Virus record (IMG/VR): IMGVR_UViG_3300046171_000231
Span: 124,001 to 188,000 of that record
Direction: 5' to 3' (one strand)
Length of the DNA stretch: 64,000 nucleotides
Below, piece by piece: positions 1 to 64,000 of the stretch; positions within the stretch are counted from its first letter, which is position 1, and every line of letters starts with the position of its first letter. The notes below the pieces were generated by a model, which was given only the letters and a program-made list of their open reading frames with translations, was not told the origin of the DNA and did not search any database. Position numbers and translations under genes: made by a program.

Positions 1-285
1 AACGACTTTAACTTTGTTGTTAGCCAATCCAAGAAAGCCACCCTTCGTATTGCTATCCCTTTCCACACGCATCACTTTTGGATCGTTTGCTTTATAACTT
101 ATCTTATATCCATTATGTCCAACTTCTGCTTCATATGATGTATAAGGACCAACTGGTAAGTTGATACTTGGTAATTTACTTTGACGATTTGATAAAGAAC
201 CTATCATACCAATGTGAGATAATCCAATAAGTCCACCTAATCCCAAGGCGAACCATCTACCCCATTTCACTTCTTTCTTTTCCAT
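1..285 (-). CDS. Hypothetical membrane-anchored protein, truncated by the window edge
   Basis: Manual translation MEKKEVKWGRWFALGLGGLIGLSHIGMIGSLSNRQSK... stays open to base 1; its ATG overlaps the upstream stop (TAATG). Confidence 0.75.
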   Translation of the reverse strand, partial: MEKKEVKWGRWFALGLGGLIGLSHIGMIGSLSNRQSKLPSINLPVGPYTSYEAEVGHNGYKISYKANDPKVMRVERDSNTKGGFLGLANNKVKVV

Positions 286-698
286 TATTTTTTAGGTGGT
301 ACTTGTGGTGCAAGAACCATAGGTGCTTGCTCAATTCTGATTGTTTGTGCTGGTGCTGTATTTGCTGCTTTCTCGATTAATATTTCCATATCTTTCTTTG
401 ATATGTTTGCTCCCCCGCCACCAGATCCATCTTTCTTCTTACCTCCTGCTTGGACACCGAAGGTAGCTAAAGTTCCTGTAAAAATCGAAGCTATGAAAGT
501 TGGATCAATTTTTTCTCCTTGCTCATATCCTGGTATTTTAACGTAGTTTAAAGTTAATATTCCTGCAGACCAAGTGAGCACTGCCAATCTAATAATTGTA
601 GAGAGGAATGCCATTTGCTCGTCTTTATCATCTATTGTCTCTTTAAGTTTACCTAGAGGACCTTTAGGTTTTACTTCTTCTTTCTTTGCTTCAGCCAT
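285..698 (-). CDS. Hypothetical membrane protein
   Basis: 137-aa ORF with two hydrophobic segments; translationally coupled to the next gene. Confidence 0.7.
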   Translation of the reverse strand: MAEAKKEEVKPKGPLGKLKETIDDKDEQMAFLSTIIRLAVLTWSAGILTLNYVKIPGYEQGEKIDPTFIASIFTGTLATFGVQAGGKKKDGSGGGGANISKKDMEILIEKAANTAPAQTIRIEQAPMVLAPQVPPKK

Positions 699-737
699 GG
701 GATCAATATGTCTATATTATATATAGACGCTTAATCC

Positions 738-1001
738 TTAGAAACCTAATGGTATTGGTGACATAGGTGATGCAGCAGGTGCGTCTGGTGTTGATGGTGA
801 TGGTAAACCTAGACTACCTCCACCTAAACCACCAAGGTCTCCAAGACTACCAAGTTTATCGGTGACTGCTTCCATTACCTTGCCTTTGACGTTTTCGATA
901 ATCGCATCCTTGCGTATGAATACGTAACCGCCAAGACCAACAACGGTGAGAGATATAACACCACTTGCAATAGCGATTCCATTTACTATCTTTTGTAACA
1001 T
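738..1001 (-). CDS. Hypothetical membrane protein with Gly/Pro-rich tail
   Basis: N-terminal transmembrane helix; low-complexity C-terminus. Confidence 0.7.
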   Translation of the reverse strand: MLQKIVNGIAIASGVISLTVVGLGGYVFIRKDAIIENVKGKVMEAVTDKLGSLGDLGGLGGGSLGLPSPSTPDAPAASPMSPIPLGF

Positions 1002-1021
1002 AATTCTATTTACTCAACAAA

Positions 1022-2432
1022 TTATATAGACAAACTTTTAATGAGTTCTTTATATGAAAGAAAAGAAGTATTTGTAAAGGTTGTGTGCAATTCACTGGAT
1101 ATCTCTTTAACTTCTTCATAAAGATTCATTTCAGATAAAAAATTATGACACTCTTGTTTTGTTAAATGATTTAATCCAAGTAAAGTATGTCCCCATAGTC
1201 CTATTCCAGAACAACCATATAATTGAGGTAAGTCTTCAAAAAATAATCCTCTTACTTTCAGAAGACTAATAATTTTTTTATTGTAGTCAGTTAGGAGTTA
1301 CTCTACTGTCACGACTATAATGAATATTAATAAAATTTTTAAAATCCTCAATCAAATTATCAATATGTTTATTATAAATGGATATGACATTAGGATTTAA
1401 TGTTCTATCTTTAGTTTCTCTAATACATCTTTGACATAAGATATCAATTTGAACTAATGTAAGATGAATATTAGTTGCTTGTAATGGCTCTAAAAAATGA
1501 TATGCAAGACCTAAAGAAATCACATTTTGGTTCCATGATTTTTTTAACTTGCCAGAATCAAATTTAAATGATTTTAATATTTCAGCATCTGGATAGTTAG
1601 ATTTAATTTCATCTACCACATTATTTCCCCATTCATCACAACTTACATATCCACATCCTATTCTTTCTTGAGTTGGTATCTGCCAACACCATCCTAAATT
1701 TAATTTATCTGCCTTCGTCACCATACTAACACTATGTTTTCTAGTAAAAGTCGTAACAGAATTCATTGGTAAGTTATCTTTAAATGATACCCAATCTGAT
1801 TTCTCTGAAAATATTCTACTATATCCTGTACAATCAATAAAAATATCACCCTCTATGATATGATTACTACAAATTATTTTTGATACTTTACCAGTTTCAT
1901 CTCTTTTAATTTTAGATACTGTATCTGAAATATACTTAATATTTTTTCTTTTTAATGATTTATTCTTTAGATATTGAATTGTTAATTTATTATCTAAGTG
2001 CAAGGCACTATTATAATCTTCTAATCTTCCTGTGTAAGGTGATTTATTTTTCCTTTTCAACAATCCATGTAGAGAAGAGGTATCTAATGATTGATTTTGA
2101 ATATATGTAAAATATAAAAAAGAATCAAAGTCTTCGTTTGTAGTTGGAGTTCCATCTATGGGATTGAAGAAAGTAGAACCTTTACCACTCCAATTATTAA
2201 ATTCAATACCAATTTTTGGTGTTGCCTTTGTTTCTCTTAAAAACTCTGCAACATTTATATCAGGTAATTCCTCTATAGTTTCTACAAAGAGTCCAGTTGT
2301 ACCTTCACCAACACCTATAGTGTTTACATCTGGACTTTCTATAATTACATATTCATGATTTGATTGTCTATGTGAAAATATAAGTGCAGATAACCAACCA
2401 GATATTCCACCTCCAACAATTACAAACTTCAT
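1022..2432 (-). pseudogene. Flavin-dependent (tryptophan halogenase-like) halogenase, frameshifted near 1290-1305
   Basis: GxGxxG (VIVGGGISG), GWCWQIP and LEPLQAT motifs. The C-terminal ~90 aa (TDYNKKIISLLKVRG...LWGHTLLGL...SLSI*) continue in another frame to the stop at 1022. Confidence 0.8.
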
Positions 2433-2638
2433 TTATCAAATTCACTTCCCTCTCCCATATATTGAAGAGAGATAATATCGTGATGAACTTCCTTATCCTC
2501 TCTTAATAACCATTCTGCAAATTCCTCACGGATTGAAATTGCATCTTTTAATTGTTCTACATCACCGTCAGTACATAGATCATTCATTCGGTCTATTGAC
2601 CAATCGTAAGTTGTTCTAAGAGTCTTTGTTAAATTCAC
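2429..2638 (-). CDS. Hypothetical protein
   Basis: 69-aa ORF overlapping both neighbours in operon fashion. Confidence 0.65.
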   Translation of the reverse strand: MNLTKTLRTTYDWSIDRMNDLCTDGDVEQLKDAISIREEFAEWLLREDKEVHHDIISLQYMGEGSEFDK

Positions 2639-3071
2639 CGTAGTCTTTACGCATATAGCGTCCTAATATGTTGCTATTATAATACATTGGTGTCCCGTCG
2701 TCAAGTGACTCCATCAACACATTATGTAAAAACAATTGTTTTGTTTCTTCGTAGTTTACTTTTCCAAGGGTTGCGTGGAGGGAGATAATTTCTCTTCTGA
2801 AAGAGTCTTTTCCAATTTCTCTAATATCTCGTTTAAGATCGTCAGAACTTCCATAGTACTTTTTCCAGTCAGACTCTGATGTAACTCTTCGCTTTCCTCC
2901 TTTTGGTTTTCTTTTTTGAGTAAAGTACTTTCTTCCGATATATTGTTTTCCGTTTGTAGTATTGGTGATGCGATAGACGAACCCATAGTAATTCCCGATA
3001 TCATCAGAGGTAAAAGGATTACCTTCATACATCCAAGGGTTTTCATAATCGACTTCCAAAGTAGTAATCAT
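2616..3071 (-). CDS. denA: GIY-YIG endonuclease (T4 endonuclease II/DenA-like)
   Basis: GFVYRITN...KQYIGRK GIY-YIG signature; YYGSS and YNSNI motifs. Confidence 0.75.
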   Translation of the reverse strand: MITTLEVDYENPWMYEGNPFTSDDIGNYYGFVYRITNTTNGKQYIGRKYFTQKRKPKGGKRRVTSESDWKKYYGSSDDLKRDIREIGKDSFRREIISLHATLGKVNYEETKQLFLHNVLMESLDDGTPMYYNSNILGRYMRKDYGEFNKDS

Positions 3072-3125
3072 ATATTAACACATTCATATCTATATATCCA
3101 TAAATATCAATAAACGATTATATAA

Positions 3126-3488
3126 ATGACTGTTTACAGAAAAAACATAACAATCAATGTCGGTGAGACTTTTAGTGAAGATTTAACATTAATGGGTGCT
3201 GATGGTTCTGGTGTTGTTGATTTAACAGGTTATTCTGCACAATCAAAATTAAGAAAGAGTCCCACAAACTATAGGTTTGCAGATATTCAAGTTGGTATTG
3301 TAAATGCATCTCAAGGATTAGTTAATATCTCAATCGCAAGCACAGTAACTAAATTTCTTCAAGGTGGTAGACACGTATATGATATAGTTCTAATCAAACC
3401 TAATGGATTCAAATCTGTTGCAGTTGAAGGTAATGCACTGGTAAGATCAGGTATCAATACCTTTGTACATTACTTTGGTTCTCCATAA
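3126..3488 (+). CDS. Probable virion structural protein (beta-sandwich, BppU N-terminal-like)
   Basis: DLTGYSAQSKLRK...G.V.ISI...T..L..GRHVYDIVL pattern; late-promoter-like CATAAATA upstream. Confidence 0.6.
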   Translation: MTVYRKNITINVGETFSEDLTLMGADGSGVVDLTGYSAQSKLRKSPTNYRFADIQVGIVNASQGLVNISIASTVTKFLQGGRHVYDIVLIKPNGFKSVAVEGNALVRSGINTFVHYFGSP

Positions 3489-3505
3489 ATAAAAGTAAAA
3501 ATATA

Positions 3506-3889
3506 ATGGCAGTTTTTAGTACAAATTTAGTAATATACAAACATACTGACTTTGAGCAAACCTTTGCACTTGAAGATAGTAACACGAATAGTGTCAAAAA
3601 TTTAACAGGTTTTTCTGCCACTTGCAAAATGCAAAGGACATTAAATCTTGGTAGTTTGACAGAGTTTACAATATCATTTTTGAATGATCGAACACTAGGT
3701 AAAGTTAGAATATCATTAACAGATACACAAACAGCAGCGATTGAAGAAGGTAAATATTTTTATGAGCTAATGTTGACTGACCCAAGTAGCGTTGTAGAAA
3801 GAGTAATTGAAGGAATTGTAATCGTAAAACATCCTGTTACTTGGGATTCACCAACTCCCCTAACTCCTTTTGACGCTCAAGTTCCTTAA
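3506..3889 (+). CDS. Probable virion structural protein, paralog of 3126..3488
   Basis: NLTGFSATCKMQR...GKVRISLT..QT..IEEGKYFYELML mirrors the preceding gene; CATAAATA at 3484-3491. Confidence 0.6.
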   Translation: MAVFSTNLVIYKHTDFEQTFALEDSNTNSVKNLTGFSATCKMQRTLNLGSLTEFTISFLNDRTLGKVRISLTDTQTAAIEEGKYFYELMLTDPSSVVERVIEGIVIVKHPVTWDSPTPLTPFDAQVP

Positions 3890-4095
3890 TCTTCAGGAAA
3901 ATCATAAGGTCCATTCAACTTTTTTTCCATATCTCTTTCGTCTAGGACTTCATTAATAAGTTCTTTGAGTTCTATCTTAAGTGCATCAGATATAAGATTC
4001 ATTTTATTCACCTTCAAAGGTGGAATAGCATCTCTTTGACGCTGTACATCATCAGGAGTCGAACTACTCCCAAAGGTCATCGCTTGTGTATCCAT
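3886..4095 (-). CDS. Hypothetical protein
   Basis: 69-aa ORF in the minus-strand late block. Confidence 0.6.
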   Translation of the reverse strand: MDTQAMTFGSSSTPDDVQRQRDAIPPLKVNKMNLISDALKIELKELINEVLDERDMEKKLNGPYDFPED

Positions 4096-4097
4096 AA

Positions 4098-4232
4098 TTA
4101 TTTTTTATTATATATTAACTCAAAATCCTCAGACACACCAACACCAGGTTGATAGTTCTGAGGATTAAGTTTTGCAAGTTTAACTGACTTTAGACCACCG
4201 ATAATGTCAGCACGATTAATAACAGGTTTCAT
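4098..4232 (-). CDS. Small hypothetical protein (44 aa, below the ORF-track cutoff)
   Basis: MKPVINRADIIGGLKSVKLAKLNPQNYQPGVGVSEDFELIYNKK* fills the gap exactly, 2 nt from both neighbours. Confidence 0.65.
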   Translation of the reverse strand: MKPVINRADIIGGLKSVKLAKLNPQNYQPGVGVSEDFELIYNKK

Positions 4233-4234
4233 AA

Positions 4235-5185
4235 TTATCTAAAGTAACCATCCTCTTTAGTGGTTCCACTTTTCTTTTCATACTCTGTAGCTTTTTTATC
4301 TTGATATTTTTTCCTTGCATCACCTACAGGATCAAATTTCTTTAATTTATCAATACCTTTTTTAGCAAGAACACCACCAAGAACAGCAGCACCAGTTTTT
4401 AATGCCATACCTGCTAATCCTTCATCAAGATTTTTTTTTTGCTCCTCGACAATTGCTTGAATAGTTTCTGCATCCATTTCAGTCATTACATAGTTTGCTT
4501 CTTCGATTGTAGCAGCTTGCTCTGAAGATAACAAGTAATCAAGAACAAAATCATAAGGAGTATACTCTTCCTTTGCCATTTCTGCCTTCTTAGCAAGTCT
4601 TGCCTTTGCCATTGCCTGTGCTTTAAGTTTTTGTTTCTCCTGAAATTCTGCTCTCTGTGCACCAGGAGTTCCTCTCCTATAAAAACCAACTCCTGCACCT
4701 TTCTCTCTTTTGATAAACTTTTTATCAAACTTTTGTTTTTTTGTTAGTGGTTCAGGTTTCTTATCAGGAAAATCTTTTTTGAAATCTCCCTCTGATGGTT
4801 TTCCACCACCCTGTGCACCAACCTCATTAGTTCTCTGTCCAAAGACTACACCTTTTTCTGGTTTGTACTCTGGTTCTGGTTTGGGTTTACCCGACATATT
4901 CTGACTACTTCGAGAAATTCTACCTTGAAATGGTTTTGGTTTTAGACCCAATTCTTCTCTAGTCTTTGGTTTATTTGAATTTCTTGTTATTTTTAATTTA
5001 TCTCTATTTTGTTGATATTTTGGTTTGATCTTTGGTTCATTTGATACTGGTGGTTTTTCTGCAAGTCTTTTTGCAGCAAGTTCTGAACCTCTTGTATTAC
5101 GGTTCTCTTCAAGATTTTCAGGTTTAGAAACCTTGTCAGCATAAATCTTTGCAATCTCTTGATATTCTTTTAAGTCTCTAAACAT
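4235..5185 (-). CDS. Lys-rich late protein, probable internal head/virion protein
   Basis: Very basic; contains a YDFVLDYLL...ATIEEANYVMTEM module; TATAAATA at 5209-5216. Confidence 0.65.
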   Translation of the reverse strand: MFRDLKEYQEIAKIYADKVSKPENLEENRNTRGSELAAKRLAEKPPVSNEPKIKPKYQQNRDKLKITRNSNKPKTREELGLKPKPFQGRISRSSQNMSGKPKPEPEYKPEKGVVFGQRTNEVGAQGGGKPSEGDFKKDFPDKKPEPLTKKQKFDKKFIKREKGAGVGFYRRGTPGAQRAEFQEKQKLKAQAMAKARLAKKAEMAKEEYTPYDFVLDYLLSSEQAATIEEANYVMTEMDAETIQAIVEEQKKNLDEGLAGMALKTGAAVLGGVLAKKGIDKLKKFDPVGDARKKYQDKKATEYEKKSGTTKEDGYFR

Positions 5186-5208
5186 TTTAATTAAATATTC
5201 TACTAACT

Positions 5209-5216
5209 TATTTATA
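5209..5216 (-). promoter_or_regulatory. T4-type late promoter TATAAATA (further copies at 6713, 15087, 16825, 58734, 59626)
   Basis: Exact gp55 consensus immediately upstream of late/structural genes. Confidence 0.75.
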
Positions 5217-5224
5217 TCTAAAAT

Positions 5225-6691
5225 TTATCCAGTGTATTTTGAACCGTATGGTGCGACTTTTTGACGTTTTTTAAGATAGTCTACTTCAGTTGCAATGGAT
5301 TGTGCTGTTCTTCCTTTATCCTTTTTCTTTGGTTTACTAATATCAGATAAGTTAAGTCCCATTCTTGTTACTGTTTTGATTTCTTTTCCATCCTTATCTT
5401 TTACAAATTCTGGTTTTAAGTTTTTCTTAATACGTTCTTTATCTGTTTCTTTTTGAGATGCAGCAGCTCCTCCAACTATTCCTCCTAAACCTGCACCTGT
5501 TAATGCTCTCTTAGCAAAACTACTCATACCTTTTCTAGCAGCGGGACTTAATGCTGCAACTGCACCTACTGTAGCAGCAACTCTACCAACTGGTCCTGCT
5601 TTTGCAAGAGCTTTAATAACTGGAGCTGCTTTCTTTGCACCTGGTAATGAAATTGCTTTTTTAAAGAATGCTCTGTTTTGTGGTCCAATTGCTGCTTTGA
5701 CAACATCTTTCTGTACTAATCTCTTTGTTTTTAAAGCACTTTTTTGTGTTTTACTAAGAATATTTTCAGGTTTTATACCATACTTTTTACTTACGGTTCT
5801 TCTGTATTCAGCAGTAGTAACTTTTTTTCCTACGTCTGGTAGTTTAACTTTTGTTGTTTTTTTTGTAATTTTTTTTATAGGTTCTGTAAAACCTCTATTC
5901 TTCCTAGTAAGATTTTTTGTGATTTTCTTTTTCTTTACAGTTCCTGATTTATCATCAAACGGTGTTTGATCAACTACTTCTGATGGTGTTACTGATGTTT
6001 TAGGTTTCACTCTTTTAAATAAAGTTGGTTCTGAACCTGGTTTCGGTTTGTTTGTCTGACTATAACCAGAAGAACTTACTCTTTTTTGATTTACGTCTTT
6101 TGTAAAATCTTTTGCTTTCTTTGATACTTCAGATTGCTTAACTACCTTTGTTTTAGAACTACCACTTGCTCCTGCAGATCCTTCAGTTGATCCAGATGTG
6201 CCAGTTGCCCTAGAGAAAGCATCTCCTCTTGTAGTTTGACGACTTAATTCTTTTATTTTAGCTATTGTTAATTTTCTTTGCTGAACTAAAGATGGTTTTT
6301 TACCGACTCCTGCATCATATAATCTCTTCTCACTTGCCCTTACGTCTGCGATGGATTTTTTTAAACCAGTTCTATCAGGTGCCTTACTTGTAGTTTTAGG
6401 TTTTCCAAACTGTGGTTTAGGTTCCATACTAGGAACCTTTTTACCTGTGTTTTTAAATGTCGTTTTATCTGGTACAAAAGGACCGCCAGCTTTATATAAA
6501 TCTAATCCTGGTTGTACAACTGTTGGTTTTATATTTTTTCCAAATCCCTTCTGAAAACTCTTCTGACTCTTTTTATATTGCTTTAATGCTTCTGAATCTT
6601 TTTCTAGTAATATTTCAAGATACCTTTGTGCCTCCGACAAAATATAATCAGATTCATTAACAACTTTTCTAAAATTCTCAAACGTCCTCAT
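5225..6691 (-). CDS. Very basic Lys-rich late protein, probable internal head/DNA-binding protein
   Basis: 488-aa K/T/S-rich ORF with N-terminus MRTFENF; TATAAATA at 6713-6720. Confidence 0.65.
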   Translation of the reverse strand: MRTFENFRKVVNESDYILSEAQRYLEILLEKDSEALKQYKKSQKSFQKGFGKNIKPTVVQPGLDLYKAGGPFVPDKTTFKNTGKKVPSMEPKPQFGKPKTTSKAPDRTGLKKSIADVRASEKRLYDAGVGKKPSLVQQRKLTIAKIKELSRQTTRGDAFSRATGTSGSTEGSAGASGSSKTKVVKQSEVSKKAKDFTKDVNQKRVSSSGYSQTNKPKPGSEPTLFKRVKPKTSVTPSEVVDQTPFDDKSGTVKKKKITKNLTRKNRGFTEPIKKITKKTTKVKLPDVGKKVTTAEYRRTVSKKYGIKPENILSKTQKSALKTKRLVQKDVVKAAIGPQNRAFFKKAISLPGAKKAAPVIKALAKAGPVGRVAATVGAVAALSPAARKGMSSFAKRALTGAGLGGIVGGAAASQKETDKERIKKNLKPEFVKDKDGKEIKTVTRMGLNLSDISKPKKKDKGRTAQSIATEVDYLKKRQKVAPYGSKYTG

Positions 6692-7079
6692 TATTTTCAG
6701 ACACTTTCTTTTTATTTATATCAAATGATTCATAGGCATCATAGTCTCCAAACAACCAAGCATCTGCTTTTGCTGCTTCACGATATGCTTCAATACTCAT
6801 ATCTTTGAGTCCTTTTACTTCTGATTCTGTTTCAACAACTTTAACTCTGGGTTGAGTATAACCATCCCAACTCTTATGAATCTCTTTCACTTGCTCATCT
6901 ACACTTGCCATTTCCATCTGTATCTTACCCTCGATCCATATCTTTTTCAACCAAGCAACAATACCTAATGCAAGATGTTGTAGATATGGGTTCTTAAATT
7001 TCTTCTTGACCCATCTTTCTGCTTTTGCATACCAAGGATCTGTGCCCTTACCAAATTGTTTCTGAAATTGTATTTTCAT
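6678..7079 (-). CDS. Hypothetical protein
   Basis: 133-aa ORF overlapping both neighbours. Confidence 0.6.
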   Translation of the reverse strand: MKIQFQKQFGKGTDPWYAKAERWVKKKFKNPYLQHLALGIVAWLKKIWIEGKIQMEMASVDEQVKEIHKSWDGYTQPRVKVVETESEVKGLKDMSIEAYREAAKADAWLFGDYDAYESFDINKKKVSENNEDV

Positions 7080-7672
7080 TTGCTTAATCGGATATTGAAT
7101 GAAACTGAGATACGATCTCCATATGATTTATTTTCATTTACTGAATGACTTAAATGTGCAGGAAAAACTAATATTCTACCCTCTACAGGATTAAAACAAT
7201 AAGTGTGATGAAATTTGTTTTGAATTTTAAATTGTGGATTATATGATTCAATTTCATTATATGTCTCAAAATCATTTGGTGACTCAAACACTATATCTCC
7301 AGAATTTTGAGGACATTGAATCCATAAAACTCCTGCCAAGTTACTATTTGGATGATTATGTTTTATATTATAATCACCTGGTTTATTAATATTAATCCAA
7401 GCTTCAACTTTGATATTAGTAGATTCAAGAATTGCAGGAAATCCTGATAGACAATTTATAATAAATTTTTGTAAGACATCATCTTCATTTTTTACTTGAA
7501 ATGGAGGTGACTGCCACCCCCCATAATTTGAAATTAAAACACTTTGAACACCGCTGTGCTTTATGTCGTAAGCATATTTAATTAAATCATCTTTTATTTC
7601 ATCAAATTCATTTACATCAAACTGATGTATTATGGTAGGAAAAAGATTTGTAGTGCTATAACTTAAATCCAC
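7076..7672 (-). CDS. 2OG-Fe(II) oxygenase superfamily protein (TIGR02466-like)
   Basis: WININKPGDYNIKHNHP...LAGVLWI...FPAHLSHSV...RISVSFN. Confidence 0.85.
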   Translation of the reverse strand: MDLSYSTTNLFPTIIHQFDVNEFDEIKDDLIKYAYDIKHSGVQSVLISNYGGWQSPPFQVKNEDDVLQKFIINCLSGFPAILESTNIKVEAWININKPGDYNIKHNHPNSNLAGVLWIQCPQNSGDIVFESPNDFETYNEIESYNPQFKIQNKFHHTYCFNPVEGRILVFPAHLSHSVNENKSYGDRISVSFNIRLSK

Positions 7673-8849
7673 TAAAAGTATCCTTTTTCACATCCTGTTT
7701 AATACCACCGACAATGTAGGATTCTACTTCTGTCTCCTGTGGTGCCACTTGTAATCCTTTTGAAGATATCCAATGCTCTGTCCAAGGTAATGGATTGTTT
7801 CTTGCTGCAATGTCATAAACTGGTTTCAATCCAATTGCTCTCATTCTACGATTTGCTATCCATTCAACATATTGATGAAGTAGTTTGTCATTGAGACCAA
7901 TCATACTTCCATTTGTAAATAGATACTCTGCCCATCGCTTCTCTTCGTTTACACAACGATCAAACATACTATAAGTCCACTGCTCTTCTTCTTTGATGAT
8001 TTCCTTCATCTGTTTGTCGTCACCCTTTCTCCAGTTGTTTATAATATTTTGAGTTATTGCCAAATGGAGGTTTTCATCTCTAGCAATAAGCGAAATGATT
8101 TTCGCAGATCCTTCCATGAGTTTAAGCTCACCAAAAGCAAAACTACAAGCGAAAGATACGTAAAAGCGGATACCTTCCAAAATGTTGACATTAGTAACTG
8201 CACGATAAAGTTTCCTCTTTAATTCTTTTGTTTCCCACTCTGCTGTAGGACTTCCTTTCCAACCTTCTTTCCAGAAGTTACCTGTATCATACTGATGTGC
8301 TTCGTTTATAAAGGTATCATATGACTCTGTAACACTTGATGCTCTGTCTAGGATACGATCATCAGATAGTATCTTATCAAAGACTTCAGATGGGTCTGAG
8401 TATACATTCTTAATAACATATGTGTATGAACGTGAGTGTATCATTTCCATAAATGACCATACTTCCATACAAGCTTCTAACTCAGGTAGAGAACAATATG
8501 GTAAAAATGCCATACCTGGTGCACGACCCTGTACTGAGTCGAGCATAATCTGATACTTAAGATTAGATGTATAAATGTGTTTCTGCTCTGGACGTAGTGA
8601 TTGATAATCGCCACGATCTTTTTGTAATGATACCTCTTCTGGTCTCCAGAAATATCCTAATTGAGACTTTGTTAAATTCTCAAATGCAGGATACTTAAAG
8701 TTATCATATCTTTGAACTCCTAAAGGTTTGCCAAAAAACATAGGTTGTTTTTTTGTGTCGCATTCCTCTGTGTTAAAGACAGTCATGCCTTTAAGATTTG
8801 TCATTGATTTTTTTCCGATAGGTGAAACTTTAAATTGAACAGGATTCAC
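7656..8849 (-). CDS. nrdB: Ribonucleotide reductase class Ia beta subunit
   Basis: FWRPEEVSL, EMIHSRSY, EGIRFYVSF and IARDENLH diiron motifs; VAPQETE tail. Confidence 0.97.
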   Translation of the reverse strand: MNPVQFKVSPIGKKSMTNLKGMTVFNTEECDTKKQPMFFGKPLGVQRYDNFKYPAFENLTKSQLGYFWRPEEVSLQKDRGDYQSLRPEQKHIYTSNLKYQIMLDSVQGRAPGMAFLPYCSLPELEACMEVWSFMEMIHSRSYTYVIKNVYSDPSEVFDKILSDDRILDRASSVTESYDTFINEAHQYDTGNFWKEGWKGSPTAEWETKELKRKLYRAVTNVNILEGIRFYVSFACSFAFGELKLMEGSAKIISLIARDENLHLAITQNIINNWRKGDDKQMKEIIKEEEQWTYSMFDRCVNEEKRWAEYLFTNGSMIGLNDKLLHQYVEWIANRRMRAIGLKPVYDIAARNNPLPWTEHWISSKGLQVAPQETEVESYIVGGIKQDVKKDTFSGFKL

Positions 8850-11154
8850 ACTCTTCCTCCTTTGCGTTACTTAATTCGTTTAATAAACATTCTAGTTTGT
8901 CACTCTTTTCATTTTCTAAGGTGTCACCAACTTCATCAGTTTTAATATCATAAGTGTTTTGGTAGTAAGATGTTTTCCAACCATATTTGTATGTGGTTAG
9001 AAAATCATTTGCCATTACACTAACTGGAACTTCTGAATTATCATAGTGTTGTGGATTGTACGACCAGTTCCCAGAAATCGCTTGGTCAAAGAACTTTTGC
9101 ATAACAGCAACAATATTAATATACCCTGTATTATCAGGCATATCCCAGAGCAACGTATAATTATTCTTTAAGGTATTGTAAGAGGGAACAATCTGCTTGA
9201 GAGGTCCTTTCTTTGACTTCTTGATTGAAAGATATCCTCTTGGAGGTTCTATACCATTAGTTGCGTTGCTAACAACGGAAGATGATTCCGAAGGCATTTG
9301 TGCGGATAATGTGCTGTTTCTTACACCGTATTTCTTTACATCCTGACGAAGAGATTCCCAGTCAAAGTTTAACTTATTTGGAACTAATTCATCAACATCT
9401 GTTTTGTAAGTATCGATTGGAAGTACACCGTGAGAATATTTAGTACGATCAGAATATTGACATGCACCTTTCTCTTTGGCTAGGTTCACAGTGGACTTTA
9501 TCAAATAATATTGGAATGCTTCTGTCAAGTCATGTACCAATTTCCATGCCTCTGGGTCTCCATAAGATACCCCTTGCTTGGCAAGGTAATGTGCTAGACC
9601 AATGTAACCAATTCCGAGGGAGCGTCTTGCTTTAGTAGCGACTTCTGCTGCTCCGACTGGGTATTGTTGAAAATCAATGAGTTCATCAAGACTCCGAACA
9701 CTAAGATCGCAAAGCATTTCAAAATCCGAAACATCCCTAATTTTGCCAATATTAATAGCAGAAAGGATACAGAGAGCAATTTCCCCAGTTTCATCGTCAA
9801 TATGTTGTATAGGTTTGGTTGGTAATGTAATTTCTTGACATAGATTACTCATCTCAACCTTATCAGTAAATGATGAGTGAGAATTGCAATGGTCAATATT
9901 CATTAAATATAGTCTACCAGTTTCTGCTCTTTCTTTCAATAGGTCGAGTATAAGTTCTTGAGCACCTATTGTTTTCTTTGGTATTGTGTCATCATTTTCA
10001 TACTTTAAGTATAGTTCATCAAAATCATCTGTACCAAAACTATCATAAAGCCCTGGCACATCATGAGGAGAAAACAGGGTAATCTCTTTATTCTCAATGA
10101 ACCTCTCATAAAATAATTTACTCAATTGAATACTATAGTCTAATTTACGAACTCTATTATCTTCTGTTCCCTTATTATTCTTTAGAACAATTATATCTTC
10201 TATTTCTTGGTGCCAGATTGGAAAGTGGACAGTTGCTGATCCACCTCTGATGCCATTTTGAGTGCAGCATCTGACAGTTGATTCAAACTTTTTAAGAAAC
10301 GGGACGACACCTGTGTGTTGAACTTCTCCACCCCTGATTTTAGCGTTGATCCCCCTGATCCTACCAGCGTTGATACCGATACCAGCCCTTTGTGCGACAT
10401 ACTTACCAATGGCCATGTCAGAACTAAAAATACTATCCAAGGTGTCGTCAATATCAACCAGAACGCAAGACGCATACTGCCGAAGGGGTGTACGGACTCC
10501 CGCCATGATTGGTGTTGGGATGTTGATTCTGTGTTTGGAAATGGCATCGTAATACTTTTTAACGTAATCTAATCGGATATCTGGTGAATACTTTGAAAAT
10601 ATAGAAGCAGATATCAAAAGATACATGAACTGTGGAGACTCATAAAGCAATCCTTCACTTCTATCTTGTACCAAATATTTATCGACTACTTGGCGAAGTC
10701 CAGCATATGTGAAGAGATAATCTCTTTCGTGGTCTATGAATGTTTCGAGTTTAACAAATTCCTCTTCAGAATACAAATCAAGTAACTCTTTGTCATATAC
10801 TCCTGCATCTACGCACTTCTTAACGTGATCAATAAGTTTTGGGTGGTCGTGTATTCTACCAAAGATTTGTTTACGAACAGAGTATAATAATAGTCTTGCT
10901 GCAACATATTGATAATTTGGATGATCTAAATCTATTAAATCACTTGCTGAACGGATTAATATTTCTTGTATCTCTCCAGTTGAAATACCATCATAGAACT
11001 GTATACCTGATTGTATCTCTACTTGACTTGCAGAGACCCCTGCAAGACCCTTACACGCTTCTTCTACCATTACGTGCATCTTTTCAAGGTTCAATGGTTC
11101 AATAGCACCATTTCTCTTTTTAACCTTTGTTCCGTTGGTCATATTTTTTTCCAA
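8830..11154 (-). CDS. nrdA: Ribonucleotide reductase class Ia alpha subunit
   Basis: N-terminal ATP cone; PTPIMAG, SCVL, SNLCQEI and PSESSS motifs. Confidence 0.97.
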   Translation of the reverse strand: MEKNMTNGTKVKKRNGAIEPLNLEKMHVMVEEACKGLAGVSASQVEIQSGIQFYDGISTGEIQEILIRSASDLIDLDHPNYQYVAARLLLYSVRKQIFGRIHDHPKLIDHVKKCVDAGVYDKELLDLYSEEEFVKLETFIDHERDYLFTYAGLRQVVDKYLVQDRSEGLLYESPQFMYLLISASIFSKYSPDIRLDYVKKYYDAISKHRINIPTPIMAGVRTPLRQYASCVLVDIDDTLDSIFSSDMAIGKYVAQRAGIGINAGRIRGINAKIRGGEVQHTGVVPFLKKFESTVRCCTQNGIRGGSATVHFPIWHQEIEDIIVLKNNKGTEDNRVRKLDYSIQLSKLFYERFIENKEITLFSPHDVPGLYDSFGTDDFDELYLKYENDDTIPKKTIGAQELILDLLKERAETGRLYLMNIDHCNSHSSFTDKVEMSNLCQEITLPTKPIQHIDDETGEIALCILSAINIGKIRDVSDFEMLCDLSVRSLDELIDFQQYPVGAAEVATKARRSLGIGYIGLAHYLAKQGVSYGDPEAWKLVHDLTEAFQYYLIKSTVNLAKEKGACQYSDRTKYSHGVLPIDTYKTDVDELVPNKLNFDWESLRQDVKKYGVRNSTLSAQMPSESSSVVSNATNGIEPPRGYLSIKKSKKGPLKQIVPSYNTLKNNYTLLWDMPDNTGYINIVAVMQKFFDQAISGNWSYNPQHYDNSEVPVSVMANDFLTTYKYGWKTSYYQNTYDIKTDEVGDTLENEKSDKLECLLNELSNAKEEECESCSI

Positions 11155-12113
11155 TTGTTAAATTTTACTTTTGCTTGTAAACCAGAGTATGTATTTGATT
11201 CTAGCACACTCATGATTTTGTGTCCACCCAATACCATATCGTTGATGTCCTTTTCAACAATAGACGTTGGCCAGATTACTACTTTGTATCCTCCATTAAT
11301 GGTTTTGTCGATTCTGTTGACGATTTCTCTGTTGCGAGGTTCATTATCATAAACGTAAATACAATCGCTCCAACCAAACGACCTAATATCAAGATCGGAG
11401 CCGCACATAGCAACACCGTTTTGTACCAAGGTCGCATCGAAGGGTCCTTCAATGATGTATATGGGTTTTTCATTATCAACTTTATCGAGTCCATAAATTT
11501 TTGGAGCATCTTCATTAATCATCACAGTGATATATTTAACAGAGTTAGGACCTAGACTCCTGCCTTGAAATCCGATCAAATTCTTTTCTGTATCATGTAG
11601 TGGTATTATGATACGTGATTCTTCCCTACCGATAGTGTCAAAGGTCTGTTTTTGTGTATTTGCCCACTCTTTAAACTTATGTGCAAAGTAAAATTTTGAT
11701 GGGTCTAATTTTCTCTTTTCAAGATATTCCTTTGCAATCGGAACTTCAGTTGCCTTTGGTAAATCTAACTTCTTTCTGAATACTGGTTTCTTAAATTCTA
11801 ATTTTGGTTCATCAACAACGAAGTTTCTACCACCTGCAAACCCTTCTTTAAACTTCTCCATAGTGTATTGTTTATGAAGAGTTGCATCTATTTGTTTTAG
11901 AAAATTATTAAATGAAGAACTTGCACCGCAGTTATGGCACTTGAAGTTTGTATTTGTCTTAACCTGATAGAAATATCCTCTTGCTTTATTCTTATGTTTT
12001 TGAGAGTCACCACAAATCGGACAACGAAAGTTAAAGAGATTTGGTTTAACTCTTTTAAACTTCTGAAGTCTTGAGGATACGAGACCAATATACTTGGAAT
12101 CAATTATATCCAT
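11139..12113 (-). CDS. gp61: DNA primase (T4 gp61)
   Basis: CPICGDS...CHNC zinc finger; EGPFD and DNEPRN TOPRIM motifs. Confidence 0.95.
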   Translation of the reverse strand: MDIIDSKYIGLVSSRLQKFKRVKPNLFNFRCPICGDSQKHKNKARGYFYQVKTNTNFKCHNCGASSSFNNFLKQIDATLHKQYTMEKFKEGFAGGRNFVVDEPKLEFKKPVFRKKLDLPKATEVPIAKEYLEKRKLDPSKFYFAHKFKEWANTQKQTFDTIGREESRIIIPLHDTEKNLIGFQGRSLGPNSVKYITVMINEDAPKIYGLDKVDNEKPIYIIEGPFDATLVQNGVAMCGSDLDIRSFGWSDCIYVYDNEPRNREIVNRIDKTINGGYKVVIWPTSIVEKDINDMVLGGHKIMSVLESNTYSGLQAKVKFNNWKKI

Positions 12114-12586
12114 TACTCACCTAAAGTGTGTACCACTGGTTTCTCGTGCATCAATACCTTGTATAACTTATGAGTATCTGCACAGGATACTGGTATAAAC
12201 TCGGTTTCACTATCAAAACCTTCATACCTATGAGATTGATTGATGACAATAGAACCCTTTTCTCCTGATACTGACCTATGATAAGTCAGTTTAGGTATAA
12301 GTAGAGCACCACTGGCACGATTAAGATGAACTATATGATATGGATACTTCCAATCAAAGTTAACTAACTCAAACTGTCTTTGACCAGAGACAACCCTATT
12401 ATAGTCGTCCTGATACTTGTGTATATAAAATTGCTTCGCACCCACTCTATCGTTCGGTGGTGATGTTGCAGCACCTGTATGAACAACTAAATCAGAAGCA
12501 TTTGATTCTTCAACTGATATATCATAAAAGATCACATCATCTGTTTCACGAAACACTCTGTGCTTCTTGAAATGAACTTCACTCAT
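12113..12586 (-). CDS. Cupin-fold hypothetical protein
   Basis: FYIHKYQDD and LLIPKLTYHRS cupin-like His motifs. Confidence 0.55.
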   Translation of the reverse strand: MSEVHFKKHRVFRETDDVIFYDISVEESNASDLVVHTGAATSPPNDRVGAKQFYIHKYQDDYNRVVSGQRQFELVNFDWKYPYHIVHLNRASGALLIPKLTYHRSVSGEKGSIVINQSHRYEGFDSETEFIPVSCADTHKLYKVLMHEKPVVHTLGE

Positions 12587-12596
12587 TGTATAGTAA

Positions 12597-13001
12597 TTAC
12601 TTTTCTACTATTATACTTGATTGTGGTGGCACTGTCAATGATCTCATAAATCTCTGTCCGATAGGAGATACTACAAAACTAATCACAGTTAATGCACCTG
12701 CGATTGTCCACATCTTTTTCTCCATCATACGGAGTCTTTGGTCAACTAAACGTATATCTCTTTCACATCCTTTCTTAATTTCATTGGTTGCACGATCCAT
12801 ATCCTTGTGCAATCCATCTATTTTCTCAAATAAAACTGCATCAATACGATCTTGCTTATCTAATTTCTCATTATGTACAGCAAGAAGTTCGCCCATCTTT
12901 ACAGAATTTTCCTGTAATGATTGAACTACTTTCTCTAATCTTTCTAAAATAGCAGCGTTTACACCCGTATTATCGTCCACTTTGAGTATTTTTACCTTCA
13001 A
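12597..13001 (-). CDS. Coiled-coil protein with C-terminal transmembrane segment
   Basis: Heptad-rich sequence followed by WTIAGALTVISFVV. Confidence 0.65.
   Translation of the reverse strand: MKVKILKVDDNTGVNAAILERLEKVVQSLQENSVKMGELLAVHNEKLDKQDRIDAVLFEKIDGLHKDMDRATNEIKKGCERDIRLVDQRLRMMEKKMWTIAGALTVISFVVSPIGQRFMRSLTVPPQSSIIVEK
12610..12638 (-). promoter_or_regulatory. Consensus sigma70-type promoter for the cupin-primase-nrdAB operon
   Basis: TTGACA-17 nt-TATAAT embedded in the last codons of the upstream ORF. Confidence 0.85.
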
Positions 13002-13002
13002 T

Positions 13003-13424
13003 TTATTTATTATTCATCCACATTTTACGAGAACCTGTCCCACCATAAGCATATGTCTTTTTCTTTTTCTTTACAGGAGGTTCATCACCTGCCTCTACTG
13101 AACCTGCAATACCACCACCACTCATAGAGTTTGCTATCGCTACTTCTTCTTTACGAAAATTCTTTATTGCACTAGTTACCTTTTCTTTCGGAGTCATTCT
13201 AGAATCAGCAAATTTTTCTGTAGGGTCTGGTTTTGATTTAATGTTTAGTAAAAATCTAGCAGGGACAGTTGCCATTTTACCAGCATCTATAACTCTCTTT
13301 TTAAGAGATTTACCTTTTGCTTTAGACAGTGATTGCAGTCAGTACCACCACCTCCACCACCAAGACTCATCACTGGTGGAACTTTTTTATTCATCTCTTC
13401 TTGAAATTCACTGAAGGATTTCAT
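13003..13424 (-). CDS. Hypothetical late protein, single-base frameshift near 13340
   Basis: Starts MKSFSEFQEE... at an ATGA overlap with the upstream stop; a 1-nt shift joins LQSLSKAKGKSLKKRVIDAGK to the track ORF 13003..13275. Confidence 0.55.
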
Positions 13425-13765
13425 TCTCCTCCACCTCCTCCATTACCACCGCCACCGTTGCCACCGCCACCGTTGCCACCGCCATTTCCACCACCGTTAC
13501 CACCGTTTCCATTACCACCATTACCATTGCCATTACCACCATTACCATTTCCGTTGCCATTACCATTATCACCATTACCACTATCGGAACGATTATCTCC
13601 TCCACGACCATATCCACCCATATAATATCCTCTTACACCATATCCTTTTCCTTTTCTCTTAATAGGGACGCAAGACTTCAACTTCTTGCTATACTTAAAT
13701 CCTTTCGGACACTTAGCCTTCTTCTTTGCTTCTCTTAAATTTTGTATGACTCTATCGATGTCCAT
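13421..13765 (-). CDS. Protein with Gly/Asn-rich low-complexity tail
   Basis: Basic N-terminus followed by GNGNG/GGNGG repeats. Confidence 0.65.
   Translation of the reverse strand: MDIDRVIQNLREAKKKAKCPKGFKYSKKLKSCVPIKRKGKGYGVRGYYMGGYGRGGDNRSDSGNGDNGNGNGNGNGGNGNGNGGNGNGGNGGGNGGGNGGGGNGGGGNGGGGGE
13430..13580. repeat. Degenerate Gly/Asn-coding microsatellite (CCACCG/CCATTA units)
   Basis: Tandem cca-tta-cca-ccg-ttg runs visible directly. Confidence 0.8.
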
Positions 13766-14136
13766 TAGAGATTGTTGAGTTGATCGAGACAGTCTTGATC
13801 TACATCAATTGTGTCTACTTTTGTTTTTGGATATTCTGGTATCCGTTTTAAAAAAACTAAAAAACTCTTGACGATTGGCCAGAGTTCTTCTTCTAAATTA
13901 TAAAATAATAAAGGAACTGCAGCATCATGAAAAACATTAAACAATATAATTAAATGATTCATAATCAAATGAATCTTCAACTCTCCAGTATTCTTATACC
14001 TTTTAAGCAATCTTTTAATATAACGAATCCTCTTCAAGTCACTTTCAAAGTCATCTTTGGTAACTGCTTGAGGATTGTCATAGAATTTTATAGCGAAGAG
14101 CATATAGTTGCTCTCATTCAATTCATCAAATCTCAT
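13765..14136 (-). CDS. Conserved T4-like phage hypothetical protein
   Basis: FAIKFYDNP...F..DLKRIRYIKRLLKRY...HLIMNHLIILFNVF pattern, familiar from T4-like myoviruses. Confidence 0.7.
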   Translation of the reverse strand: MRFDELNESNYMLFAIKFYDNPQAVTKDDFESDLKRIRYIKRLLKRYKNTGELKIHLIMNHLIILFNVFHDAAVPLLFYNLEEELWPIVKSFLVFLKRIPEYPKTKVDTIDVDQDCLDQLNNL

Positions 14137-14146
14137 ATTATGTCAT

Positions 14147-14431
14147 TTAACTATCTGGGAGAATGGTGTCATCGGATGCATCACCAGTAATTGAACTACA
14201 AGAAACTATCGTTTCAGTCTTAACTCTTAAATTACCGTGCATATCCATGTAAGTTGTAATACCTACATATCCTGCGTGTGCAGGAGTATACTGAGAACCA
14301 GCAGTATTTGCTACTCCTTGTTCAGTAGTATCTACACCATACATCGTGAAGTTGGACGAATCCATACCTTCATGATGTGATGTAAACTTCGGTTCACCAG
14401 CAGTATTATCAGTTTTTCCCCAGAGAGACAT
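14147..14431 (-). CDS. Probable virion structural protein
   Basis: MSLWG start and GNLRVKTETIV motif; paralogous start with the adjacent gene. Confidence 0.6.
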   Translation of the reverse strand: MSLWGKTDNTAGEPKFTSHHEGMDSSNFTMYGVDTTEQGVANTAGSQYTPAHAGYVGITTYMDMHGNLRVKTETIVSCSSITGDASDDTILPDS

Positions 14432-14465
14432 AATTATACCTCGTTAATATATTATATAGTTGTTA

Positions 14466-15059
14466 TTATGCAACAACTGTAACTGTTCCAGCAGCAGTAC
14501 CAATACTAGCAGCAGAAGTAATTGTAGATGCAGTGTTTGTTCCAGCATCCTTAATTGTTCCACTATTCAAGTTCATTGGGTTTGTTCCAATTGAAAGAAC
14601 ATCATCTGCGTTAGTTGCAGCGTTTGCAGCAGCAATTGCTAATGTAAATACTAATTCATTAGTACCTGTACCAGATGCATAAGGTAAGTTATGTGGTCCA
14701 CGACCTGAACCTGTACCTTGGTTTCCGTTTGTAACTGCTAAGTATGGAGTACCACCTGATGTATCAACATCAACTGCCTCGTTAAATCTAGCACGAACAG
14801 ATAAACTAAATCCAGCTGACTTATCAGCAGTAGTTGTAATCCATTCAATTTCTGTGATATCAGCAGCACCAATAGATGTTGTTAATTCACCGATTGCAAC
14901 CAGAACTTCTGGTGTTGCACTTGTATTATCGTTACCACTAAGAGATGAACCAGCTTCCAACACCCAACCACTTGAGTTTGCGAATACTAGTTTCTTCTCA
15001 GCAGTGGTCAAATTCTTAGGTTTTGACTCATCTGAGTCTGTTGCTCCCCATAAAGACAT
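14466..15059 (-). CDS. Probable virion structural protein (Ig-like, Thr/Ala/Gly-rich)
   Basis: MSLWG start, SGWVL, FNEAVDV, YASGTGTNELVF; TATAAATA at 15087-15094. Confidence 0.65.
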   Translation of the reverse strand: MSLWGATDSDESKPKNLTTAEKKLVFANSSGWVLEAGSSLSGNDNTSATPEVLVAIGELTTSIGAADITEIEWITTTADKSAGFSLSVRARFNEAVDVDTSGGTPYLAVTNGNQGTGSGRGPHNLPYASGTGTNELVFTLAIAAANAATNADDVLSIGTNPMNLNSGTIKDAGTNTASTITSAASIGTAAGTVTVVA

Positions 15060-15094
15060 GATTCTCTGTATTATTATTATCAGAGATATTTATA

Positions 15095-15289
15095 TTATCT
15101 TGTCTTTATTGCTGCCTCTACTTGTTCAAGTAACTTGTCATCCATCTCAGTTTTAGTTAATTTAACTGCTTTTTTAAGGATAACTAGGCATAAATCGATA
15201 AGTTTTTCTCCCAATTCTGCATCGTCGGGAATCTTGTCAATAGCATCTGATACAATCTTGGATGCGATTGGTAATAAAAATGAAAACAT
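15095..15289 (-). CDS. Small hypothetical protein
   Basis: 64-aa amphipathic ORF. Confidence 0.6.
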   Translation of the reverse strand: MFSFLLPIASKIVSDAIDKIPDDAELGEKLIDLCLVILKKAVKLTKTEMDDKLLEQVEAAIKTR

Positions 15290-15317
15290 TGTTAATAATA
15301 AGAACTATATTATATAG

Positions 15318-16793
15318 CTATGGTCTGCCTGGTGCCATGTTTGAGGGGTTGGCAGTTCCTGGTCCGTATGGATTATACTTTGGTTTTCTTGTCTTAGGTG
15401 CTGTATCTTTTTTAATTTCACCTGATGGTTCTTTCTTCTTTTTAGTTCCATCTTCATTATATGGACTATTCTTTCCACCTGGTCTCATAATATCAAATGC
15501 AGGGTCATCCTTTGCAGGAGTTCTTTCTGTATTCTTTGGTGCATTATCTCTTTTAGGTGCACCGTGTGTTGGTGTTCCATCTTTTCTAATTATTGTTTCA
15601 TCTATCTTCTCTTCACAAGCATCAACTGCCATCACCATTGGATCTCTTTGACCAGCAGCACGAAGTTTATTCTTGATTAAATTAATCATTGCATACTTGC
15701 TACGAAGATCTGGTTTCTCTTCTTCTTTCTCATCTTCTTTCTTCACAGAAGTTTTAGTCATCATACTCGATACTTTATCTTTCTTTGCTAATTCTTCCTT
15801 TTTCTTTTTCTCATCATACATTTCTATCATTCTTTTCTGTGCTTCAGAAAGAGTAGAACCTTTTAAAAGATGATGAGCATATTGCATACTCTTAGTTTTC
15901 TTCTCCTCTTCTTTTTGAGGATCAGGAGAAAGTGTTACAGCACCTGATGCATAATTGTCAACACCTTTACCAGTTATTTTATCTTTTCCTCTTGGTTCTG
16001 TTGAGATAGTTCCATCTGCTAAGTATGCTTCTGCTTGAGTACGAATTGCTTTACCAATTGCCTTCCTTCTTTTCATAAGATACTTATCAGATTTATTCAC
16101 CTTACCATCATTATTAACATCAGCATCTTCTTTTCCAACTGGATCTAATCCACCACCTTTTGCTTTTGCAGTCATACTACCTTTCTTTCTTTCACCTTCA
16201 TATGGTTCACCGTGGTCTGTCATCTCAACAGATTCAATATTAGGATTACCACGAAGTTCTGTAATCTTAGCACGGTCTGCAAATCTTACATATGATTTAC
16301 CATTCTTATCTGTAACTCTTACTTTATATTTCTGACCAGGTTCTTCATCTAACTGTTGTAGATATGCAAGTTCAAGTTCTTTCTCCGAATCATTCTTTTC
16401 TACGAATACCTTATATAATGCATTTGCAACACCATCAACTGCTAATTCATCTGCACTGTTAATATACTTCTCTGACATACCACCAGTCTTACCAAATAGT
16501 TTTTCTCTAACAGCAGTTCTTTCTGCCTGACCTAATGAACTGTTAGACATATATTGAGCGAAAGCAGCTTTCAAATCTATATCTTCTCTTCTTGCACGAT
16601 ATCTAATATCATAAACTGCCTGACGAATTTTCTTTTCAGAACCTTCTTCAGACGCACCTTTTCCACCACCACCTTTTGCTGCTGGTTTTCCACCACCTTT
16701 CGCTTCAAGAGGTGCAGATTTTCCTTTAGATTTTGCCATTGCAGCAGGTGCAAACTTTCTTGCTGGAAGACTTTCAGCTATATCAGTGCTCAT
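15318..16793 (-). CDS. Late virion-associated protein with a dockerin/EF-hand-like loop
   Basis: DADVNNDGKVNKSDKYL motif; TATAAATA at 16825-16832. Confidence 0.6.
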   Translation of the reverse strand: MSTDIAESLPARKFAPAAMAKSKGKSAPLEAKGGGKPAAKGGGGKGASEEGSEKKIRQAVYDIRYRARREDIDLKAAFAQYMSNSSLGQAERTAVREKLFGKTGGMSEKYINSADELAVDGVANALYKVFVEKNDSEKELELAYLQQLDEEPGQKYKVRVTDKNGKSYVRFADRAKITELRGNPNIESVEMTDHGEPYEGERKKGSMTAKAKGGGLDPVGKEDADVNNDGKVNKSDKYLMKRRKAIGKAIRTQAEAYLADGTISTEPRGKDKITGKGVDNYASGAVTLSPDPQKEEEKKTKSMQYAHHLLKGSTLSEAQKRMIEMYDEKKKKEELAKKDKVSSMMTKTSVKKEDEKEEEKPDLRSKYAMINLIKNKLRAAGQRDPMVMAVDACEEKIDETIIRKDGTPTHGAPKRDNAPKNTERTPAKDDPAFDIMRPGGKNSPYNEDGTKKKKEPSGEIKKDTAPKTRKPKYNPYGPGTANPSNMAPGRP

Positions 16794-16804
16794 TTTAATG
16801 ATAA

Positions 16805-18076
16805 TTACTTTCTAACTTTATATTTATTTATAAATTGAAATCCATAAGAACTTCCAGGAACCATAGTTTCGACGTATTTACGGAGTTTATCAGTGCCAGT
16901 TAATCTCTGATCTGCTGAAACACCCGATGGAGTTGTTGCATTTACAACTGCTTCTTGCAAATCTTTCACCCAAGATTTAAACATTATATTATTCTCTGCA
17001 ACACATATCAAATGATTTGCACCACGACGAATAATACGTCCTATTAGACCTGTATTTAAGTTTTCAACTTTATCACCAATATTAAAAATCTCCTTCTTAA
17101 CGTATGATTCTCTTAAATTTTCTGTATCATATTTTGGTGCAATCTCCCATATATTCCAAAACTCTTTCATCTCCTTAACATTCATTGTTTGTCTTACTGT
17201 ATCAAACAATGTCATTGCCATTTTTCTTGGAGTGTCTTCTGGTAATCCTGCACGGAATGATTTGAAATCTCCTTCTGCTGCTGCAAGTCTCATTCTTGAA
17301 GATGATAAACCTTCCATACCTTCTGCATCAGGATCACGATCACCTGATGAAACAACTTCCATATTATCGAATTGATAGAGTTGACCATTATAATTTTGTG
17401 ATAATTTATCAAACTCTTTTACACGATCCTGTCCTGCGACTATTCTAACATTAGTATATCCATCATTATGTGCTTTCTTTAATACATCAAAAATAGTACG
17501 ATTCGCTCCGTCATTTATAATTCTTTCACTGTGTTGTGGGAACATTTGTCTCATCATTGATACTTTAGTGTCAGCATCAAGTGGATTTTTCTTAGGATCT
17601 TGTGACCTTGATGGGACAATTATATAATCACTTTCTTCTTGCTCTGCTGATTGTGCAGCTATATCCATTAATTGTTGATGACCTGCGTGTGGTGGATTAA
17701 ATCTACCAAATGCAAGAGTTAATGTTCCTTTTGTTTTTTCAACTGGTGGCGGACCTGCTGCTAAATCGGGACTTTGAACTTGTTGTTGCTGCTGCTGTTG
17801 ATCTGGTGCAGGTTCTTGTTGTGGTGCTTGTTGACCCTCTGGTGGAACCTCCATATTAGGATCAGATAAATTCTTTTCCTTTTCTGATTGCTCTGGATCT
17901 TTTCCACCTACTTTCTGTCTCTTATTATAAAACTTTAACTTACCTTTCTCTGTCTTCGCTACAAATTCTCCTGTATTTCTATCAGTCCATCCACCATGAC
18001 CGTCACCAACTAAACCCAATCTTGCTGCTTGTTGGGTTGCAGTGCTCTCAGTAATAAATTGTAAAAATGATTTCAT
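16805..18076 (-). CDS. Cytidylyltransferase-like (HIGH-family) nucleotidyltransferase
   Basis: FGRFNPPHAGH (HxGH), VAGQDR and LSSSRMR motifs. Confidence 0.85.
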   Translation of the reverse strand: MKSFLQFITESTATQQAARLGLVGDGHGGWTDRNTGEFVAKTEKGKLKFYNKRQKVGGKDPEQSEKEKNLSDPNMEVPPEGQQAPQQEPAPDQQQQQQQVQSPDLAAGPPPVEKTKGTLTLAFGRFNPPHAGHQQLMDIAAQSAEQEESDYIIVPSRSQDPKKNPLDADTKVSMMRQMFPQHSERIINDGANRTIFDVLKKAHNDGYTNVRIVAGQDRVKEFDKLSQNYNGQLYQFDNMEVVSSGDRDPDAEGMEGLSSSRMRLAAAEGDFKSFRAGLPEDTPRKMAMTLFDTVRQTMNVKEMKEFWNIWEIAPKYDTENLRESYVKKEIFNIGDKVENLNTGLIGRIIRRGANHLICVAENNIMFKSWVKDLQEAVVNATTPSGVSADQRLTGTDKLRKYVETMVPGSSYGFQFINKYKVRK

Positions 18077-18279
18077 CAGTCTTTTATTAGTTTCAATAAG
18101 ATTTCATTCTTATTGTGCGTCATATACTCAAGAATAGACGCTCTGGTATGTTTATATTTATCATCTTTGTCAGCACCCAATATTCTATAAGAAAAAAACA
18201 TAAAGTTATCGTAGATATTTCCTCGGATAATTTTTTGTTTTTTAAACTGAATTATTAGTGATTCAATTAAATCATTCAT
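18076..18279 (-). CDS. Hypothetical protein
   Basis: 67-aa ORF coupled to both neighbours. Confidence 0.55.
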   Translation of the reverse strand: MNDLIESLIIQFKKQKIIRGNIYDNFMFFSYRILGADKDDKYKHTRASILEYMTHNKNEILLKLIKD

Positions 18280-19652
18280 GAGCTTGTTACAGGATTTTCA
18301 TTTGCAGAAGAACCTATAAGTTCTTTTAGAAAGGCACCCTTCTCTACGTAATTACGATAATATAAGTATGGTCTACCTTTAGAGTCTTTTAAATTTTGAA
18401 CCATAGACCTCAACTGAATCAGAGTTTTATTAGACTCTGCCTCTTCAATAACTATTGTTGGCAGACCACTTTTACCAACATTAAATTTTACATCAAAGTT
18501 ATAATCTAATAATTTTTGAGACACATTTTTAAAATCATAAATTGTTGCTTCACCCCTATTTAAGTCAATTATTTCAACAGTGTTACCATTTTCATCAACT
18601 ACTCCTGCATTATCTCGTGTTGCAAATTGTTTAATTCCTGAACCCAATATAGACTTTGCTCCTTGTGGATTTAATTTTAATTTACTTCTAAGTTTATCTG
18701 CTGCTTGTTTATAGATATATTCCATTTTTTTTGCACCACTAGTTTTAGTTTGAAATTGTTGTTGTTCTGCTGACATATTTTCTTGAATAGCCGTAGAAAA
18801 AAATGTAGAGACAGCGGAAAATTCACCTCCACTTACTTGTCCAAATAAGGCAGTATCGTCAACTTTGAGAGATACATTTATATTAACACCTTTTAAAAGA
18901 CCTTTATCATTTGTTATTTTGACTTGTACATCAATCTTTGTACTCCTAGAATCTGATACTCCATCAGCTTTAACTTCAACTGTGTCAATTCTTTTATTAT
19001 AATATATTGTATTTACCCACTCTCTTACAACTTGTCTATCAGCATATTGGATTGACGCAGTAATATATTGTGCTAATGCCTCTATATTAGCAGGGTTTGT
19101 AAGAAAATTCATATTAGTTGGTTTCAGAACTATTGTAAGTCGTATTACATCTTGACCAGGTATACCAACATTAGGTGCAGTTCCAGTAAAAGTTGCAGTA
19201 TTTCTTGCTGCATTTACACTCAAACTACGAATAATATTTTTTACTGCTGCTGCATCAGTTTGTTTATTTCTATTAATAAATCTTGCTGCTAACGCTGCTG
19301 CAAAGACACCTTCAGCAATATCTCCTAAGTTACCACTTACACTAGTAGGTGCTGACAGTGATCCAAACTTAATTAATTTATTTTCAGTTGTCAATAAATC
19401 TATACCCATCGCAGCAGATTTCTGCCTTTGAGCAACATTTGTCACAAATGAATTTATTAAATTTTCTTGTCCCTTTTTTATAACAACACTTTGTTTATTT
19501 GTATATCGATTTGGATCTAATCTACTATCTTTCTTTTCATCATTCTCTCTTTTTATAGACAATCCCCTTTCAATACTGGCATTTAAATCTTCTACAAGAT
19601 TTCCCAATAATTTTATTAAGTTAACAGAATCTTTACTATCTAATCTTGCCAC
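18276..19652 (-). CDS. Hypothetical protein, possible PD-(D/E)XK nuclease fold
   Basis: GDIAEGVF...TKIDVQV...NVSLK spacing resembles PD-(D/E)XK catalytic elements. Confidence 0.45.
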   Translation of the reverse strand: MARLDSKDSVNLIKLLGNLVEDLNASIERGLSIKRENDEKKDSRLDPNRYTNKQSVVIKKGQENLINSFVTNVAQRQKSAAMGIDLLTTENKLIKFGSLSAPTSVSGNLGDIAEGVFAAALAARFINRNKQTDAAAVKNIIRSLSVNAARNTATFTGTAPNVGIPGQDVIRLTIVLKPTNMNFLTNPANIEALAQYITASIQYADRQVVREWVNTIYYNKRIDTVEVKADGVSDSRSTKIDVQVKITNDKGLLKGVNINVSLKVDDTALFGQVSGGEFSAVSTFFSTAIQENMSAEQQQFQTKTSGAKKMEYIYKQAADKLRSKLKLNPQGAKSILGSGIKQFATRDNAGVVDENGNTVEIIDLNRGEATIYDFKNVSQKLLDYNFDVKFNVGKSGLPTIVIEEAESNKTLIQLRSMVQNLKDSKGRPYLYYRNYVEKGAFLKELIGSSANENPVTSS

Positions 19653-19790
19653 TTACTTTTTCTTTTTATTATTTATTTCTAGATACGCTAACTTAATTTC
19701 TTTATGTCTTAAAATAATTTTCTTTGCCTCTGTCATTTCTTCATGATAAAAGACAATTGGTTGTTCGTGTAATCCTGCATCGCCACTCAT
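19653..19790 (-). CDS. Small hypothetical protein (45 aa)
   Basis: MSGDAGLHEQPIVFYHEEMTEAKKIILRHKEIKLAYLEINNKKKK*; ATGA overlap. Confidence 0.55.
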   Translation of the reverse strand: MSGDAGLHEQPIVFYHEEMTEAKKIILRHKEIKLAYLEINNKKKK

Positions 19791-19966
19791 TCTTCTTCTC
19801 CTAAACTTAACGGTTTACCAAAAGTTTTATATGTTAGTTGCTCTTTTAGGAAGTCAACTTGTAACTTTAAACTTTTGTTTTCTTTCTCAAGAACATCTAT
19901 GTGCTCTTCATATACATGAATCATACTTTGTAGTTCATTATTTTTTAATTCTAAGTCCCAGTCCAT
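19787..19966 (-). CDS. Small coiled-coil hypothetical protein (59 aa)
   Basis: MDWDLELKNNELQSMIHVYEEHIDVLEKENKSLKLQVDFLKEQLTYKTFGKPLSLGEEE*. Confidence 0.6.
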   Translation of the reverse strand: MDWDLELKNNELQSMIHVYEEHIDVLEKENKSLKLQVDFLKEQLTYKTFGKPLSLGEEE

Positions 19967-20004
19967 ACGGGTTATAGTATATTATAAATTTAATGTTTTC
20001 TTTA

Positions 20005-20415
20005 TTATCTGTCGTCTGCTGAACGATTCTCTGATTCATACACATTAAACTCTCCACCAGGATATCTTTTCTTTAACTTTTCTACGTTTCCTGCAACCAC
20101 ATCTTCAAGTGAAACATCGAGTGCTGCACAAGCTTGCATCACGTACCACATAACGTCACCCAACTCAATAATAAGATGTTCTCGATTGTCGTCGTTCCAA
20201 GGCTTACCTTGGAAAACCATCTTCTTGACGATTTCCATAAACTCACCACCTTCAGCACTAATCCCAACAGCAGCAGTAAGGAGCCTGTGAATATTGGCAC
20301 CCTTTCCGTCAAGGGAACTAATACTCTCAATAAAGCATTGATAATCCTTACTGGAATCGGATGTGACACCATCCACGAATAGAGCATACTTATCAAAGTC
20401 AATTTTTTTAGTCAT
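20005..20415 (-). CDS. mazG: MazG-like nucleoside triphosphate pyrophosphohydrolase
   Basis: GISAEGGEFMEIVKK...ELGDVMWY...NVEKLKKRY. Confidence 0.9.
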   Translation of the reverse strand: MTKKIDFDKYALFVDGVTSDSSKDYQCFIESISSLDGKGANIHRLLTAAVGISAEGGEFMEIVKKMVFQGKPWNDDNREHLIIELGDVMWYVMQACAALDVSLEDVVAGNVEKLKKRYPGGEFNVYESENRSADDR

Positions 20416-21793
20416 TAAAATTTAAATTCTGCGAACGATTTTTTAAAGGTTTCTTCTCTTCATCATTATACTCTTGTTCTGTTTTATTGTCAAGAATATC
20501 ATCCTGTGCTTTTTGTTCACAGTCATATAATCTCATCTTTGCACGATCTACACCCACAACAAATCTTTTGTAGATGGTTGGATCATTATATCTATTCTTC
20601 AATTGTTTGACCATTATTTGCCCAAGACCCTCAAGCTCCTCTGTACTAATAAGAGCAAACATAAGATCAGCAGTGGCGGGAAGACCGAACGACTCGCTTG
20701 TGTCAGTAAGATCAACATCACTACTACCGAAACCAGAACGAGTCGTCTGAGTAGCGGAGACGATAGGTACATTAGCCTCAACTGCAAGACCACGGAGTTC
20801 TTCAGCAATGGCTTTAATATACGAGTAAGAATTGACATTGTTGTTTGTGCGATAACGAGATGATGCACATATATTCAGATAATCTATGAATATTATATCA
20901 GGAGTAAATGACTTCTTCAGTGCGAGTTCATTTAACAATGATTTAAAATGACCTGAATGTGCAGATGCAGTAGGATACTCTTTAATTATAAGAGTTCCTT
21001 GAGTTTTTTTACTAATATTATTTACCTTATTTTCAAACATAGGTTTGGGTAAATCAGTAATGTCTTGTATATTAACATTCAATAAATTTGCATCTATTCT
21101 TTCTGCAATCTTTTCTTCTGCCATTTCAAGAGTAATGTATAGAACATTTTTACCTTCTAGAAGGACAGAACTAGCGTGATGGCACATAAACAAAGACTTA
21201 CCTACACCAGTACCCGCAAGTGCAATATTAAGTGTTTTGTTTGGGAGACCTCCCTTTGTAATTTTATTAAAGAGTTCTAGATCAAATTGAACCCTACTTT
21301 CTTTTCTATGATATGACTCGTATCTTGCTTCATAGTCTTCTAAGTAATCGTGCCCTACATGATTATCGAAAGAAACAGCCAGAGCATCAGAGAGAATGTT
21401 AGGAATAGCATCCCTTCCTTTTTTGTCATCTTGTCCATCTGCTAGTGCAATCGACTCCATAAGTGCCAAATATATAGCACGATCACGACACCATTTCTCA
21501 GTTGAATCAAGTAACCATTGACTATCTATTGGTGCATCATCAAATATTTTTGTAGTATCTCTTGCTTCTTTTATTTCTGTTTCTGTTAAGTCAGTACGAT
21601 TCTCAATCTCAATATTCAGTGCTTCAACTGTAATCGCAGCATCATACTTGACAATGAATTGTGTTACCTCTTCAAATATTATCTTTTCAGTTTTATTCTC
21701 AAAATATTCTGGTTCAATGAATGGAATTACTTTACGAGAGTATTCTTCATCAAAAATCAGATTACGAAGAATAGTGGTCTCAATTCGTTCCAT
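20408..21793 (-). CDS. gp41: Replicative DNA helicase (T4 gp41)
   Basis: Walker A LAGTGVGKS; ITLEM, DYLNI and KQLKNRY motifs. A likely frameshift in the last codons hides a KKSFAEFKF* tail. Confidence 0.95.
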   Translation of the reverse strand: MERIETTILRNLIFDEEYSRKVIPFIEPEYFENKTEKIIFEEVTQFIVKYDAAITVEALNIEIENRTDLTETEIKEARDTTKIFDDAPIDSQWLLDSTEKWCRDRAIYLALMESIALADGQDDKKGRDAIPNILSDALAVSFDNHVGHDYLEDYEARYESYHRKESRVQFDLELFNKITKGGLPNKTLNIALAGTGVGKSLFMCHHASSVLLEGKNVLYITLEMAEEKIAERIDANLLNVNIQDITDLPKPMFENKVNNISKKTQGTLIIKEYPTASAHSGHFKSLLNELALKKSFTPDIIFIDYLNICASSRYRTNNNVNSYSYIKAIAEELRGLAVEANVPIVSATQTTRSGFGSSDVDLTDTSESFGLPATADLMFALISTEELEGLGQIMVKQLKNRYNDPTIYKRFVVGVDRAKMRLYDCEQKAQDDILDNKTEQEYNDEEKKPLKNRSQNLNFND

Positions 21794-22789
21794 ATGAATA
21801 CTGTTCTTTTGCAATATTATCTAACTTTTCCATTATATCATCTGTAAAATATTTGTCTGGATTTTTATATATTTCTTTAGCATATACTTTTTTTCCATTC
21901 ATTTCATATCTACCTGCAACATTTTTCCAGAGACCACCTATCTCCCCTAAGTCTAAAAGACCATAGTATTTGTCTAGTCCTCTTTCATCATAATAAAGAC
22001 GAACTTCAACTTCTTTATTTTCTCTACTTAAACGTGACTTATGAGTCTTTGCCTTGATAATGTTTCCAATGACATCTTTTCCGTCTTTTTCTTTCTTCTT
22101 GGTAAGATAGATGATTGTAGATGCAGCATACTTGAGACCGCTGCCTCCTCCCATTTCTTTAGTTGGGACGTAAGATCCGATAACGTCATAGGTGTGATTA
22201 GTTACTATAAGTGGAATGTTTGCTTGACCAAGTTTGAGTGTAAGCATTCTGAATGCTCCTTTGACAAGTTGAGATTTGGTCATATCTCGAACCATCTTAT
22301 CATTTAATGTGTCGGTAATTTCTTTCTCAGTTGAAAGCATACCTAGAGAGTCTAACACAAACATACAAGGTTTGCGATTCTCTTCTTCTGTCTTAAGGTA
22401 TATATCTACTGCCTTTAGTGCCTTACCACGAAACTGTTCGATTCGTTACGACATTGACAACAACCAACCGTGCTGTATCAATTCCACGAGACTGCCAAAA
22501 GTCCTTTGGTGACTGCAGCTTCAGTGTCAAAATAGAGGCAATACCCATCAGGATTAGTGTCCAAAAAGTTTTTGACGACAGCGAGAGAGAAGTAAGTCTT
22601 TCCAGTAGAGCTTTCGCCAGCGATAGCAGTGATCTTATTACTAGAAACACCACCATAAATGGAACCGCTAACCACTGCATTAAAGATGTGTGATCCTGTG
22701 TCGATGAATCTTTCTGTTTCATCTATGTCTGCTGCAATTTTGGTGAAATCATCTCCGATCTCCTTAACTATTTCTTTCAAAAAATCCAT
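21780..22789 (-). CDS. uvsX: RecA-like recombinase UvsX with two +1 frameshifts (~22492 and ~22442)
   Basis: Walker [10 protein letters not shown] and VLDSLGML. Removing one G and one A restores [34 protein letters not shown]. Confidence 0.9.
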
Positions 22790-22790
22790 A

Positions 22791-22949
22791 CTAACTTTCT
22801 TTGCGATGATGTACTTCAACGTATGCTTGGCACTTAGGACAAGAGAGATTACTTACAAAGTCATATGCATGATCTTTGCCATAAAACTCTTCTTCTAAAT
22901 CGTGGTCTCCACCCCAGATGAGTTCAGTACCACAGTGCCAACAATCCAT
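22791..22949 (-). CDS. Small zinc-ribbon protein (52 aa, not in ORF track)
   Basis: [17 protein letters not shown]...[12 protein letters not shown] with two CxxC pairs. Confidence 0.7.
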
Positions 22950-22958
22950 TTTATTTTT

Positions 22959-22987
22959 ATTATACTATTTTTTCACTCAAACGTCAA
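22959..22987 (-). promoter_or_regulatory. Sigma70-type promoter for the zinc-ribbon/uvsX/gp41 operon
   Basis: TTGACG-17 nt-TATAAT. Confidence 0.75.
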
Positions 22988-22989
22988 GG

Positions 22990-23160
22990 TTATATTGATA
23001 TTCCTTTTTCTTCACGCAGTATTTTTTTGTAAGGTCCGTCAGGGTTGTTATCTCTAACATCTTTGACTTCTTTCAGTAAATGATACAATCGTGCATCTCC
23101 TCCAAGAGAAAGAGCATTTACGATTGTTTCTAAATCGTTATCATTAATAGGTAATTCCAT
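22990..23160 (-). CDS. Small hypothetical protein (56 aa)
   Basis: MELPINDNDLETIVNALSLGGDARLYHLLKEV...; TAATG overlap with the gp43 stop. Confidence 0.6.
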   Translation of the reverse strand: MELPINDNDLETIVNALSLGGDARLYHLLKEVKDVRDNNPDGPYKKILREEKGISI

Positions 23161-25661
23161 TAGGAAAAAAATAGTTCTAAGTTTACAGTTTTTTCAACAT
23201 TCCACCCAATTGCATCTAAGATTGTTCTGAGTGGTTCAACAAAACTTTTGTCAAATTGTAAGTCGTAATCGACATACTTTTCAAGGTCAAGTTCTCTAGG
23301 AAAATCTTGAATGAATGATATTACATTCTCTTGAATAATATTTGGTTTTTTCAAATAGAGAAATTTGACCTTTTCTCCATTTCCAATAAGTGAGTACTTA
23401 TTATCAATCTTTTTCGCTTTAACATAATGATTAAACAATAATGCACCCCGTATATGTATAGGAGTTCCCTTTGCATAAATCGTAGAAGTCGCTTTATACT
23501 TCTGAACATTTGATGCAGTGCGAGGAAAAGCAATCTCTTCTGGTGGTAGCTTTTTGAATTGTTTTCTGGACTCATCAATAAATTCAATGACATCTTCTTC
23601 AGTGCCATTCATCATCAACTTGAGTGCACTTTTAATTAATGCACGACAAGGTGCAGGAGTTGAAGATTTAACTGCTTCAATACCCATCATCTTGAGATTT
23701 GGTTTTTCATATCGAACACCTTCACTATCCCACACATTTAAAATATATCTTTTCTTTGCTGTCCAGATGCCACGGTCTGCGATATTCTCTCGCTTCATAA
23801 ACATCTTTTGATCATAAGCATTTACGTAGTTCGCCAACGTTTCATAAGAACTCGTAATATACTTCTCAAGTTCCATTTCACAGATCTTATTAAGGAACGA
23901 CACAATGCTTTGATTAGTCGTCTCTCTCCCTTTGTATACAGTTTCGACCAAAGGACCAAGATTAAGGTAGATGGAATCAGTATCGCTGGCAATAACATAG
24001 TCTTCACCCTCCGTTTTGAGTATTTTGTTTAAGTATGCATTCATTTTGTTTTCTATCCAACGAATAGAAACCTGCCCTGATAAGGTAATTGCTTCCGCAT
24101 TTGCTAATTTGTAATAGCGGAAGTATTGATTACCAATCGCACCATAGGCAGAGTTAAGAGAAATCTTCTTTGCCATCTGGATATTATTGCAACGGGCAAT
24201 CTCTTTAGTCAGTTCAACTGTAGGAGTTTTTTCATATGCTTTCTTTGCCTTAATCATCCTCTTCTTGAAGATGACCCTTTCATTATACATCTTCTCCATC
24301 AGCTCTGGTAAGAAACCACGAACATCCTTTCGATACATTGCACCATTTGCACAAACAGCATTTTCTTTGTACATCTCAAAAGTCAAATCTTCATTAAGAA
24401 TTTTATCAACCGTAACAGAAGGATGTCTTGTATCTAATAAAGTTTCTGGTGAAATATTGTATTGCATAATCAAATGCGGATATAGACTATTCAAGTCAAA
24501 TGATACTACCCAATCATATTTGCCAGGTATTGGTTCTTTTACATATGCACCTGCATACTTATCATTTTTATGTGACCTATTCTTTGGAGGTATAACAATA
24601 TTTCTTCTCTTCAAATAATTGTAGATAATCGTATCCCACATTCTTACCTGATAAAATACATCTTCATAGTTGACCTTCGCATCATATGCCATTGTCAATG
24701 CAAGCTCAATCAACTTCATCTTGTCCTCAAGACGGTCAACAAGTTCCACGTCAATGATGTTATATTCTACAAACTTTTGCCATCCTTGAGTATAGAAGTC
24801 TTTGAATGTATCAAATTCTGAGTGGTCAAGTTTCTTTTGTCCAAGTTCAACAGATGCAATATAATCTAATCGATATGACTCTTGTGCCTTATAAGTAAAC
24901 TTCTTATATAAGTCAAGATAATCTAACTGCGATACACCACCAATATCATAAGAAATTTGTTTACGACCCATTATATGAGTTTCTTCTTCAGTTACGAGAC
25001 CCCAAGGTGACATTCTCTTCTTAAGTTTCTCACCAAGTATTCTGTCAATACGACGACAGAGATATGGAATATCATAAAACTTACTATTCCAACCAGTGAT
25101 AACTTCTGGTGTATTATCTTCAATCATCCACCAGTTGATGAAATCTGTTAGAAGTTCATATTCTGTAGTGAATGATTTATAAGTAACATTCTCTTGCTTA
25201 TTATTAAATGCACCAAGACCCCAAGTGCGTATTTGTTTTGTTGTATAATCTTGTAATGAGATAAGTAATATTTCTTCTGCAGCAGATTCTACATCAGGGA
25301 ATCCATATTCTGATTTAACCTCAATATCAATTGTAGTTAATTTAATTCTTTCAATATCAAACTTTAATTCTTGCTCTGGATATTTGTCCGAAATATATTG
25401 ATAGATAAATCTTTCATTACCATAGATGTTAAAGTTTTCAACCTCATTATAATTTTTAATAAAGTCTCTACATTCACGAACTGTACCAGGTTCAATTGGT
25501 TCAACGGGCAAACCGTCAAGTGTTTTATATTTTGTCTTTCTTTTTGAATCTACAAATAATGTTGGATAGAACTTTTCACGAGTAGCAAAGTGCTTTCCAT
25601 CTTCATATCCACGAACCAAGAAATTATCTCCGACCATTTGGACGTTGGTATAAAATCTCAT
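23160..25661 (-). CDS. gp43: Family B DNA polymerase (T4 gp43)
   Basis: Exonuclease DIE; SFDLNSLYP, KISLNSAYG and ASDTDS motifs. Confidence 0.98.
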   Translation of the reverse strand: MRFYTNVQMVGDNFLVRGYEDGKHFATREKFYPTLFVDSKRKTKYKTLDGLPVEPIEPGTVRECRDFIKNYNEVENFNIYGNERFIYQYISDKYPEQELKFDIERIKLTTIDIEVKSEYGFPDVESAAEEILLISLQDYTTKQIRTWGLGAFNNKQENVTYKSFTTEYELLTDFINWWMIEDNTPEVITGWNSKFYDIPYLCRRIDRILGEKLKKRMSPWGLVTEEETHIMGRKQISYDIGGVSQLDYLDLYKKFTYKAQESYRLDYIASVELGQKKLDHSEFDTFKDFYTQGWQKFVEYNIIDVELVDRLEDKMKLIELALTMAYDAKVNYEDVFYQVRMWDTIIYNYLKRRNIVIPPKNRSHKNDKYAGAYVKEPIPGKYDWVVSFDLNSLYPHLIMQYNISPETLLDTRHPSVTVDKILNEDLTFEMYKENAVCANGAMYRKDVRGFLPELMEKMYNERVIFKKRMIKAKKAYEKTPTVELTKEIARCNNIQMAKKISLNSAYGAIGNQYFRYYKLANAEAITLSGQVSIRWIENKMNAYLNKILKTEGEDYVIASDTDSIYLNLGPLVETVYKGRETTNQSIVSFLNKICEMELEKYITSSYETLANYVNAYDQKMFMKRENIADRGIWTAKKRYILNVWDSEGVRYEKPNLKMMGIEAVKSSTPAPCRALIKSALKLMMNGTEEDVIEFIDESRKQFKKLPPEEIAFPRTASNVQKYKATSTIYAKGTPIHIRGALLFNHYVKAKKIDNKYSLIGNGEKVKFLYLKKPNIIQENVISFIQDFPRELDLEKYVDYDLQFDKSFVEPLRTILDAIGWNVEKTVNLELFFS

Positions 25662-25909
25662 TACGCAGTTAGTTCAGTATATTTGTCCTTAATTGTACCA
25701 TTTGGGTCTGCAATCGTCAATATATCTTCAGCACGAATCATAAACTCTGTTTGATTTGTAATATCTGCTTTCCAAGGCTTCATATCATCAATACCATTAT
25801 AGACATATGGTTTGATTAGTTTACAATTAGGATCACCCAATTGAGCATCTACTTCTACAATCTCTGTAATCAAAGTACAGTGAGCATTTAACATTACACA
25901 TTTAATCAT
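25661..25909 (-). CDS. Hypothetical protein (Sm-like beta fold)
   Basis: Resembles the adjacent upstream ORF; coupled to the gp43 start. Confidence 0.6.
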   Translation of the reverse strand: MIKCVMLNAHCTLITEIVEVDAQLGDPNCKLIKPYVYNGIDDMKPWKADITNQTEFMIRAEDILTIADPNGTIKDKYTELTA

Positions 25910-26249
25910 CTTCTTCTTCCTCTTCTTCCTTCATTTCAAAAGTCTTCAATTTATCTAGGTATAATTGAGTTACTGAATTAAGCGGTTCAACAACAGTTAA
26001 TACACTATCTACAGGTATTATCATTTGGGTATCTTGAGATAATATTATCCACGGTAGTAAAGTAACATTAATACCAAAGTCACCATCTTTCTTTTCTTCC
26101 TCAGTCATAAATTGTTTTTCATTTATCTCAACTGTATGAGGATTTTCAAGTAAGTATGCTTGTGGTTCATCTTTTCCCTCTGCAGATAATTCTTTCATTT
26201 CTGAAATTAATTGCTCACCAGTTTTAAGTAAAGTAAGTTTGATTGACAT
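25902..26249 (-). CDS. Hypothetical protein (Sm-like beta fold)
   Basis: MSIKLTLLKTGEQLISE...LLENPH...PWIILS pattern. Confidence 0.65.
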   Translation of the reverse strand: MSIKLTLLKTGEQLISEMKELSAEGKDEPQAYLLENPHTVEINEKQFMTEEEKKDGDFGINVTLLPWIILSQDTQMIIPVDSVLTVVEPLNSVTQLYLDKLKTFEMKEEEEEEDD

Positions 26250-26265
26250 TTTTCTATCTAATTAA

Positions 26266-26323
26266 CTGGTAGATTCCTATAGCCGCTTATGCTGAACCTA
26301 CCAAAGGGCATAACCGCAGCCAG
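26266..26323 (-). ncRNA. Putative H-type pseudoknot in a 5' leader
   Basis: UUAUGC/GCAUAA stem crossed by a 10-bp helix UGGUAGGUUC/GAAUCUACCA; the G-U pairs are only valid on the minus strand. Confidence 0.65.
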
Positions 26324-26341
26324 TATTTCTCTGACAAATAT

Positions 26342-26370
26342 ATTATAGCACAACTTTTCCAATTGTCCAA
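26342..26370 (-). promoter_or_regulatory. Sigma70-type promoter overlapping the purM 3' end
   Basis: TTGGAC-17 nt-TATAAT with an extended -10 TG. Confidence 0.6.
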
Positions 26371-27275
26371 CTTTTATATCCAAATGCATCTATTGTATCG
26401 TGAGTATCAATTTCACTTTGCTCTGGTATTACCACACAATACCCAATACCAAGATTAAAAACTTTTTTCATTTCCTCTTCTGGTATCTCACCTGCTGACA
26501 TTATCTTTTGAAATATTTTAGGTAACGGCCAAGAATTATAATCAATATCTGCCTTTAATCCATCAGGTAAACATCGTGGTAGATTCTCTGGAATACCACC
26601 CCCAGTAATATGTGCCATACCTAATATAGGAACTTCATTTATAAGTTCCATTACAAGTGGAGCATAGATATGAGTTGGTGTTAAAAGTTTTTTCGTTGCT
26701 TTTAATTTTTTCTGTCTTATTAAATGATTAACTAAACTGTAACCATTGCTATGAATACCACTACTTTCGATTCCGATTATAAGGTCTCCTTCTTGAATAA
26801 TTGAACCATCAATTATTTCAGATGACTCAACGATTCCTGTACTAAATCCTGCGAGGTCAATATCAAAAGTCATTGGATGTTCAGCAGTTTCACCACCAAT
26901 AAGTTCAACACCTGCTAACTCACAACCTTTAATGATACCTGTCATAATATCATCTACAACAGGGTTTATTGTGTTTAGAGAAATGTAATCTAAAAAATAT
27001 AAAGGTTTTGCACCACAAGTAATAATATCATTGACACACATTGCAACCAAGTCAATACCTATAGTTTTATAGTTATCTAAACGATTACAAATACAAATCT
27101 TTGTTCCAACTCCATCAGTACCAGAAACTAAAATAGGTTCCTCATATCCACGAGGAACCTTATACATACCACCGAATCCACCGATGGTAGGTACTTTTTG
27201 TTTTAGTCTTTCAACGAAAGCATTACCTGCTTCAATATCAACACCCGATGATTTATAGGTAGTTTTTTCTTGCAT
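26343..27275 (-). CDS. purM: Phosphoribosylformylglycinamidine cyclo-ligase (AIR synthetase)
   Basis: YKSSGVDIEAGN, GTDGVGTK, MCVNDI, GGETAE, HSNGYSL and HITGGG motifs. Confidence 0.95.
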   Translation of the reverse strand: MQEKTTYKSSGVDIEAGNAFVERLKQKVPTIGGFGGMYKVPRGYEEPILVSGTDGVGTKICICNRLDNYKTIGIDLVAMCVNDIITCGAKPLYFLDYISLNTINPVVDDIMTGIIKGCELAGVELIGGETAEHPMTFDIDLAGFSTGIVESSEIIDGSIIQEGDLIIGIESSGIHSNGYSLVNHLIRQKKLKATKKLLTPTHIYAPLVMELINEVPILGMAHITGGGIPENLPRCLPDGLKADIDYNSWPLPKIFQKIMSAGEIPEEEMKKVFNLGIGYCVVIPEQSEIDTHDTIDAFGYKSWTIGKVVL

Positions 27276-27687
27276 GATGTTCTGGAACTATCTTACCCAA
27301 TTTGACGGTAAGTAATCCATCTTTAAATAGAACCTCTCTGACTTCAATATCTTCTGATAGTGACCAGGTTCTGTTGAAAGATCTCTGAGCCAGTCCTTGA
27401 TAGACATACTCGGATTCTTTCTCTTTTTCTTTTTTCTTTCCTTCAACAATAAGTTTTCCATATTCAGTATAAACATGAAGTTCATTTTTACTAAATCCTG
27501 CTAATGCTATTTCTAGTATTGATTCAACATTATTTACGTGAATAAGATTGTAGGGTGGATAGTTTGTTGCGGTTTCGTAAGAATTGAAAAAATTATCTAG
27601 GTATGAGTCCATACCAATTCCATTCTTAGAAATAATCTTCATTAGTTCTGGAAGATTAGCAGAGTGATACTTCTGTAGTGAAGTCAT
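27253..27687 (-). CDS. hsp20: Small heat shock protein (Hsp20/IbpA-like)
   Basis: NYPPYNL, LEIALAGF, GLAQRSFNRTW and DGLLTV alpha-crystallin motifs. Confidence 0.93.
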   Translation of the reverse strand: MTSLQKYHSANLPELMKIISKNGIGMDSYLDNFFNSYETATNYPPYNLIHVNNVESILEIALAGFSKNELHVYTEYGKLIVEGKKKEKEKESEYVYQGLAQRSFNRTWSLSEDIEVREVLFKDGLLTVKLGKIVPEHHARKNYL

Positions 27688-27750
27688 AATAGTTCTCCTT
27701 TAAAAGCGAGTGTAAATTGTGTCCCCGAAGGCGACATTACTAATTATAAC
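27688..27750 (-). promoter_or_regulatory. hsp20 extended -10 promoter and structured 5' UTR
   Basis: TGT-TATAAT at 27743-27751; cUUCGg hairpin; CUCGCUUU-U-AAAGGAG hairpin occluding the Shine-Dalgarno. Confidence 0.6.
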
Positions 27751-27785
27751 ACTAACGTCTTAATTAAGAGTGTAGAAAACCGCAT

Positions 27786-27830
27786 AAAAAAAGACCCTCT
27801 GCCCCACTCTCTGAGTTGCATCTTAGGTCT
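27786..27830 (-). terminator. Putative intrinsic terminator downstream of manA
   Basis: AGACCU...GGGUCU stem followed by U7. Confidence 0.55.
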
Positions 27831-28020
27831 AAAAAAGGAGGGAGGTTGGGTTCCTGTGTACCAACAAAAGATGGGCATTACTACAGAGTAAATACATCTT
27901 TGCCTGAGACCCGACTGGTAAGTCGATTCTGACTCGCATCAGCAGCACCACCTGTGTCTCATCACCTTAACCAGCGATTGCCAGTAAGTTTATTCAGTCA
28001 CTCCCATTGTTGCGTCCAAC
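27831..28020 (-). ncRNA. manA: Probable manA RNA motif
   Basis: GC-rich, structured ~190-nt intergenic RNA (GGGAGUGACUGAAUAAACUUACUGGC...GGUGAUGAGACACAGGUGGUGCUGCU...CCUCCC). Matches my recollection of manA and its known ibpA/hsp20 context; not confirmed by a covariance-model search. Confidence 0.7.
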
Positions 28021-28026
28021 AATATA

Positions 28027-28060
28027 AGTATAGCATAAAAAAAGGAGGTGTCAACCCTCC
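28027..28060 (-). promoter_or_regulatory. regA terminator with overlapping sigma70 promoter driving manA
   Basis: GGAGG-GTTGACA-CCTCC-T7 hairpin; TTGACA-16 nt-TATACT with TG extension. Confidence 0.7.
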
Positions 28061-28491
28061 CCTTCTTCTTTCTTCTTTTTAGCACCAATATTGTATTTCG
28101 TTTCTAAAATCCATTCACCTTTATCTTTAAATGATAACACTTTGATTTGATTAAGTGGTGCAATGTCCTGTATACGAACTACATCGACCACACCAACCAA
28201 TCCCCAATCAGCAAGAAGCTGAGCAATACGATTGCGACGCTGAACATCGTTAGAAGTAAGGTTAGCGTGTTTCCCGTCAAGAGCAAAAAGTTCTTTAAAG
28301 TGGACAAGATAGTACCTCCCTTGCTTATGAAGTATGTGACAACTTTGATATATTTTCTTTTCTTTCCTACTTGCTACACCAATTCTTGTGAGAGTTTCTC
28401 TGACTTTCAGGAAATCATCTGGTTCATTCAATGTTACCTCCACCATTTGGTCGGGAGACCATGTGACGACAGGTTCTTTAACAACACTCAT
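28051..28491 (-). CDS. regA: Translational repressor RegA
   Basis: DFLKVRETLTRIG...QSCHILHKQGRYYLVHFKELF. Confidence 0.95.
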   Translation of the reverse strand: MSVVKEPVVTWSPDQMVEVTLNEPDDFLKVRETLTRIGVASRKEKKIYQSCHILHKQGRYYLVHFKELFALDGKHANLTSNDVQRRNRIAQLLADWGLVGVVDVVRIQDIAPLNQIKVLSFKDKGEWILETKYNIGAKKKKEEGEG

Positions 28492-28857
28492 TTCGCTCCT
28501 CCAGTATCAAATTTAGATTTTATAAAGTTGAGTTGTTTTTTTGTCAGAATTTTTAAAGCTTGTTTTGCTTTTTCGTTACTATAACCATAATAACGTTTTA
28601 CATAATCAAGGTCTTTAATCATATCCTTACGAAGCCAAGGAGAGAATCTCTTCTTAGTTCTGAGAGTATTTATATAAAAGTCGTATTGCATACGCTTTGG
28701 TAAGAAATTATACTTATTCATTTCGTTTGCAAAAAGGACTGCATCTAAGTGTCCAGAGAAACAACGATTAATAATATATGGAGGATAATCTTTCTCTACT
28801 AAAGGGTCTTCATCTATTAAATTTTTCTTTGTTTGGTTGATTGAATTTAACCAATCT

Positions 28858-28868
<11 letters not shown>
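28488..28868 (-). CDS. gp62: Clamp loader small subunit (T4 gp62)
   Basis: [11 protein letters not shown]...YPPYIINR...QYDFYIN...RFSPW; probable true start at 28868. Confidence 0.88.
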
Positions 28869-31607
<2,739 letters not shown>

Positions 31608-31608
31608 A

Positions 31609-31776
31609 TTATCCATTCACCATTTCATCATCCATAGTTTTATTTCGGATGACAATTGTATTACTATCATAGTCAGGATAAAATTCAATTATATCCTCGG
31701 TGTCCCAACACATTTCCTCATAAAGCATATTGAGTTTTTGCATGTCTTGGTACATATCTGATGGTCTTTCATCCAT
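31609..31776 (-). CDS. Small acidic hypothetical protein (55 aa)
   Basis: [32 protein letters not shown]...; abuts the dam stop. Confidence 0.6.
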
Positions 31777-32634
31777 TTAAAAAATTCCTAGTTTGTAATT
31801 AAAAAGAAGTAATTCCTTTCTAGTTTTTTGATTTCTCATATACTCCCCGACAGAACGCATTGTATATGTCAAATCAAATTCAGCAACATTCCAATTTGTA
31901 AATCTATCTTTTACTAATTGGTCTGAATTGTAACTTATAAGCATTTCAGAATTATATATTTCACAAGCTTTTGCAAAATTATCGTGGTCAAACTTTTTAT
32001 GCATTGAACCCTTTCTACCATACAAATTATCCTTAATATCGTATGGTGGGTCAAGATAAATAAATGTTTTTTCTTTATCTCCTAACAAATGACGATAATC
32101 AACATTAGTAATATACCAATCCTCAATCAGTTTACTATAAACTGGTAATTTATCAATACCTCTCATTGAGAAGTTTGCATCACTGGCTTGTGCTGAAAAG
32201 GATGATGATTCAGTAAGACCGCTGAAAGAACATTTGTTTATAATGTAGAAACAAACAGCACGGTCTTTATCTACAATATCAAGGTCATATAATTTTTCTT
32301 TTGCATCTTCAAACAATCCTTTCGCAGAACCACGATCAGGAAATCTTGATTTTAATTGTTGCAATTCACTATGAACATAGTCACCATTAACCTGTAACTG
32401 TAACCAGAAATTATATAATGGTTCATACAAATCATTAACTACAATCTTAAGTTTTGGATACTTCTTAGTAATATGTAATGCTACACTTCCACCACCTAAA
32501 AATGGTTCATAATAAACATCATAAAATCTTAAGTCTGGAATAAATGGTTCCATCTTTTTGCAAGCACGAGACTTGCCACCAGGATAACGAAGTGGTGTCT
32601 TATATGATTTAAGTGATTTAATCGTCGTGGTCAT
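31777..32634 (-). CDS. dam: DNA adenine methyltransferase (Dam/D12 class)
   Basis: LRYPGGKS, EPFLGGGSV and YLDPPY motifs. Confidence 0.92.
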   Translation of the reverse strand: MTTTIKSLKSYKTPLRYPGGKSRACKKMEPFIPDLRFYDVYYEPFLGGGSVALHITKKYPKLKIVVNDLYEPLYNFWLQLQVNGDYVHSELQQLKSRFPDRGSAKGLFEDAKEKLYDLDIVDKDRAVCFYIINKCSFSGLTESSSFSAQASDANFSMRGIDKLPVYSKLIEDWYITNVDYRHLLGDKEKTFIYLDPPYDIKDNLYGRKGSMHKKFDHDNFAKACEIYNSEMLISYNSDQLVKDRFTNWNVAEFDLTYTMRSVGEYMRNQKTRKELLLFNYKLGIF

Positions 32635-32764
32635 CCCAAGGGTCAGTTAAATTTTCATTAGCAAAGAATCCCTTATACACACCATAAGCAGCTAACAAAA
32701 TAGTAATAACTGCAATTGATATACCAAATGTGTAATCAGGATTTAAATTAAGATGCGGAATCAA
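32618..32764 (-). CDS. psbN: Photosystem II biogenesis protein PsbN (48 aa, TTG start, not in ORF track)
   Basis: Single TM helix then YGVYKGFFANENLTDPWDDHDD*; GGAGG Shine-Dalgarno upstream of the TTG. Confidence 0.8.
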   Translation of the reverse strand: MIPHLNLNPDYTFGISIAVITILLAAYGVYKGFFANENLTDPWDDHDD

Positions 32765-32985
32765 TATATAATTCCTCCACCTGTTCTTCTCTGTCTTAAT
32801 TCTTCAAGTTCAATTTTAATCTCAATTATTTCGGTAAGGTCATTTACTGAATTAGACATCGATTGATATCCTGCACCAACAAAGATTTGTCCTGCCATTA
32901 CTGCAACAGTGCAAGCACCCCAGAACAAATAATATTGATAAGATTTGATTTGTGCTTTAGTTTTAGCGAAAGTTGATTTAGTCAT
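32761..32985 (-). CDS. Hypothetical membrane protein
   Basis: TM segment YYLFWGACTVAVMAGQIFVGAG followed by a coiled coil. Confidence 0.6.
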   Translation of the reverse strand: MTKSTFAKTKAQIKSYQYYLFWGACTVAVMAGQIFVGAGYQSMSNSVNDLTEIIEIKIELEELRQRRTGGGIIY

Positions 32986-33269
32986 TATATAATTAATTTT
33001 TTAGTAGGTGTTGATAACTTACCAAACATTGTATTATATTGTTCGATAATCTCTTCTTGAGGATTTCCTTCATACACAACATATTTTTTAGTAACTTCAA
33101 TTTTATCTTTTTGAAGTAAAGGAGACCAAGGAGCAAAAGCAATTCTTCCCTCTTGTGGAGAAGGAACTGCTACGATTGGATTTTCGATTACATAAGAATC
33201 ATTTGTTTCTTCAACGATGTCGGTGATTACATCTTCACCAGACCACATACGAATTAGTTTTACAGTCAT
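32985..33269 (-). CDS. Conserved phage hypothetical protein (Sm-like fold)
   Basis: VKLIRMWSGEDVI...ENPIVAV...FAPWSP pattern. Confidence 0.7.
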   Translation of the reverse strand: MTVKLIRMWSGEDVITDIVEETNDSYVIENPIVAVPSPQEGRIAFAPWSPLLQKDKIEVTKKYVVYEGNPQEEIIEQYNTMFGKLSTPTKKLII

Positions 33270-33288
33270 TTAAATTTCCATTAATTAT

Positions 33289-33317
33289 ATTTTAGCAAGT
33301 AAACATTAAAAAGTCAA
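33289..33317 (-). promoter_or_regulatory. Sigma70-type promoter
   Basis: TTGACT-17 nt-TAAAAT with TG extension, abutting the doxX stop. Confidence 0.65.
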
Positions 33318-33740
33318 TTATTCAAAAGGTAAATGTGGTCTTTTGAATTTTATTCTAAACTTTCTTAAAAATATATCAAGTGCAAAGTCTCCTCCACCAT
33401 AACAAAGGACACAGAATGCACCCCCAAAGTATAGTATTAAAAGTTCAAGTAAGTAGATATTAAAACCTGATGTGGCAACTGCGTGATATATTGCAACTGA
33501 TATTGTCCCAACAATAGATAATGCACCAAGTCTTGTAAGCAATCCAACAATTATTAACCAACTACCATATATTTCAGAGTATGCAGCAATATATGATAAG
33601 AAAATTGGAAATGGTAATCCAAGAGGTTTTACAAAAGCGTTTGCAAAATTTTCTATATCTGCTGTTTTTTCGTATCCGTGATGTATCAACATAGTTCCTA
33701 TTGATAATCTTAGAATTAATAAACCGAAAGATTTAATCAT
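33318..33740 (-). CDS. DoxX family membrane protein
   Basis: LILRLSIGTMLIHHGYEK...EIYGSWLIIVGLLTRLGA; four TM helices. Confidence 0.85.
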   Translation of the reverse strand: MIKSFGLLILRLSIGTMLIHHGYEKTADIENFANAFVKPLGLPFPIFLSYIAAYSEIYGSWLIIVGLLTRLGALSIVGTISVAIYHAVATSGFNIYLLELLILYFGGAFCVLCYGGGDFALDIFLRKFRIKFKRPHLPFE

Positions 33741-34678
33741 TTGAATTCACACTCCACCATAATTTCTGTTAACGCTGCCAAAAGATTAATTTCTTGATCT
33801 GCGACGAACGCAATTTGGTATTGATATTTTGCAATAATAAGGACAGCAGCAGGTATAGTGCTATGCTCCAAGGAATCATATAAGCTATCGTAAATACGAC
33901 GCAATAACATAGAAGTGTCGTTGTCCAAGTTGGAAACAACCCACTTACGAACTTCCGAAAAGTTTTTTTGTTTGAGACTTTTAATGAGATCATTTACTGC
34001 AACATCTGAGAAAACTGCTAATATACCACTATCTATTTTTCCACTTACTGAGTATCTCTGACACTCATTTAATACTCTTCTCCAATCAGGAAAATGACTA
34101 TTAATTAATTGTGCTACAACTTTTTTATCTGCCTCTATCTTTTCTTGTTCAAGAATATTTGTAAGTCTTGAAAAGAATTGAGTTGCTATTGCGGGTTTGT
34201 CTCTTTTGTGTATAGAGAAATCAACAACACTGCACCGAGAATGGAGTGGCTCAATAATCTTGTTTTTGTAGTTGCAGGTAAAGATAAACCTACAGTTTTT
34301 TGAGAACTCCTCAATAGACGCTCTGAGAAGGAGCTGTACATCGGAAGTGGTATTGTCTGCTTCATCAATGATGATGACTTTATGTTTCGACTCACTTGTA
34401 AGAGAGACGGTAGATGCAAAGTTCTTTGCGTTGTTCCGAACAGTGTCCAGAAAGCGTCCTTCATCCGATCCATTAATAACATAAAAATCTGCTCCAAGTT
34501 GATGGCACAATGCCTTTGCTACTGTGGTCTTACCAATACCTGGTGGACCTGACAATAACATATTTGGTATCTCACCTCTTTCAACAAAATCTTGAAATGT
34601 TTTCTTTATACCTTGCGGTAGAATACATTCATCAATTGTCTTGGGTCTGTATTTTTCAACCCATATAAAATCACTCAT
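33737..34678 (-). CDS. gp44: Clamp loader large subunit (T4 gp44)
   Basis: WVEKYRP, GPPGIGKT, IIDEAD and HSRC motifs. Confidence 0.95.
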   Translation of the reverse strand: MSDFIWVEKYRPKTIDECILPQGIKKTFQDFVERGEIPNMLLSGPPGIGKTTVAKALCHQLGADFYVINGSDEGRFLDTVRNNAKNFASTVSLTSESKHKVIIIDEADNTTSDVQLLLRASIEEFSKNCRFIFTCNYKNKIIEPLHSRCSVVDFSIHKRDKPAIATQFFSRLTNILEQEKIEADKKVVAQLINSHFPDWRRVLNECQRYSVSGKIDSGILAVFSDVAVNDLIKSLKQKNFSEVRKWVVSNLDNDTSMLLRRIYDSLYDSLEHSTIPAAVLIIAKYQYQIAFVADQEINLLAALTEIMVECEFK

Positions 34679-34902
34679 TATTTAAAACCTTTTGATTTTG
34701 GTTTTGGTTTGTCAAGAACATGAATAACTGTTCCTTGAAACCAAGGTGAATTACAATTATTCCACCAATATTCTTGAACCTCATCCCAAGATTCTACCAC
34801 AAAAGATTTATTTTGACAAACTATTCGATAATGATGACGATCATAAGAACCGTCAGAAGTTTGAGAAAAATATCTTGGGTCATCTTTAGCAATTAATTGC
34901 AT
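34678..34902 (-). CDS. Hypothetical protein
   Basis: 74-aa ORF coupled to gp44. Confidence 0.6.
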   Translation of the reverse strand: MQLIAKDDPRYFSQTSDGSYDRHHYRIVCQNKSFVVESWDEVQEYWWNNCNSPWFQGTVIHVLDKPKPKSKGFK

Positions 34903-35365
34903 TTTCTTTTGCCCTCCATTCTTTTCTCATTCTAACATACACATCACTTTTCGCAACAATATCACGAACTTTTTTAAATACTCTTGCAGATTCAGCATAT
35001 TTACTTGATAAGTTATCTGCTTCTTGAGGTAATACTTCTTTAGTTCCTTTTTTGTATTTCCTACCAGAGTTATGATTCGCATATCTTCTTGCTCTAGTAA
35101 ATCCCATTTCTAAAAATTTACGACACATATCCATACCAATGAAGTCTCCTTCATCACGGTAATCAAGATACAAAGCAAAAATTTTGTTAGAAGATATTAT
35201 TGCTTCTCTAGGAGTTTTGAATCTCCAATGATTACAAATAGTGTTAGTATAAGGGCGAACCAGTAAAACTCCTTGCTCTCCCCTTCCAATACGATAAAGT
35301 TCACGAGTTTCCGTATCTGTAAAATTAAGTTTTTTGTAATCGAGGTCATAGTCAAATTCTTTCAT
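34886..35365 (-). CDS. DUF4385-like protein
   Basis: YRIGRGEQGVLLVRPY...WRFKT...GMDMCRKFLEMGFTRARRYANH. Confidence 0.75.
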   Translation of the reverse strand: MKEFDYDLDYKKLNFTDTETRELYRIGRGEQGVLLVRPYTNTICNHWRFKTPREAIISSNKIFALYLDYRDEGDFIGMDMCRKFLEMGFTRARRYANHNSGRKYKKGTKEVLPQEADNLSSKYAESARVFKKVRDIVAKSDVYVRMRKEWRAKENAINC

Positions 35366-35896
35366 AGCCAATTTGGTTTTTTGGATGGGTCACGTAAATA
35401 ATTAGATGCAGCCCAAGGTTTGGACGATATATAACGTTTGTAAGCAGTAAGAGTGTCAATGCTTGTGTCATATTTAAACTCATCGGGACCTGCGAATGCG
35501 AATGGTGTTGCTTCTCTGTAGGCATAGTAATGTCTTTCCTGTTTTTTCTTCAAACACTTTCTCTGCTGCATTCATTGCAGTTTGACAAGAGTGTACTTTA
35601 CCATACCTATGAGTATACTCTTCAAGTAATCCAAAACCATGTTGAATTAACCACGCAGTGTTTGCAATACTTTCTGCTGCCCAGATAGTGCAAGGATGTC
35701 CTCGAAAGGCACCTTTCTCTGTGTTGTATGGTGTTCCGTCTTTCTTGGGTAATAAATCATTACCCCAATCATAATACCATTTAGAAAAAACTACTGCTAA
35801 CATCTGGCAAGTTTCTAATGGCATTTTGACAATGTGTTTATCAGGTAGAACCTCTGCCGAAACAACAGGGTCAGGGTCTGTCACAAAAATGTTCAT
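35362..35896 (-). CDS. Pyrimidine dimer DNA glycosylase-like (DenV family) with a +1 frameshift near 35523
   Basis: MNIFVTD...DKHIVKMPLETCQML...HPCTIW...Y..RYGKVH; the C-terminus continues in ORF 35362..35571. Confidence 0.7.
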
Positions 35897-35916
35897 AATA
35901 TAAGTTTGATACTTTT

Positions 35917-35945
35917 ATTATAACAGAACATTTATTATTTGACAA
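35917..35945 (-). promoter_or_regulatory. Sigma70-type promoter overlapping the oxygenase 3' end
   Basis: TTGTCA-17 nt-TATAAT with TG extension. Confidence 0.7.
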
Positions 35946-36456
35946 TATAATAATTTATATTTACCACTATTCTTCTATCTTTATCCGTACAACTGACAGG
36001 AGCATGTTTTGTTGAGCAGTCAAATGTGACCATTCTATTTGCAACACTATTTACAAATGTACCATCTTCAAATTTTGTACCTCCATTATTAGTATTCATA
36101 TACAATATAGAAGTGGTAATTTTATCTTTTCTTTTATCTTCATAGTCTGTATGAAACCATCCCGTATTTTGCTCTGATGTTTTATAATTACAATTTGCTT
36201 TGAATTTATCTACTCTTTCTACGTTTAATTTTGAAAAACAACTACTACTTTTAAAATAAAAATAGTAGTGGCTATTTGTATCTCCATCTTCTACAAAACC
36301 ATGAATTAACTGAGGAACATTATCTCCTATAAATTTTCCATCAACTACGTTTCCATGACTATGTGGTTGCCAGTACCAAGGAAAATCTCTTCCCTCCATT
36401 TCATTTTTTATTTTATAAAATTCATTATCTGGTAAAAAATTATCAACTATCTTCAT
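35935..36456 (-). CDS. 2OG-Fe(II) oxygenase superfamily protein
   Basis: WFHTD (HxD)...FD...KHA...RIVVNINY. Confidence 0.82.
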   Translation of the reverse strand: MKIVDNFLPDNEFYKIKNEMEGRDFPWYWQPHSHGNVVDGKFIGDNVPQLIHGFVEDGDTNSHYYFYFKSSSCFSKLNVERVDKFKANCNYKTSEQNTGWFHTDYEDKRKDKITTSILYMNTNNGGTKFEDGTFVNSVANRMVTFDCSTKHAPVSCTDKDRRIVVNINYYIVK

Positions 36457-36706
36457 TTTCTTCCAAATCATATTCCCAATCTTCTATTACAATATTAGCA
36501 AACAATCTATCACTAAGTAAGTCTAATTGTTCCTTTGCTTTATCTCTACTCTCTGCATCAAAAGTTAATTCAATGAGTTTATTAATTCTTAAAGTATCTA
36601 CAGTAATATCAGATGCAACTCTATTTACATTCGCTCTTACAGCATTTCCTGCAGCATCAGATACTGACGCTCTTAATCTAATATAAACCTTTGCTTTGAA
36701 TTTCAT
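36443..36706 (-). CDS. purS: Phosphoribosylformylglycinamidine synthase PurS subunit
   Basis: FKAKVYIRLRASVSDAAG...KLIEL...RLFANIVIEDW. Confidence 0.85.
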   Translation of the reverse strand: MKFKAKVYIRLRASVSDAAGNAVRANVNRVASDITVDTLRINKLIELTFDAESRDKAKEQLDLLSDRLFANIVIEDWEYDLEENEDS

Positions 36707-36707
36707 T

Positions 36708-38252
36708 TTAAGAATAAATGTTATCTTTTAGAAATTGATAGTGAGTTGGTTGATTATCAACCCACTTCATAATAGTCTTACGATGTTGTTGCCATTGTTC
36801 ATGTAATTTATCTATATTTTTATCATTTGAAATTTGTTGAAGAACATATTTTTCATTTAAAGGATTATTACCTAAACCAGCTGCGATATATAACCACCCA
36901 TCATTTTCACTTGAGTCAAACTTCATAATTTTATTCATAGAATCTTTACTTGTACTAACGTTTAAACAATCTCTCCAATATTCTGTATCTGTTCTTTGAG
37001 ACAGTGTATAGTGTGCAAGCACAAAATTTTTGTAAGTATCCATCATTGCATCTGTAGAATTATTAAAAAAGTCAATATCAAATTGTGTTACGAATGAATC
37101 TCTTCTTACAAGAGTATCACATAATACGATAGCACATTGATGAGATGTTAATAATCCAGTGGATTCTAATGGTTCTAGGAAACCATATGACAATCCAATT
37201 GCTACACAATTTTTCTTCCAAGCAACATCATGTTTTCCATGTTTAATTTTTATATGTTCAAATTCTACTTTTTCATCTACTTCAGAATTAAATCCTTTAG
37301 ATTTTTTCTTAAAAAATCTTTTACTTAAATATTGTTTAAATTCATTTTCTGCTTTTTCTTGACTTGTGTATTTACTACTATAAACATATCCTGTTCCAAT
37401 TCTATCCCAGAGAGGAATATTCCAACACCATCCATTTTCAAGAGCAACGTTATCTGTGTAAGTAGACATTTCACTCTCAATATTATTATACTCAATGTTT
37501 GCTTTTATTGCACTATCATTAAACAATTCATTTTGAAATGAGCGAAATGGAACATTTAAATATTTTTCTAAAAGTAAAGATTTAAATCCTGTACAATCAA
37601 CATATAAATCTGATTTAATACTTTCATTATCGACAGTTATTAATTTGCAAATACTTTCATCAGAATTCAATATAATATCTTTAATTTCAGTTATTTTATG
37701 AATTACTCCATTCGGAATACAATGTTCATCTCTTAAATATTTTCCAAATAATTCTGCATCTAAATGATAAGCTATATCATCTGCTAAATTAAAATTACCT
37801 ATACTCATATCTGAATTAACAGGTATTTTAGATTTCTCTGCTATAAATGTATTATGATTTACAAATCTAGAAAACTCTTCATATGGATATAATTTTTTTC
37901 CAAATTTAGAACGGAGTAGAAAAAATTCAATTGCATTATTTTTGTAAGTATCTTTTAAGTCATATTTTCCAAATGGATATTGAAATCTTTCTCCTTGACC
38001 TTCTCTCCAGTTTTTAAATGCAATAGATGTCTTATAAGTTGCTTTACATTTTGGCATCCACTCACTATCATCTAATTCTAATCTATTAAGTAATTCATTA
38101 AATTTTTGTAAGGTTGATTCACCAACACCTATAGTTTTTATCTTTTGAGATTCTATTAAGGTAATTTTTATATTTGAATACTTAGATAATAAGGCTGCTG
38201 TCATCCATCCTGCAGAACCACCACCAACTATAGTGACAGATTTTATCTTCAT
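36708..38252 (-). CDS. Flavin-dependent (tryptophan halogenase-like) halogenase, intact
   Basis: IVGGGSAG, GVGEST, AYHLDA, GWCWNIP, FLEPLEST and HY...RTDTEYW motifs. Confidence 0.9.
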   Translation of the reverse strand: MKIKSVTIVGGGSAGWMTAALLSKYSNIKITLIESQKIKTIGVGESTLQKFNELLNRLELDDSEWMPKCKATYKTSIAFKNWREGQGERFQYPFGKYDLKDTYKNNAIEFFLLRSKFGKKLYPYEEFSRFVNHNTFIAEKSKIPVNSDMSIGNFNLADDIAYHLDAELFGKYLRDEHCIPNGVIHKITEIKDIILNSDESICKLITVDNESIKSDLYVDCTGFKSLLLEKYLNVPFRSFQNELFNDSAIKANIEYNNIESEMSTYTDNVALENGWCWNIPLWDRIGTGYVYSSKYTSQEKAENEFKQYLSKRFFKKKSKGFNSEVDEKVEFEHIKIKHGKHDVAWKKNCVAIGLSYGFLEPLESTGLLTSHQCAIVLCDTLVRRDSFVTQFDIDFFNNSTDAMMDTYKNFVLAHYTLSQRTDTEYWRDCLNVSTSKDSMNKIMKFDSSENDGWLYIAAGLGNNPLNEKYVLQQISNDKNIDKLHEQWQQHRKTIMKWVDNQPTHYQFLKDNIYS

Positions 38253-38512
38253 TTCTTCTTTAATTCTTTCATATATTCCTCTCTACCATCTTTAGTAAAG
38301 ACTTTCTTTTCGTAATCAAAGTAAGGATGAGGTTGGGCATTTTCAAAAGGATTCTTCGATACATTTTTCAATACAATAAATTTATCCTTTGCAAAAGTTC
38401 CTGCAACCTGTACTTCGATATTATCACCATCTTTCCAGTTTATTTGACCTTTCAGATTAGTATGAAGCATAGCTTCTTGTATCTGGTCAATAAGTTCTTG
38501 TGTCAGTTTCAT
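38249..38512 (-). CDS. Hypothetical protein
   Basis: 87-aa ORF coupled to both neighbours. Confidence 0.6.
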   Translation of the reverse strand: MKLTQELIDQIQEAMLHTNLKGQINWKDGDNIEVQVAGTFAKDKFIVLKNVSKNPFENAQPHPYFDYEKKVFTKDGREEYMKELKKK

Positions 38513-38733
38513 TAATCAAATATTCCGTATTGTGTTAGATCGTATTTTACTTTAGCAATACCTTCTTCTTTTACTCTATTAGGTTGTCCTATTTTTGCTA
38601 GAATATCAGCAGGTATTTTCTTTTTAGTAATGTCATAGGGTATAGGTGCGTTTGCTACACATACCCTTACACATTCTAATTCTTCATCAGTCAATGGTAT
38701 CATTGTCCAATCAATTTTATCCATATCAACCAA
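38512..38733 (-). CDS. Hypothetical protein
   Basis: 73-aa ORF following gp45. Confidence 0.55.
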   Translation of the reverse strand: MVDMDKIDWTMIPLTDEELECVRVCVANAPIPYDITKKKIPADILAKIGQPNRVKEEGIAKVKYDLTQYGIFD

Positions 38734-39400
38734 ATGTTGAATCTGGTTCTAGTGCTATAAAGTACTTAAGATTATATTGCTTATTTGTAAACTCGGAAAG
38801 TAATTTAGATGAAATTACTACATCATATGCACCAGGTATAATTTTAATATTTTCTACCTTAAAGTTAAATTCAAAAGTCTGGTCTGTCTCTCCAACATAA
38901 ACTGCATATTCATTCGATGTATCATTCTTCTTATCACGAACAACCATATGAATATCTCCATCTTTACCTAGAACAGATAAGTCAGGTAGTTGATATACTG
39001 CTGCTGCCTTTACAAGTTTTTCTAATGAAGTACTTTCTAATTGAAAAGTTACTTCTTGAGTAGGTAAATTAATCTCCTTATCTGGTGGAGCAATAATTAC
39101 CTGTGGGTCTGCATAAAAATACTTGACTCTTCTTTTACCTTCTTCAATTGAAATGTATGCATCTTTTGAGAAGTCAAGATTAGGGTCTTGATGTAAACTT
39201 AATCCATTTAAGAACTGATTGAGATCATATATTGCAACGTCTCTAGGAAAGTCCTCTGGAATATCTGCTTCAGCAAGAATATTCTTTGCAACTGATATTG
39301 TGCGAAGTTGGTTCCCTTCTTTAACAAGAATTGAATTATTAATTCCTGCAAAGTTTTTAAGAACTGTAAGTGTACTGTCTGATAATTTCATGAAATGCAT
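38726..39400 (-). CDS. gp45: Sliding clamp (T4 gp45)
   Basis: MKLSDSTLTVLKNFAGINNSIL...IYDLNQFL...YFIALE. Confidence 0.95.
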   Translation of the reverse strand: MHFMKLSDSTLTVLKNFAGINNSILVKEGNQLRTISVAKNILAEADIPEDFPRDVAIYDLNQFLNGLSLHQDPNLDFSKDAYISIEEGKRRVKYFYADPQVIIAPPDKEINLPTQEVTFQLESTSLEKLVKAAAVYQLPDLSVLGKDGDIHMVVRDKKNDTSNEYAVYVGETDQTFEFNFKVENIKIIPGAYDVVISSKLLSEFTNKQYNLKYFIALEPDSTFG

Positions 39401-39402
39401 AA

Positions 39403-40792
<1,390 letters not shown>

Positions 40793-40812
<20 letters not shown>

Positions 40813-41899
40813 TAGTCTCAGGCATTTCAAAGTCTGCATCTACTTTATCATATAATTCCATAAATGATTGCTTTGTTTCATCATCAAAACGATTTATGCA
40901 AACTTGAATTGCTTTTGCTTTGTTCTTAAAGATAGAGAAAGCACGAACGATGTGAACAAGTCTACGAGTGCTGATTAGGTCTTCGATACCACCATCATAG
41001 AATGTCTTACGAATAATGTCTGCCCAATCTACAAGTTTCTTGATAAACTCAGCATCTTTAACACCGATTCTATCTGCATGTAATCCAAGTAGTTTGATTT
41101 CATTATTCACACTTGGGTATGCTTGCTCAAATGTTACTGGGAATCTTTCAAGGAAGGCTTCATTGAGCACGTTAGTTCCAATAAATCTTCCGTCGTCTGA
41201 ACCCTTACCTTTAGTATTTGCGGTGGCGAGTATGTTGAATCCTCTAGCTGGCTTAACGAATCTTCCAATTTTTTTAAGAAAAACTCCATTTCCCTCAAGG
41301 ACTGATTGAAGGCAGAGAATCTTGTTAGAGGCAAGGTCGATTTCGTCAAGGAGCAAGATTGCACCTCGCTCAAGTGCTTCGATGACTGGGCCATTGTGCC
41401 ATACTGTGGCACCATCAACAAGACGGAAACCGCCAATAAGATCATCTTCATCTGTTTCAATAGTAATGTTTACACGGATAAGTTCTCTACCTAACTGAGC
41501 ACAAGCTTGTTCTACAGAGAATGTTTTACCATTACCAGATAATCCAGTAATGAATGTTGGATAGAATTGTTTTGATTGTATTACTTTCTTTACATCATTG
41601 AAGTTTCCAAACTTGAAGAATGTTTCGTCAATTGCAGGAACTAAATTCTTTTCAGATGCAGGTAATACTGCAGGAGATTGGAATGTTCTTTCAATCTGCT
41701 CTACATCTTTTTGTGTGACTTCAAGATTCCACTTACCTTTTGATACTTTGAAACTCGCTAGTTTCTTAGTAACTGTTTGATAAGTAATATCATTCATTGC
41801 ACAAAATGCTTTGATATCTGCTGTTGTAATCTCAGTACCGTATAGGTTCTTAAGTTTTTCGATTGCTTGCTCGGAAGTCATTTTAGTTTCAAAGGGCAT
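40793..41899 (-). CDS. cobS: CobS/MoxR-like AAA+ ATPase
   Basis: Walker A GLSGNGKT, Walker B LLLDEID, ATANTKG and FLERF. Confidence 0.88.
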
Positions 41900-41933
41900 A
41901 ATAATAAAAGGTTTGTTTCTTAACTATACCTAT

Positions 41934-41990
41934 ATTATAGTTAAAAAAAAGGGGTCGGTAAACCCCTTGTGTGCCAGTTTGTCAACTGGT
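41934..41990 (-). promoter_or_regulatory. Putative early-promoter element (palindrome, hairpin, -10)
   Basis: CCAGTTGACAAACTGGCAC, then AAGGGG/CCCCTT hairpin with T-run, then TATAAT. Confidence 0.6.
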
Positions 41991-42254
41991 TTACATTGTC
42001 TCCATATATTCGATATGGTCTTTCAATTGTTTAATTAGTTTTGATTTATTATGTCTTCTATCTAATTCAATACCGATTGTACGACCAAATGTTTCTAATT
42101 CTAGTTTTGACATAGAATCATAATCAAGAGGTTCTGGATTCACAGGGTCTTCTACTGAAGCAGGTGCTGTATCTTCTACTGAAGGTGTAGTAGTAACATC
42201 TTCATATGCAGAGTGAACTTCATTAGTTGATAGTAAATCTGTAAAACGTGTCAT
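41991..42254 (-). CDS. Hypothetical protein with a C-terminal Rho_N/HeH-like helix pair
   Basis: DSMSKLELETFGRTIGIELDRRHNKSKLIKQL. Confidence 0.6.
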   Translation of the reverse strand: MTRFTDLLSTNEVHSAYEDVTTTPSVEDTAPASVEDPVNPEPLDYDSMSKLELETFGRTIGIELDRRHNKSKLIKQLKDHIEYMETM

Positions 42255-42391
42255 TCTTCTGTACTTGCTTCGGGTTCTGTTGCAGGTTCCTCTGTTGGTT
42301 CTGCTTCAACCTTGGGTTCTTCCTTCGGTGCATATACTTTAGAATATGCATTCATCATGTCCTGTGCTTCTCTAGGTGTAATTCTAACCAT
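42251..42391 (-). CDS. Small Glu/Pro-rich protein (46 aa)
   Basis: MVRITPREAQDMMNAYSKVYAPKEEPKVEAEPTEE...*; ATGA overlap. Confidence 0.55.
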   Translation of the reverse strand: MVRITPREAQDMMNAYSKVYAPKEEPKVEAEPTEEPATEPEASTEE

Positions 42392-42418
42392 AATATTAAC
42401 GTAAGGTAACTTTATTTA

Positions 42419-44653
42419 TCAAGCTACCAATTCTATAAATTCACTTAATATCTTTTTATTCATCTTCTTACCCTTAAGACTTTTAGTAAATGCTCTCTTT
42501 ATCTCTGCTTTAGTTGCATCTTCTTTAACTTCAAACTCTCCATCATTATTCAAAGCAGATGATGCCATACCAAAGTAAGTGTGATATCCAGATGTAGTGA
42601 TTGCAAAAGACCTTTCCTTCTTCCAACGATGCATCATTTTTATTGATTCTGGAGTTTCATATCCACAATATCTACGAATGAATGAACCACCTTCACGACT
42701 TACAAGAACACGAATACCAATGAAATTAGTTTGTGGGAAACTATCTTTTAGATTTTCAAGTAACATATCAGTTGCTTCATATCTACCAGAGTCTTTTGAA
42801 AGATAAGTCTTACCTAACTTACGGTCACGCAATACACAACCATCACTAAAATAGTTTGTACCCATATATGGTTCATCTTCCCATTGTCTTTGAACCTCAC
42901 GATGATAACGAAGTGGTTGACTTTCTCCATCAGTAAGCACAACACATTGTACTTTCTCTGCACCAGTTCTCTTTTGAAAATCAGGAAGTAATGTGTGTAA
43001 AGTAACCATTGCTTCATTCAAAGGTGTTCCAGATAATCTATATCCATATGGCACATCTAGGTAAGGTGTATTCATATTCCAAGCAAATATACACGCAGAC
43101 CTCCAAATATTAATCATTTGTGTATCTAAATCTTTTGACCTAGTTTGATTACTAAACATATTCAATAAAGCAAATTGGTTGTTGACTTCTGCCATCATAT
43201 CCTTTGGTTCATAGAAAGTCTCTCCATTTGCATGCATAGCTGGTCTAGGATAGTCTGATGTAAATGCATATACATCATAAGGTATTTGAACTTTACGACA
43301 GAACCAGATTAGATTATAGAGTTGCTTAAGAGTATCGAGTAAAACATTGTTCATTGAACCAGACCAATCAAGTATGAATACAAGTCCGTGATTCTTACCA
43401 TCAGGAAGAACAGTAACTTTCTTGAAAAGGTCTTCACTAAATTTGTAATTGATAAGTTTAGTTGTATCAAGAACACCAGTGCGACTTGTAGTAGCACGAG
43501 CATATGCAGATGCAGACTTCTTACACTCAAACTCTTTGACAAGATAGTTTACTTCTTTCTGTGCAGACTTTTTGAATGCATAGAAGTCTTTATCTAATTC
43601 TGCAAATGGGTCATAAGATTCTGGGATTCTATCAGGATTGCAAAGTGAAGTAAAGTAGTTTGGATTTTCTTTGAACTGTTTTTGTATTCTCCAATTTAAA
43701 TTAGTCCAATGCTCATCAAATGCTTTATGTACTTTTTCATTTGAGATTACTACTTTTTTGATATCTACCTTTGGCAATTCAATGTAATGATTCTCACGAG
43801 TACCTTTGTTTACTAAATCTTTAAGTGCTTCATCAAGTGCATCCATAGTCTCAACTTCTGGTTCTTGTGGTTCATCAAGTGCCTGAGTGCCACCACTGAT
43901 TTTATCCATCATATTTTCAATCTCTTCAAGTGTTGGTTCTTGAGATTGTGGTTTCTGATAATCTAAATCTACTTCTTCTCCAGACTCTTCTGATTCTGAT
44001 TTAGGTGAACCACTTAAACCTTCATCACCTAAATCTATACCCATATCATTTTCTACTTCTTGTCTTTCTTGTCTATCTTCTTCTATCTTCTGCTTTGTTA
44101 AGTCATACAACTGCTTTGCAAGAACAAGGACTTCATCAAATGTCTCTGCTAATTCAATCTTACTTACAAGTAAATTCTCTTCAATATCAAAGTCAATATC
44201 TACAAAGTGACCAATCTTGAAGTGTAGATTAACTCTATCTGCAAGGTTTAACTCATCTAGGTCTTTGTTTTCAATCTCAAAGAAATCCTTATCTGATAAT
44301 TCGTGGTATGCATTATAGAATGTCTTGTTTAATCCTTCATATCTTCTCTTGATTAACTTTTCAATACGAGCATCTTCAACAACATTAACAAACTGTTGAG
44401 GTACTTTTACCTCTTTCCACCACTCTGTATCAGGTGTGTAGAGTGCGTGTCCAACTTCGTGACCAACTAACATATCAATTACTCCGTTACTTGCTTTCTC
44501 CCACATCGGAAGTGTAAGTACACGAGTTTGTACATTGAACTGTGCTGTTTCGACTTGCTTGTGCTCAACTACAATGTCTTCTGTGGCAAGTAACTTAGCA
44601 AGTTGTGATTTGATTTCGTGTTGGACTGTCATAATGTTGTTTGCTTTATACAT
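42419..44653 (-). CDS. CobT-like protein: N-terminal HExxH metallopeptidase-like domain plus C-terminal vWA domain
   Basis: GHEVGHAL, NVVEDARIE, MIDAS DWSGSM, GTPL and LTDGE motifs. Confidence 0.8.
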   Translation of the reverse strand: MYKANNIMTVQHEIKSQLAKLLATEDIVVEHKQVETAQFNVQTRVLTLPMWEKASNGVIDMLVGHEVGHALYTPDTEWWKEVKVPQQFVNVVEDARIEKLIKRRYEGLNKTFYNAYHELSDKDFFEIENKDLDELNLADRVNLHFKIGHFVDIDFDIEENLLVSKIELAETFDEVLVLAKQLYDLTKQKIEEDRQERQEVENDMGIDLGDEGLSGSPKSESEESGEEVDLDYQKPQSQEPTLEEIENMMDKISGGTQALDEPQEPEVETMDALDEALKDLVNKGTRENHYIELPKVDIKKVVISNEKVHKAFDEHWTNLNWRIQKQFKENPNYFTSLCNPDRIPESYDPFAELDKDFYAFKKSAQKEVNYLVKEFECKKSASAYARATTSRTGVLDTTKLINYKFSEDLFKKVTVLPDGKNHGLVFILDWSGSMNNVLLDTLKQLYNLIWFCRKVQIPYDVYAFTSDYPRPAMHANGETFYEPKDMMAEVNNQFALLNMFSNQTRSKDLDTQMINIWRSACIFAWNMNTPYLDVPYGYRLSGTPLNEAMVTLHTLLPDFQKRTGAEKVQCVVLTDGESQPLRYHREVQRQWEDEPYMGTNYFSDGCVLRDRKLGKTYLSKDSGRYEATDMLLENLKDSFPQTNFIGIRVLVSREGGSFIRRYCGYETPESIKMMHRWKKERSFAITTSGYHTYFGMASSALNNDGEFEVKEDATKAEIKRAFTKSLKGKKMNKKILSEFIELVA

Positions 44654-44655
44654 CT

Positions 44656-44710
44656 ATTATAACAACGAAACCGCCCCAAGGGACGGTCAAGTGGACACTT
44701 TATCAACTGT
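44656..44710 (-). promoter_or_regulatory. Second putative early-promoter element
   Basis: ACAGTTGATAAAGTGTCCAC, then GC hairpin, then TATAAT; same layout as 41934..41990. Confidence 0.6.
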
Positions 44711-44713
44711 CTA

Positions 44714-44932
44714 CTATCTGACTTTTTTCTCAAATTCACCAAGCTTCTTCTTACCTTTATTTAATGCTTCATATCCTTTATTGATAAGCAAATTCATAGC
44801 ATTCTTTTTCAAGTCTTTAACTTCTTTACTTTTAGCAAAGGTTTTCATTTGTGGCACTATAGTATCAGCAAATCCTTTCATAGTTGCTTTCATACTATCA
44901 ACATCTTCTTGAAATTGTGAGAATGTTTTCAT
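44714..44932 (-). CDS. Small basic protein with capsid-targeting-like N-terminus
   Basis: MKTFSQFQED start. Confidence 0.6.
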   Translation of the reverse strand: MKTFSQFQEDVDSMKATMKGFADTIVPQMKTFAKSKEVKDLKKNAMNLLINKGYEALNKGKKKLGEFEKKVR

Positions 44933-45195
44933 TTCTTTCCCTGTAATTTTTCTAAAACTGATACTTCTTGTATCGGTGCTACATCATTTAAACCATTTGC
45001 ATCAAACCACGGTGCATCTTCCCAACTAAATCCCTCACCAAAAGTATTATCAGGTGCGACAACATACCAATGACACTTTGCATCAGGTATATCTACAGCA
45101 CAAACTGCCCAATCATCTGCCCACTGAGGTACTTGAACATACATCACGGGTAAGTGATTCGCAAATAATGAAAGGATAAAGGAAAAAATAAACAT
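44929..45195 (-). CDS. Hypothetical protein with signal/TM N-terminus
   Basis: Trp/Asp-rich 88-aa ORF. Confidence 0.6.
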   Translation of the reverse strand: MFIFSFILSLFANHLPVMYVQVPQWADDWAVCAVDIPDAKCHWYVVAPDNTFGEGFSWEDAPWFDANGLNDVAPIQEVSVLEKLQGKK

Positions 45196-45398
45196 TATGC
45201 GTTCTCATTTACAGCAGTAGTATCCCAACCAGCTGTTGTTTTCTTTTCCCAAATGTATGCTACTGCTTTTGCATTCGCTTGAGAACTATATGTAGAGCGA
45301 TCAGCGTAAGATTCAGTCCAACGATTATCACCTTTGTAATAAACCGTTCCAACTCCTGCTGAAGTCATCATACTAGTTTTTTTAATATGCCAAACCAT
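45195..45398 (-). CDS. Hypothetical protein
   Basis: 67-aa ORF with TAATG coupling. Confidence 0.6.
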   Translation of the reverse strand: MVWHIKKTSMMTSAGVGTVYYKGDNRWTESYADRSTYSSQANAKAVAYIWEKKTTAGWDTTAVNENA

Positions 45399-45421
45399 TT
45401 TATCAGTTTTTTAGGTATTTA

Positions 45422-47134
45422 TTAAGAAACAACACGAGAGAAACCTTTGACTTTCTCAAACCTTATCACACTATTAAATTTATCATGTAAGTCTACTTTA
45501 TGAGATATTACAAATACATTCGCATCTTTAATTACAAACCTGATTATCTTTAAGAATTCTTCAGTTCCCATACCATCAAGAGAACTATCAAATACCTCAT
45601 CCATAATCAATAGATTAGTATTTACTGAGTTCTTAACTCTTGCAACTTCTCTCCAAGTGAATAGTAATGCTAAGTCAATACGCATCTTCTCACCTTCACT
45701 AAAAGAGCTATAAGAAAAGTTCTCGTGAATTGGAGATTCTATCGTCTCACAAAATTCCTCATCTAACTTAAAGTTGATATAGAAATCCATCATCTGCAGA
45801 TAACGATTGACCTGTTGATTAATAAGTGGTAGATATTTTTTAATTATTTTTGTCTTAACTCCGTCATCTTTCAATAGCGAATATGCAAAATCATGATAAA
45901 TGATTTCTTCTTTCTTATCTGCTATTTCTTTAAAAATGTTTTGGAGATTTTGATTAAACTCTTTTAATTTTTCATCCTCAGTATTTCTGTTTGCAAGTTG
46001 AGTGGTAAGTTTTTGAATTTCTGATTCCAAATCTCTGACCTGTCGTTGACATCCAGAAATTCGAGTATTGTTTTGAGAAATGCCATTATTGAGTTTAGTA
46101 ATCTCCTTTGAAAGTTTGGTGAAAAGATGCTCTCTTTCTTCTTCGTTTTTAATTGCTTTTTCTAGTTCTTGATAACCAGATTGCAACTCTTTTGCTTTAG
46201 TTTGAGCATCACTAATTCTATTTAAACGAAACGATTCTTCTATCTCTTGAGTGCATGTAGGACATGTTACATTATCAGTAAAGAACTTATGTTCCTTCGT
46301 AATGGTTGCTACTTTCTGACTTAATTGACCCTTATATTTGTTAAGAGTCCGTAACTTTTTATTAGTTCCTGTGACCTTTTCTTGCTCTTCAGTTAACTCT
46401 ACAACTTGATTTTCTAATCCTTGATTATTAGATGAATACTCATCTTGTTCTTCGAGGAGGGTTGTAATTTTATCTTTTTTTCCTTGAATATTTGCCTTTC
46501 CACGATTCTCCAACTCTTCAATAAACTTCTTTTGCATATCTAACTTATCTTTTATATTCTCTCTAGCTAAGTCTAAAACTCTTATCTCATCCTTCTGTTT
46601 TCTTATCTTATCACGAATAATTACATTCATCGCAGAGAAAATACGAATATCTAATAAGTCTTCAATCACTTCTCTTCGATTTGTTCCTGACAATTGCATA
46701 AAAGGAACAAAAGCACTACTACCCAGAATTACTATCTGAGTAAAGGACTTATAGTTTACTTTAAGTATATTTTCCTCTAAAATCTTTTGAGTTGCACGGT
46801 CATCTGCCTGTTTGTGCATCTTTTGACCATCAACTTCTATTTCAAATAAATTTGGTTTGATTGATCTTCTTACAAGATATTGTCTTCCACTAATATCAAA
46901 CTCAACTTCAACACAACAATCTTTCTCATTCGTTGCATTTATGAGTTGAGACTTATTAATTTTACGAAAAGGTTTATTAAACAAACTAAAAGTCAAGGCA
47001 TCCAACACAGTGGATTTACCTGTACCGTTTGTTCCTACTATCAAATTCGTTGCATTTTTTTGGAAATCTATTTCCGAAAACTGGTCTCCAGTTGACAGAA
47101 AATTCTTCCATCTAATCTTTTGAAACGTTATCAT
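45422..47134 (-). CDS. gp46: Recombination endonuclease SMC-like subunit (T4 gp46)
   Basis: GTNGTGKS, CPTC zinc hook, FSEGEK and LLIMDE motifs. Confidence 0.95.
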   Translation of the reverse strand: MITFQKIRWKNFLSTGDQFSEIDFQKNATNLIVGTNGTGKSTVLDALTFSLFNKPFRKINKSQLINATNEKDCCVEVEFDISGRQYLVRRSIKPNLFEIEVDGQKMHKQADDRATQKILEENILKVNYKSFTQIVILGSSAFVPFMQLSGTNRREVIEDLLDIRIFSAMNVIIRDKIRKQKDEIRVLDLARENIKDKLDMQKKFIEELENRGKANIQGKKDKITTLLEEQDEYSSNNQGLENQVVELTEEQEKVTGTNKKLRTLNKYKGQLSQKVATITKEHKFFTDNVTCPTCTQEIEESFRLNRISDAQTKAKELQSGYQELEKAIKNEEEREHLFTKLSKEITKLNNGISQNNTRISGCQRQVRDLESEIQKLTTQLANRNTEDEKLKEFNQNLQNIFKEIADKKEEIIYHDFAYSLLKDDGVKTKIIKKYLPLINQQVNRYLQMMDFYINFKLDEEFCETIESPIHENFSYSSFSEGEKMRIDLALLFTWREVARVKNSVNTNLLIMDEVFDSSLDGMGTEEFLKIIRFVIKDANVFVISHKVDLHDKFNSVIRFEKVKGFSRVVS

Positions 47135-47390
47135 TCTTAGGTGGTGGAACGACTATATCGTTCGGTGTGATCACAGCGTACTTATAATTATACAGCTTAC
47201 AAGTCTTTATGGCAACTGTATCTTCAATTTCTATAACATTTAAGTCAGTGTCTTCATCATCATTCAACATCATAGCATATCTTTCCGCATCATCCTCTTC
47301 CTCAAACATAAAGAGAACTTTTTCCCCATACCGATTTAAAACAGCATAGGCACCATCGTCCCGTCTGTCTTTAAGTGAAAGAAGATACAT
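47112..47390 (-). CDS. Hypothetical protein
   Basis: MYLLSLK...GAYAV...KVLFMFEEEDDAERYA. Confidence 0.65.
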   Translation of the reverse strand: MYLLSLKDRRDDGAYAVLNRYGEKVLFMFEEEDDAERYAMMLNDDEDTDLNVIEIEDTVAIKTCKLYNYKYAVITPNDIVVPPPKNDNVSKD

Positions 47391-48430
47391 TAGTCTACCT
47401 CGCAAGCTTCTGTGTATATTTTTTGTAGAATTCCTTTAATGAGAGTTTTATCTCCTTCAAACTCAGATTCATCAATATAGCGATTCAATATACCAATCGT
47501 ATTCTCAGTTTCTTCAACTTCAAAGTCTGCACTTTCTGTTAAAACAAAATTTTCAATTATCTTTAAGTCTTGAATACCAGAGTTGTATAATTTATCTATA
47601 AACTTTTCAAATTGCTTTTGGTCGGTTTTCTTCTTTACAACTACTTTAATAATCTTATCTTTAAAATCTCTAGTATCAAATAACTTATAATTCGTATCTT
47701 CATAGTAAATATTATAAAATAGTCTATAAGGGTTGTTTACGGGTTTGTGTTCAATTGTTTTGGTATCAAAGATGTGAAACCCTCTTGTGTCCATAACATC
47801 ATTCCAGTACATTTCATAAGGGTTTCCGAGATAATATATCTTTCCATTATTAGAACGAGTATGATAATGACCTGAGTAAACACGATAAAATTTATCAAAT
47901 ACCTTTGTGTCCATTCCGTGTTCCATTGTATGACCACGAGTTGCTACAAAACCATTTAATTCAAGATGACCCATTATTACATCAGCAGATGTAGTATCCA
48001 TCATCTCAAGAGTTTGTAATTTATTCTCTTCATTAATCCAAGGAAGAAACAATATATCTAATCCACCAAGATTTACAGTAGTTGGTTCTGAATAAACTTT
48101 TACATTCTCATATTCCTTTAATAAAAGTTCGACTGTATTAATTTCATTTGTATCTTTATAGTATGCAGTATGATTACCAACGATTGTATGGACTGTTATA
48201 CCCATTGCTTGCAATCGGTCATAGTAGTTCTTTTTTGACCACTCAAGCGTTGCTAGGTCAATATTACGACGATTATCAAAAGTATCACCCATATCCACAA
48301 CAGTATCAATCTTATTTTTCTCCAAGTATGGAAAAAAGGTATTATCGTAAAACTTTTTGAAATATTTGTGTATATAATCAGCACCTTTTCTTGCACCGAA
48401 GTGCTGGTCTGTAATGATTGCTAACTTTTC
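47390..48430 (-). CDS. gp47: Recombination endonuclease nuclease subunit (T4 gp47, Mre11-like); start codon appears corrupted
   Basis: ITDQHFG, MGDTFDNR, VGNHT and SGHYH phosphoesterase motifs. Confidence 0.93.
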   Translation of the reverse strand, partial: EKLAIITDQHFGARKGADYIHKYFKKFYDNTFFPYLEKNKIDTVVDMGDTFDNRRNIDLATLEWSKKNYYDRLQAMGITVHTIVGNHTAYYKDTNEINTVELLLKEYENVKVYSEPTTVNLGGLDILFLPWINEENKLQTLEMMDTTSADVIMGHLELNGFVATRGHTMEHGMDTKVFDKFYRVYSGHYHTRSNNGKIYYLGNPYEMYWNDVMDTRGFHIFDTKTIEHKPVNNPYRLFYNIYYEDTNYKLFDTRDFKDKIIKVVVKKKTDQKQFEKFIDKLYNSGIQDLKIIENFVLTESADFEVEETENTIGILNRYIDESEFEGDKTLIKGILQKIYTEACEVD

Positions 48431-48905
48431 TATTTGAGGACTTGTACTGAATATTATCTTTAATTGTATTATAATCAGAACTACTACCTGCCATTGCACT
48501 ATCATCAACTGTCATCACTTCTTCAAATCCTGTCTTCTCAATTATCTTTGTTTTAATTTCTAATTGCTTCTTTTCCTTCTGTATTCTTCTTAGAAATGCA
48601 TAGTGTATGATTTGAGTAAAGTAAGCAAATGGATTTCTTGACTTCTCTGGGTCAAAGTTATGAATATACTGAACACAATTCTCTATTCCATCAGATATCA
48701 TATCATCACGAAACATATAGTTTACAAAGTTTGGTTTATATGATAAGTGTGTGGCAATCTTTAAAAAACAAGAACCTAAGTAATTTGTAATGCGTGGTTT
48801 AGGTAAATCATTTTCCTTTGCTTCTTTTACCTGTGCACGATATACAATTAATGCTTCTAACAGTTCACGATTATTTACATAATGCTCTGATTTTTTCTTT
48901 GCCAT
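48378..48905 (-). CDS. gp55: Late-transcription sigma factor (T4 gp55); native stop appears lost near 48428
   Basis: HYVNNREL...IATHLSYKPNFVNY...DMISDGIENC...NPFAYFTQI. Confidence 0.93.
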   Translation of the reverse strand: MAKKKSEHYVNNRELLEALIVYRAQVKEAKENDLPKPRITNYLGSCFLKIATHLSYKPNFVNYMFRDDMISDGIENCVQYIHNFDPEKSRNPFAYFTQIIHYAFLRRIQKEKKQLEIKTKIIEKTGFEEVMTVDDSAMAGSSSDYNTIKDNIQYKSSNRKVSNHYRPALRCKKRC

Positions 48906-48927
48906 ATACCTGACTTAATATATTGAT

Positions 48928-48956
48928 AGTATAACATATTTTATAAGACTTGACAA
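48928..48956 (-). promoter_or_regulatory. Sigma70-type promoter for gp55
   Basis: TTGTCA-17 nt-TATACT with TG extension. Confidence 0.7.
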
Positions 48957-49657
48957 GTTACTACTGATTCAAGATAAAATTTGCTACATTATTATATTCA
49001 TCAGTTGTTAACTCAGTTTTATTAGTATTACGTATATTAAAAGACATTATAATTCTTTCACCATCTGTGGGTGGAACTTCATGTTGTGTTTGAGGTGAAA
49101 ACAAAACTAAAGAGTCATTCTTCGGATAAACTGGTTTTTGACCATCAAATATTATTGGAGATGCATTATCTTCAACATAAGCATAATAACATCCTGATAT
49201 AAGAAATCCATCTAATAAGTTACCATGATCATGCTTCACTGTAAAGTTACCTTTCCGATAATGTGCTACCCAGAACTCTCCTACCTCTAAAACTTCTTTT
49301 GTAGAAAATAACTTATTATATAAATTTTGAGAATATTGTAATATCAAATTTAAATAGTTTGAAAATATATCAGTTAGTAAATGAGTTTCGTATACACTAG
49401 CCCAAGCTTTTACATTTGACTCCATTCCAACTGGATTTTCTCTCTCATAATCTATTATTAAATCTTTAATATGATTACTTCTATCTTTACCAAATAAATT
49501 GGTAGTCATTGATGTAGGAAGAAGATTTGATTTATTATACAACTTAGCTAACTTTGCAAGTTTATCATTAGTCAGATAACCTTCATCATACAAATGTGTA
49601 TACTGTTGTACTATTTGGTCAATGTTTATCTGCTTTTTCTCACTCACTTGACAAGTT
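48948..49657. repeat. 12-bp direct repeat ACTTGACAAGTT (48948-48959 and 49646-49657) flanking one gene
   Basis: Identical 12-mers at both ends of ORF 48961..49647. Confidence 0.8.
48961..49647 (-). CDS. 2OG-Fe(II) oxygenase-like protein (TIGR02466-like)
   Basis: FWVAHY..G..TVKHDH...SGCYY...FSPQTQHEV...RIIMSFN. Confidence 0.75.
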   Translation of the reverse strand: MSEKKQINIDQIVQQYTHLYDEGYLTNDKLAKLAKLYNKSNLLPTSMTTNLFGKDRSNHIKDLIIDYERENPVGMESNVKAWASVYETHLLTDIFSNYLNLILQYSQNLYNKLFSTKEVLEVGEFWVAHYRKGNFTVKHDHGNLLDGFLISGCYYAYVEDNASPIIFDGQKPVYPKNDSLVLFSPQTQHEVPPTDGERIIMSFNIRNTNKTELTTDEYNNVANFILNQ

Positions 49658-49676
49658 CCATAAATTTATGTACAAT
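49648..49676 (+). promoter_or_regulatory. Sigma70-type promoter pointing antisense into 49692..50108
   Basis: TTGACA-17 nt-TACAAT on the plus strand. Confidence 0.55.
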
Positions 49677-49691
49677 AACCTTTGTAGAGGT

Positions 49692-50108
49692 TCAAGGGTT
49701 GTTAGGCTTATCTATATTATTCTTAAAGATATTCTCAAGGCTCTCACGAGCATCTTCAACTGTAGTCAATAATCCCATCTTATTATTTAAGGATACTTGA
49801 CCATCAATTTCAATATCAATATCATCTTCATTTAAATATCTGGTATAAAATTTAATCATCTGTTCATCAGTTACTTCAGACATCGTAATAATTTTATCAT
49901 ACTTTATTAAAAATAAATCTTGATCTGGTAACTCTAACCAAGGTTTGACTTTAACATATTTTCCTGCAGGACTAGAAAGCATTTTCATTATTACTGGATT
50001 TGAAAGCATGATAATAGAGTCTCCATCATTCTCATCGACAGAAACAAGTGAGAAGATTTCCTCCCCTGTAATAAGTTTTAGAACTGCGTGAAATTCGTCT
50101 CCCATCAT
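49692..50108 (-). CDS. Conserved phage hypothetical protein (Sm-like fold)
   Basis: AVLKLITGEEIFS...NPV...VKPWL pattern. Confidence 0.7.
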   Translation of the reverse strand: MMGDEFHAVLKLITGEEIFSLVSVDENDGDSIIMLSNPVIMKMLSSPAGKYVKVKPWLELPDQDLFLIKYDKIITMSEVTDEQMIKFYTRYLNEDDIDIEIDGQVSLNNKMGLLTTVEDARESLENIFKNNIDKPNNP

Positions 50109-50743
50109 ACTCCTATATTATAATTGACAATGCATCTAGTATTACTATTTATAGGTTGTTTTGCTGCGTGATATAACCGACCATCAAATATAACCATTCG
50201 TCCTTGTTTTGGTGTTACACTTTCTTTTATAGTATATTTTTCATTAGGAAGTTCCTCTCTTTCATTGTATATGACAGTATCACCATCACTATCACAAACA
50301 TAATAAAGAGCCACCATAAAATTAATATCCTCTTCTATATCAATATGTGCTGTATCTATTGTTCCGTCCGTGTTTATTGGAAATTGTAAAAAAGAACGTC
50401 CTTGAAGAACTTGTACATTAGAAAGTCCTAGTTTTAAACCAACTCTTTGTAGCATAGGTACAAATAATTCATGATAGTCACTATGTACCCTACCTAGTAA
50501 GTTAGGTTTATGAGGTTCATAATTATCTTCTGTCCATTCTTTAGGTAGGTTAACATATTGATGAGAAAGACCAGGTCTATGTTTACTATCATCATCAAAA
50601 GCTACTGTAACATCTTCAATATAATGCCAAGGAAACTGTAGTCCAGTATGATCTATTCCACCAAGTAATTCTGTTTTTATTTTATTTTGATAATCTTTTT
50701 CAATAAAGTCATCAATGACCATAATTTGATTTTTAAATTTCAT
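50105..50743 (-). CDS. 2OG-Fe(II) oxygenase superfamily protein
   Basis: AHID (HxD)...YYVCDSDGDT...PKQGRMVIFDGRLYHA...RCIVNYN. Confidence 0.85.
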   Translation of the reverse strand: MKFKNQIMVIDDFIEKDYQNKIKTELLGGIDHTGLQFPWHYIEDVTVAFDDDSKHRPGLSHQYVNLPKEWTEDNYEPHKPNLLGRVHSDYHELFVPMLQRVGLKLGLSNVQVLQGRSFLQFPINTDGTIDTAHIDIEEDINFMVALYYVCDSDGDTVIYNEREELPNEKYTIKESVTPKQGRMVIFDGRLYHAAKQPINSNTRCIVNYNIGV

Positions 50744-52209
50744 TAATTTTTCAAAGGTATTTTTACAATGTCATAGTTAAAATTCTCTTCATTATACACT
50801 TTTATTCTCTCAATGAGATGGTTCAGTGTATAATTTCTTCTTGATTTGTAACTAATATCATCGGCAATATCATATAGAGTTGCCTTTGTTTTATTGTTTC
50901 CCTTTCTTAAGACTCTTCCGATTGATTGAAGGTTTCGTATTCGAGATTTAGATGGGGAAGCAAAGATGACATTATGAAGGTTCTTAATGTTGATTCCTGT
51001 TGAGAAGGTTCCGTATGAGGCAATAATGATTGCGTTATTCTCCATCTCTGTAATTGAGCGAACCTCTTCTCGATCTTCTGTTGCAACTCCTCCGTGTACG
51101 AAGAAGACTTGTCGTTGTTCAAGTACATTGCTCTCCTGTATTAAATTATATAGCGGTTCTCCGTGTCCTTCGACCCTTGCAAATAGAATTAATGTATTAC
51201 CTTTAAGATCAAGGGCAAGATTTTTAATAAAATTATTTCTCTTTTGATGTCCAATAATATATTGAATCTCATCCTCAAATGTCTCAAATTTATTTGGTGA
51301 GTGTTTCAATAGAAGCACATTAATATCCAACGTCGCTACATGACCTTTCTTCATAAGCTCGTCTGTCTTAATAATTTTATAAGAAGGACCAAATAAACCT
51401 TCTAATACCCACTTATGGGTCTGTGTTCCATCAAGAGTTCCTGTGAAACCAAAACGATACTTGGCATTATCAAGTTTTGACATTATAGATATTAATGACT
51501 TTGATTTAAACTGATGTGCCTCATCTCCGATTACACATCCAAAACGATTAAAGTACTTACGAGGAAGTTTGTAGATCGATTGCCAAGTTGTAATGATTAC
51601 TTGAGAATCTGTTTCTCTTTCTTTACCTGCATATATCTTGTGACAAAATGAGCCAACTTCCCAACCATAATCCTCGAAATCTTTATACATCTGTTCTACT
51701 AAAGATGTCGTCGGAACTACTATCAGAATACTTAGTTTTCTTTCAACGTAATATCTCACAATCCCGTATATCATCAGCGACTTTCCTGAAGCAGTTGGAG
51801 ATATCAATAACCTACGATTGTATTTTAAAGCGTCGTGTACTCCCTGAATCTGATAATCTCTAGGTTTATATTTACTTACAGCGTTTAAATAATCTTTGAC
51901 ACCCTCTTCACATATACCATCATTTACCTCAAAAGGTAAACCATAGAACTTGCTTGGTTGAAAATCATATGTATATCCGTGGTCTTTACAGAACTGTACG
52001 ATCTTATCTAACAGTCCGACATATATTTGATTGTTCTGAATATTAAATAACCTTATCTTTCCGTCCCAATACTTATTCTTATAAGTTGGCATAAACTTTG
52101 CACCTGGTACTTCAAAGGTGAAATAGTCTGCTAACTCATAATAAACATGCATTTCAGACTCAATCTGAAGATGCACTTCATTCTTTTTTGATATTATCAA
52201 ATGCGACAT
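50743..52209 (-). CDS. uvsW: SF2 RNA-DNA/DNA-DNA helicase UvsW
   Basis: PRDYQ, SPTASGKS, GDEAH, FTGT and QSIGRVLR motifs. Confidence 0.95.
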   Translation of the reverse strand: MSHLIISKKNEVHLQIESEMHVYYELADYFTFEVPGAKFMPTYKNKYWDGKIRLFNIQNNQIYVGLLDKIVQFCKDHGYTYDFQPSKFYGLPFEVNDGICEEGVKDYLNAVSKYKPRDYQIQGVHDALKYNRRLLISPTASGKSLMIYGIVRYYVERKLSILIVVPTTSLVEQMYKDFEDYGWEVGSFCHKIYAGKERETDSQVIITTWQSIYKLPRKYFNRFGCVIGDEAHQFKSKSLISIMSKLDNAKYRFGFTGTLDGTQTHKWVLEGLFGPSYKIIKTDELMKKGHVATLDINVLLLKHSPNKFETFEDEIQYIIGHQKRNNFIKNLALDLKGNTLILFARVEGHGEPLYNLIQESNVLEQRQVFFVHGGVATEDREEVRSITEMENNAIIIASYGTFSTGINIKNLHNVIFASPSKSRIRNLQSIGRVLRKGNNKTKATLYDIADDISYKSRRNYTLNHLIERIKVYNEENFNYDIVKIPLKN

Positions 52210-52250
52210 AACATCGATCAATATCAATTATTTAGTCGTGTTTTATAAAC

Positions 52251-52406
52251 CTATCCTACAATAGTATCAAACCAATCTTGACTCATTCCTGAGATAATTT
52301 TGTCTGCTGAATCATTATCTATTGCATAGTTTTCATCTATGAGATGCTGTTTCACTTTCTCATAGTTCTCGTGAATCTTTTTTGTTTCTTTTGGTGTTGG
52401 TTTCAT
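52251..52406 (-). CDS. Small hypothetical protein (51 aa)
   Basis: MKPTPKETKKIHENYEKVKQHLIDENYAIDNDSADKIISGMSQDWFDTIVG*. Confidence 0.6.
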   Translation of the reverse strand: MKPTPKETKKIHENYEKVKQHLIDENYAIDNDSADKIISGMSQDWFDTIVG

Positions 52407-52466
52407 AGTAATCTCTTTCGTCCTGAATATTCTATATTCTAAATAAATTAGTTTTGCTTTAAATTC

Positions 52467-53267
52467 ATGACAAAGTTAATTGAACCTAAAAAATATACGA
52501 AGACACTTGACCTTTTGAGGTCATTTTTTTTGTCTAGAGGTTTTTTAGAAGTCCATACCCAAAACCGTCTAAGTATTCTCGCTGCTTGTGAAGATCCAGA
52601 AACAGTAGCAACATATGAATATAATGGTGAAGTGTGGCCGTTACCACAAACGGGACAAATGTGGTTGGAGTATGAGTTACTTAAAAATCCTGATGTGCCT
52701 GGTTTCTTTTGTTTATCGACTTCATATCGACAAGAACCAAATCCAGTTGCTGGTAGACACGAAGTAATCTTTCCCATGTTTGAGTTTGAAATGCATGGTG
52801 GTGTTGATGCACTCGAAGAGATGGAGAAAGATTTAGTTGCACATTTAGGAATTGATCTTAATCATTCTCAGATAAAAAGTTATAAACTATGGCAGAAAAT
52901 ATTTGGTCATGAAGAATTAGATCACGCTGATGAATCTCTCATACAAACAGGTATGATTACAGATTTTCCTGAGTGGACTTCACCTTTCTGGAATATGGCA
53001 AGAAATGAGGATGATACTAGTAAAAAGATTGATGTAATCTTAAATGGTATGGAAACAATTGGTAGTGCAGAACGCAGTACTGACAAAAAACAAATGCGTG
53101 ATACCTTTCATACAATATCTGATGGACAGTATGCTGACCTTCTTTTCAAATTATTTGGTAAGGAAAGAGTTGAGAAAGAATTAGAAGAGTTCTTAGAGTT
53201 CGATTTCTTCCCCAGAAGTGGTGGAGGTATTGGTGTTACTCGTATAATGGATGCGATTCCTGATTAA
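52467..53267 (+). CDS. Stand-alone class II aminoacyl-tRNA synthetase catalytic domain (AsnRS/asparagine synthetase A-like)
   Basis: Motif 1 RSFFLSRGFLEVHT, QTGQMWLE, motif 2 YRQE...RH...FPMFEFE and motif 3 SGGGIGVTR; no anticodon-binding domain. Confidence 0.8.
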   Translation: MTKLIEPKKYTKTLDLLRSFFLSRGFLEVHTQNRLSILAACEDPETVATYEYNGEVWPLPQTGQMWLEYELLKNPDVPGFFCLSTSYRQEPNPVAGRHEVIFPMFEFEMHGGVDALEEMEKDLVAHLGIDLNHSQIKSYKLWQKIFGHEELDHADESLIQTGMITDFPEWTSPFWNMARNEDDTSKKIDVILNGMETIGSAERSTDKKQMRDTFHTISDGQYADLLFKLFGKERVEKELEEFLEFDFFPRSGGGIGVTRIMDAIPD

Positions 53268-53695
53268 TTATATCCTGATTGAAACTTATTCCATTCAATT
53301 GCATTTTTAATTTGATATGTTCGATTAGATACTGCTCTTATAACTTCTTCTAAAAATTTAAGCATAATATCATAGTATTTAATTTTCATATCAACTTTAT
53401 TCATTCTATCGTCTGCTTCAAGATGTCTTTGGATAGCATCTTTTTCACGAACCTTATATGGAAATGGTTCTTCGATATATGCTTCTGCTGGTGCCTTACC
53501 TGTGTAATAATTATATCTTTCTAATCTAACTTTACTATATTGTGTTCTTGCCTTCTCTCTCATTAAAGTAATTGTATTATAAAGTGTATAATACTTTGAG
53601 TGAAGTTGAGGTATTTTTAAAGATTCATCATGTAAATTATCAGGATCGATATGAGAATCTTTTTCCCACATCTCCTGTATTTGTTCAAGATTCAT
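53264..53695 (-). CDS. uvsY: Recombination mediator UvsY
   Basis: WEKDSHID...ESLKIPQLHSKY...RTYQIKNAIEW. Confidence 0.88.
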   Translation of the reverse strand: MNLEQIQEMWEKDSHIDPDNLHDESLKIPQLHSKYYTLYNTITLMREKARTQYSKVRLERYNYYTGKAPAEAYIEEPFPYKVREKDAIQRHLEADDRMNKVDMKIKYYDIMLKFLEEVIRAVSNRTYQIKNAIEWNKFQSGYN

Positions 53696-54231
53696 GTAGT
53701 GCTACTTACTAAATCGTATATTGTATATTTGAATGTTGCCTCTGCTGTAAAAAATTGTACGTCAGTATTTGTTGCATCAAATTCTAAAGAAGTTAAAGAT
53801 ATTGGAAATAAATCATTAAATTTAACTTTTGCAACTTCTCTATAATTACTATTCAGTATTCTTAGAGTGCCATCACAAAATGCTTCTTTGGGATCTCTTT
53901 GTCCATCAGGGTCTGTAATTATTTCTTTAAATTGTTTTCCAGACTCTGGAAATCCTAATCCTTTTAACCAACCATATACAGAAAGATAATTTTCCATATT
54001 TTCATCAACTAAAAAACGAAGAGTAAAATCTCCAAAAGTTAGTCTTTCACCAGGCACATCAATATTTTTTAAGTATGATGCTTGAGTAGTAAGTTCGAGG
54101 CTTAACTCTGGTATTCTAGCAGAATTTGAGAAAAAGTCAACCTTCGGAAACTTAGTCAAATTAAATTTAAATCCTACTCCCGAAAGAAAATTTCTATTAT
54201 CTATTTGCTTTACAAATGCCGAATTAGTCAT
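53692..54231 (-). CDS. gp3: Tail completion/sheath stabilizer (T4 gp3)
   Basis: NRNFLS..GFKF...PGERLTFGDFTLRFLVDENMENY...F..LFPISL. Confidence 0.85.
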   Translation of the reverse strand: MTNSAFVKQIDNRNFLSGVGFKFNLTKFPKVDFFSNSARIPELSLELTTQASYLKNIDVPGERLTFGDFTLRFLVDENMENYLSVYGWLKGLGFPESGKQFKEIITDPDGQRDPKEAFCDGTLRILNSNYREVAKVKFNDLFPISLTSLEFDATNTDVQFFTAEATFKYTIYDLVSSTT

Positions 54232-54249
54232 TATCTTTTTGATTATTTA

Positions 54250-54687
54250 TTATCTTTGAGTGAAATCAATCCCTTCCAAGTGGTCATATTCGTGTTGAAA
54301 GACTCTTGCTGCAAAACCATCTAGTTTTATTTTATGCTCTTTTTTATCCTCGTCCTCATATTTTACAATGATTCGATTTGGTCTATTGACATTTATAATC
54401 TCATCAGGATAGGATAAACATCCTTCTTCAAACCAACCACAATCTTTATATCTTTTGATAATACGAGGATTAAAACAAGTGATTATTTCCTCTGTTTCCA
54501 TATGTATTATCATCACAAATACTCTTTCACTAATACCAATTTGATTTGCAGACAGACCGACCCCCTCGTAATGAATCATATTCTCTTTCAGAATTCGAGA
54601 AATTTCACGACGATCTAAATCCTCACTACACGGTTTCATTTTTTCGTGTAGTATTGGGTGTGTGTTAGGTGTTAGTTGTAGTATCAT
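54250..54687 (-). CDS. def: Peptide deformylase, C-terminally truncated type
   Basis: GVGLSANQ, EGCLS and QHEYDHLEG motifs. Confidence 0.93.
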   Translation of the reverse strand: MILQLTPNTHPILHEKMKPCSEDLDRREISRILKENMIHYEGVGLSANQIGISERVFVMIIHMETEEIITCFNPRIIKRYKDCGWFEEGCLSYPDEIINVNRPNRIIVKYEDEDKKEHKIKLDGFAARVFQHEYDHLEGIDFTQR

Positions 54688-54856
54688 CTTTCCTTGGATT
54701 ATTTAGAAACCAAGAAGGAGACTCCATAATAACATCTATATAAACCGTTTTTGCATAGTGAATCCCACGGTAACACAGAAAAGCAAAGACCTCATCTATA
54801 TCGTGCTTATCTTCGTCCCATTCTGGTTCTTGTCCTCTACCTAATAAGTGTAACAT
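54665..54856 (-). CDS. Small hypothetical protein
   Basis: 63-aa ORF with GGAGG upstream and a CTAAATA late-type element. Confidence 0.55.
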   Translation of the reverse strand: MLHLLGRGQEPEWDEDKHDIDEVFAFLCYRGIHYAKTVYIDVIMESPSWFLNNPRKDDTTTNT

Positions 54857-54901
54857 TTGTCTTAGCCTCCCGTAACATTATTTAGGTTTCCAAACATTGA
54901 C

Positions 54902-54930
54902 AAAAAAAGAGACCCCCGAAGGAGTCTCTG
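54902..54930 (-). terminator. Intrinsic terminator with UUCG loop
   Basis: GAGACTCC-TTCG-GGGGTCTC-T7. Confidence 0.85.
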
Positions 54931-54944
54931 ATATCTCGAACGAG

Positions 54945-56081
54945 TTATTTATCTTCTGGAAAAACTACTCTTATAGCATCAGTTTCTCCTTCAATTTGAG
55001 GAACCCAATAAAGTTCTAATGGAAGTTTGTTAAGTTCAATTTTTGGAAGTCCAACCTTCCAAAGAGGATTCGTATTAATCAGTTTGTTTGCGTAAGAAAT
55101 ATACCAATTAATTGTGTTGTTAAGAATATCTTGAATTGTATCAATCATTTCTTGCCTCTCTGCTTCAATCTGATGTTCGCATATAGATTTACTTGAAGCA
55201 CATACTCGAACTGTTTCACCTTTTGTCCACGCTGCCCAAGTCCACTTTAGAACATCATTAGCATAACGATAATAAAATCCTTCATCAAGTATTTTGTGAT
55301 AACACATAAGACCATCTAAATCTGATACTTTATTTTTGTTAAAACGTGGATTTGATAATATCCATTCTTTTATTTCTTCTGGAGTTGTGTTAAAAACTCT
55401 TGATGACTTTTGTTTAGTATCTAGAATTTTGTTAATTATTCCTCCAATAGTTCCTTTGTGACCTTTCTTTGGAAAACGAAGGTAAGCACCCGATACTTCA
55501 AGTAATAATTTGATATTACTTTTAGTTAGTGGAATATTATCATCTATCATGCATTTCTGTATCTGATAAAAATCTGCTACCTTTGCATTTTCAGAATGAT
55601 CAGTTGCATTTGCTCTCATACCCATTAAGGTCATTGCTGTTGCATCTGATAATCTATCAAGAATAGCATTACCTGTTAACTTGCGTTCATATTTTGCAAT
55701 AGGAGCATGCCTCCATCCATTTTCGTTAAGTGCTCTCACAAGATGACGATGATCAAAATACCATTCTCCATCTGTGTTTATAAAAACACTAACTGGCCAA
55801 CCAAAAAATAACCATAAAAAGTTCATAGTTGATGCAACTAATGATTCAAATTTTTCTTGAATCAGTTCACTTTTACGTGGTGTGTTTTTTGAAGGAGGTG
55901 CTTTTAAGTCCGCTACAGGTCTTGATTCAAACCCCTTAAACGAAAAAAGAGGGTAATCAGGTCCATCTGATTCTCCTACTCCGAGTTGATCAATAGGAAA
56001 ATCTTCCCTATTTTGATCTATTTTTACTGTTTTGTACATATTCTTATTGATATGAATTTGGATTGAACATTGACTCACCAA
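54945..56081 (-). CDS. Hypothetical protein, possible ParB/Srx-like N-terminal domain
   Basis: NTPRK...FESLVAS...GWPVSV...WYFDHRHLVRAL resembles ParB box elements; likely start MYKTV at ~56039. Confidence 0.5.
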   Translation of the reverse strand: MVSQCSIQIHINKNMYKTVKIDQNREDFPIDQLGVGESDGPDYPLFSFKGFESRPVADLKAPPSKNTPRKSELIQEKFESLVASTMNFLWLFFGWPVSVFINTDGEWYFDHRHLVRALNENGWRHAPIAKYERKLTGNAILDRLSDATAMTLMGMRANATDHSENAKVADFYQIQKCMIDDNIPLTKSNIKLLLEVSGAYLRFPKKGHKGTIGGIINKILDTKQKSSRVFNTTPEEIKEWILSNPRFNKNKVSDLDGLMCYHKILDEGFYYRYANDVLKWTWAAWTKGETVRVCASSKSICEHQIEAERQEMIDTIQDILNNTINWYISYANKLINTNPLWKVGLPKIELNKLPLELYWVPQIEGETDAIRVVFPEDK

Positions 56082-56092
56082 CGCTCCCCCAA

Positions 56093-56139
56093 ATTATAAC
56101 ACAAAGGCAATAAAAAAGCAACCCCGAAGGATTGCTTTG
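56093..56139 (-). terminator. gp23 terminator (UUCG loop) with overlapping sigma70 promoter
   Basis: AAGCAATCC-TTCG-GGGTTGCTT-T run; TTGCTT-17 nt-TATAAT with TG extension. Confidence 0.8.
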
Positions 56140-56161
56140 TTTTAAAATTGTAATATTTAAA

Positions 56162-57556
56162 TTACATAAGGTTGGAAACCTTAACTCTTCTGTAGTAACG
56201 GTTTGTGTTACGTGTAAGTGTTCCAAGTCCTTGAGTTGTTCCTTGTGAGAATGGGTTCTCAACCATACCATATCTGGTCTTGAATCCAATTTTTGGTTGG
56301 AATGTATCCTGACCAACCGCACGAACCATCTGTAATGGTACATATGGGCAGTAGAATAATCCAGCGTCATAAGGAGATGAACCTTTGTATCCGATAACAT
56401 AGTACTGAGTAGCAGCAACGTTAGCAGCAAATGGGTCAATGTACACTCTGTACTTACCTTGTAATACACCAGCAAATGTATTGCCTGTGTCATCTACATT
56501 AAGGTTAGCGTTAAGAGCAGGAGTGTAGTCTAATACACCAGCCATTGTCAATGCAGAAGCAACGTCAGCAGAACAAAGGATCATGTTACCCTTTCCTCTA
56601 CGAGTCTCTTGTGCGATTGCGTTAGCATCTCTTTCCATCTGGAATATGAGACCTTTGAACTTCTCAACTGACCATCTTCCGTTGGAGTCTGTGTCTAAGT
56701 CGAATGTTCCACCAGAAGCAACGTTTGCTTGAGCACCAGGCTTCGCTACGTTGTAAATTGTTCTGATAACTTCTCTGTTGATTTCAGCAAGTATCTCTGT
56801 TGAAAGGATATTTGCTAACTCAGCCTCTGCGTTCAATCCGTGGATTGCCTTAAGGTCTTGAGCAAGTTCTAAACTGTACTCTGCCTTTAGTGCTCTGGAC
56901 TTCGCTGTAACGGTCACTTTCTCGATTGAGAATGCCATTTCGTTGAAGTTATCACCAGTTGTACCTAGATCTTCAGAATCTCCAGTTGTCATACCCTGAC
57001 CTACGTTGTAGTCAGTAGCATTTGCTTGAGATGCAGTTCCACCAAGTAATCCTGGATTTGTACCACTTTGAGCAGTTGTACCTAAACCAACGTTAGATGC
57101 ACCAGTAGCAGTGAAACCTGCTGTGTTGTCAAATCCTTCATTCTGACCAGAGAATGCTGAATCTGCTTCGTTGAATAGTGCTTCTGAACCAGACTGAGTT
57201 TTGAATCTGGATCTCATTGCAAAGATTAGTCCAGTTGGACCATTCATTGGTTGTACACCAGCCAAATCGTATGCCACCAAGTTAGGCATTGAACGACGAA
57301 TTAGACTGATAAGTACTGGGTCGAAACCAGCAACAGGACCTGCAGCAGTTGCACCAGCGGTGAATCCACCTGTGCCAGCAGCGTTTGTTGGTTGTTCTGC
57401 AAGGAATGATGCTTCCTCACGTAATTCTTTTTCTTGGTTTTCTAACAGGATAGCGGTTGTAGCTCTTCTATGAGCGTCTTTGATTGGATCAACTCCATCA
57501 TAGTCGAGAATAGGTCCCCACTTTTCCTGCAAATGTTCTGTGTTATACATTTGCAT
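56162..57556 (-). CDS. gp23: Major capsid protein (T4 gp23)
   Basis: EKWGPILD, LIRRSMP, VQPMNGPTGL, KSRALKAEYS and YCPYVPL. Confidence 0.98.
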   Translation of the reverse strand: MQMYNTEHLQEKWGPILDYDGVDPIKDAHRRATTAILLENQEKELREEASFLAEQPTNAAGTGGFTAGATAAGPVAGFDPVLISLIRRSMPNLVAYDLAGVQPMNGPTGLIFAMRSRFKTQSGSEALFNEADSAFSGQNEGFDNTAGFTATGASNVGLGTTAQSGTNPGLLGGTASQANATDYNVGQGMTTGDSEDLGTTGDNFNEMAFSIEKVTVTAKSRALKAEYSLELAQDLKAIHGLNAEAELANILSTEILAEINREVIRTIYNVAKPGAQANVASGGTFDLDTDSNGRWSVEKFKGLIFQMERDANAIAQETRRGKGNMILCSADVASALTMAGVLDYTPALNANLNVDDTGNTFAGVLQGKYRVYIDPFAANVAATQYYVIGYKGSSPYDAGLFYCPYVPLQMVRAVGQDTFQPKIGFKTRYGMVENPFSQGTTQGLGTLTRNTNRYYRRVKVSNLM

Positions 57557-57602
57557 TTTGATTTTTACCTCTTACGGTTTGTTGTTTGAATAAATGTTAA
57601 AT

Positions 57603-58682
57603 TCACTTTTTGGCAGCTCTGGATAGAACGTTCAAATAGGCTTGCATTCTAGGAGTAGTCTCTTCCGAGATTACTTCATCTGTTGAAACCTCTTCTGATA
57701 AGTTCTCAGAGGTGCTCTTTGGAGCACTAGTTTTTGATGGGAAATAAGATTCCTTCAATGTAACTAGTTTCTCACGATAGTCTGTCTCACTTTCAAACTC
57801 AACATTTTCGGCAAGAGTAGCGAGTTTTTCCTTCTGAGTGTCTGCAAGACCTTCAGCTACAGCAGTGAAAACACCGTCTGCATTGGATTCTGCCAATCTA
57901 CGATTTAGAGCAACGTTACGATCTATTTGCTCATTGAGTTTTGATTCCATTTCATCAAGTTTGTCTACCATGCTATTGAGTACATCGTATTTTTCTTCAG
58001 GGATTGTTACATAATGTTCTTCAAAAAGTGACTTCATACCTTCCAAGAAGGATTCTGTCATCTCTGTTTTAAGTCCTGCTTCTACTTGGAGTGCATTTTC
58101 TTGCATCCACTCGTCAGCGACATACTCAAGGTATCCATCAACTCTTTCAGTTAATCCTGCCTTGATTGTGTCTAACTCTTCAACGAGAGCAGTAGCATAA
58201 GACTCTTGTAATTCTTCTTTGATTTCTGCAACTTTAGTTTTGATTGCAGCTTCAAAAATTGTCTTTGCTTTGTTTTGGAACTCTTCGGAAAGTTCTTCAC
58301 CTTCAAGAAGTGCTGCAACGTCTGCTTCGACATCATAACTTTCTTCTTCTTCGATGACTTCTTCCTCAGAAGTTTCTTCTTCAGCGACTACTTCATCTGT
58401 AGTTGCTTCTTCTTCAGCGACTACTTCATCTGTAGTTGCTTCTTCTTCCTCGATAACTTCCTCCTCTGTTTCTGCCTCTTCTGCTTTCATAGCTTTGGCA
58501 TTAACAACATCTTTCACTTGTGCAAGTGTAAGTGCAGGATCTTTCAGCTTTGCTGAATCGTCATCAGGTTTATAGTTTTCTGGTGTAGGTCCACCTAGAT
58601 CTTCTACTGGAATGCCTGATGAAGGCATTGGATCTGCAGGTTTTGCACCTTTGGTGACTACGTTTTCTTCGATGTTTTCCAT
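57603..58682 (-). CDS. gp22: Prohead core scaffold protein (T4 gp22)
   Basis: Acidic; LSEEF..KAKTIFEAA, YLEYVADEW and YREKL..LKESYF. Confidence 0.92.
   Translation of the reverse strand: MENIEENVVTKGAKPADPMPSSGIPVEDLGGPTPENYKPDDDSAKLKDPALTLAQVKDVVNAKAMKAEEAETEEEVIEEEEATTDEVVAEEEATTDEVVAEEETSEEEVIEEEESYDVEADVAALLEGEELSEEFQNKAKTIFEAAIKTKVAEIKEELQESYATALVEELDTIKAGLTERVDGYLEYVADEWMQENALQVEAGLKTEMTESFLEGMKSLFEEHYVTIPEEKYDVLNSMVDKLDEMESKLNEQIDRNVALNRRLAESNADGVFTAVAEGLADTQKEKLATLAENVEFESETDYREKLVTLKESYFPSKTSAPKSTSENLSEEVSTDEVISEETTPRMQAYLNVLSRAAKK
58375..58448. repeat. 33-bp exact tandem duplication in gp22 (EEEATTDEVVA x2)
   Basis: tcttcttcagcgactacttcatctgtagttgct repeated twice plus a partial copy. 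Confidence 0.9.
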
Positions 58683-58753
58683 TTAGTGTAAAAAGTTACC
58701 GTGGATTTATTGAAATTCGTAAGAATCTATACTTATTTATAGCTTTCTTAAAT

Positions 58754-59404
58754 TTAGAGATTATTTAGAAAATCTTGAAACAGACTAAGTTTCTTTTCTT
58801 CTAATCTATTTTGTGTGACAAGTGTGTTAATACGCTTCTCAGTTTTTGCTGCGAGTTCTTCACGAAGACTTCCACCTTCCCAAACCCACTCTCTTCCTTC
58901 CATTATTCCATTCACAAAAGCGTCTGGTGCGGAAGGGTCTGCTACTATATCAGCAGCGGTTGCTAATTGAAAATCTTCTCCAACCATTTTACAACCATTA
59001 CTACTTTCTCTTAGTGATCCGATACCACGAGAAGACACTCCAAGTTTTACTCCTTCATCTAAAAGAGAAGATGCAATTTTACCCATTGGAGTAGATAGTA
59101 AAGTCGCTTTTCCTCTAAAATTATTTCCCTCTCTTACGAGCGAGGTAATTTTGTGGGATACACGATCTAAGTTAACTGTTGGACCTTCAGGATGACCAAG
59201 TTCACCAAGTGCTCTGCCTTGAGAGACAAAAGTTTTGTTGTATCTTCTGACTTCATTTTCAAGAATATCAACAGGATACATTCTACCATTACGATTTTTG
59301 ATACCACCTTGAAGAAACACACCCTCGATACAGAGACGTTTTGATTTCCCTTTACCTTCGGTGATAAATTTTACTTGTGAGACTTCTTCTGTGATAAGTT
59401 TCAT
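58754..59404 (-). CDS. gp21: Prohead protease (T4 gp21)
   Basis: NRNGRMYP, GELGHP, GVSSRG and DIVADPS. Confidence 0.95.
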   Translation of the reverse strand: MKLITEEVSQVKFITEGKGKSKRLCIEGVFLQGGIKNRNGRMYPVDILENEVRRYNKTFVSQGRALGELGHPEGPTVNLDRVSHKITSLVREGNNFRGKATLLSTPMGKIASSLLDEGVKLGVSSRGIGSLRESSNGCKMVGEDFQLATAADIVADPSAPDAFVNGIMEGREWVWEGGSLREELAAKTEKRINTLVTQNRLEEKKLSLFQDFLNNL

Positions 59405-59601
59405 TATTCTGATTCCTCTTCAGTTGGTTGTTCATCTGACACTTCTTCTTCCTCTGGTACTTCATCAAATATAGTTGAAGCAACATCAGGTCTAAAAGCA
59501 TCAATACGAGCAGCTGCTTTTGCCATTAATGTATCTTTTATTTTATTAGATACATCACTAGCACTAGCGTCAGTCGCAATCAAATCCACTAATTCTTCCA
59601 T
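59404..59601 (-). CDS. Small acidic prohead core protein (gp67/gp68-position)
   Basis: Acidic 65-aa ORF between gp20 and gp21; TATAAATA at 59626-59633. Confidence 0.6.
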   Translation of the reverse strand: MEELVDLIATDASASDVSNKIKDTLMAKAAARIDAFRPDVASTIFDEVPEEEEVSDEQPTEEESE

Positions 59602-59628
59602 AAGATTAAATTATAGCAATATGTTTAT

Positions 59629-61293
59629 TTATATCTCTGCTGATTTGGTATCTTTTTGATACTCAGCATCAGTAATTTGTGCTTCTGCTTCTACATCTGG
59701 ATCTTGTGGTACATCACCTAAATCTTCACCACCTTCTTGAGGTAATGGTTCTCCAGTTATTGGGTCAACCTCTGCAGGATTTGGAATGATACCTTTTTGT
59801 ATTTCATCTTCAATCTGCATATCAATCTCTTCAATTTCCTGATCTGTTTGACGTAATACTCTCTTTCTTACAAATTCAGTTGAATAATACTTACCAATAT
59901 AAGGTTCAATTTGTGCAAGATTACCTAAACGACCTTGTATCATTTCAGTTTCTTTGAGCTCTGCAAACTGATTATCATATAAGAAGTCATATTGAATATG
60001 ATCTTCCATCTTATTCCAGTCTTCTGGAGTTACAATATTCTTTAATATTAACTGAGTTTTGAGCATATCATTGAACATATGTGCAAAACGCTTTCTTAAA
60101 CGACCTACAAACTTTGCAAATTTAAGTTCGTCTCTTAATATTTCTGATGAACGACCTAAGTTAAACCCACCTTCTGCAGCAATTCTTGACTCAGGAATAC
60201 CTAATGCACGATATAATTTCTTCTGAAAATATTCAATATCGGAAAGTTCACCAAGATTTTGTCCACCTGGTAGAGTTGTGATTTCAGTTCCACGACCACC
60301 TTCTCTTCTTGGCAACCAAAAATCTTCCATCATACTCATAAATTTACGATCATCACGAACTTCACCAGTTTGTGCGTTGTAAGTTAACTTATTACGATAG
60401 CGACTCATTACCTCTTTAAGATATTGTTCTGCCTTAACTTTTGGTAAATTTCCAACATCAATATAAAATATTCTTCTTTCTGGTGCTCTTGATAAACGAT
60501 AGATAACAAGACTATCTTCAATCATTCTTAATTGATTGAGTGCTTTGATTGCTTTATGAAGATATGAAAGAACACGATTCTTATTTCGATCTACTAAACC
60601 AGATGTACACATAGTAATTGAATCTTTTGCAATTTTAGTCGATCCTTTACCTGCTTGTGCAATCATCCCTGTTGGATAATTAGGTTTCATTGAATAGATG
60701 TAGTATTCATCAAATTCAGGACTCATAATACTATCGTCCTTACTATTAATTCTTATGTAAGGATCATCTTTACCATTCTTCCTTTTTTCTTGTTTAACAA
60801 ACTTCAACTTCATCGGGTCAATATATCTTAAATCCTTGAGTCCTTCCTGTGGATTTTTTGTATCGATTACCTTTAGATAATATAAACGACCATCTATATA
60901 CCAATTTCTAAAAATTTCGTGAGACTTCTTATCAAAGTCCATCAATTCTTTAATATATCTGAACTCTTCTCTAATTTTTTTCTTTATGCCATCACTCGCA
61001 TTAAGATTTGATAGTTCAACTTCAACAGGAGAATCATATAGATCACTTACAATTGCTTCATTAACAACATCTTCAATGGCACCATCTGCTTCTGGATGCA
61101 GAGCCATCTCTCTATATCTTTTAATTAATTCGTGTTCAGAACGATATGCACCTTCAATATCTACGTATTGACCATAAAATCCACTTGCTATATAATTATC
61201 AACCCCGTCCTCATTATTTTTGGGGACAGGGGAGACAATAGAAGTTGATTTATCTTCTGTTTCTTCAATAGAAAAACCGAAAAGTTTTGCCAT
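59629..61293 (-). CDS. gp20: Portal vertex protein (T4 gp20)
   Basis: WYIDGRL, LRMIEDSLVIYRLSRAPERRIFYIDVG and EDFWLPRREGG. Confidence 0.97.
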   Translation of the reverse strand: MAKLFGFSIEETEDKSTSIVSPVPKNNEDGVDNYIASGFYGQYVDIEGAYRSEHELIKRYREMALHPEADGAIEDVVNEAIVSDLYDSPVEVELSNLNASDGIKKKIREEFRYIKELMDFDKKSHEIFRNWYIDGRLYYLKVIDTKNPQEGLKDLRYIDPMKLKFVKQEKRKNGKDDPYIRINSKDDSIMSPEFDEYYIYSMKPNYPTGMIAQAGKGSTKIAKDSITMCTSGLVDRNKNRVLSYLHKAIKALNQLRMIEDSLVIYRLSRAPERRIFYIDVGNLPKVKAEQYLKEVMSRYRNKLTYNAQTGEVRDDRKFMSMMEDFWLPRREGGRGTEITTLPGGQNLGELSDIEYFQKKLYRALGIPESRIAAEGGFNLGRSSEILRDELKFAKFVGRLRKRFAHMFNDMLKTQLILKNIVTPEDWNKMEDHIQYDFLYDNQFAELKETEMIQGRLGNLAQIEPYIGKYYSTEFVRKRVLRQTDQEIEEIDMQIEDEIQKGIIPNPAEVDPITGEPLPQEGGEDLGDVPQDPDVEAEAQITDAEYQKDTKSAEI

Positions 61294-61320
61294 AGTATAA
61301 TATTTTTGTTATATGTTTAT

Positions 61321-61908
61321 TTAGCTGATGTCTACACCGCCTGATACGGGACTGTCTCCCTTAAGAATTTCAATATACTGAACCTGAAGTTCAACAGTAA
61401 ATTCTTGAATACCTTGAGCGTCATATGATAATTCGATAGGACCGACCTGTGTTGGGAAGGTATCATAGAAACGATATTTCCTGATACTTTGTCCATCACG
61501 ATCAAGTTGGAATACAAATGCGTCAGACTGATATGCAGCAGGATTAACTAATCCAGTGTTATCACTTAACTTGTTGATTGTATTCATCCAGTTCTCAAAT
61601 GCAGATCTTATTGCAAAGTCTGTATCGTTGATTACTGTGACTGTCCATGAATCGAACGTTCTGTCACCTGCGATTTTAAGAACCCTTCCTCGGAAAGGAA
61701 CTTCTATTTGTGCAATGTTTGATGCGGGTAATCTTGCTCCTTTAACCAAGAACCTTGATTTGTCAAGAACATCCTGTGCTGGTTGAGCAGCATCTGGGAA
61801 TGTGAGGACTACTTCAAACAGATTAGCACGAGCACCGCCACCTGTCAACTTACTTTTAAAGTCTGAAATCGTTCTTAATGGTGGTGGATTGACCTGATTT
61901 CTAGCCAT
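61321..61908 (-). CDS. gp19: Tail tube protein (T4 gp19)
   Basis: GGARANLFEV, VPFRGRVLKIAGDRTFDSWT and FPTQVGPIEL. Confidence 0.93.
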   Translation of the reverse strand: MARNQVNPPPLRTISDFKSKLTGGGARANLFEVVLTFPDAAQPAQDVLDKSRFLVKGARLPASNIAQIEVPFRGRVLKIAGDRTFDSWTVTVINDTDFAIRSAFENWMNTINKLSDNTGLVNPAAYQSDAFVFQLDRDGQSIRKYRFYDTFPTQVGPIELSYDAQGIQEFTVELQVQYIEILKGDSPVSGGVDIS

Positions 61909-61929
61909 AGTTGATTAAACCTCTGTTAA

Positions 61930-64000
61930 TTAAACGGAACCGATTACTTCTTCAAAATCAACACCAGTTCTGGTGGCGACAAAGGTTAGACCAATGAAGT
62001 TGATAGAACGTGCTGGTTTGATAAAGATGTCAGCAACAAATTCATTACGATCAATGACTGCTGCAGTATTATTTGTTTCATCGCAAATCACAACAAAGTC
62101 AAATATACCTCTGTTGGATTGAACCTCTCTTAGGAATGGTTCAATGATATTTACGAAGTTTGTCCTTGTTAGTTCGTCGTTGAACTCAAAGAGTTGATCC
62201 TTTGCTGCTGCTGAAATAGCATCTTCAAGGAAAATAAACAATCTACGAACGTTAATTCGGTCAAATGCCGAAGACTTACCAAATGAAGTTTTGTCTCCAA
62301 AGAGAACAATACCAGCACCTGGTGAGAGCATAACAGGATTAACTCTATTTGAATATAGAATGTCTCTCTGTTTTTTGCCTGGATTATAGGCAAGTTTCAC
62401 TGAGTTTAGAATTGCACCTCTTGCAGTACCTGCAGGAGAGAACCAAGGGAACTGTTCAATATCAGTTCTTGCACAAGTTCCAGCAATATCACCATTCAAT
62501 GGCACATATCTAAATGTATTATTGAATCTATCGAACATATATTTGTATCCACTATCGAATACACCATATGTTGAAGATGATATTGGAGCATAGTAACTTA
62601 CGATGTTTTCAGTCATCGTATCAATGTTATTGACAGTTACAGAACCTACTGAACTATCATTCAAGAATGCTTGACGATAAGGTGAAATAAATGCGACTGC
62701 ATCTTTTCTTGCTTCAGCAACTGCAATACATTTTTCTGCAAGAGCTTGTGACTGCTCTTTTGGATGATGAGCAGCACCCATCATTATAAAGTCAACTTCA
62801 ATTTCCTCTGTGTTTGAGAATAATTCATAACCACTGATTAAGTCATCAACACCTGATGTCAAAGCACCAACTGTTGTATAGTCTGTCTTATCTCCGTAGT
62901 TTGTACCACCTGCTAGAGATGATGTAACTACACCTGAAGCACCAAAGTTAACTCCACTTGCATCTTGATCCCATCCACTATCTGCATCTAAATTACCGAT
63001 TGCAGTTGCAGTTCCAGCAGTAAATCCAGTTGTTGTAATTCCTGCAGGAGCACTACCACCGTAAATGTATTGTGAGTTTGTTGCAAGATATTTTCTCCAG
63101 TATGCAGTTGAACCTACTGAATATTCGGCATCTTTTGCTTTTGAAAGATTTAGATGCTTTTCAAGAATTGTTCCAGCATTACCTGTAATTGTTCCTTTAT
63201 CATCTATGACAACAACGTGAAGTTCATCAAATCTACCACCTCTTGAGGAAGCATAAGATGATGTGCCAGGTGCGTCTGCTATTTGATCCCACTCTAAACT
63301 TAGTGGATTACCATTTGCATCTGTTTTTGTTAACACTATGTTTTGTCGTTCAAACCAGTCAACTGCTGCAGTAACACTCTGTACTGTTCCTCCAATATTT
63401 GAACCAGCAGCACTTGCTTCAACGTTTCCAGTATTAAATTTGTAGACACCACCATTTTGGTAACTTACATTTGTAACTGTTCCAGCAGTTGAAACGTGTG
63501 CTATTGTTTTTACACTTATAGTACCTGAACCAACTTCAGTAACAATACCCTTAACGTAACCATCAAGAACACTTGTTCCTCCAGCACCAGCAACGATTCT
63601 ACCAGCAGCAGATTGTGTGATTCCTAATCCAACTGTACTGATACCAGATACTGTTAATATTTGGTCTGCTTTTGCATCAATGATTGCAACTCTAAGTCCG
63701 TTTGCATATGTACCAGGTGTTTTTGATGCAACTGTAACACCAGTAATTGTATTGTCATCATAACCTAATTGGTTATAGTGAGTATCACTCTTGATTCTTA
63801 TAGAAGAAGCAGCTCCTACAAAAGCATTCTTCAGACCAACACCAGTTAATGTGTCGTAATCGTCAGCACGAATAACTTGAAGTGTGCCACCGTATGCTAG
63901 GTAAGAAGATGCAACCATCCAATATTCATAGTGATTATCTATTGAATATGGTTGTCCAAAAGTCTGTAATAGATCCTCCTCACTCTCAATGAGTTGTGCG
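61930..64000 (-). CDS. gp18: Tail sheath protein (T4 gp18), 5' end beyond the window
   Basis: PWFSPAG..RG, FDRINVRRLF and KPARSINFI; the frame stays open to base 64000. Confidence 0.96.
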   Translation of the reverse strand, partial: AQLIESEEDLLQTFGQPYSIDNHYEYWMVASSYLAYGGTLQVIRADDYDTLTGVGLKNAFVGAASSIRIKSDTHYNQLGYDDNTITGVTVASKTPGTYANGLRVAIIDAKADQILTVSGISTVGLGITQSAAGRIVAGAGGTSVLDGYVKGIVTEVGSGTISVKTIAHVSTAGTVTNVSYQNGGVYKFNTGNVEASAAGSNIGGTVQSVTAAVDWFERQNIVLTKTDANGNPLSLEWDQIADAPGTSSYASSRGGRFDELHVVVIDDKGTITGNAGTILEKHLNLSKAKDAEYSVGSTAYWRKYLATNSQYIYGGSAPAGITTTGFTAGTATAIGNLDADSGWDQDASGVNFGASGVVTSSLAGGTNYGDKTDYTTVGALTSGVDDLISGYELFSNTEEIEVDFIMMGAAHHPKEQSQALAEKCIAVAEARKDAVAFISPYRQAFLNDSSVGSVTVNNIDTMTENIVSYYAPISSSTYGVFDSGYKYMFDRFNNTFRYVPLNGDIAGTCARTDIEQFPWFSPAGTARGAILNSVKLAYNPGKKQRDILYSNRVNPVMLSPGAGIVLFGDKTSFGKSSAFDRINVRRLFIFLEDAISAAAKDQLFEFNDELTRTNFVNIIEPFLREVQSNRGIFDFVVICDETNNTAAVIDRNEFVADIFIKPARSINFIGLTFVATRTGVDFEEVIGSV

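What the first reader, a model, noticed from the sequence alone, without database searches (positions are those of the whole stretch)
48948..49657. Oxygenase gene exactly bracketed by a 12-bp repeat that is a bidirectional -35 core
ACTTGACAAGTT occurs 1 nt beyond the gene's stop and again overlapping its GTG start. The near-palindrome reads TTGACA on plus and TTGTCA on minus. The left copy is the -35 of the gp55 promoter; the right copy is the -35 of an outward plus-strand promoter. This looks like one ancestral divergent promoter split by integration of a circular single-gene cassette via the promoter core, a possible mechanism for auxiliary-gene shuffling without a dedicated integrase.
Basis: partly seen in the sequence, partly recalled or inferred. 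Interest (0 to 1): 0.66.

Follow-up and report, generated by a model that had tools for sequence, protein, structure and literature searches.

The report
Oxygenase gene splitting a two-way promoter
In an uncultured ocean cyanophage, an accessory oxygenase gene sits exactly inside what is in most relatives a single two-way promoter, with the 12-base promoter core now present on both sides; this is a real and well-replicated gene insertion, but the proposed circular-cassette mechanism is not shown.

Summary
ACTTGACAAGTT occurs only twice in the 235.8-kb T4-like cyanomyovirus genome, at 48948-48959 and 49646-49657. The two copies bracket a minus-strand 2OG-Fe(II) oxygenase gene (48961-49647): the GTG start overlaps the right copy and the stop lies 1 nt from the left copy.

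About 76 related contigs and phage P-SSM2 have the Sm-like gene next to gp55, with one core between them. The core serves TTGTCA-N16-18-TATAAT towards gp55 and TTGACA-N17-TACAAT on the other strand. At least 28 contigs carry the gene with two cores, each keeping one promoter half. Both alleles co-occur in three seawater metagenomes. So "one divergent promoter split by an insertion" is supported.

The circular-cassette mechanism is not supported:
- A 92%-identical copy of the gene core sits at a second site, bracketed by a different, local repeat.
- Some cargo-less relatives already have two separated cores.
- No circle junction or predicted excision product was found.
- The genome shows no excess of genes bracketed by boundary repeats.

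Best reading: an integrase-free illegitimate insertion that duplicated local punctuation, with both copies kept by selection. It resembles PeSL shuffling in T4-type coliphages but is not a member. Interest is moderate.

The parts
48948..48959 (.). Left copy of the 12-mer ACTTGACAAGTT. On the minus strand it supplies the -35 (TTGTCA) of the gp55 promoter.
   Evidence: The core CTTGTCAAG is almost invariant upstream of gp55 in 72 distinct relatives.
49646..49657 (.). Right copy of the 12-mer. On the plus strand it supplies the -35 (TTGACA) of an outward promoter-like site. On the minus strand its last two bases start the GTG start codon of the oxygenase gene.
   Evidence: TTGTCAAGTG is invariant in all filled alleles.
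48961..49647 (-). oxyA: a 228-aa putative 2OG-Fe(II) oxygenase, the inserted accessory gene. It has no promoter of its own.
   Evidence: PHROG 81, E 1.3e-20. Pfam PF13759 scores 26.7 bits, just under the 27-bit cut-off. The GTG start is supported by a conserved N-terminus with synonymous changes. dN/dS is about 0.09 against L087.
48928..48956 (-). gp55 promoter: -35 TTGTCA (48956-48951), 17-nt spacer, -10 TATACT (48933-48928) preceded by TG.
   Evidence: TATAAT or TATACT lies 16-18 nt from the core in 64 of 72 distinct relatives. Expression was not tested.
49648..49676 (+). Plus-strand sigma70-like promoter: TTGACA, 17 nt, TACAAT. It points antisense into the Sm-like and uvsW genes.
   Evidence: It is the best hit of the region at 11 of 12. 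The -10 TA(C/G)A(A/C)T sits at a fixed 17 nt, with a variable spacer, in at least 66 of 72 empty alleles and in all filled alleles. Expression was not tested.
48378..48905 (-). gp55, the late-transcription sigma factor. It is 175 aa here and 159 aa in relatives.
49692..50108 (-). Sm-like gene (PHROG 471, annotated 'methylamine utilization'). In relatives it is the immediate upstream neighbour of gp55.
49677..49692 (.). Short hairpin-capable stretch (AACCT..AGGTT) between the Sm-like stop and the plus-strand -10. It is weak.
   Evidence: -5 kcal/mol, z -0.13 on the minus-strand RNA; -9 kcal/mol, z -1.24 on the plus-strand RNA. RNAalifold found no consensus structure.
50105..50743 (-). oxyB: a second inserted oxygenase-like gene that is present or absent among relatives. 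It is bracketed by TAATG stop-start overlaps.
   Evidence: (a contig in run X2 lacks it).

Best explanation
oxyA is an accessory, moron-like gene inserted into the shared, palindromic -35 core of a conserved back-to-back promoter pair, which drives gp55 on the minus strand and an antisense transcript on the plus strand. The insertion came with a duplication of the local 12-bp core. The likely cause is an integrase-free illegitimate event by the phage's own replication and recombination machinery. This could be a template switch that re-copied the core, or a small tandem duplication of the core followed by insertion between the copies.

Both copies have since been kept by selection. The gp55-proximal copy remains the -35 of the gp55 promoter. 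The distal copy keeps TTGACA 17 nt from TACAAT on the other strand and also supplies the GTG start of oxyA. oxyA has no promoter of its own and is presumably read through from the Sm-like gene.

The filled and empty alleles are both old (dS about 0.5) and co-exist in ocean populations. The cassette has also moved between diverged backbones, apparently by ordinary recombination through the short conserved promoter boxes and flanking genes.

What is shown: the anatomy, the empty and filled alleles, the conservation of both promoter halves, the co-occurrence of alleles, and the discordant divergence. What is inferred: promoter activity, the read-through expression of oxyA, and the molecular mechanism of the original insertion.
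For: - **Empty sites.** There is one core between the Sm-like gene and gp55 in about 76 of 80 IMG/VR loci and in P-SSM2 and P-SSM5.
- **Filled alleles.** At least 28 contigs carry the gene and always have two cores. The right copy is invariant as TTGTCAAGTG, 17 nt from ATTGTA. The left copy is CTTGTCAA, 16-17 nt from TATAAT or TATACT. The stop codon moves around the left copy: before it, inside it or after it.
- **Promoter conservation.** Both hexamer pairs are conserved with a variable spacer in 72 distinct sequences. They are the top consensus hits in the window.
- **Selection.** Among window-clade filled alleles, dS is about 0.5 in oxyA and in both flanking genes, yet both cores are intact.
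- **Movement between backbones.** For the window against L094, oxyA dS is 0.54 while gp55 dS is 1.5 and Sm dN is 0.37. L126 is a mosaic. At least 4-5 state changes are needed on the gp55 tree.
- **Local origin of the repeat.** A copy 92% identical over the 564-nt core lies in a late structural region. There it is bracketed by two copies of that site's own intergenic motif (CATAAATAACTAAAAA..GTA). Empty alleles L109 and L115 have one copy.
- **Same pattern for oxyB.** It is bracketed by the local TAATG stop-start overlap.
- **Core duplication without cargo.** Cargo-less alleles with a split or tandem core show that the core duplicates by itself.
- **No dedicated machinery.** There is no integrase or resolvase in the genome and no terminal inverted repeats at the insert ends.
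- **Alleles co-occur.** Both alleles are present in runs X1-X3, from three studies.
Against: - No transcript data exist. Neither promoter, and in particular not the plus-strand one, has been shown to fire. The right copy could be kept only for the GTG start.
- The original insertion event cannot be reconstructed. A template switch and a duplication followed by insertion are both inferred from analogy.
- A shared ATGG just upstream of the right copy, in alleles on different backbones, means the right copy travels with the cassette in later transfers. This is also compatible with a cassette-borne core.
- The late-site copy could result from gene conversion between old paralogues rather than from a new insertion.
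- The duplicated stretches differ in length (5, 12 and about 19-21 nt), so a single mechanism is not demonstrated.
Confidence: 0.55

Rival explanations
1. The first reader's model, equivalent to the PeSL mini-circle model. A circular single-gene cassette carrying one copy of the 12-mer integrated by homologous recombination with the resident promoter core (Campbell type). It can excise again through the two copies.
For: The exact 12-bp direct repeat brackets the gene, and single-core empty sites exist. Mini-circles formed between flanking promoter cassettes are documented in RB49 and phi1 (PMC2839356). The genome has no integrase. The phage encodes its own recombination genes next door (gp46, gp47, UvsW). 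Presence and absence flip several times on the gp55 tree.
Against: - No back-joint was seen in contigs of four runs.
- The circle or tandem junction pattern has 0 hits in metagenome and viral contigs. Power is low, since only 11 contigs hold the control junction.
- The predicted excision product has 0 hits.
- Empty alleles in the same samples carry their own spacer (10 other letters at the joint). They are not fresh excisions.
- A nearly identical gene core at a second site is flanked by a different, local repeat, with breakpoints inside the ORF.
- Cargo-less alleles with two cores exist.
- Only two copies of the core occur in the genome, and there is no excess of boundary repeats.
Confidence: 0.15
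2. The filled, two-core state is ancestral, and single-core alleles arose repeatedly by deletion between the direct repeats. On this view it is gene loss, not gain.
For: Deletion between short direct repeats is common. Filled and empty alleles interleave on the gp55 tree. Filled alleles are old and diverse, with oxyA down to 57% identity.
Against: The single-core state dominates across all sampled gp55 clades, including P-SSM2. Empty alleles do not carry the ATGG flank that lies upstream of the right copy, as a 12-mer-mediated deletion would leave, and that product was not found. Filled alleles occur in only two parts of the tree.
Confidence: 0.15
3. An enzyme-mediated insertion with a true target-site duplication, by a transposase or a homing-type endonuclease acting in trans.
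For: A duplication of local target sequence is seen at two different sites for the same cargo family. One relative has a tandem core that could be an excision footprint (L085).
Against: The insert has no terminal inverted repeats. No transposase or recombinase was found, and none of the neighbouring genes is an endonuclease. The duplication lengths differ (5, 12 and about 19-21 nt), unlike a single transposase.
Confidence: 0.08
4. The repeat is a chance coincidence of two unrelated 12-mers.
For: Roughly 70 such 12-mer pairs are expected by chance in this AT-rich genome. The boundary-repeat scan is not enriched.
Against: The two-core bracket is conserved in at least 28 contigs across a dS of 0.5 or more, with the core under clear constraint. 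The single-core empty alleles match both outer flanks.
Confidence: 0.02

Closest known systems
PeSL (promoter-early stem-loop) cassettes and mini-circles of T4-type coliphages RB49/phi1, T4/PST and KVP40/nt-1 (Arbiol et al. 2010, PMC2839356; Comeau et al. 2014, PMC4122927)
   Same: The host is a T4-like myovirus. A sigma70-like early promoter element flanks a non-essential gene on both sides. The indel between close relatives is bounded by that element. No integrase is involved, and the phage or host recombination machinery is presumed responsible.
   Different: - Only two copies of the core exist in the genome, not a dense array in hyperplastic regions.
- The repeat is 12 nt, the bare -35 core, not a composite cassette.
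- No convincing stem-loop or terminator is present.
- The upstream copy is not the cargo's promoter; it overlaps the cargo's start codon.
- No circles were detected.
- The site lies in the conserved replication and recombination module (gp46-gp47-gp55-uvsW), not in a hyperplastic region.
- Puxty et al. 2015 (PMC4503421) judged PeSLs sparse in cyanophage S-PM2.
Morons of tailed phages: single accessory genes inserted between conserved genes (from my own knowledge; Hendrix and colleagues)
   Same: A single accessory gene sits precisely between two conserved genes. It is absent from close relatives, and its evolutionary history differs from that of its flanks.
   Different: Classical morons carry their own promoter and terminator. 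oxyA has neither. Instead it duplicated the resident promoter core.
Integron gene cassettes (attC x attI, IntI)
   Same: Both concern promoter-less single-gene cassettes thought to move as circles into a site next to a promoter.
   Different: There is no IntI-type recombinase and no attC-like element. The flanking repeat is local target sequence and differs between the two sites that hold the gene.
Bidirectional bacterial promoters that arise from sequence symmetry (from my own knowledge; described for the symmetric -10 element)
   Same: Two divergent promoters share one symmetric core element.
   Different: Here the shared symmetric element is the -35 (TTGACA / TGTCAA within CTTGTCAAG), with two separate -10 boxes about 17 nt to either side. 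Activity was not tested.
Spontaneous deletion and plasticity in cyanomyovirus genomes (S-PM2 ORFanage, PMC4503421; mobile cassettes in Sullivan et al. 2010, PMC3037559)
   Same: Accessory genes are present or absent among marine T4-like cyanophages. 2OG-Fe(II) oxygenases occur as multi-copy, sporadically placed genes.
   Different: Those papers do not describe insertion junctions at a duplicated promoter core. The passages I searched in Sullivan et al. 2010 invoke tRNAs and homing endonucleases for mobility.

Membership tests
PeSL regulatory cassette (Arbiol 2010) | Contains a strong sigma70-like early promoter | tested here: met
   At sequence level only. The minus-strand site is TTGTCA-17-TATACT and the plus-strand site is TTGACA-17-TACAAT. 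Both are conserved in 72 distinct relatives. No expression data exist.
PeSL regulatory cassette (Arbiol 2010) | Contains a stable stem-loop that acts as a terminator | tested here: not met
   Only a 4-5 bp hairpin is possible. It folds at -5 kcal/mol, z -0.13. RNAalifold found no consensus structure over 71 sequences, and no terminator-like site was called there.
PeSL regulatory cassette (Arbiol 2010) | Many copies, clustered in hyperplastic regions and flanking ORFans | tested here: not met
   The genome has two exact copies and two more with one mismatch. Boundary repeats of 320 ORFs match the random-pairing expectation. The site lies in the conserved gp46-gp47-gp55-uvsW module.
PeSL regulatory cassette (Arbiol 2010) | Indels between close relatives are bounded by the element | tested here: met
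   There are single-core empty alleles and two-core filled alleles, and both occur in the same metagenomes.
PeSL regulatory cassette (Arbiol 2010) | Extrachromosomal mini-circles formed by recombination between the flanking elements | tested here: inconclusive
   No back-joint appeared in contigs of four runs. The junction pattern has 0 hits in two contig collections. Assembled contigs cannot show rare circles, and only 11 control contigs exist.
Transposable element with target-site duplication | Terminal inverted repeats and a transposase or recombinase | tested here: not met
   The insert termini carry no inverted repeats. PF00589 and PF00239 are absent from the genome. DDE, HUH and homing endonuclease families were not searched.
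Integron cassette | attC recombination site and IntI integrase | tested here: not met
   No tyrosine recombinase is present. The only symmetric element is the 11-nt promoter palindrome.
2OG-Fe(II) oxygenase superfamily (the cargo) | Significant match to a family profile | tested here: met
   PHROG 81 '2OG-Fe(II) oxygenase', E 1.3e-20. Pfam PF13759 gives E 7.8e-6 at 26.7 bits, just below the 27-bit cut-off. Homologues are pre-annotated as PF13759. Catalytic residues and fold were not examined.

The most novel reading that the evidence does not exclude
The palindromic -35 core shared by two divergent promoters may be a preferred, integrase-free attachment point for small circular gene cassettes in marine T4-like cyanophages. 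Cassettes would enter and leave through it using the phage's own recombination system, and each entry would split a two-way promoter into two one-way promoters. That would extend the PeSL mini-circle mechanism to ocean cyanophages and to auxiliary metabolic genes. A second, independent novelty also remains open: a conserved antisense transcript from the plus-strand promoter across the Sm-like and uvsW genes.
Probability: 0.12. Interest if true: 0.7.

Novelty: new variant of a known kind. Interest (0 to 1): 0.45.

Why it matters
How accessory and auxiliary metabolic genes move in and out of the otherwise rigid T4-like cyanophage genomes is poorly understood. This locus is a clean natural example with many replicates. 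It has single-core empty alleles, two-core filled alleles, cargo-less split-core alleles, and the same cargo at a second site with a different local duplication.

It shows that insertions which survive are those that regenerate the regulatory punctuation of both neighbours. Here that means duplicating a shared -35, so that each copy keeps one promoter. It also points to a conserved back-to-back promoter pair upstream of the late sigma factor gp55, which may produce an unreported antisense RNA. This can be tested directly in the cultured phage P-SSM2.

It does not establish a new mobility mechanism.

Tried and rejected
- **Duplication longer than 12 nt.** By eye the flanks looked similar. Local alignment against shuffles gave p 0.27-0.94, so this was rejected. 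A shared TCAGT(G) before the left copy in filled and some empty alleles is too short, and is partly explained by the stop codon, so I gave it no weight.
- **NtcA site in the spacer.** The GTA-N8-TAC pattern is not conserved among relatives. I judged this by eye.
- **Known RNA family.** Rfam gave no match at E of 1 or below over 48000-51000.
- **Conserved hairpin or terminator.** RNAalifold found none and the folds do not differ from shuffles.
- **Circle or tandem junction.** The search had 0 hits in metagenome contigs and viral contigs. Power is low.
- **Predicted 12-mer excision product.** 0 hits in viral contigs.
- **Looking at the gp55 site of the genome that holds the late-site copy (L091).** The record is not held.
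- **The late site in the window's own genome.** There is no clear orthologue of the 81-aa neighbour, so no reciprocal empty-site test was possible.
- **Genome-wide excess of genes bracketed by boundary repeats.** None was found.
- **Cultured phage with the filled allele.** None exists. The best oxyA match is 40% identity, in P-SSM2 at another locus.

Full report
**1. What is in the sequence**

The window is bases 124001-188000 of a 235,761-bp virus record, with CheckV completeness 100. Around the finding, all genes lie on the minus strand:

| Gene | Coordinates |
|---|---|
| gp46 | 45422-47134 |
| DUF3110 gene | 47112-47405 |
| gp47 | 47390-48508 |
| gp55 late sigma factor | 48378-48905 |
| 228-aa ORF (oxyA) | 48961-49647 |
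| Sm-like gene | 49692-50108 |
| second oxygenase-like ORF (oxyB) | 50105-50743 |
| UvsW | 50743-52227 |

The gp47-gp55 stretch is 77% identical in nucleotides to Prochlorococcus phages P-SSM2 and P-SSM5, so this is a T4-like cyanomyovirus.

The 228-aa ORF, here called oxyA, matches PHROG 81 '2OG-Fe(II) oxygenase' at E 1.3e-20. It scores just below the Pfam cut-off for PF13759.

ACTTGACAAGTT occurs exactly at 48948-48959 and 49646-49657, and nowhere else in the genome. The TAG stop of oxyA is 1 nt from the left copy, and its GTG start overlaps the right copy. The GTG start is real. The N-terminus SEKKQIN..DQIVQ is conserved in relatives with mostly synonymous differences.

**2. Is the repeat more than chance?**

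On its own, no. Markov simulations of this 35% GC genome give about 70 exact 12-mer pairs at 100-1500 bp spacing. A scan of 320 ORFs for repeats shared by their two boundaries matches random pairing, and only oxyA and the portal gene reach 12 nt or more. No similarity extends beyond the 12 nt. The case rests on comparison with relatives.

**3. Empty and filled alleles**

I fetched 80 IMG/VR loci through gp55. In 76 of them the Sm-like gene lies directly upstream of gp55, with an 85-163 nt gap. In most there is one copy of the core CTTGTCAAG, 48-104 nt before the ATG. P-SSM2 and P-SSM5 are the same. The closest empty alleles (L007-L011, gp55 96-99% identical) match the window's outer flanks on both sides.

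oxyA homologues are numerous in marine metagenomes (205 hits). Wherever context was recovered for the 57-98% identical forms at this site, the order is Sm-like gene, oxyA, gp55, with two cores: L087, L088, L094-L107 and L118-L128.

Contigs from three seawater metagenomes of three studies contain both forms:
- The filled allele spans 48893-49694.
- An empty allele shows as a joint from 48956 to 49665 with 10 other letters between. This is an L008-type spacer, not a fresh excision.

**4. The promoter pair**

On the minus strand the left copy gives TTGTCA, then 17 nt, then TATACT with a preceding TG. On the plus strand the right copy gives TTGACA, then 17 nt, then TACAAT, the best consensus hit of the region at 11 of 12.

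In 72 distinct empty-site sequences one core serves both promoters:
- CTTGTCAAG is nearly invariant.
- TATAAT or TATACT follows at 16-18 nt in 64 of 72.
- The complement of TA(C/G)A(A/C)T precedes the core at a fixed 17 nt in at least 66 of 72.
- The spacers vary freely.

In every filled allele the distal copy stays 17 nt from TACAAT and keeps ...TTGTCAAGTG. The proximal copy stays 16-17 nt from the gp55 -10. The stop codon of oxyA moves around: before the proximal copy, inside it or after it.

Promoter activity itself is inferred. I found no transcript data and no Rfam family.

**5. Age and movement**

Among filled alleles of the window's clade, dS is about 0.5 in oxyA, the Sm-like gene and gp55 alike. 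The arrangement is therefore old, and two intact cores after that much divergence mean selection on both. oxyA has a dN/dS of about 0.1-0.4 and is under constraint.

Against L094, oxyA has dS 0.54, while gp55 has dS 1.5 and the Sm-like gene dN 0.37. L035 is L094's own empty counterpart, and L126 is a three-way mosaic. The cassette has therefore crossed between diverged backbones. On a gp55 tree the filled state needs at least 4-5 changes.

**6. Tests of the circular-cassette model**

- **(a) The repeat is local, not cassette-borne.** Copies of the gene in a late structural region lie between an 81-aa gene and collagen/C1q-type genes (L089-L093). They are 92.0% identical to the window over the 564-nt core, closer than the same-site allele L087 at 89.2%, and they group with the window allele (support 88/91). 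Homology breaks inside the ORF, after about codon 17 and after ...MSFNI. There the gene is bracketed by two copies of that site's own intergenic motif, CATAAATAACTAAAAA(AA)GTA. Empty alleles L109 and L115 have one copy.
- **(b) oxyB shows the same pattern.** It is bracketed by the local TAATG stop-start overlap and is also polymorphic.
- **(c) Gene-less relatives can have two cores.** L073 has 10 nt between them. L078 and L068/L082 have a few tens of nt between them, and the L061 group has a degenerate second copy. L085 has a tandem core followed by a different 185-aa cargo that is not bracketed.
- **(d) No circle or excision product.** No circle or tandem junction and no predicted excision product was found. 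Power is low, because only 11 control contigs hold the junction and assembled contigs do not report rare forms.
- **(e) No enzyme or element ends.** There are no terminal inverted repeats and no tyrosine or serine recombinase.
- **(f) No genome-wide excess** of bracketed genes.

**7. Reading**

The insertion and the split promoter are well supported. The mechanism is open. The local nature of the duplications at three junction types (5, 12 and about 19-21 nt), together with the cargo-less split cores, favours one of two routes. The first is an illegitimate, replication- or recombination-based insertion that re-copies local punctuation. The second is a prior small duplication that created a safe gap between the two promoters. 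In both cases selection keeps only arrangements where both neighbours retain their signals.

Later spread between backbones needs only ordinary recombination through the conserved promoter boxes and flanking genes. A Campbell-type entry of a mini-circle through the 12-mer remains possible but has no positive evidence here.

**8. Relation to known systems**

This locus shares three features with it: a promoter element flanks the gene, the indel is bounded by that element, and no integrase is involved. It fails two defining features, the stem-loop terminator and the dense multi-copy distribution. Circles remain untested. Puxty et al. 2015 considered PeSLs unlikely in cyanophage S-PM2. Sullivan et al. 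2010 discuss mobile cassettes in cyanophages, but in the passages I searched not this kind of junction. I therefore class it as a new variant of a known kind.

**9. Limits**

All relatives are metagenomic contigs, and no cultured phage carries the filled allele. Depth values from contigs were not used quantitatively.

Noticed in passing
window 49648-49700 (+), and the homologous place in L007-L086 and P-SSM2 (L001 6560-6600): A near-consensus plus-strand promoter (TTGACA-17-TACAAT) points antisense into the Sm-like and uvsW genes. It is conserved at fixed spacing in at least 66 of 72 distinct relatives, which suggests a conserved antisense RNA. No plus-strand gene follows it.
   Followed up: partly
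window 50105-50743 (-): The second oxygenase-like gene (oxyB) is also present or absent among relatives, and a contig of run X2 lacks it. It is inserted exactly between uvsW and the Sm-like gene, with a TAATG stop-start overlap at both ends. Pfam calls it 2OG-FeII_Oxy_3, while PHROG 274 is labelled 'DNA endonuclease V'.
   Followed up: partly
L089-L093 (for example L091 2474-3132); empty alleles L109 and L115: A copy of the oxyA core, 92% identical in nucleotides, lies in a late structural region between an 81-aa gene and collagen/C1q-type genes. It is bracketed by two copies of the local intergenic motif CATAAATAACTAAAAA..GTA. Relatives without it have one copy.
   Followed up: yes
L073, L078, L068, L082, L061, L034, L064, L072, L041 (upstream of gp55): These gene-less relatives carry two or three separated copies of the promoter core, with about 10 to 40 nt between them. 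They look like small tandem duplications of the -35 and spacer region.
   Followed up: partly
L085 4300-5000: A tandem core CTTGTCAAGCTTGTCAAG is followed by a different 185-aa cargo (weak methyltransferase match) between the Sm-like gene and gp55. There gp55 has only an extended -10 (TGCTATAAT).
   Followed up: partly
window 48378-48440 (-): gp55 is 175 aa here and 159 aa in relatives, and its tail overlaps gp47. Contigs in runs X1, X2 and X4 have one extra base after 48428, and many loose ends occur at 48427-48439. This may be a frameshift variant, an assembly slip or another insertion hotspot. Relatives carry a 68-82 aa ORF between gp55 and gp47.
   Followed up: no
window 49641-49658 (-): Most filled alleles have a 5-codon upstream mini-ORF, ATG GAA CTT GTC AAG TGA, whose TGA overlaps the GTG start of oxyA (GTGA). 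This could give translational coupling. L088, L103, L125 and L126 lack it.
   Followed up: no
window 59619-59631 and 61311-61323: The portal gene (59629-61293, minus strand) is the only other ORF in the genome with a boundary repeat of 12 nt or more. The repeat is TAAATAAACATAT on the minus strand and resembles a late promoter.
   Followed up: no
L094 1-4321: This contig has the order Sm-like, oxyA, gp55, NdhS-like, UvsY, 2OG oxygenase, UvsW. The backbone is rearranged, but the Sm-like, oxyA, gp55 trio is kept.
   Followed up: no
G000 53415-54045 (outside the window): Direct repeats of 16-24 nt (CTGATGTGATGCGAAGTCTTTCTG) lie 225-384 bp apart. In addition, the random pairing of gene boundaries turned up shared stretches of 24-32 nt, so the genome does hold some repeated intergenic elements.
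   Followed up: no

Follow-up and report, generated by a model that had tools for sequence, protein, structure and literature searches.

An orphaned AsnRS-like catalytic core in a cyanophage genome belongs to an uncharacterized family linked to an odd tRNA in marine phages and to pyrimidine genes in bacteria

We found that a cyanophage gene located in a 64,000-nucleotide stretch of IMG/VR record IMGVR_UViG_3300046171_000231 (positions 124,001 to 188,000; hereafter, the window) encodes a bare catalytic core resembling that of asparaginyl-tRNA synthetase (AsnRS) and representing an uncharacterized family. In marine phages, the gene is part of a mobile cassette composed of a late promoter, the gene itself, and a dedicated tRNA with a GUU anticodon, which has been deleted here. 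Cellular orthologs (55 to 62% identical, with an identical pocket) have no such tRNA; some cluster with pyrD or pyrF, and pyrB was not detected above its cutoff in any of the 12 carrier genomes tested. The real role of the enzyme is therefore probably not any of the textbook ones. An earlier note, based on the sequence alone, had described an inverted stand-alone class II aaRS catalytic domain at this site, and that observation was confirmed. Its functional interpretation, by contrast, was only partly supported. The features of the locus are collected in Table 1.

Table 1. Coordinates of the AsnRS-like gene and associated features in the window
Position	Strand	Feature	Observation
52439..52445	+	CTAAATA, a T4-type late-promoter-like element 28 nt upstream of the ATG; part of the mobile cassette	CTAAATA or TATAAATA lies at -27..-29 in all upstream regions inspected, despite unrelated sequence further upstream
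52467..53267	+	CDS of 266 aa, ATG start; stand-alone class IIb aaRS catalytic core, AsnRS-like, PHROG 29758	Only PF00152 match in the 235.8 kb phage genome
52515..52574	+	Motif 1 region (aa 17-36, LRSFFLSRGFLEVHTQNRLS)	Canonical Pro replaced by Gln32; Q32 conserved at >=90% in phage, pyr-linked, and CPR groups
52638..52676	+	Amino-acid-binding loop (aa 58-70, PLPQTGQMWLEYE)	Leu67-Glu68 match the AsnRS pattern (E. coli AsnRS SGQLNGE vs AspRS SPQLFKQ); the AspRS Asp-binding Lys is absent; invariant across the family
52716..52790	+	Motif 2 (aa 84-108, STSYRQEPNPVAGRHEVIFPMFEFE)	ATP-binding Arg88 and an AsnRS/AspRS-type ...E-x-E ending
53046..53084	+	GMETIGSAERSTD block (aa 194-206)	Arg203 aligns with the side-chain-binding Arg of AsnRS and AspRS; LysRS and EpmA have Glu-Leu here
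53211..53252	+	Motif 3 (aa 249-262, PRSGGGIGVTRIMD)	Contains Arg259
53262..53272		Deletion scar	About 113 bp (9 nt spacer, 86 nt tRNA(GUU), 18 nt tail) present in the 99%-identical relative L085 are missing; junction in a TTA/ATTA microhomology; stop is TAA here and TAG in L085; the CDS now overlaps the end of uvsY by 4 nt

We first examined the protein itself. The Pfam PF00152 profile (class II D/K/N core) matched residues 12 to 261 of 266 with 55.3 bits against a cutoff of 25 (E=7e-15). The protein starts only 11 residues before the core, and neither an OB-fold anticodon-binding domain nor a PF01336 match was found. Its AF2 model had a pLDDT of 95.9 and matched the cores of AsnRS, AspRS, and LysRS. 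Motif 2 (S86-Y-R88-x-E90 ... R97-H98 ... E106-F-E108) and motif 3 (G252-G-G-I-G-V-T-R259) are intact, with R88, R259, and the E106-x-E108 ending conserved, while in motif 1 the helix-strand is present but the usual Pro, which lies at the dimer interface, is Gln throughout the family. The start coordinate given in the note, 52439, turned out to be the first letter of the promoter-like element rather than of the reading frame. The claim that the gene is inverted also held, since it is the only open reading frame of at least 120 aa on the + strand that does not overlap a longer one on the - strand, among about 60 - strand genes.

The claim that the GQMWLE segment is closer to AsnRS than to EpmA held by alignment, by profile search (AsnRS, 5e-14; EpmA, 5e-5), and by structure. 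AsnRS was the best profile match, and the predicted fold aligned with bacterial, archaeal, and human AsnRS at TM scores of 0.74 to 0.79 normalized by the query, although these matches covered only the catalytic part of AsnRS. The pocket has the Asn-type pattern, with a Glu after the xGQ loop and an Arg in the GGSxR block, the pair that reads the Asn side chain. Nevertheless, the protein is not a canonical AsnRS, as it scored 16.8 bits against a cutoff of 342.6 for TIGR00457 and 15.8 against 414 for NF003037, lies about 10 substitutions per site from the E. coli AsnRS core, and has family-specific invariant blocks (AACEDP, WPLPQTGQMWLE, and TSPFWNM).

We then asked whether the protein belongs to one of the two families of truncated paralogs named in the note, and membership in both failed every sequence test. 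Like the archaeal asparagine synthetase AS-AR ("AsnRS2"; PDB 3p8t/1nnh) and bacterial AsnA, which bind Asp/Asn and ATP and act without tRNA, it lacks the anticodon-binding domain. However, the match to AS-AR was weak and partial (3p8t, E=1.8e-4 over about 100 residues), the score against the archaeal-type asparagine synthetase models (NF005052-5/PRK06462) was 12.7 bits against a cutoff of 389 (33 bits for the best cellular ortholog), and AS-AR was not among the top 50 structural neighbors. PF03590 (AsnA) gave no match at E<=1 for the protein and none in the carrier genomes, and the genomic associations (a tRNA cassette and pyr clusters) are different. With EpmA/PoxA/GenX, the EF-P beta-lysine ligase, the protein shares only the general architecture and similar size of a stand-alone class IIb core: it scored 18.6 bits against 286.9 for TIGR00462 and 26.1 against 264 for NF006828, the LysRS-type pocket residues of EpmA are replaced by Asx-type ones, the NGFxEL block of LysRS/EpmA is GSAER here, the ...ELY/...EWY ending is FEFE, and no EF-P/EpmB-type context was found. 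An EpmA-like ligation of an amino acid onto a protein, DNA, or virion target, suggested in the note, has no evidence and is very unlikely; no conserved protein partner gene was seen in phage or cellular neighborhoods; late expression would nevertheless suit a virion target.

The protein is a full-length member of PHROG 29758 (E=8e-151, residues 1 to 266 on profile positions 1 to 267), a phage family of unknown function whose members in P-SSM2, P-SSM5, and P-SSM7, 73 to 80% identical to it, are annotated "tRNA ligase." Literature searches found only that label (T4-GC 194; Sullivan et al. 2010, PMC3037559) and nothing on the tRNA pairing or the pyrimidine link described below.

To characterize the cassette, we compared the flanks of related phage loci. 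The late-type element is more than chance, as CTAAATA or (T)ATAAATA occupied the same position in every upstream region inspected (25 IMG/VR loci plus loci L001, L002, and L085 and the window), while the strict [CT]TAAATA pattern matched 51 of 78 loci counted. Downstream, on the same strand, a tRNA of 85 to 107 nt followed the gene in all 78 assessable IMG/VR loci, at a distance of 8 to 18 nt (about 92 to 94 nt in 4 loci), and the same held for deeper clade members with proteins 60 to 69% identical. This tRNA has a tRNA-Leu-like body with a long variable arm and tRNA-Asn identity: U1-A72, G73, and G34U35U36 are invariant. Its cloverleaf is under selection, with 99.3% of alignment cells paired and 20 of 25 pairs showing compensatory changes. 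Position 37, however, is always a pyrimidine and position 33 varies (U/C/A), both of which are poor for ribosomal decoding. The cassette sits at three unrelated genome positions in relatives, and the P-SSM2 copy lies among nucleotide genes (purH, primase, and nrdA). The note's proposal that the enzyme recaptures NH3 released by GcvP has no support from linkage and was rejected, since the GcvP2-like gene at 28861-30120 is 22 kb away and is not linked to this gene in relatives.

In the window, the promoter-like element is retained but the tRNA is absent, both from the window and from the whole genome, owing to the deletion defined by alignment with L085. The junction was bridged by zero-mismatch contigs in four independent studies, and the tRNA-less form was abundant in runs from four studies (2017-2025). 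A comparison with the tRNA-bearing relative revealed 19 synonymous and only 2 conservative nonsynonymous differences (dN/dS 0.024), indicating purifying selection. It could be argued that the gene is a functionless remnant not yet degraded, since the loss is recent and the proteins are 99% identical, but the purifying selection, the intact family-invariant residues and promoter, and the abundance of the tRNA-less form make this very unlikely.

We next turned to cellular orthologs, searched for in genome contigs with an alignment of 11 sequences. No protein neighbor was generally conserved across all 77 cellular loci, the largest neighbor cluster covering 9 loci. In 9 loci, from Bacteroidota (class 1A PyrD) and from Pasteurellaceae and Alphaproteobacteria (class 2 PyrD), pyrD lies beside the gene, and in loci L109, L117, L121, and L130, pyrF and a small PRTase follow it directly. 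In carrier genomes G003, G106, G108, and G109, the only pyrF match found appears, by score and frame length, to be the adjacent one. pyrB was over its cutoff in 0 of 12 carrier genomes, against 14 of 14 controls, and pyrC was clearly present in only 1 of 12. Within the order of carrier G110, 3 of 3 carriers fell among the 8 of 61 genomes without pyrB (Fisher P=0.0016), and in the class Alphaproteobacteria, used because the order of carrier G108 contained a single genome, 4 of 4 carriers fell among the 59 of 201 without pyrB (about 0.007, computed by hand). These statistics are not phylogenetically corrected, and the anticorrelation is partly confounded by host-dependent lifestyle. Moreover, CPR, Dependentiae, and Rickettsiales carriers, which make up most cellular loci and have the identical active site, mostly lack pyrD (4 of 5) and pyrF (4 of 4), so a dihydroorotate product has no obvious use there. 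Across the tRNA-linked phage, pyr-linked cellular, and CPR groups, 94 of 266 positions, including every pocket residue, are at least 90% conserved and identical, with only one trivial switch.

Complementarity with asnA, asnB, and gatB in the carriers gave a mixed pattern with no clear substitution. Genomes G001, G002, G106, G108, and G109 have neither AsnA nor AsnB, whereas about half of the carriers already have AsnB. Several carriers lack canonical AsnRS, but G003 has one and G002 a divergent one. In the class of G001, 5 of 101 genomes carried the family and 13 of 101 a full-length AsnRS-like gene, with no overlap, although the expected overlap was only 0.65. The one cyanobacterial control (S. 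elongatus), which gives only an indirect hint about the phage host, showed no AsnA and no strong AsnB but has gatB.

What the analysis shows is an intact AsnRS-derived core with the ATP-binding arginines of motifs 2 and 3 and an Asn-type (Glu68/Arg203) pocket but no anticodon-binding domain, in a compact family found in marine T4-like phages, huge phages, and, sporadically, cellular genomes, which in marine phages moves as a promoter-gene-tRNA unit and here has recently lost its tRNA while remaining under purifying selection. Any catalytic activity, including aminoacylation of tRNA-Asn, is inferred. Our preferred, though tentative, inference is that the enzyme is a tRNA-independent adenylate-forming ligase acting on free asparagine (or aspartate), whose product enters pyrimidine synthesis at the level of dihydroorotate, bypassing aspartate carbamoyltransferase and dihydroorotase. 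One possible reaction is Asn + CO2/bicarbonate + ATP -> dihydroorotate, a ureido-ring closure chemically analogous to that of dethiobiotin synthetase, an enzyme of unrelated fold; the genomic position and phyletic pattern of the cellular orthologs mimic those of pyrB/pyrC. In the phage, which has no pyrD or pyrF of its own, the enzyme would act as a nucleotide-supply auxiliary gene using the host's PyrD/E/F. tRNA independence of the core activity is suggested by the cellular orthologs and other phages without such a tRNA and by the retention of the gene in the window. In this view, the cassette tRNA, which keeps exactly the elements read by non-discriminating AspRS (GUU and G73) and GatCAB (U1-A72), would be an accessory scaffold raising tRNA-dependent Asn production in hosts without asparagine synthetase, which would explain why its loss is tolerated here. 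No biochemical data exist, however, the proposed chemistry has no precedent on this fold, and a late promoter fits translation support better than nucleotide synthesis.

A close rival, doubtful in itself but only slightly less likely, is a minimal, anticodon-blind AsnRS that would adenylate Asn and transfer it to a tRNA recognized by its acceptor end (U1-A72 and G73) and, in phages, also by the Leu-type long variable arm, forming an orthogonal pair expressed late to decode AAY codons. Aminoacylation explains more directly the near-universal linkage to a tRNA of matching identity, and the selection on the cloverleaf, the invariant U1-A72, G73, and G34U35U36, the AsnRS-type pocket, the closest structures, the late promoter, and the carriers lacking canonical AsnRS are also in its favor. 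By analogy, catalytic-domain-only pyrrolysyl-tRNA synthetase is a class II core of about 270 aa paired with a structurally unusual dedicated tRNA-Pyl encoded nearby, though it is of a different subclass and uses a different amino acid, and the cassette tRNA reads a sense codon. On the other hand, this rival does not explain the pyrD/pyrF clustering or the absence of pyrB in carriers with an identical active site, nor does it sit easily with positions 33 and 37 of the tRNA, the carriers that already have AsnRS, or the retention of the enzyme after the tRNA loss, when it would have to use host tRNA-Asn. Acceptor-only recognition would not separate tRNA-Asn from tRNA-Gln, as judged from E. coli tRNA identity. 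The protein is also very acidic (net charge, -20) and has no extra RNA-binding module, and by net charge and pI the tRNA-linked clade is no more basic than the cellular ones, although this is not decisive.

The main idea of the note, an ammonia-dependent asparagine synthetase activating the beta-carboxylate of Asp and amidating it with NH3, remains possible but is unlikely. It has precedent in AS-AR, fits the Asx-type pocket and the carriers with neither AsnA nor AsnB, and would link enzyme and tRNA through asparagine, the two together raising the Asn-tRNA supply in phages. Apart from the failed family tests and the carriers that already have AsnB, it is weakened by the fact that carriers without any AsnRS (e.g., G001) could not use free Asn for translation, and it does not explain the pyr clustering, the pyrB absence, or the odd tRNA features. 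Of the note's reading, the stand-alone, AsnRS-like rather than EpmA-like core expressed from its own late-type promoter against the local gene direction was supported, while the two most informative facts, the deleted tRNA and the pyrimidine context of the cellular orthologs, could not be seen from that sequence.

Stand-alone aaRS cores have repeatedly turned out to perform unexpected chemistry (AsnA, EpmA, HisZ, and amino-acid:carrier-protein ligases). The present family is very abundant in the ocean (at least 8000 candidate clusters, all of those scored, matched) and occurs in isolated cyanophages with laboratory hosts (P-SSM2/5/7 on Prochlorococcus NATL1A/2A), yet it has no characterized member. 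The dedicated chimeric tRNA in phages and the pyrD/pyrF clustering with absence of pyrB in bacteria are two independent genomic signals that make its function directly testable. A more far-reaching possibility, unlikely but not excluded, is that the family replaces aspartate carbamoyltransferase and dihydroorotase, making dihydroorotate in one ATP-dependent step from asparagine on an aaRS scaffold, and that marine cyanophages have coupled it to a non-decoding, Leu-bodied tRNA(GUU) on which host ND-AspRS and GatCAB make the asparagine; that would be a tRNA-dependent feed into nucleotide synthesis, with the window showing the enzyme surviving without the scaffold. If the pyrimidine reading is right, the family defines a new entry into de novo pyrimidine synthesis, which would explain why Pasteurellaceae, Aureispira, and others keep pyrD/E/F without pyrB/pyrC and would add a new class of phage nucleotide auxiliary gene. 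If the tRNA reading is right, it is a natural orthogonal AsnRS/tRNA pair with an anticodon-independent synthetase, of interest for phage translation takeover and for genetic-code engineering. Either way, the current database label "tRNA ligase" is uninformative.

The 235.8-kb T4-like cyanomyovirus record of which the window covers positions 124001 to 188000 has a GC content of about 33% and is related to Prochlorococcus phages P-SSM2, P-SSM5, and P-SSM7. The open reading frame of interest is the only substantial one on the + strand among about 60 genes on the - strand, and it lies between uvsY and a 51-aa ORF followed by uvsW. Its product matched Pfam PF00152, the class II D/K/N catalytic core, over residues 12 to 261 at E=7e-15, and no other Pfam family matched; the AF2 model was very confident (pLDDT, 95.9; pTM, 0.92). 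A CTAAATA element precedes the ATG by 28 nt. In all the upstream regions inspected, CTAAATA or TATAAATA stands at -27 to -29, while the sequence further upstream is unrelated, so it is a conserved, cassette-borne, T4-type late-promoter-like element. The observation made in the earlier note, that an inverted stand-alone class II catalytic domain follows a CTAAATA late-type element here, was thus confirmed. A GcvP2-like gene, whose ammonia the note had proposed the enzyme might recapture, is real (glycine dehydrogenase subunit 2 C-terminal domain, E=1.6e-43) but is unlinked to this finding.

Coordinates of the features in the window and in the other sequences compared
Sequence	Coordinates	Strand	Feature
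Window	52439-52445		CTAAATA late-promoter-like element
Window	52467-53267	+	AsnRS-like catalytic core, 266 aa
Window	53264-53695	-	uvsY
Window	50743-52227	-	uvsW
Window	28861-30120	-	GcvP2-like gene
Window	1290-2432	-	Tryptophan-halogenase-family gene (PF04820, E=4e-70)
Window	36711-38252	-	Tryptophan-halogenase-family gene (PF04820, E=9e-107)
Window	54250-54687	-	Peptide deformylase (PF01327, E=7e-40), between gp3 and the capsid module, two genes from the aaRS-like gene
Window	54945-56081	-	Large ORF (378 aa) without a Pfam match, between peptide deformylase and the gp23 major capsid gene
Window	42422-44653	-	Large ORF (744 aa) without a Pfam match
Phage genome, just upstream of the window (G000:C1, locus L179)	123192-123551	-	Weak PRTase-like ORF, about 450 nt before the window start
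P-SSM2, NC_006883.2 (locus L001)	5813-5900		Cassette tRNA found by ARAGORN and Rfam
P-SSM2, NC_006883.2 (locus L001)	7825-7910		tRNA-Asn as annotated (PSSM2_199)
Cellular locus L117	4413-4889		Small PRTase-like protein
Cellular locus L121	4477-4881		Small PRTase-like protein
Cellular locus L130	4514-4915		Small PRTase-like protein
Cellular locus L109	4965-5369		Small PRTase-like protein
Logan contig (locus L093)	2501-3349		Distant family member, protein P0232
Huge phage LR756501, 735 kb (loci L086, L087 with the next row)	88649-89473		Long-branch homolog
Huge phage LR756508, 484 kb	193440-194243		Long-branch homolog
CPR genome from the class sample (G027:C15)	3630-6266		Two tandem full-length, divergent AsnRS-like genes

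We then asked which of the characterized class II families the protein resembles most. A profile of 44 family members searched against solved structures ranked AsnRS of Brugia and human first (E=5e-14 to 4e-13), followed by archaeal/eukaryotic-type AspRS (1.5e-11), Pyrococcus AsnRS (8e-11), EpmA (5e-5), LysRS (about 1e-4), and the archaeal asparagine synthetase AS-AR (1.8e-4). Foldseek gave AsnRS catalytic domains as the nearest folds both in the PDB and among the Swiss-Prot models (TM by query, 0.74 to 0.79), while AS-AR and EpmA were not among the top 50. In an alignment with the Escherichia coli paralogs, the amino-acid loop TGQMW-L67-E68 followed AsnRS (SGQLNG-E) and not AspRS (SPQLF-K-Q), so the Asp-binding Lys is absent. 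Motif 2 ends FEFE, as in AsnRS and AspRS, whereas LysRS and EpmA end ELY/EWY, and GSAE-R203 aligns with the side-chain Arg of AsnRS and AspRS, where LysRS and EpmA have E-L. Motif 3 R259 is present, and the motif 1 Pro is Gln32. No NCBIfam equivalog came near its cutoff, the best score being 30.6 bits against 468, and the only strong family match was PHROG 29758, of unknown function (E=8e-151). Databases call the protein "tRNA ligase," "aspartyl/asparaginyl-tRNA synthetase," or "amino acid-tRNA ligase-related protein," and the only paper found merely lists it as T4-GC 194, present in 2 of 16 cyanomyoviruses. We conclude that it is an AsnRS-derived core with an Asn-type pocket and not a member of AsnRS proper, AS-AR, AsnA, or EpmA. 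The interpretation offered in the earlier note was therefore supported only in part: the greater closeness to AsnRS than to EpmA held, while an AsnA-like asparagine synthetase activity is, in our judgment, unlikely, and an EpmA-like ligase very unlikely.

In P-SSM2, P-SSM5, and P-SSM7 the gene turned out to be followed within about 10 nt by an 86- to 88-nt "tRNA-Asn(GTT)," a partner that could not have been seen from the window alone. In the RefSeq record of P-SSM2 the tRNA-Asn feature is placed about 2 kb away, inside CDS PSSM2_205, whereas ARAGORN and Rfam find the tRNA directly after the "tRNA ligase" gene, as the order of the locus tags implies; the offset is close to the 2007-nt coordinate shift between this record and GU071092, so this looks like an annotation coordinate error. 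Of 80 IMG/VR loci with orthologs (73 to 91% identical), ARAGORN detected this tRNA in 70. A covariance model built from 36 distinct copies detected it in three apparent exceptions (L028, L036, and L068), where the variable arm is longer, and also found it cut off at the contig end in L018, L019, and L040. Loci L011, L015, L018, L019, L028, and L040 have no more than 113 nt of sequence downstream of the gene and L068 has 765 nt; the model recovered a full or contig-truncated copy in all of these except L011 and L015, which have only 2 and 8 nt and cannot be assessed. Every locus that can be assessed thus has the tRNA. It is also present in deeper members of the phage clade with proteins 60 to 69% identical (L088, L099, L100, L104, L105, and L107). 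Cassette tRNAs of 96 to 107 nt with longer variable arms (L028, L036, L068, L099, L100, and L104) were missed by ARAGORN and found only by the dedicated model. Across the clade the variable arm ranges from about 14 nt to more than 30 nt, and one 60%-identical relative (L088) has lost it altogether while keeping GUU-U37.

The cloverleaf of this tRNA, including the long variable arm, was strongly supported, with 99.3% of cells paired and 20 of 25 pairs showing compensatory changes, while slid controls gave no more than 49%. U1-A72, G73, U8, G18G19, and G34U35U36 are invariant, position 37 is always a pyrimidine (U, once C), and position 33 varies (U, C, or A). The body is almost that of bacterial tRNA-Leu, with a D-arm reading GGUGGCGAAAU-UGGUAAACGC, a 3-bp D stem, and a long variable arm, and the best hits of the model in other genomes were all tRNA-Leu (50 to 62 bits), ahead of an ordinary tRNA-Asn at 45 bits. 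The RNA is thus a chimera in which a Leu-type body bears the acceptor end and anticodon of tRNA-Asn, which are the elements read by AsnRS or ND-AspRS (GUU and G73) and by GatCAB (U1-A72), together with an anticodon loop that looks poor for decoding. The most direct reading of the gene-tRNA pair and of the late-promoter-like element is that the enzyme is an anticodon-blind AsnRS charging the cassette tRNA. We regard this as possible but doubtful, ranking only slightly below the explanation we tentatively prefer, since it leaves unexplained the pyrimidine at position 37, the retention of the enzyme after loss of the tRNA, and the pyrimidine gene association described below. The cassette sits at three unrelated genome positions, between purH and the primase/nrdA region in P-SSM2/5, between gp23 and gp3 in P-SSM7, and, inverted, between uvsY and uvsW in this window and in the ENA contig L085, and it is therefore mobile as a unit.

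No tRNA was found in the window or anywhere in the phage genome by ARAGORN, by RF00005, or by the specific model with filters off, the best hit with the last being 12 bits. Contig L085, in contrast, carries a 99%-identical protein in the same inverted position and does have the tRNA. Alignment showed that the window equals L085 minus about 113 bp, comprising a 9-nt spacer, the 86-nt tRNA, and an 18-nt tail. The junction lies in a TTA/ATTA microhomology, the stop codon is TAA here and TAG in L085, and the coding sequence now overlaps uvsY by 4 nt. The junction is not an assembly artifact, as zero-mismatch contigs bridge it in runs from four different studies; other contigs in the same samples enter uvsY from "...CACAG," which matches the 3' end of the tRNA, so both forms probably coexist. 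Between the window and L085 there are 19 synonymous and 2 conservative nonsynonymous differences (dN/dS, 0.024), and all family-invariant residues are intact. The enzyme is being maintained without its tRNA, and that it is merely a decaying remnant is very unlikely.

We next looked for the family outside the marine phages. It occurs in 406 loci among GTDB species representatives at 55 to 62% identity to the window protein, including Saccharibacteria and other CPR, Rickettsiales, Dependentiae, Aureispira/Chitinophagales, Weeksellaceae, Alphaproteobacteria, and Pasteurellaceae, many of them on contigs of hundreds of kilobases to megabases. Its distribution is sporadic, with carriers making up 5 of 101 genomes sampled in one CPR class, 3 of 61 in the order of Aureispira, and 4 of 201 in Alphaproteobacteria. 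None of the cellular loci has the cassette tRNA; only phage-like short contigs binned into MAGs do. Two huge phages carry long-branch homologs (43 to 48% identical) with no tRNA within 6 kb, while their tRNA arrays elsewhere include ordinary tRNA-Leu and, in LR756508, an ordinary 74-nt tRNA-Asn. The tree showed a compact radiation about 10 substitutions per site from the E. coli AsnRS core, with the marine phage clade (support, 99/95) as one of several sister clades. Across the tRNA-linked phage, pyr-linked cellular, and CPR groups, 94 of 266 positions are at least 90% conserved and identical, including every pocket residue, with only one trivial switch, and the chemistry is almost certainly the same everywhere. 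A more distant member (34% identical; L093) lies in a bacterial context, with LpxB upstream and ribosomal proteins L28 and L33 downstream, and has degenerate catalytic residues (GAEH instead of SAER), suggesting inactive or repurposed offshoots of the family; proteins P0172, P0207, and P0265 also lack the motif 2/3 arginines.

Analysis of the cellular neighborhoods revealed an unexpected association with pyrimidine genes. The pyrD gene lies beside the family gene in 9 loci from three distant groups, with two different PyrD classes, and pyrF plus a small unclassified PRTase lie directly downstream in L109, L117, L121, and L130. This PRTase-like protein (134 to 159 aa), which follows pyrF, has no NCBIfam match and only a subthreshold Pfam PRTase hit, and it may be a minimal PyrE or something new. 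The weak PRTase-like ORF of the phage itself (22 to 23 bits, below the Pfam cutoff) showed no similarity to the cellular small PRTases by BLAST. In carrier genomes G004 and G110, pyrF lies within 1.3 to 3.1 kb, and the single pyrF match in carriers G003, G106, G108, and G109 appears to be the neighboring gene, judged by score and frame length. In 12 carrier genomes pyrB was over its cutoff in none, against 14 of 14 controls, the best scores (116 to 160 bits) being probably, by inference, those of OTCase paralogs, and pyrC was clear in only one genome. In the order of G110, 53 of 61 genomes have pyrB, and all 3 carriers are among the 8 that lack it (Fisher P=0.0016), while in Alphaproteobacteria 142 of 201 genomes have pyrB and all 4 carriers lack it (hypergeometric probability of about 0.007, calculated by hand); neither test was corrected for relatedness or lifestyle. 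CPR, Dependentiae, and Rickettsiales carriers, however, mostly lack pyrD (4 of 5) and pyrF (4 of 4), so pyrimidine synthesis cannot be the use of the product in them. The presence of asnS, asnB, and gatB in carriers is mixed. In the CPR class sampled, only 13 of 101 genomes have any full-length AsnRS-like gene, and one of its genomes has two in tandem (275 and 283 bits, below the 342.6 cutoff).

No single mechanism explains every context. Our tentative preference, held with less than even confidence, is that the enzyme is a tRNA-independent Asn/Asp-adenylating ligase whose product enters pyrimidine synthesis at dihydroorotate, replacing PyrB and PyrC. In the phage it would be a nucleotide auxiliary gene, and the cassette tRNA would be an accessory, non-decoding scaffold for tRNA-dependent Asn production by host ND-AspRS and GatCAB. 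This reading accounts for the pyr clustering, the absence of pyrB and pyrC, the identical active sites, the odd anticodon loop, the exact set of conserved tRNA identity elements, and the tolerance of the tRNA loss here, but it fails for CPR-type carriers and is chemically unprecedented, and a function other than any of those considered here is also possible, if unlikely. The analysis itself established the fold, the pocket type, the cassette, the structure and identity elements of the tRNA, the deletion, the purifying selection, and the phyletic and neighborhood patterns, while the substrate, the product, the role of the tRNA, and the Asn metabolism of the host are inferred. For the last there is only an indirect hint, in that the Synechococcus elongatus control has no AsnA and no strong AsnB and has gatB.

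The gene itself belongs to an already cataloged but uncharacterized phage family. In the searchable literature we found no description of the promoter-gene-chimeric-tRNA cassette, of its natural tRNA-less derivative in this window, of the existence of near-identical cellular orthologs, or of their tie to pyrD/pyrF in pyrB-less genomes. We regard the family as one of aaRS-core paralogs distinct from AsnA, AS-AR, and EpmA, and its interest is high because two orthogonal genomic signals make its function experimentally decidable.
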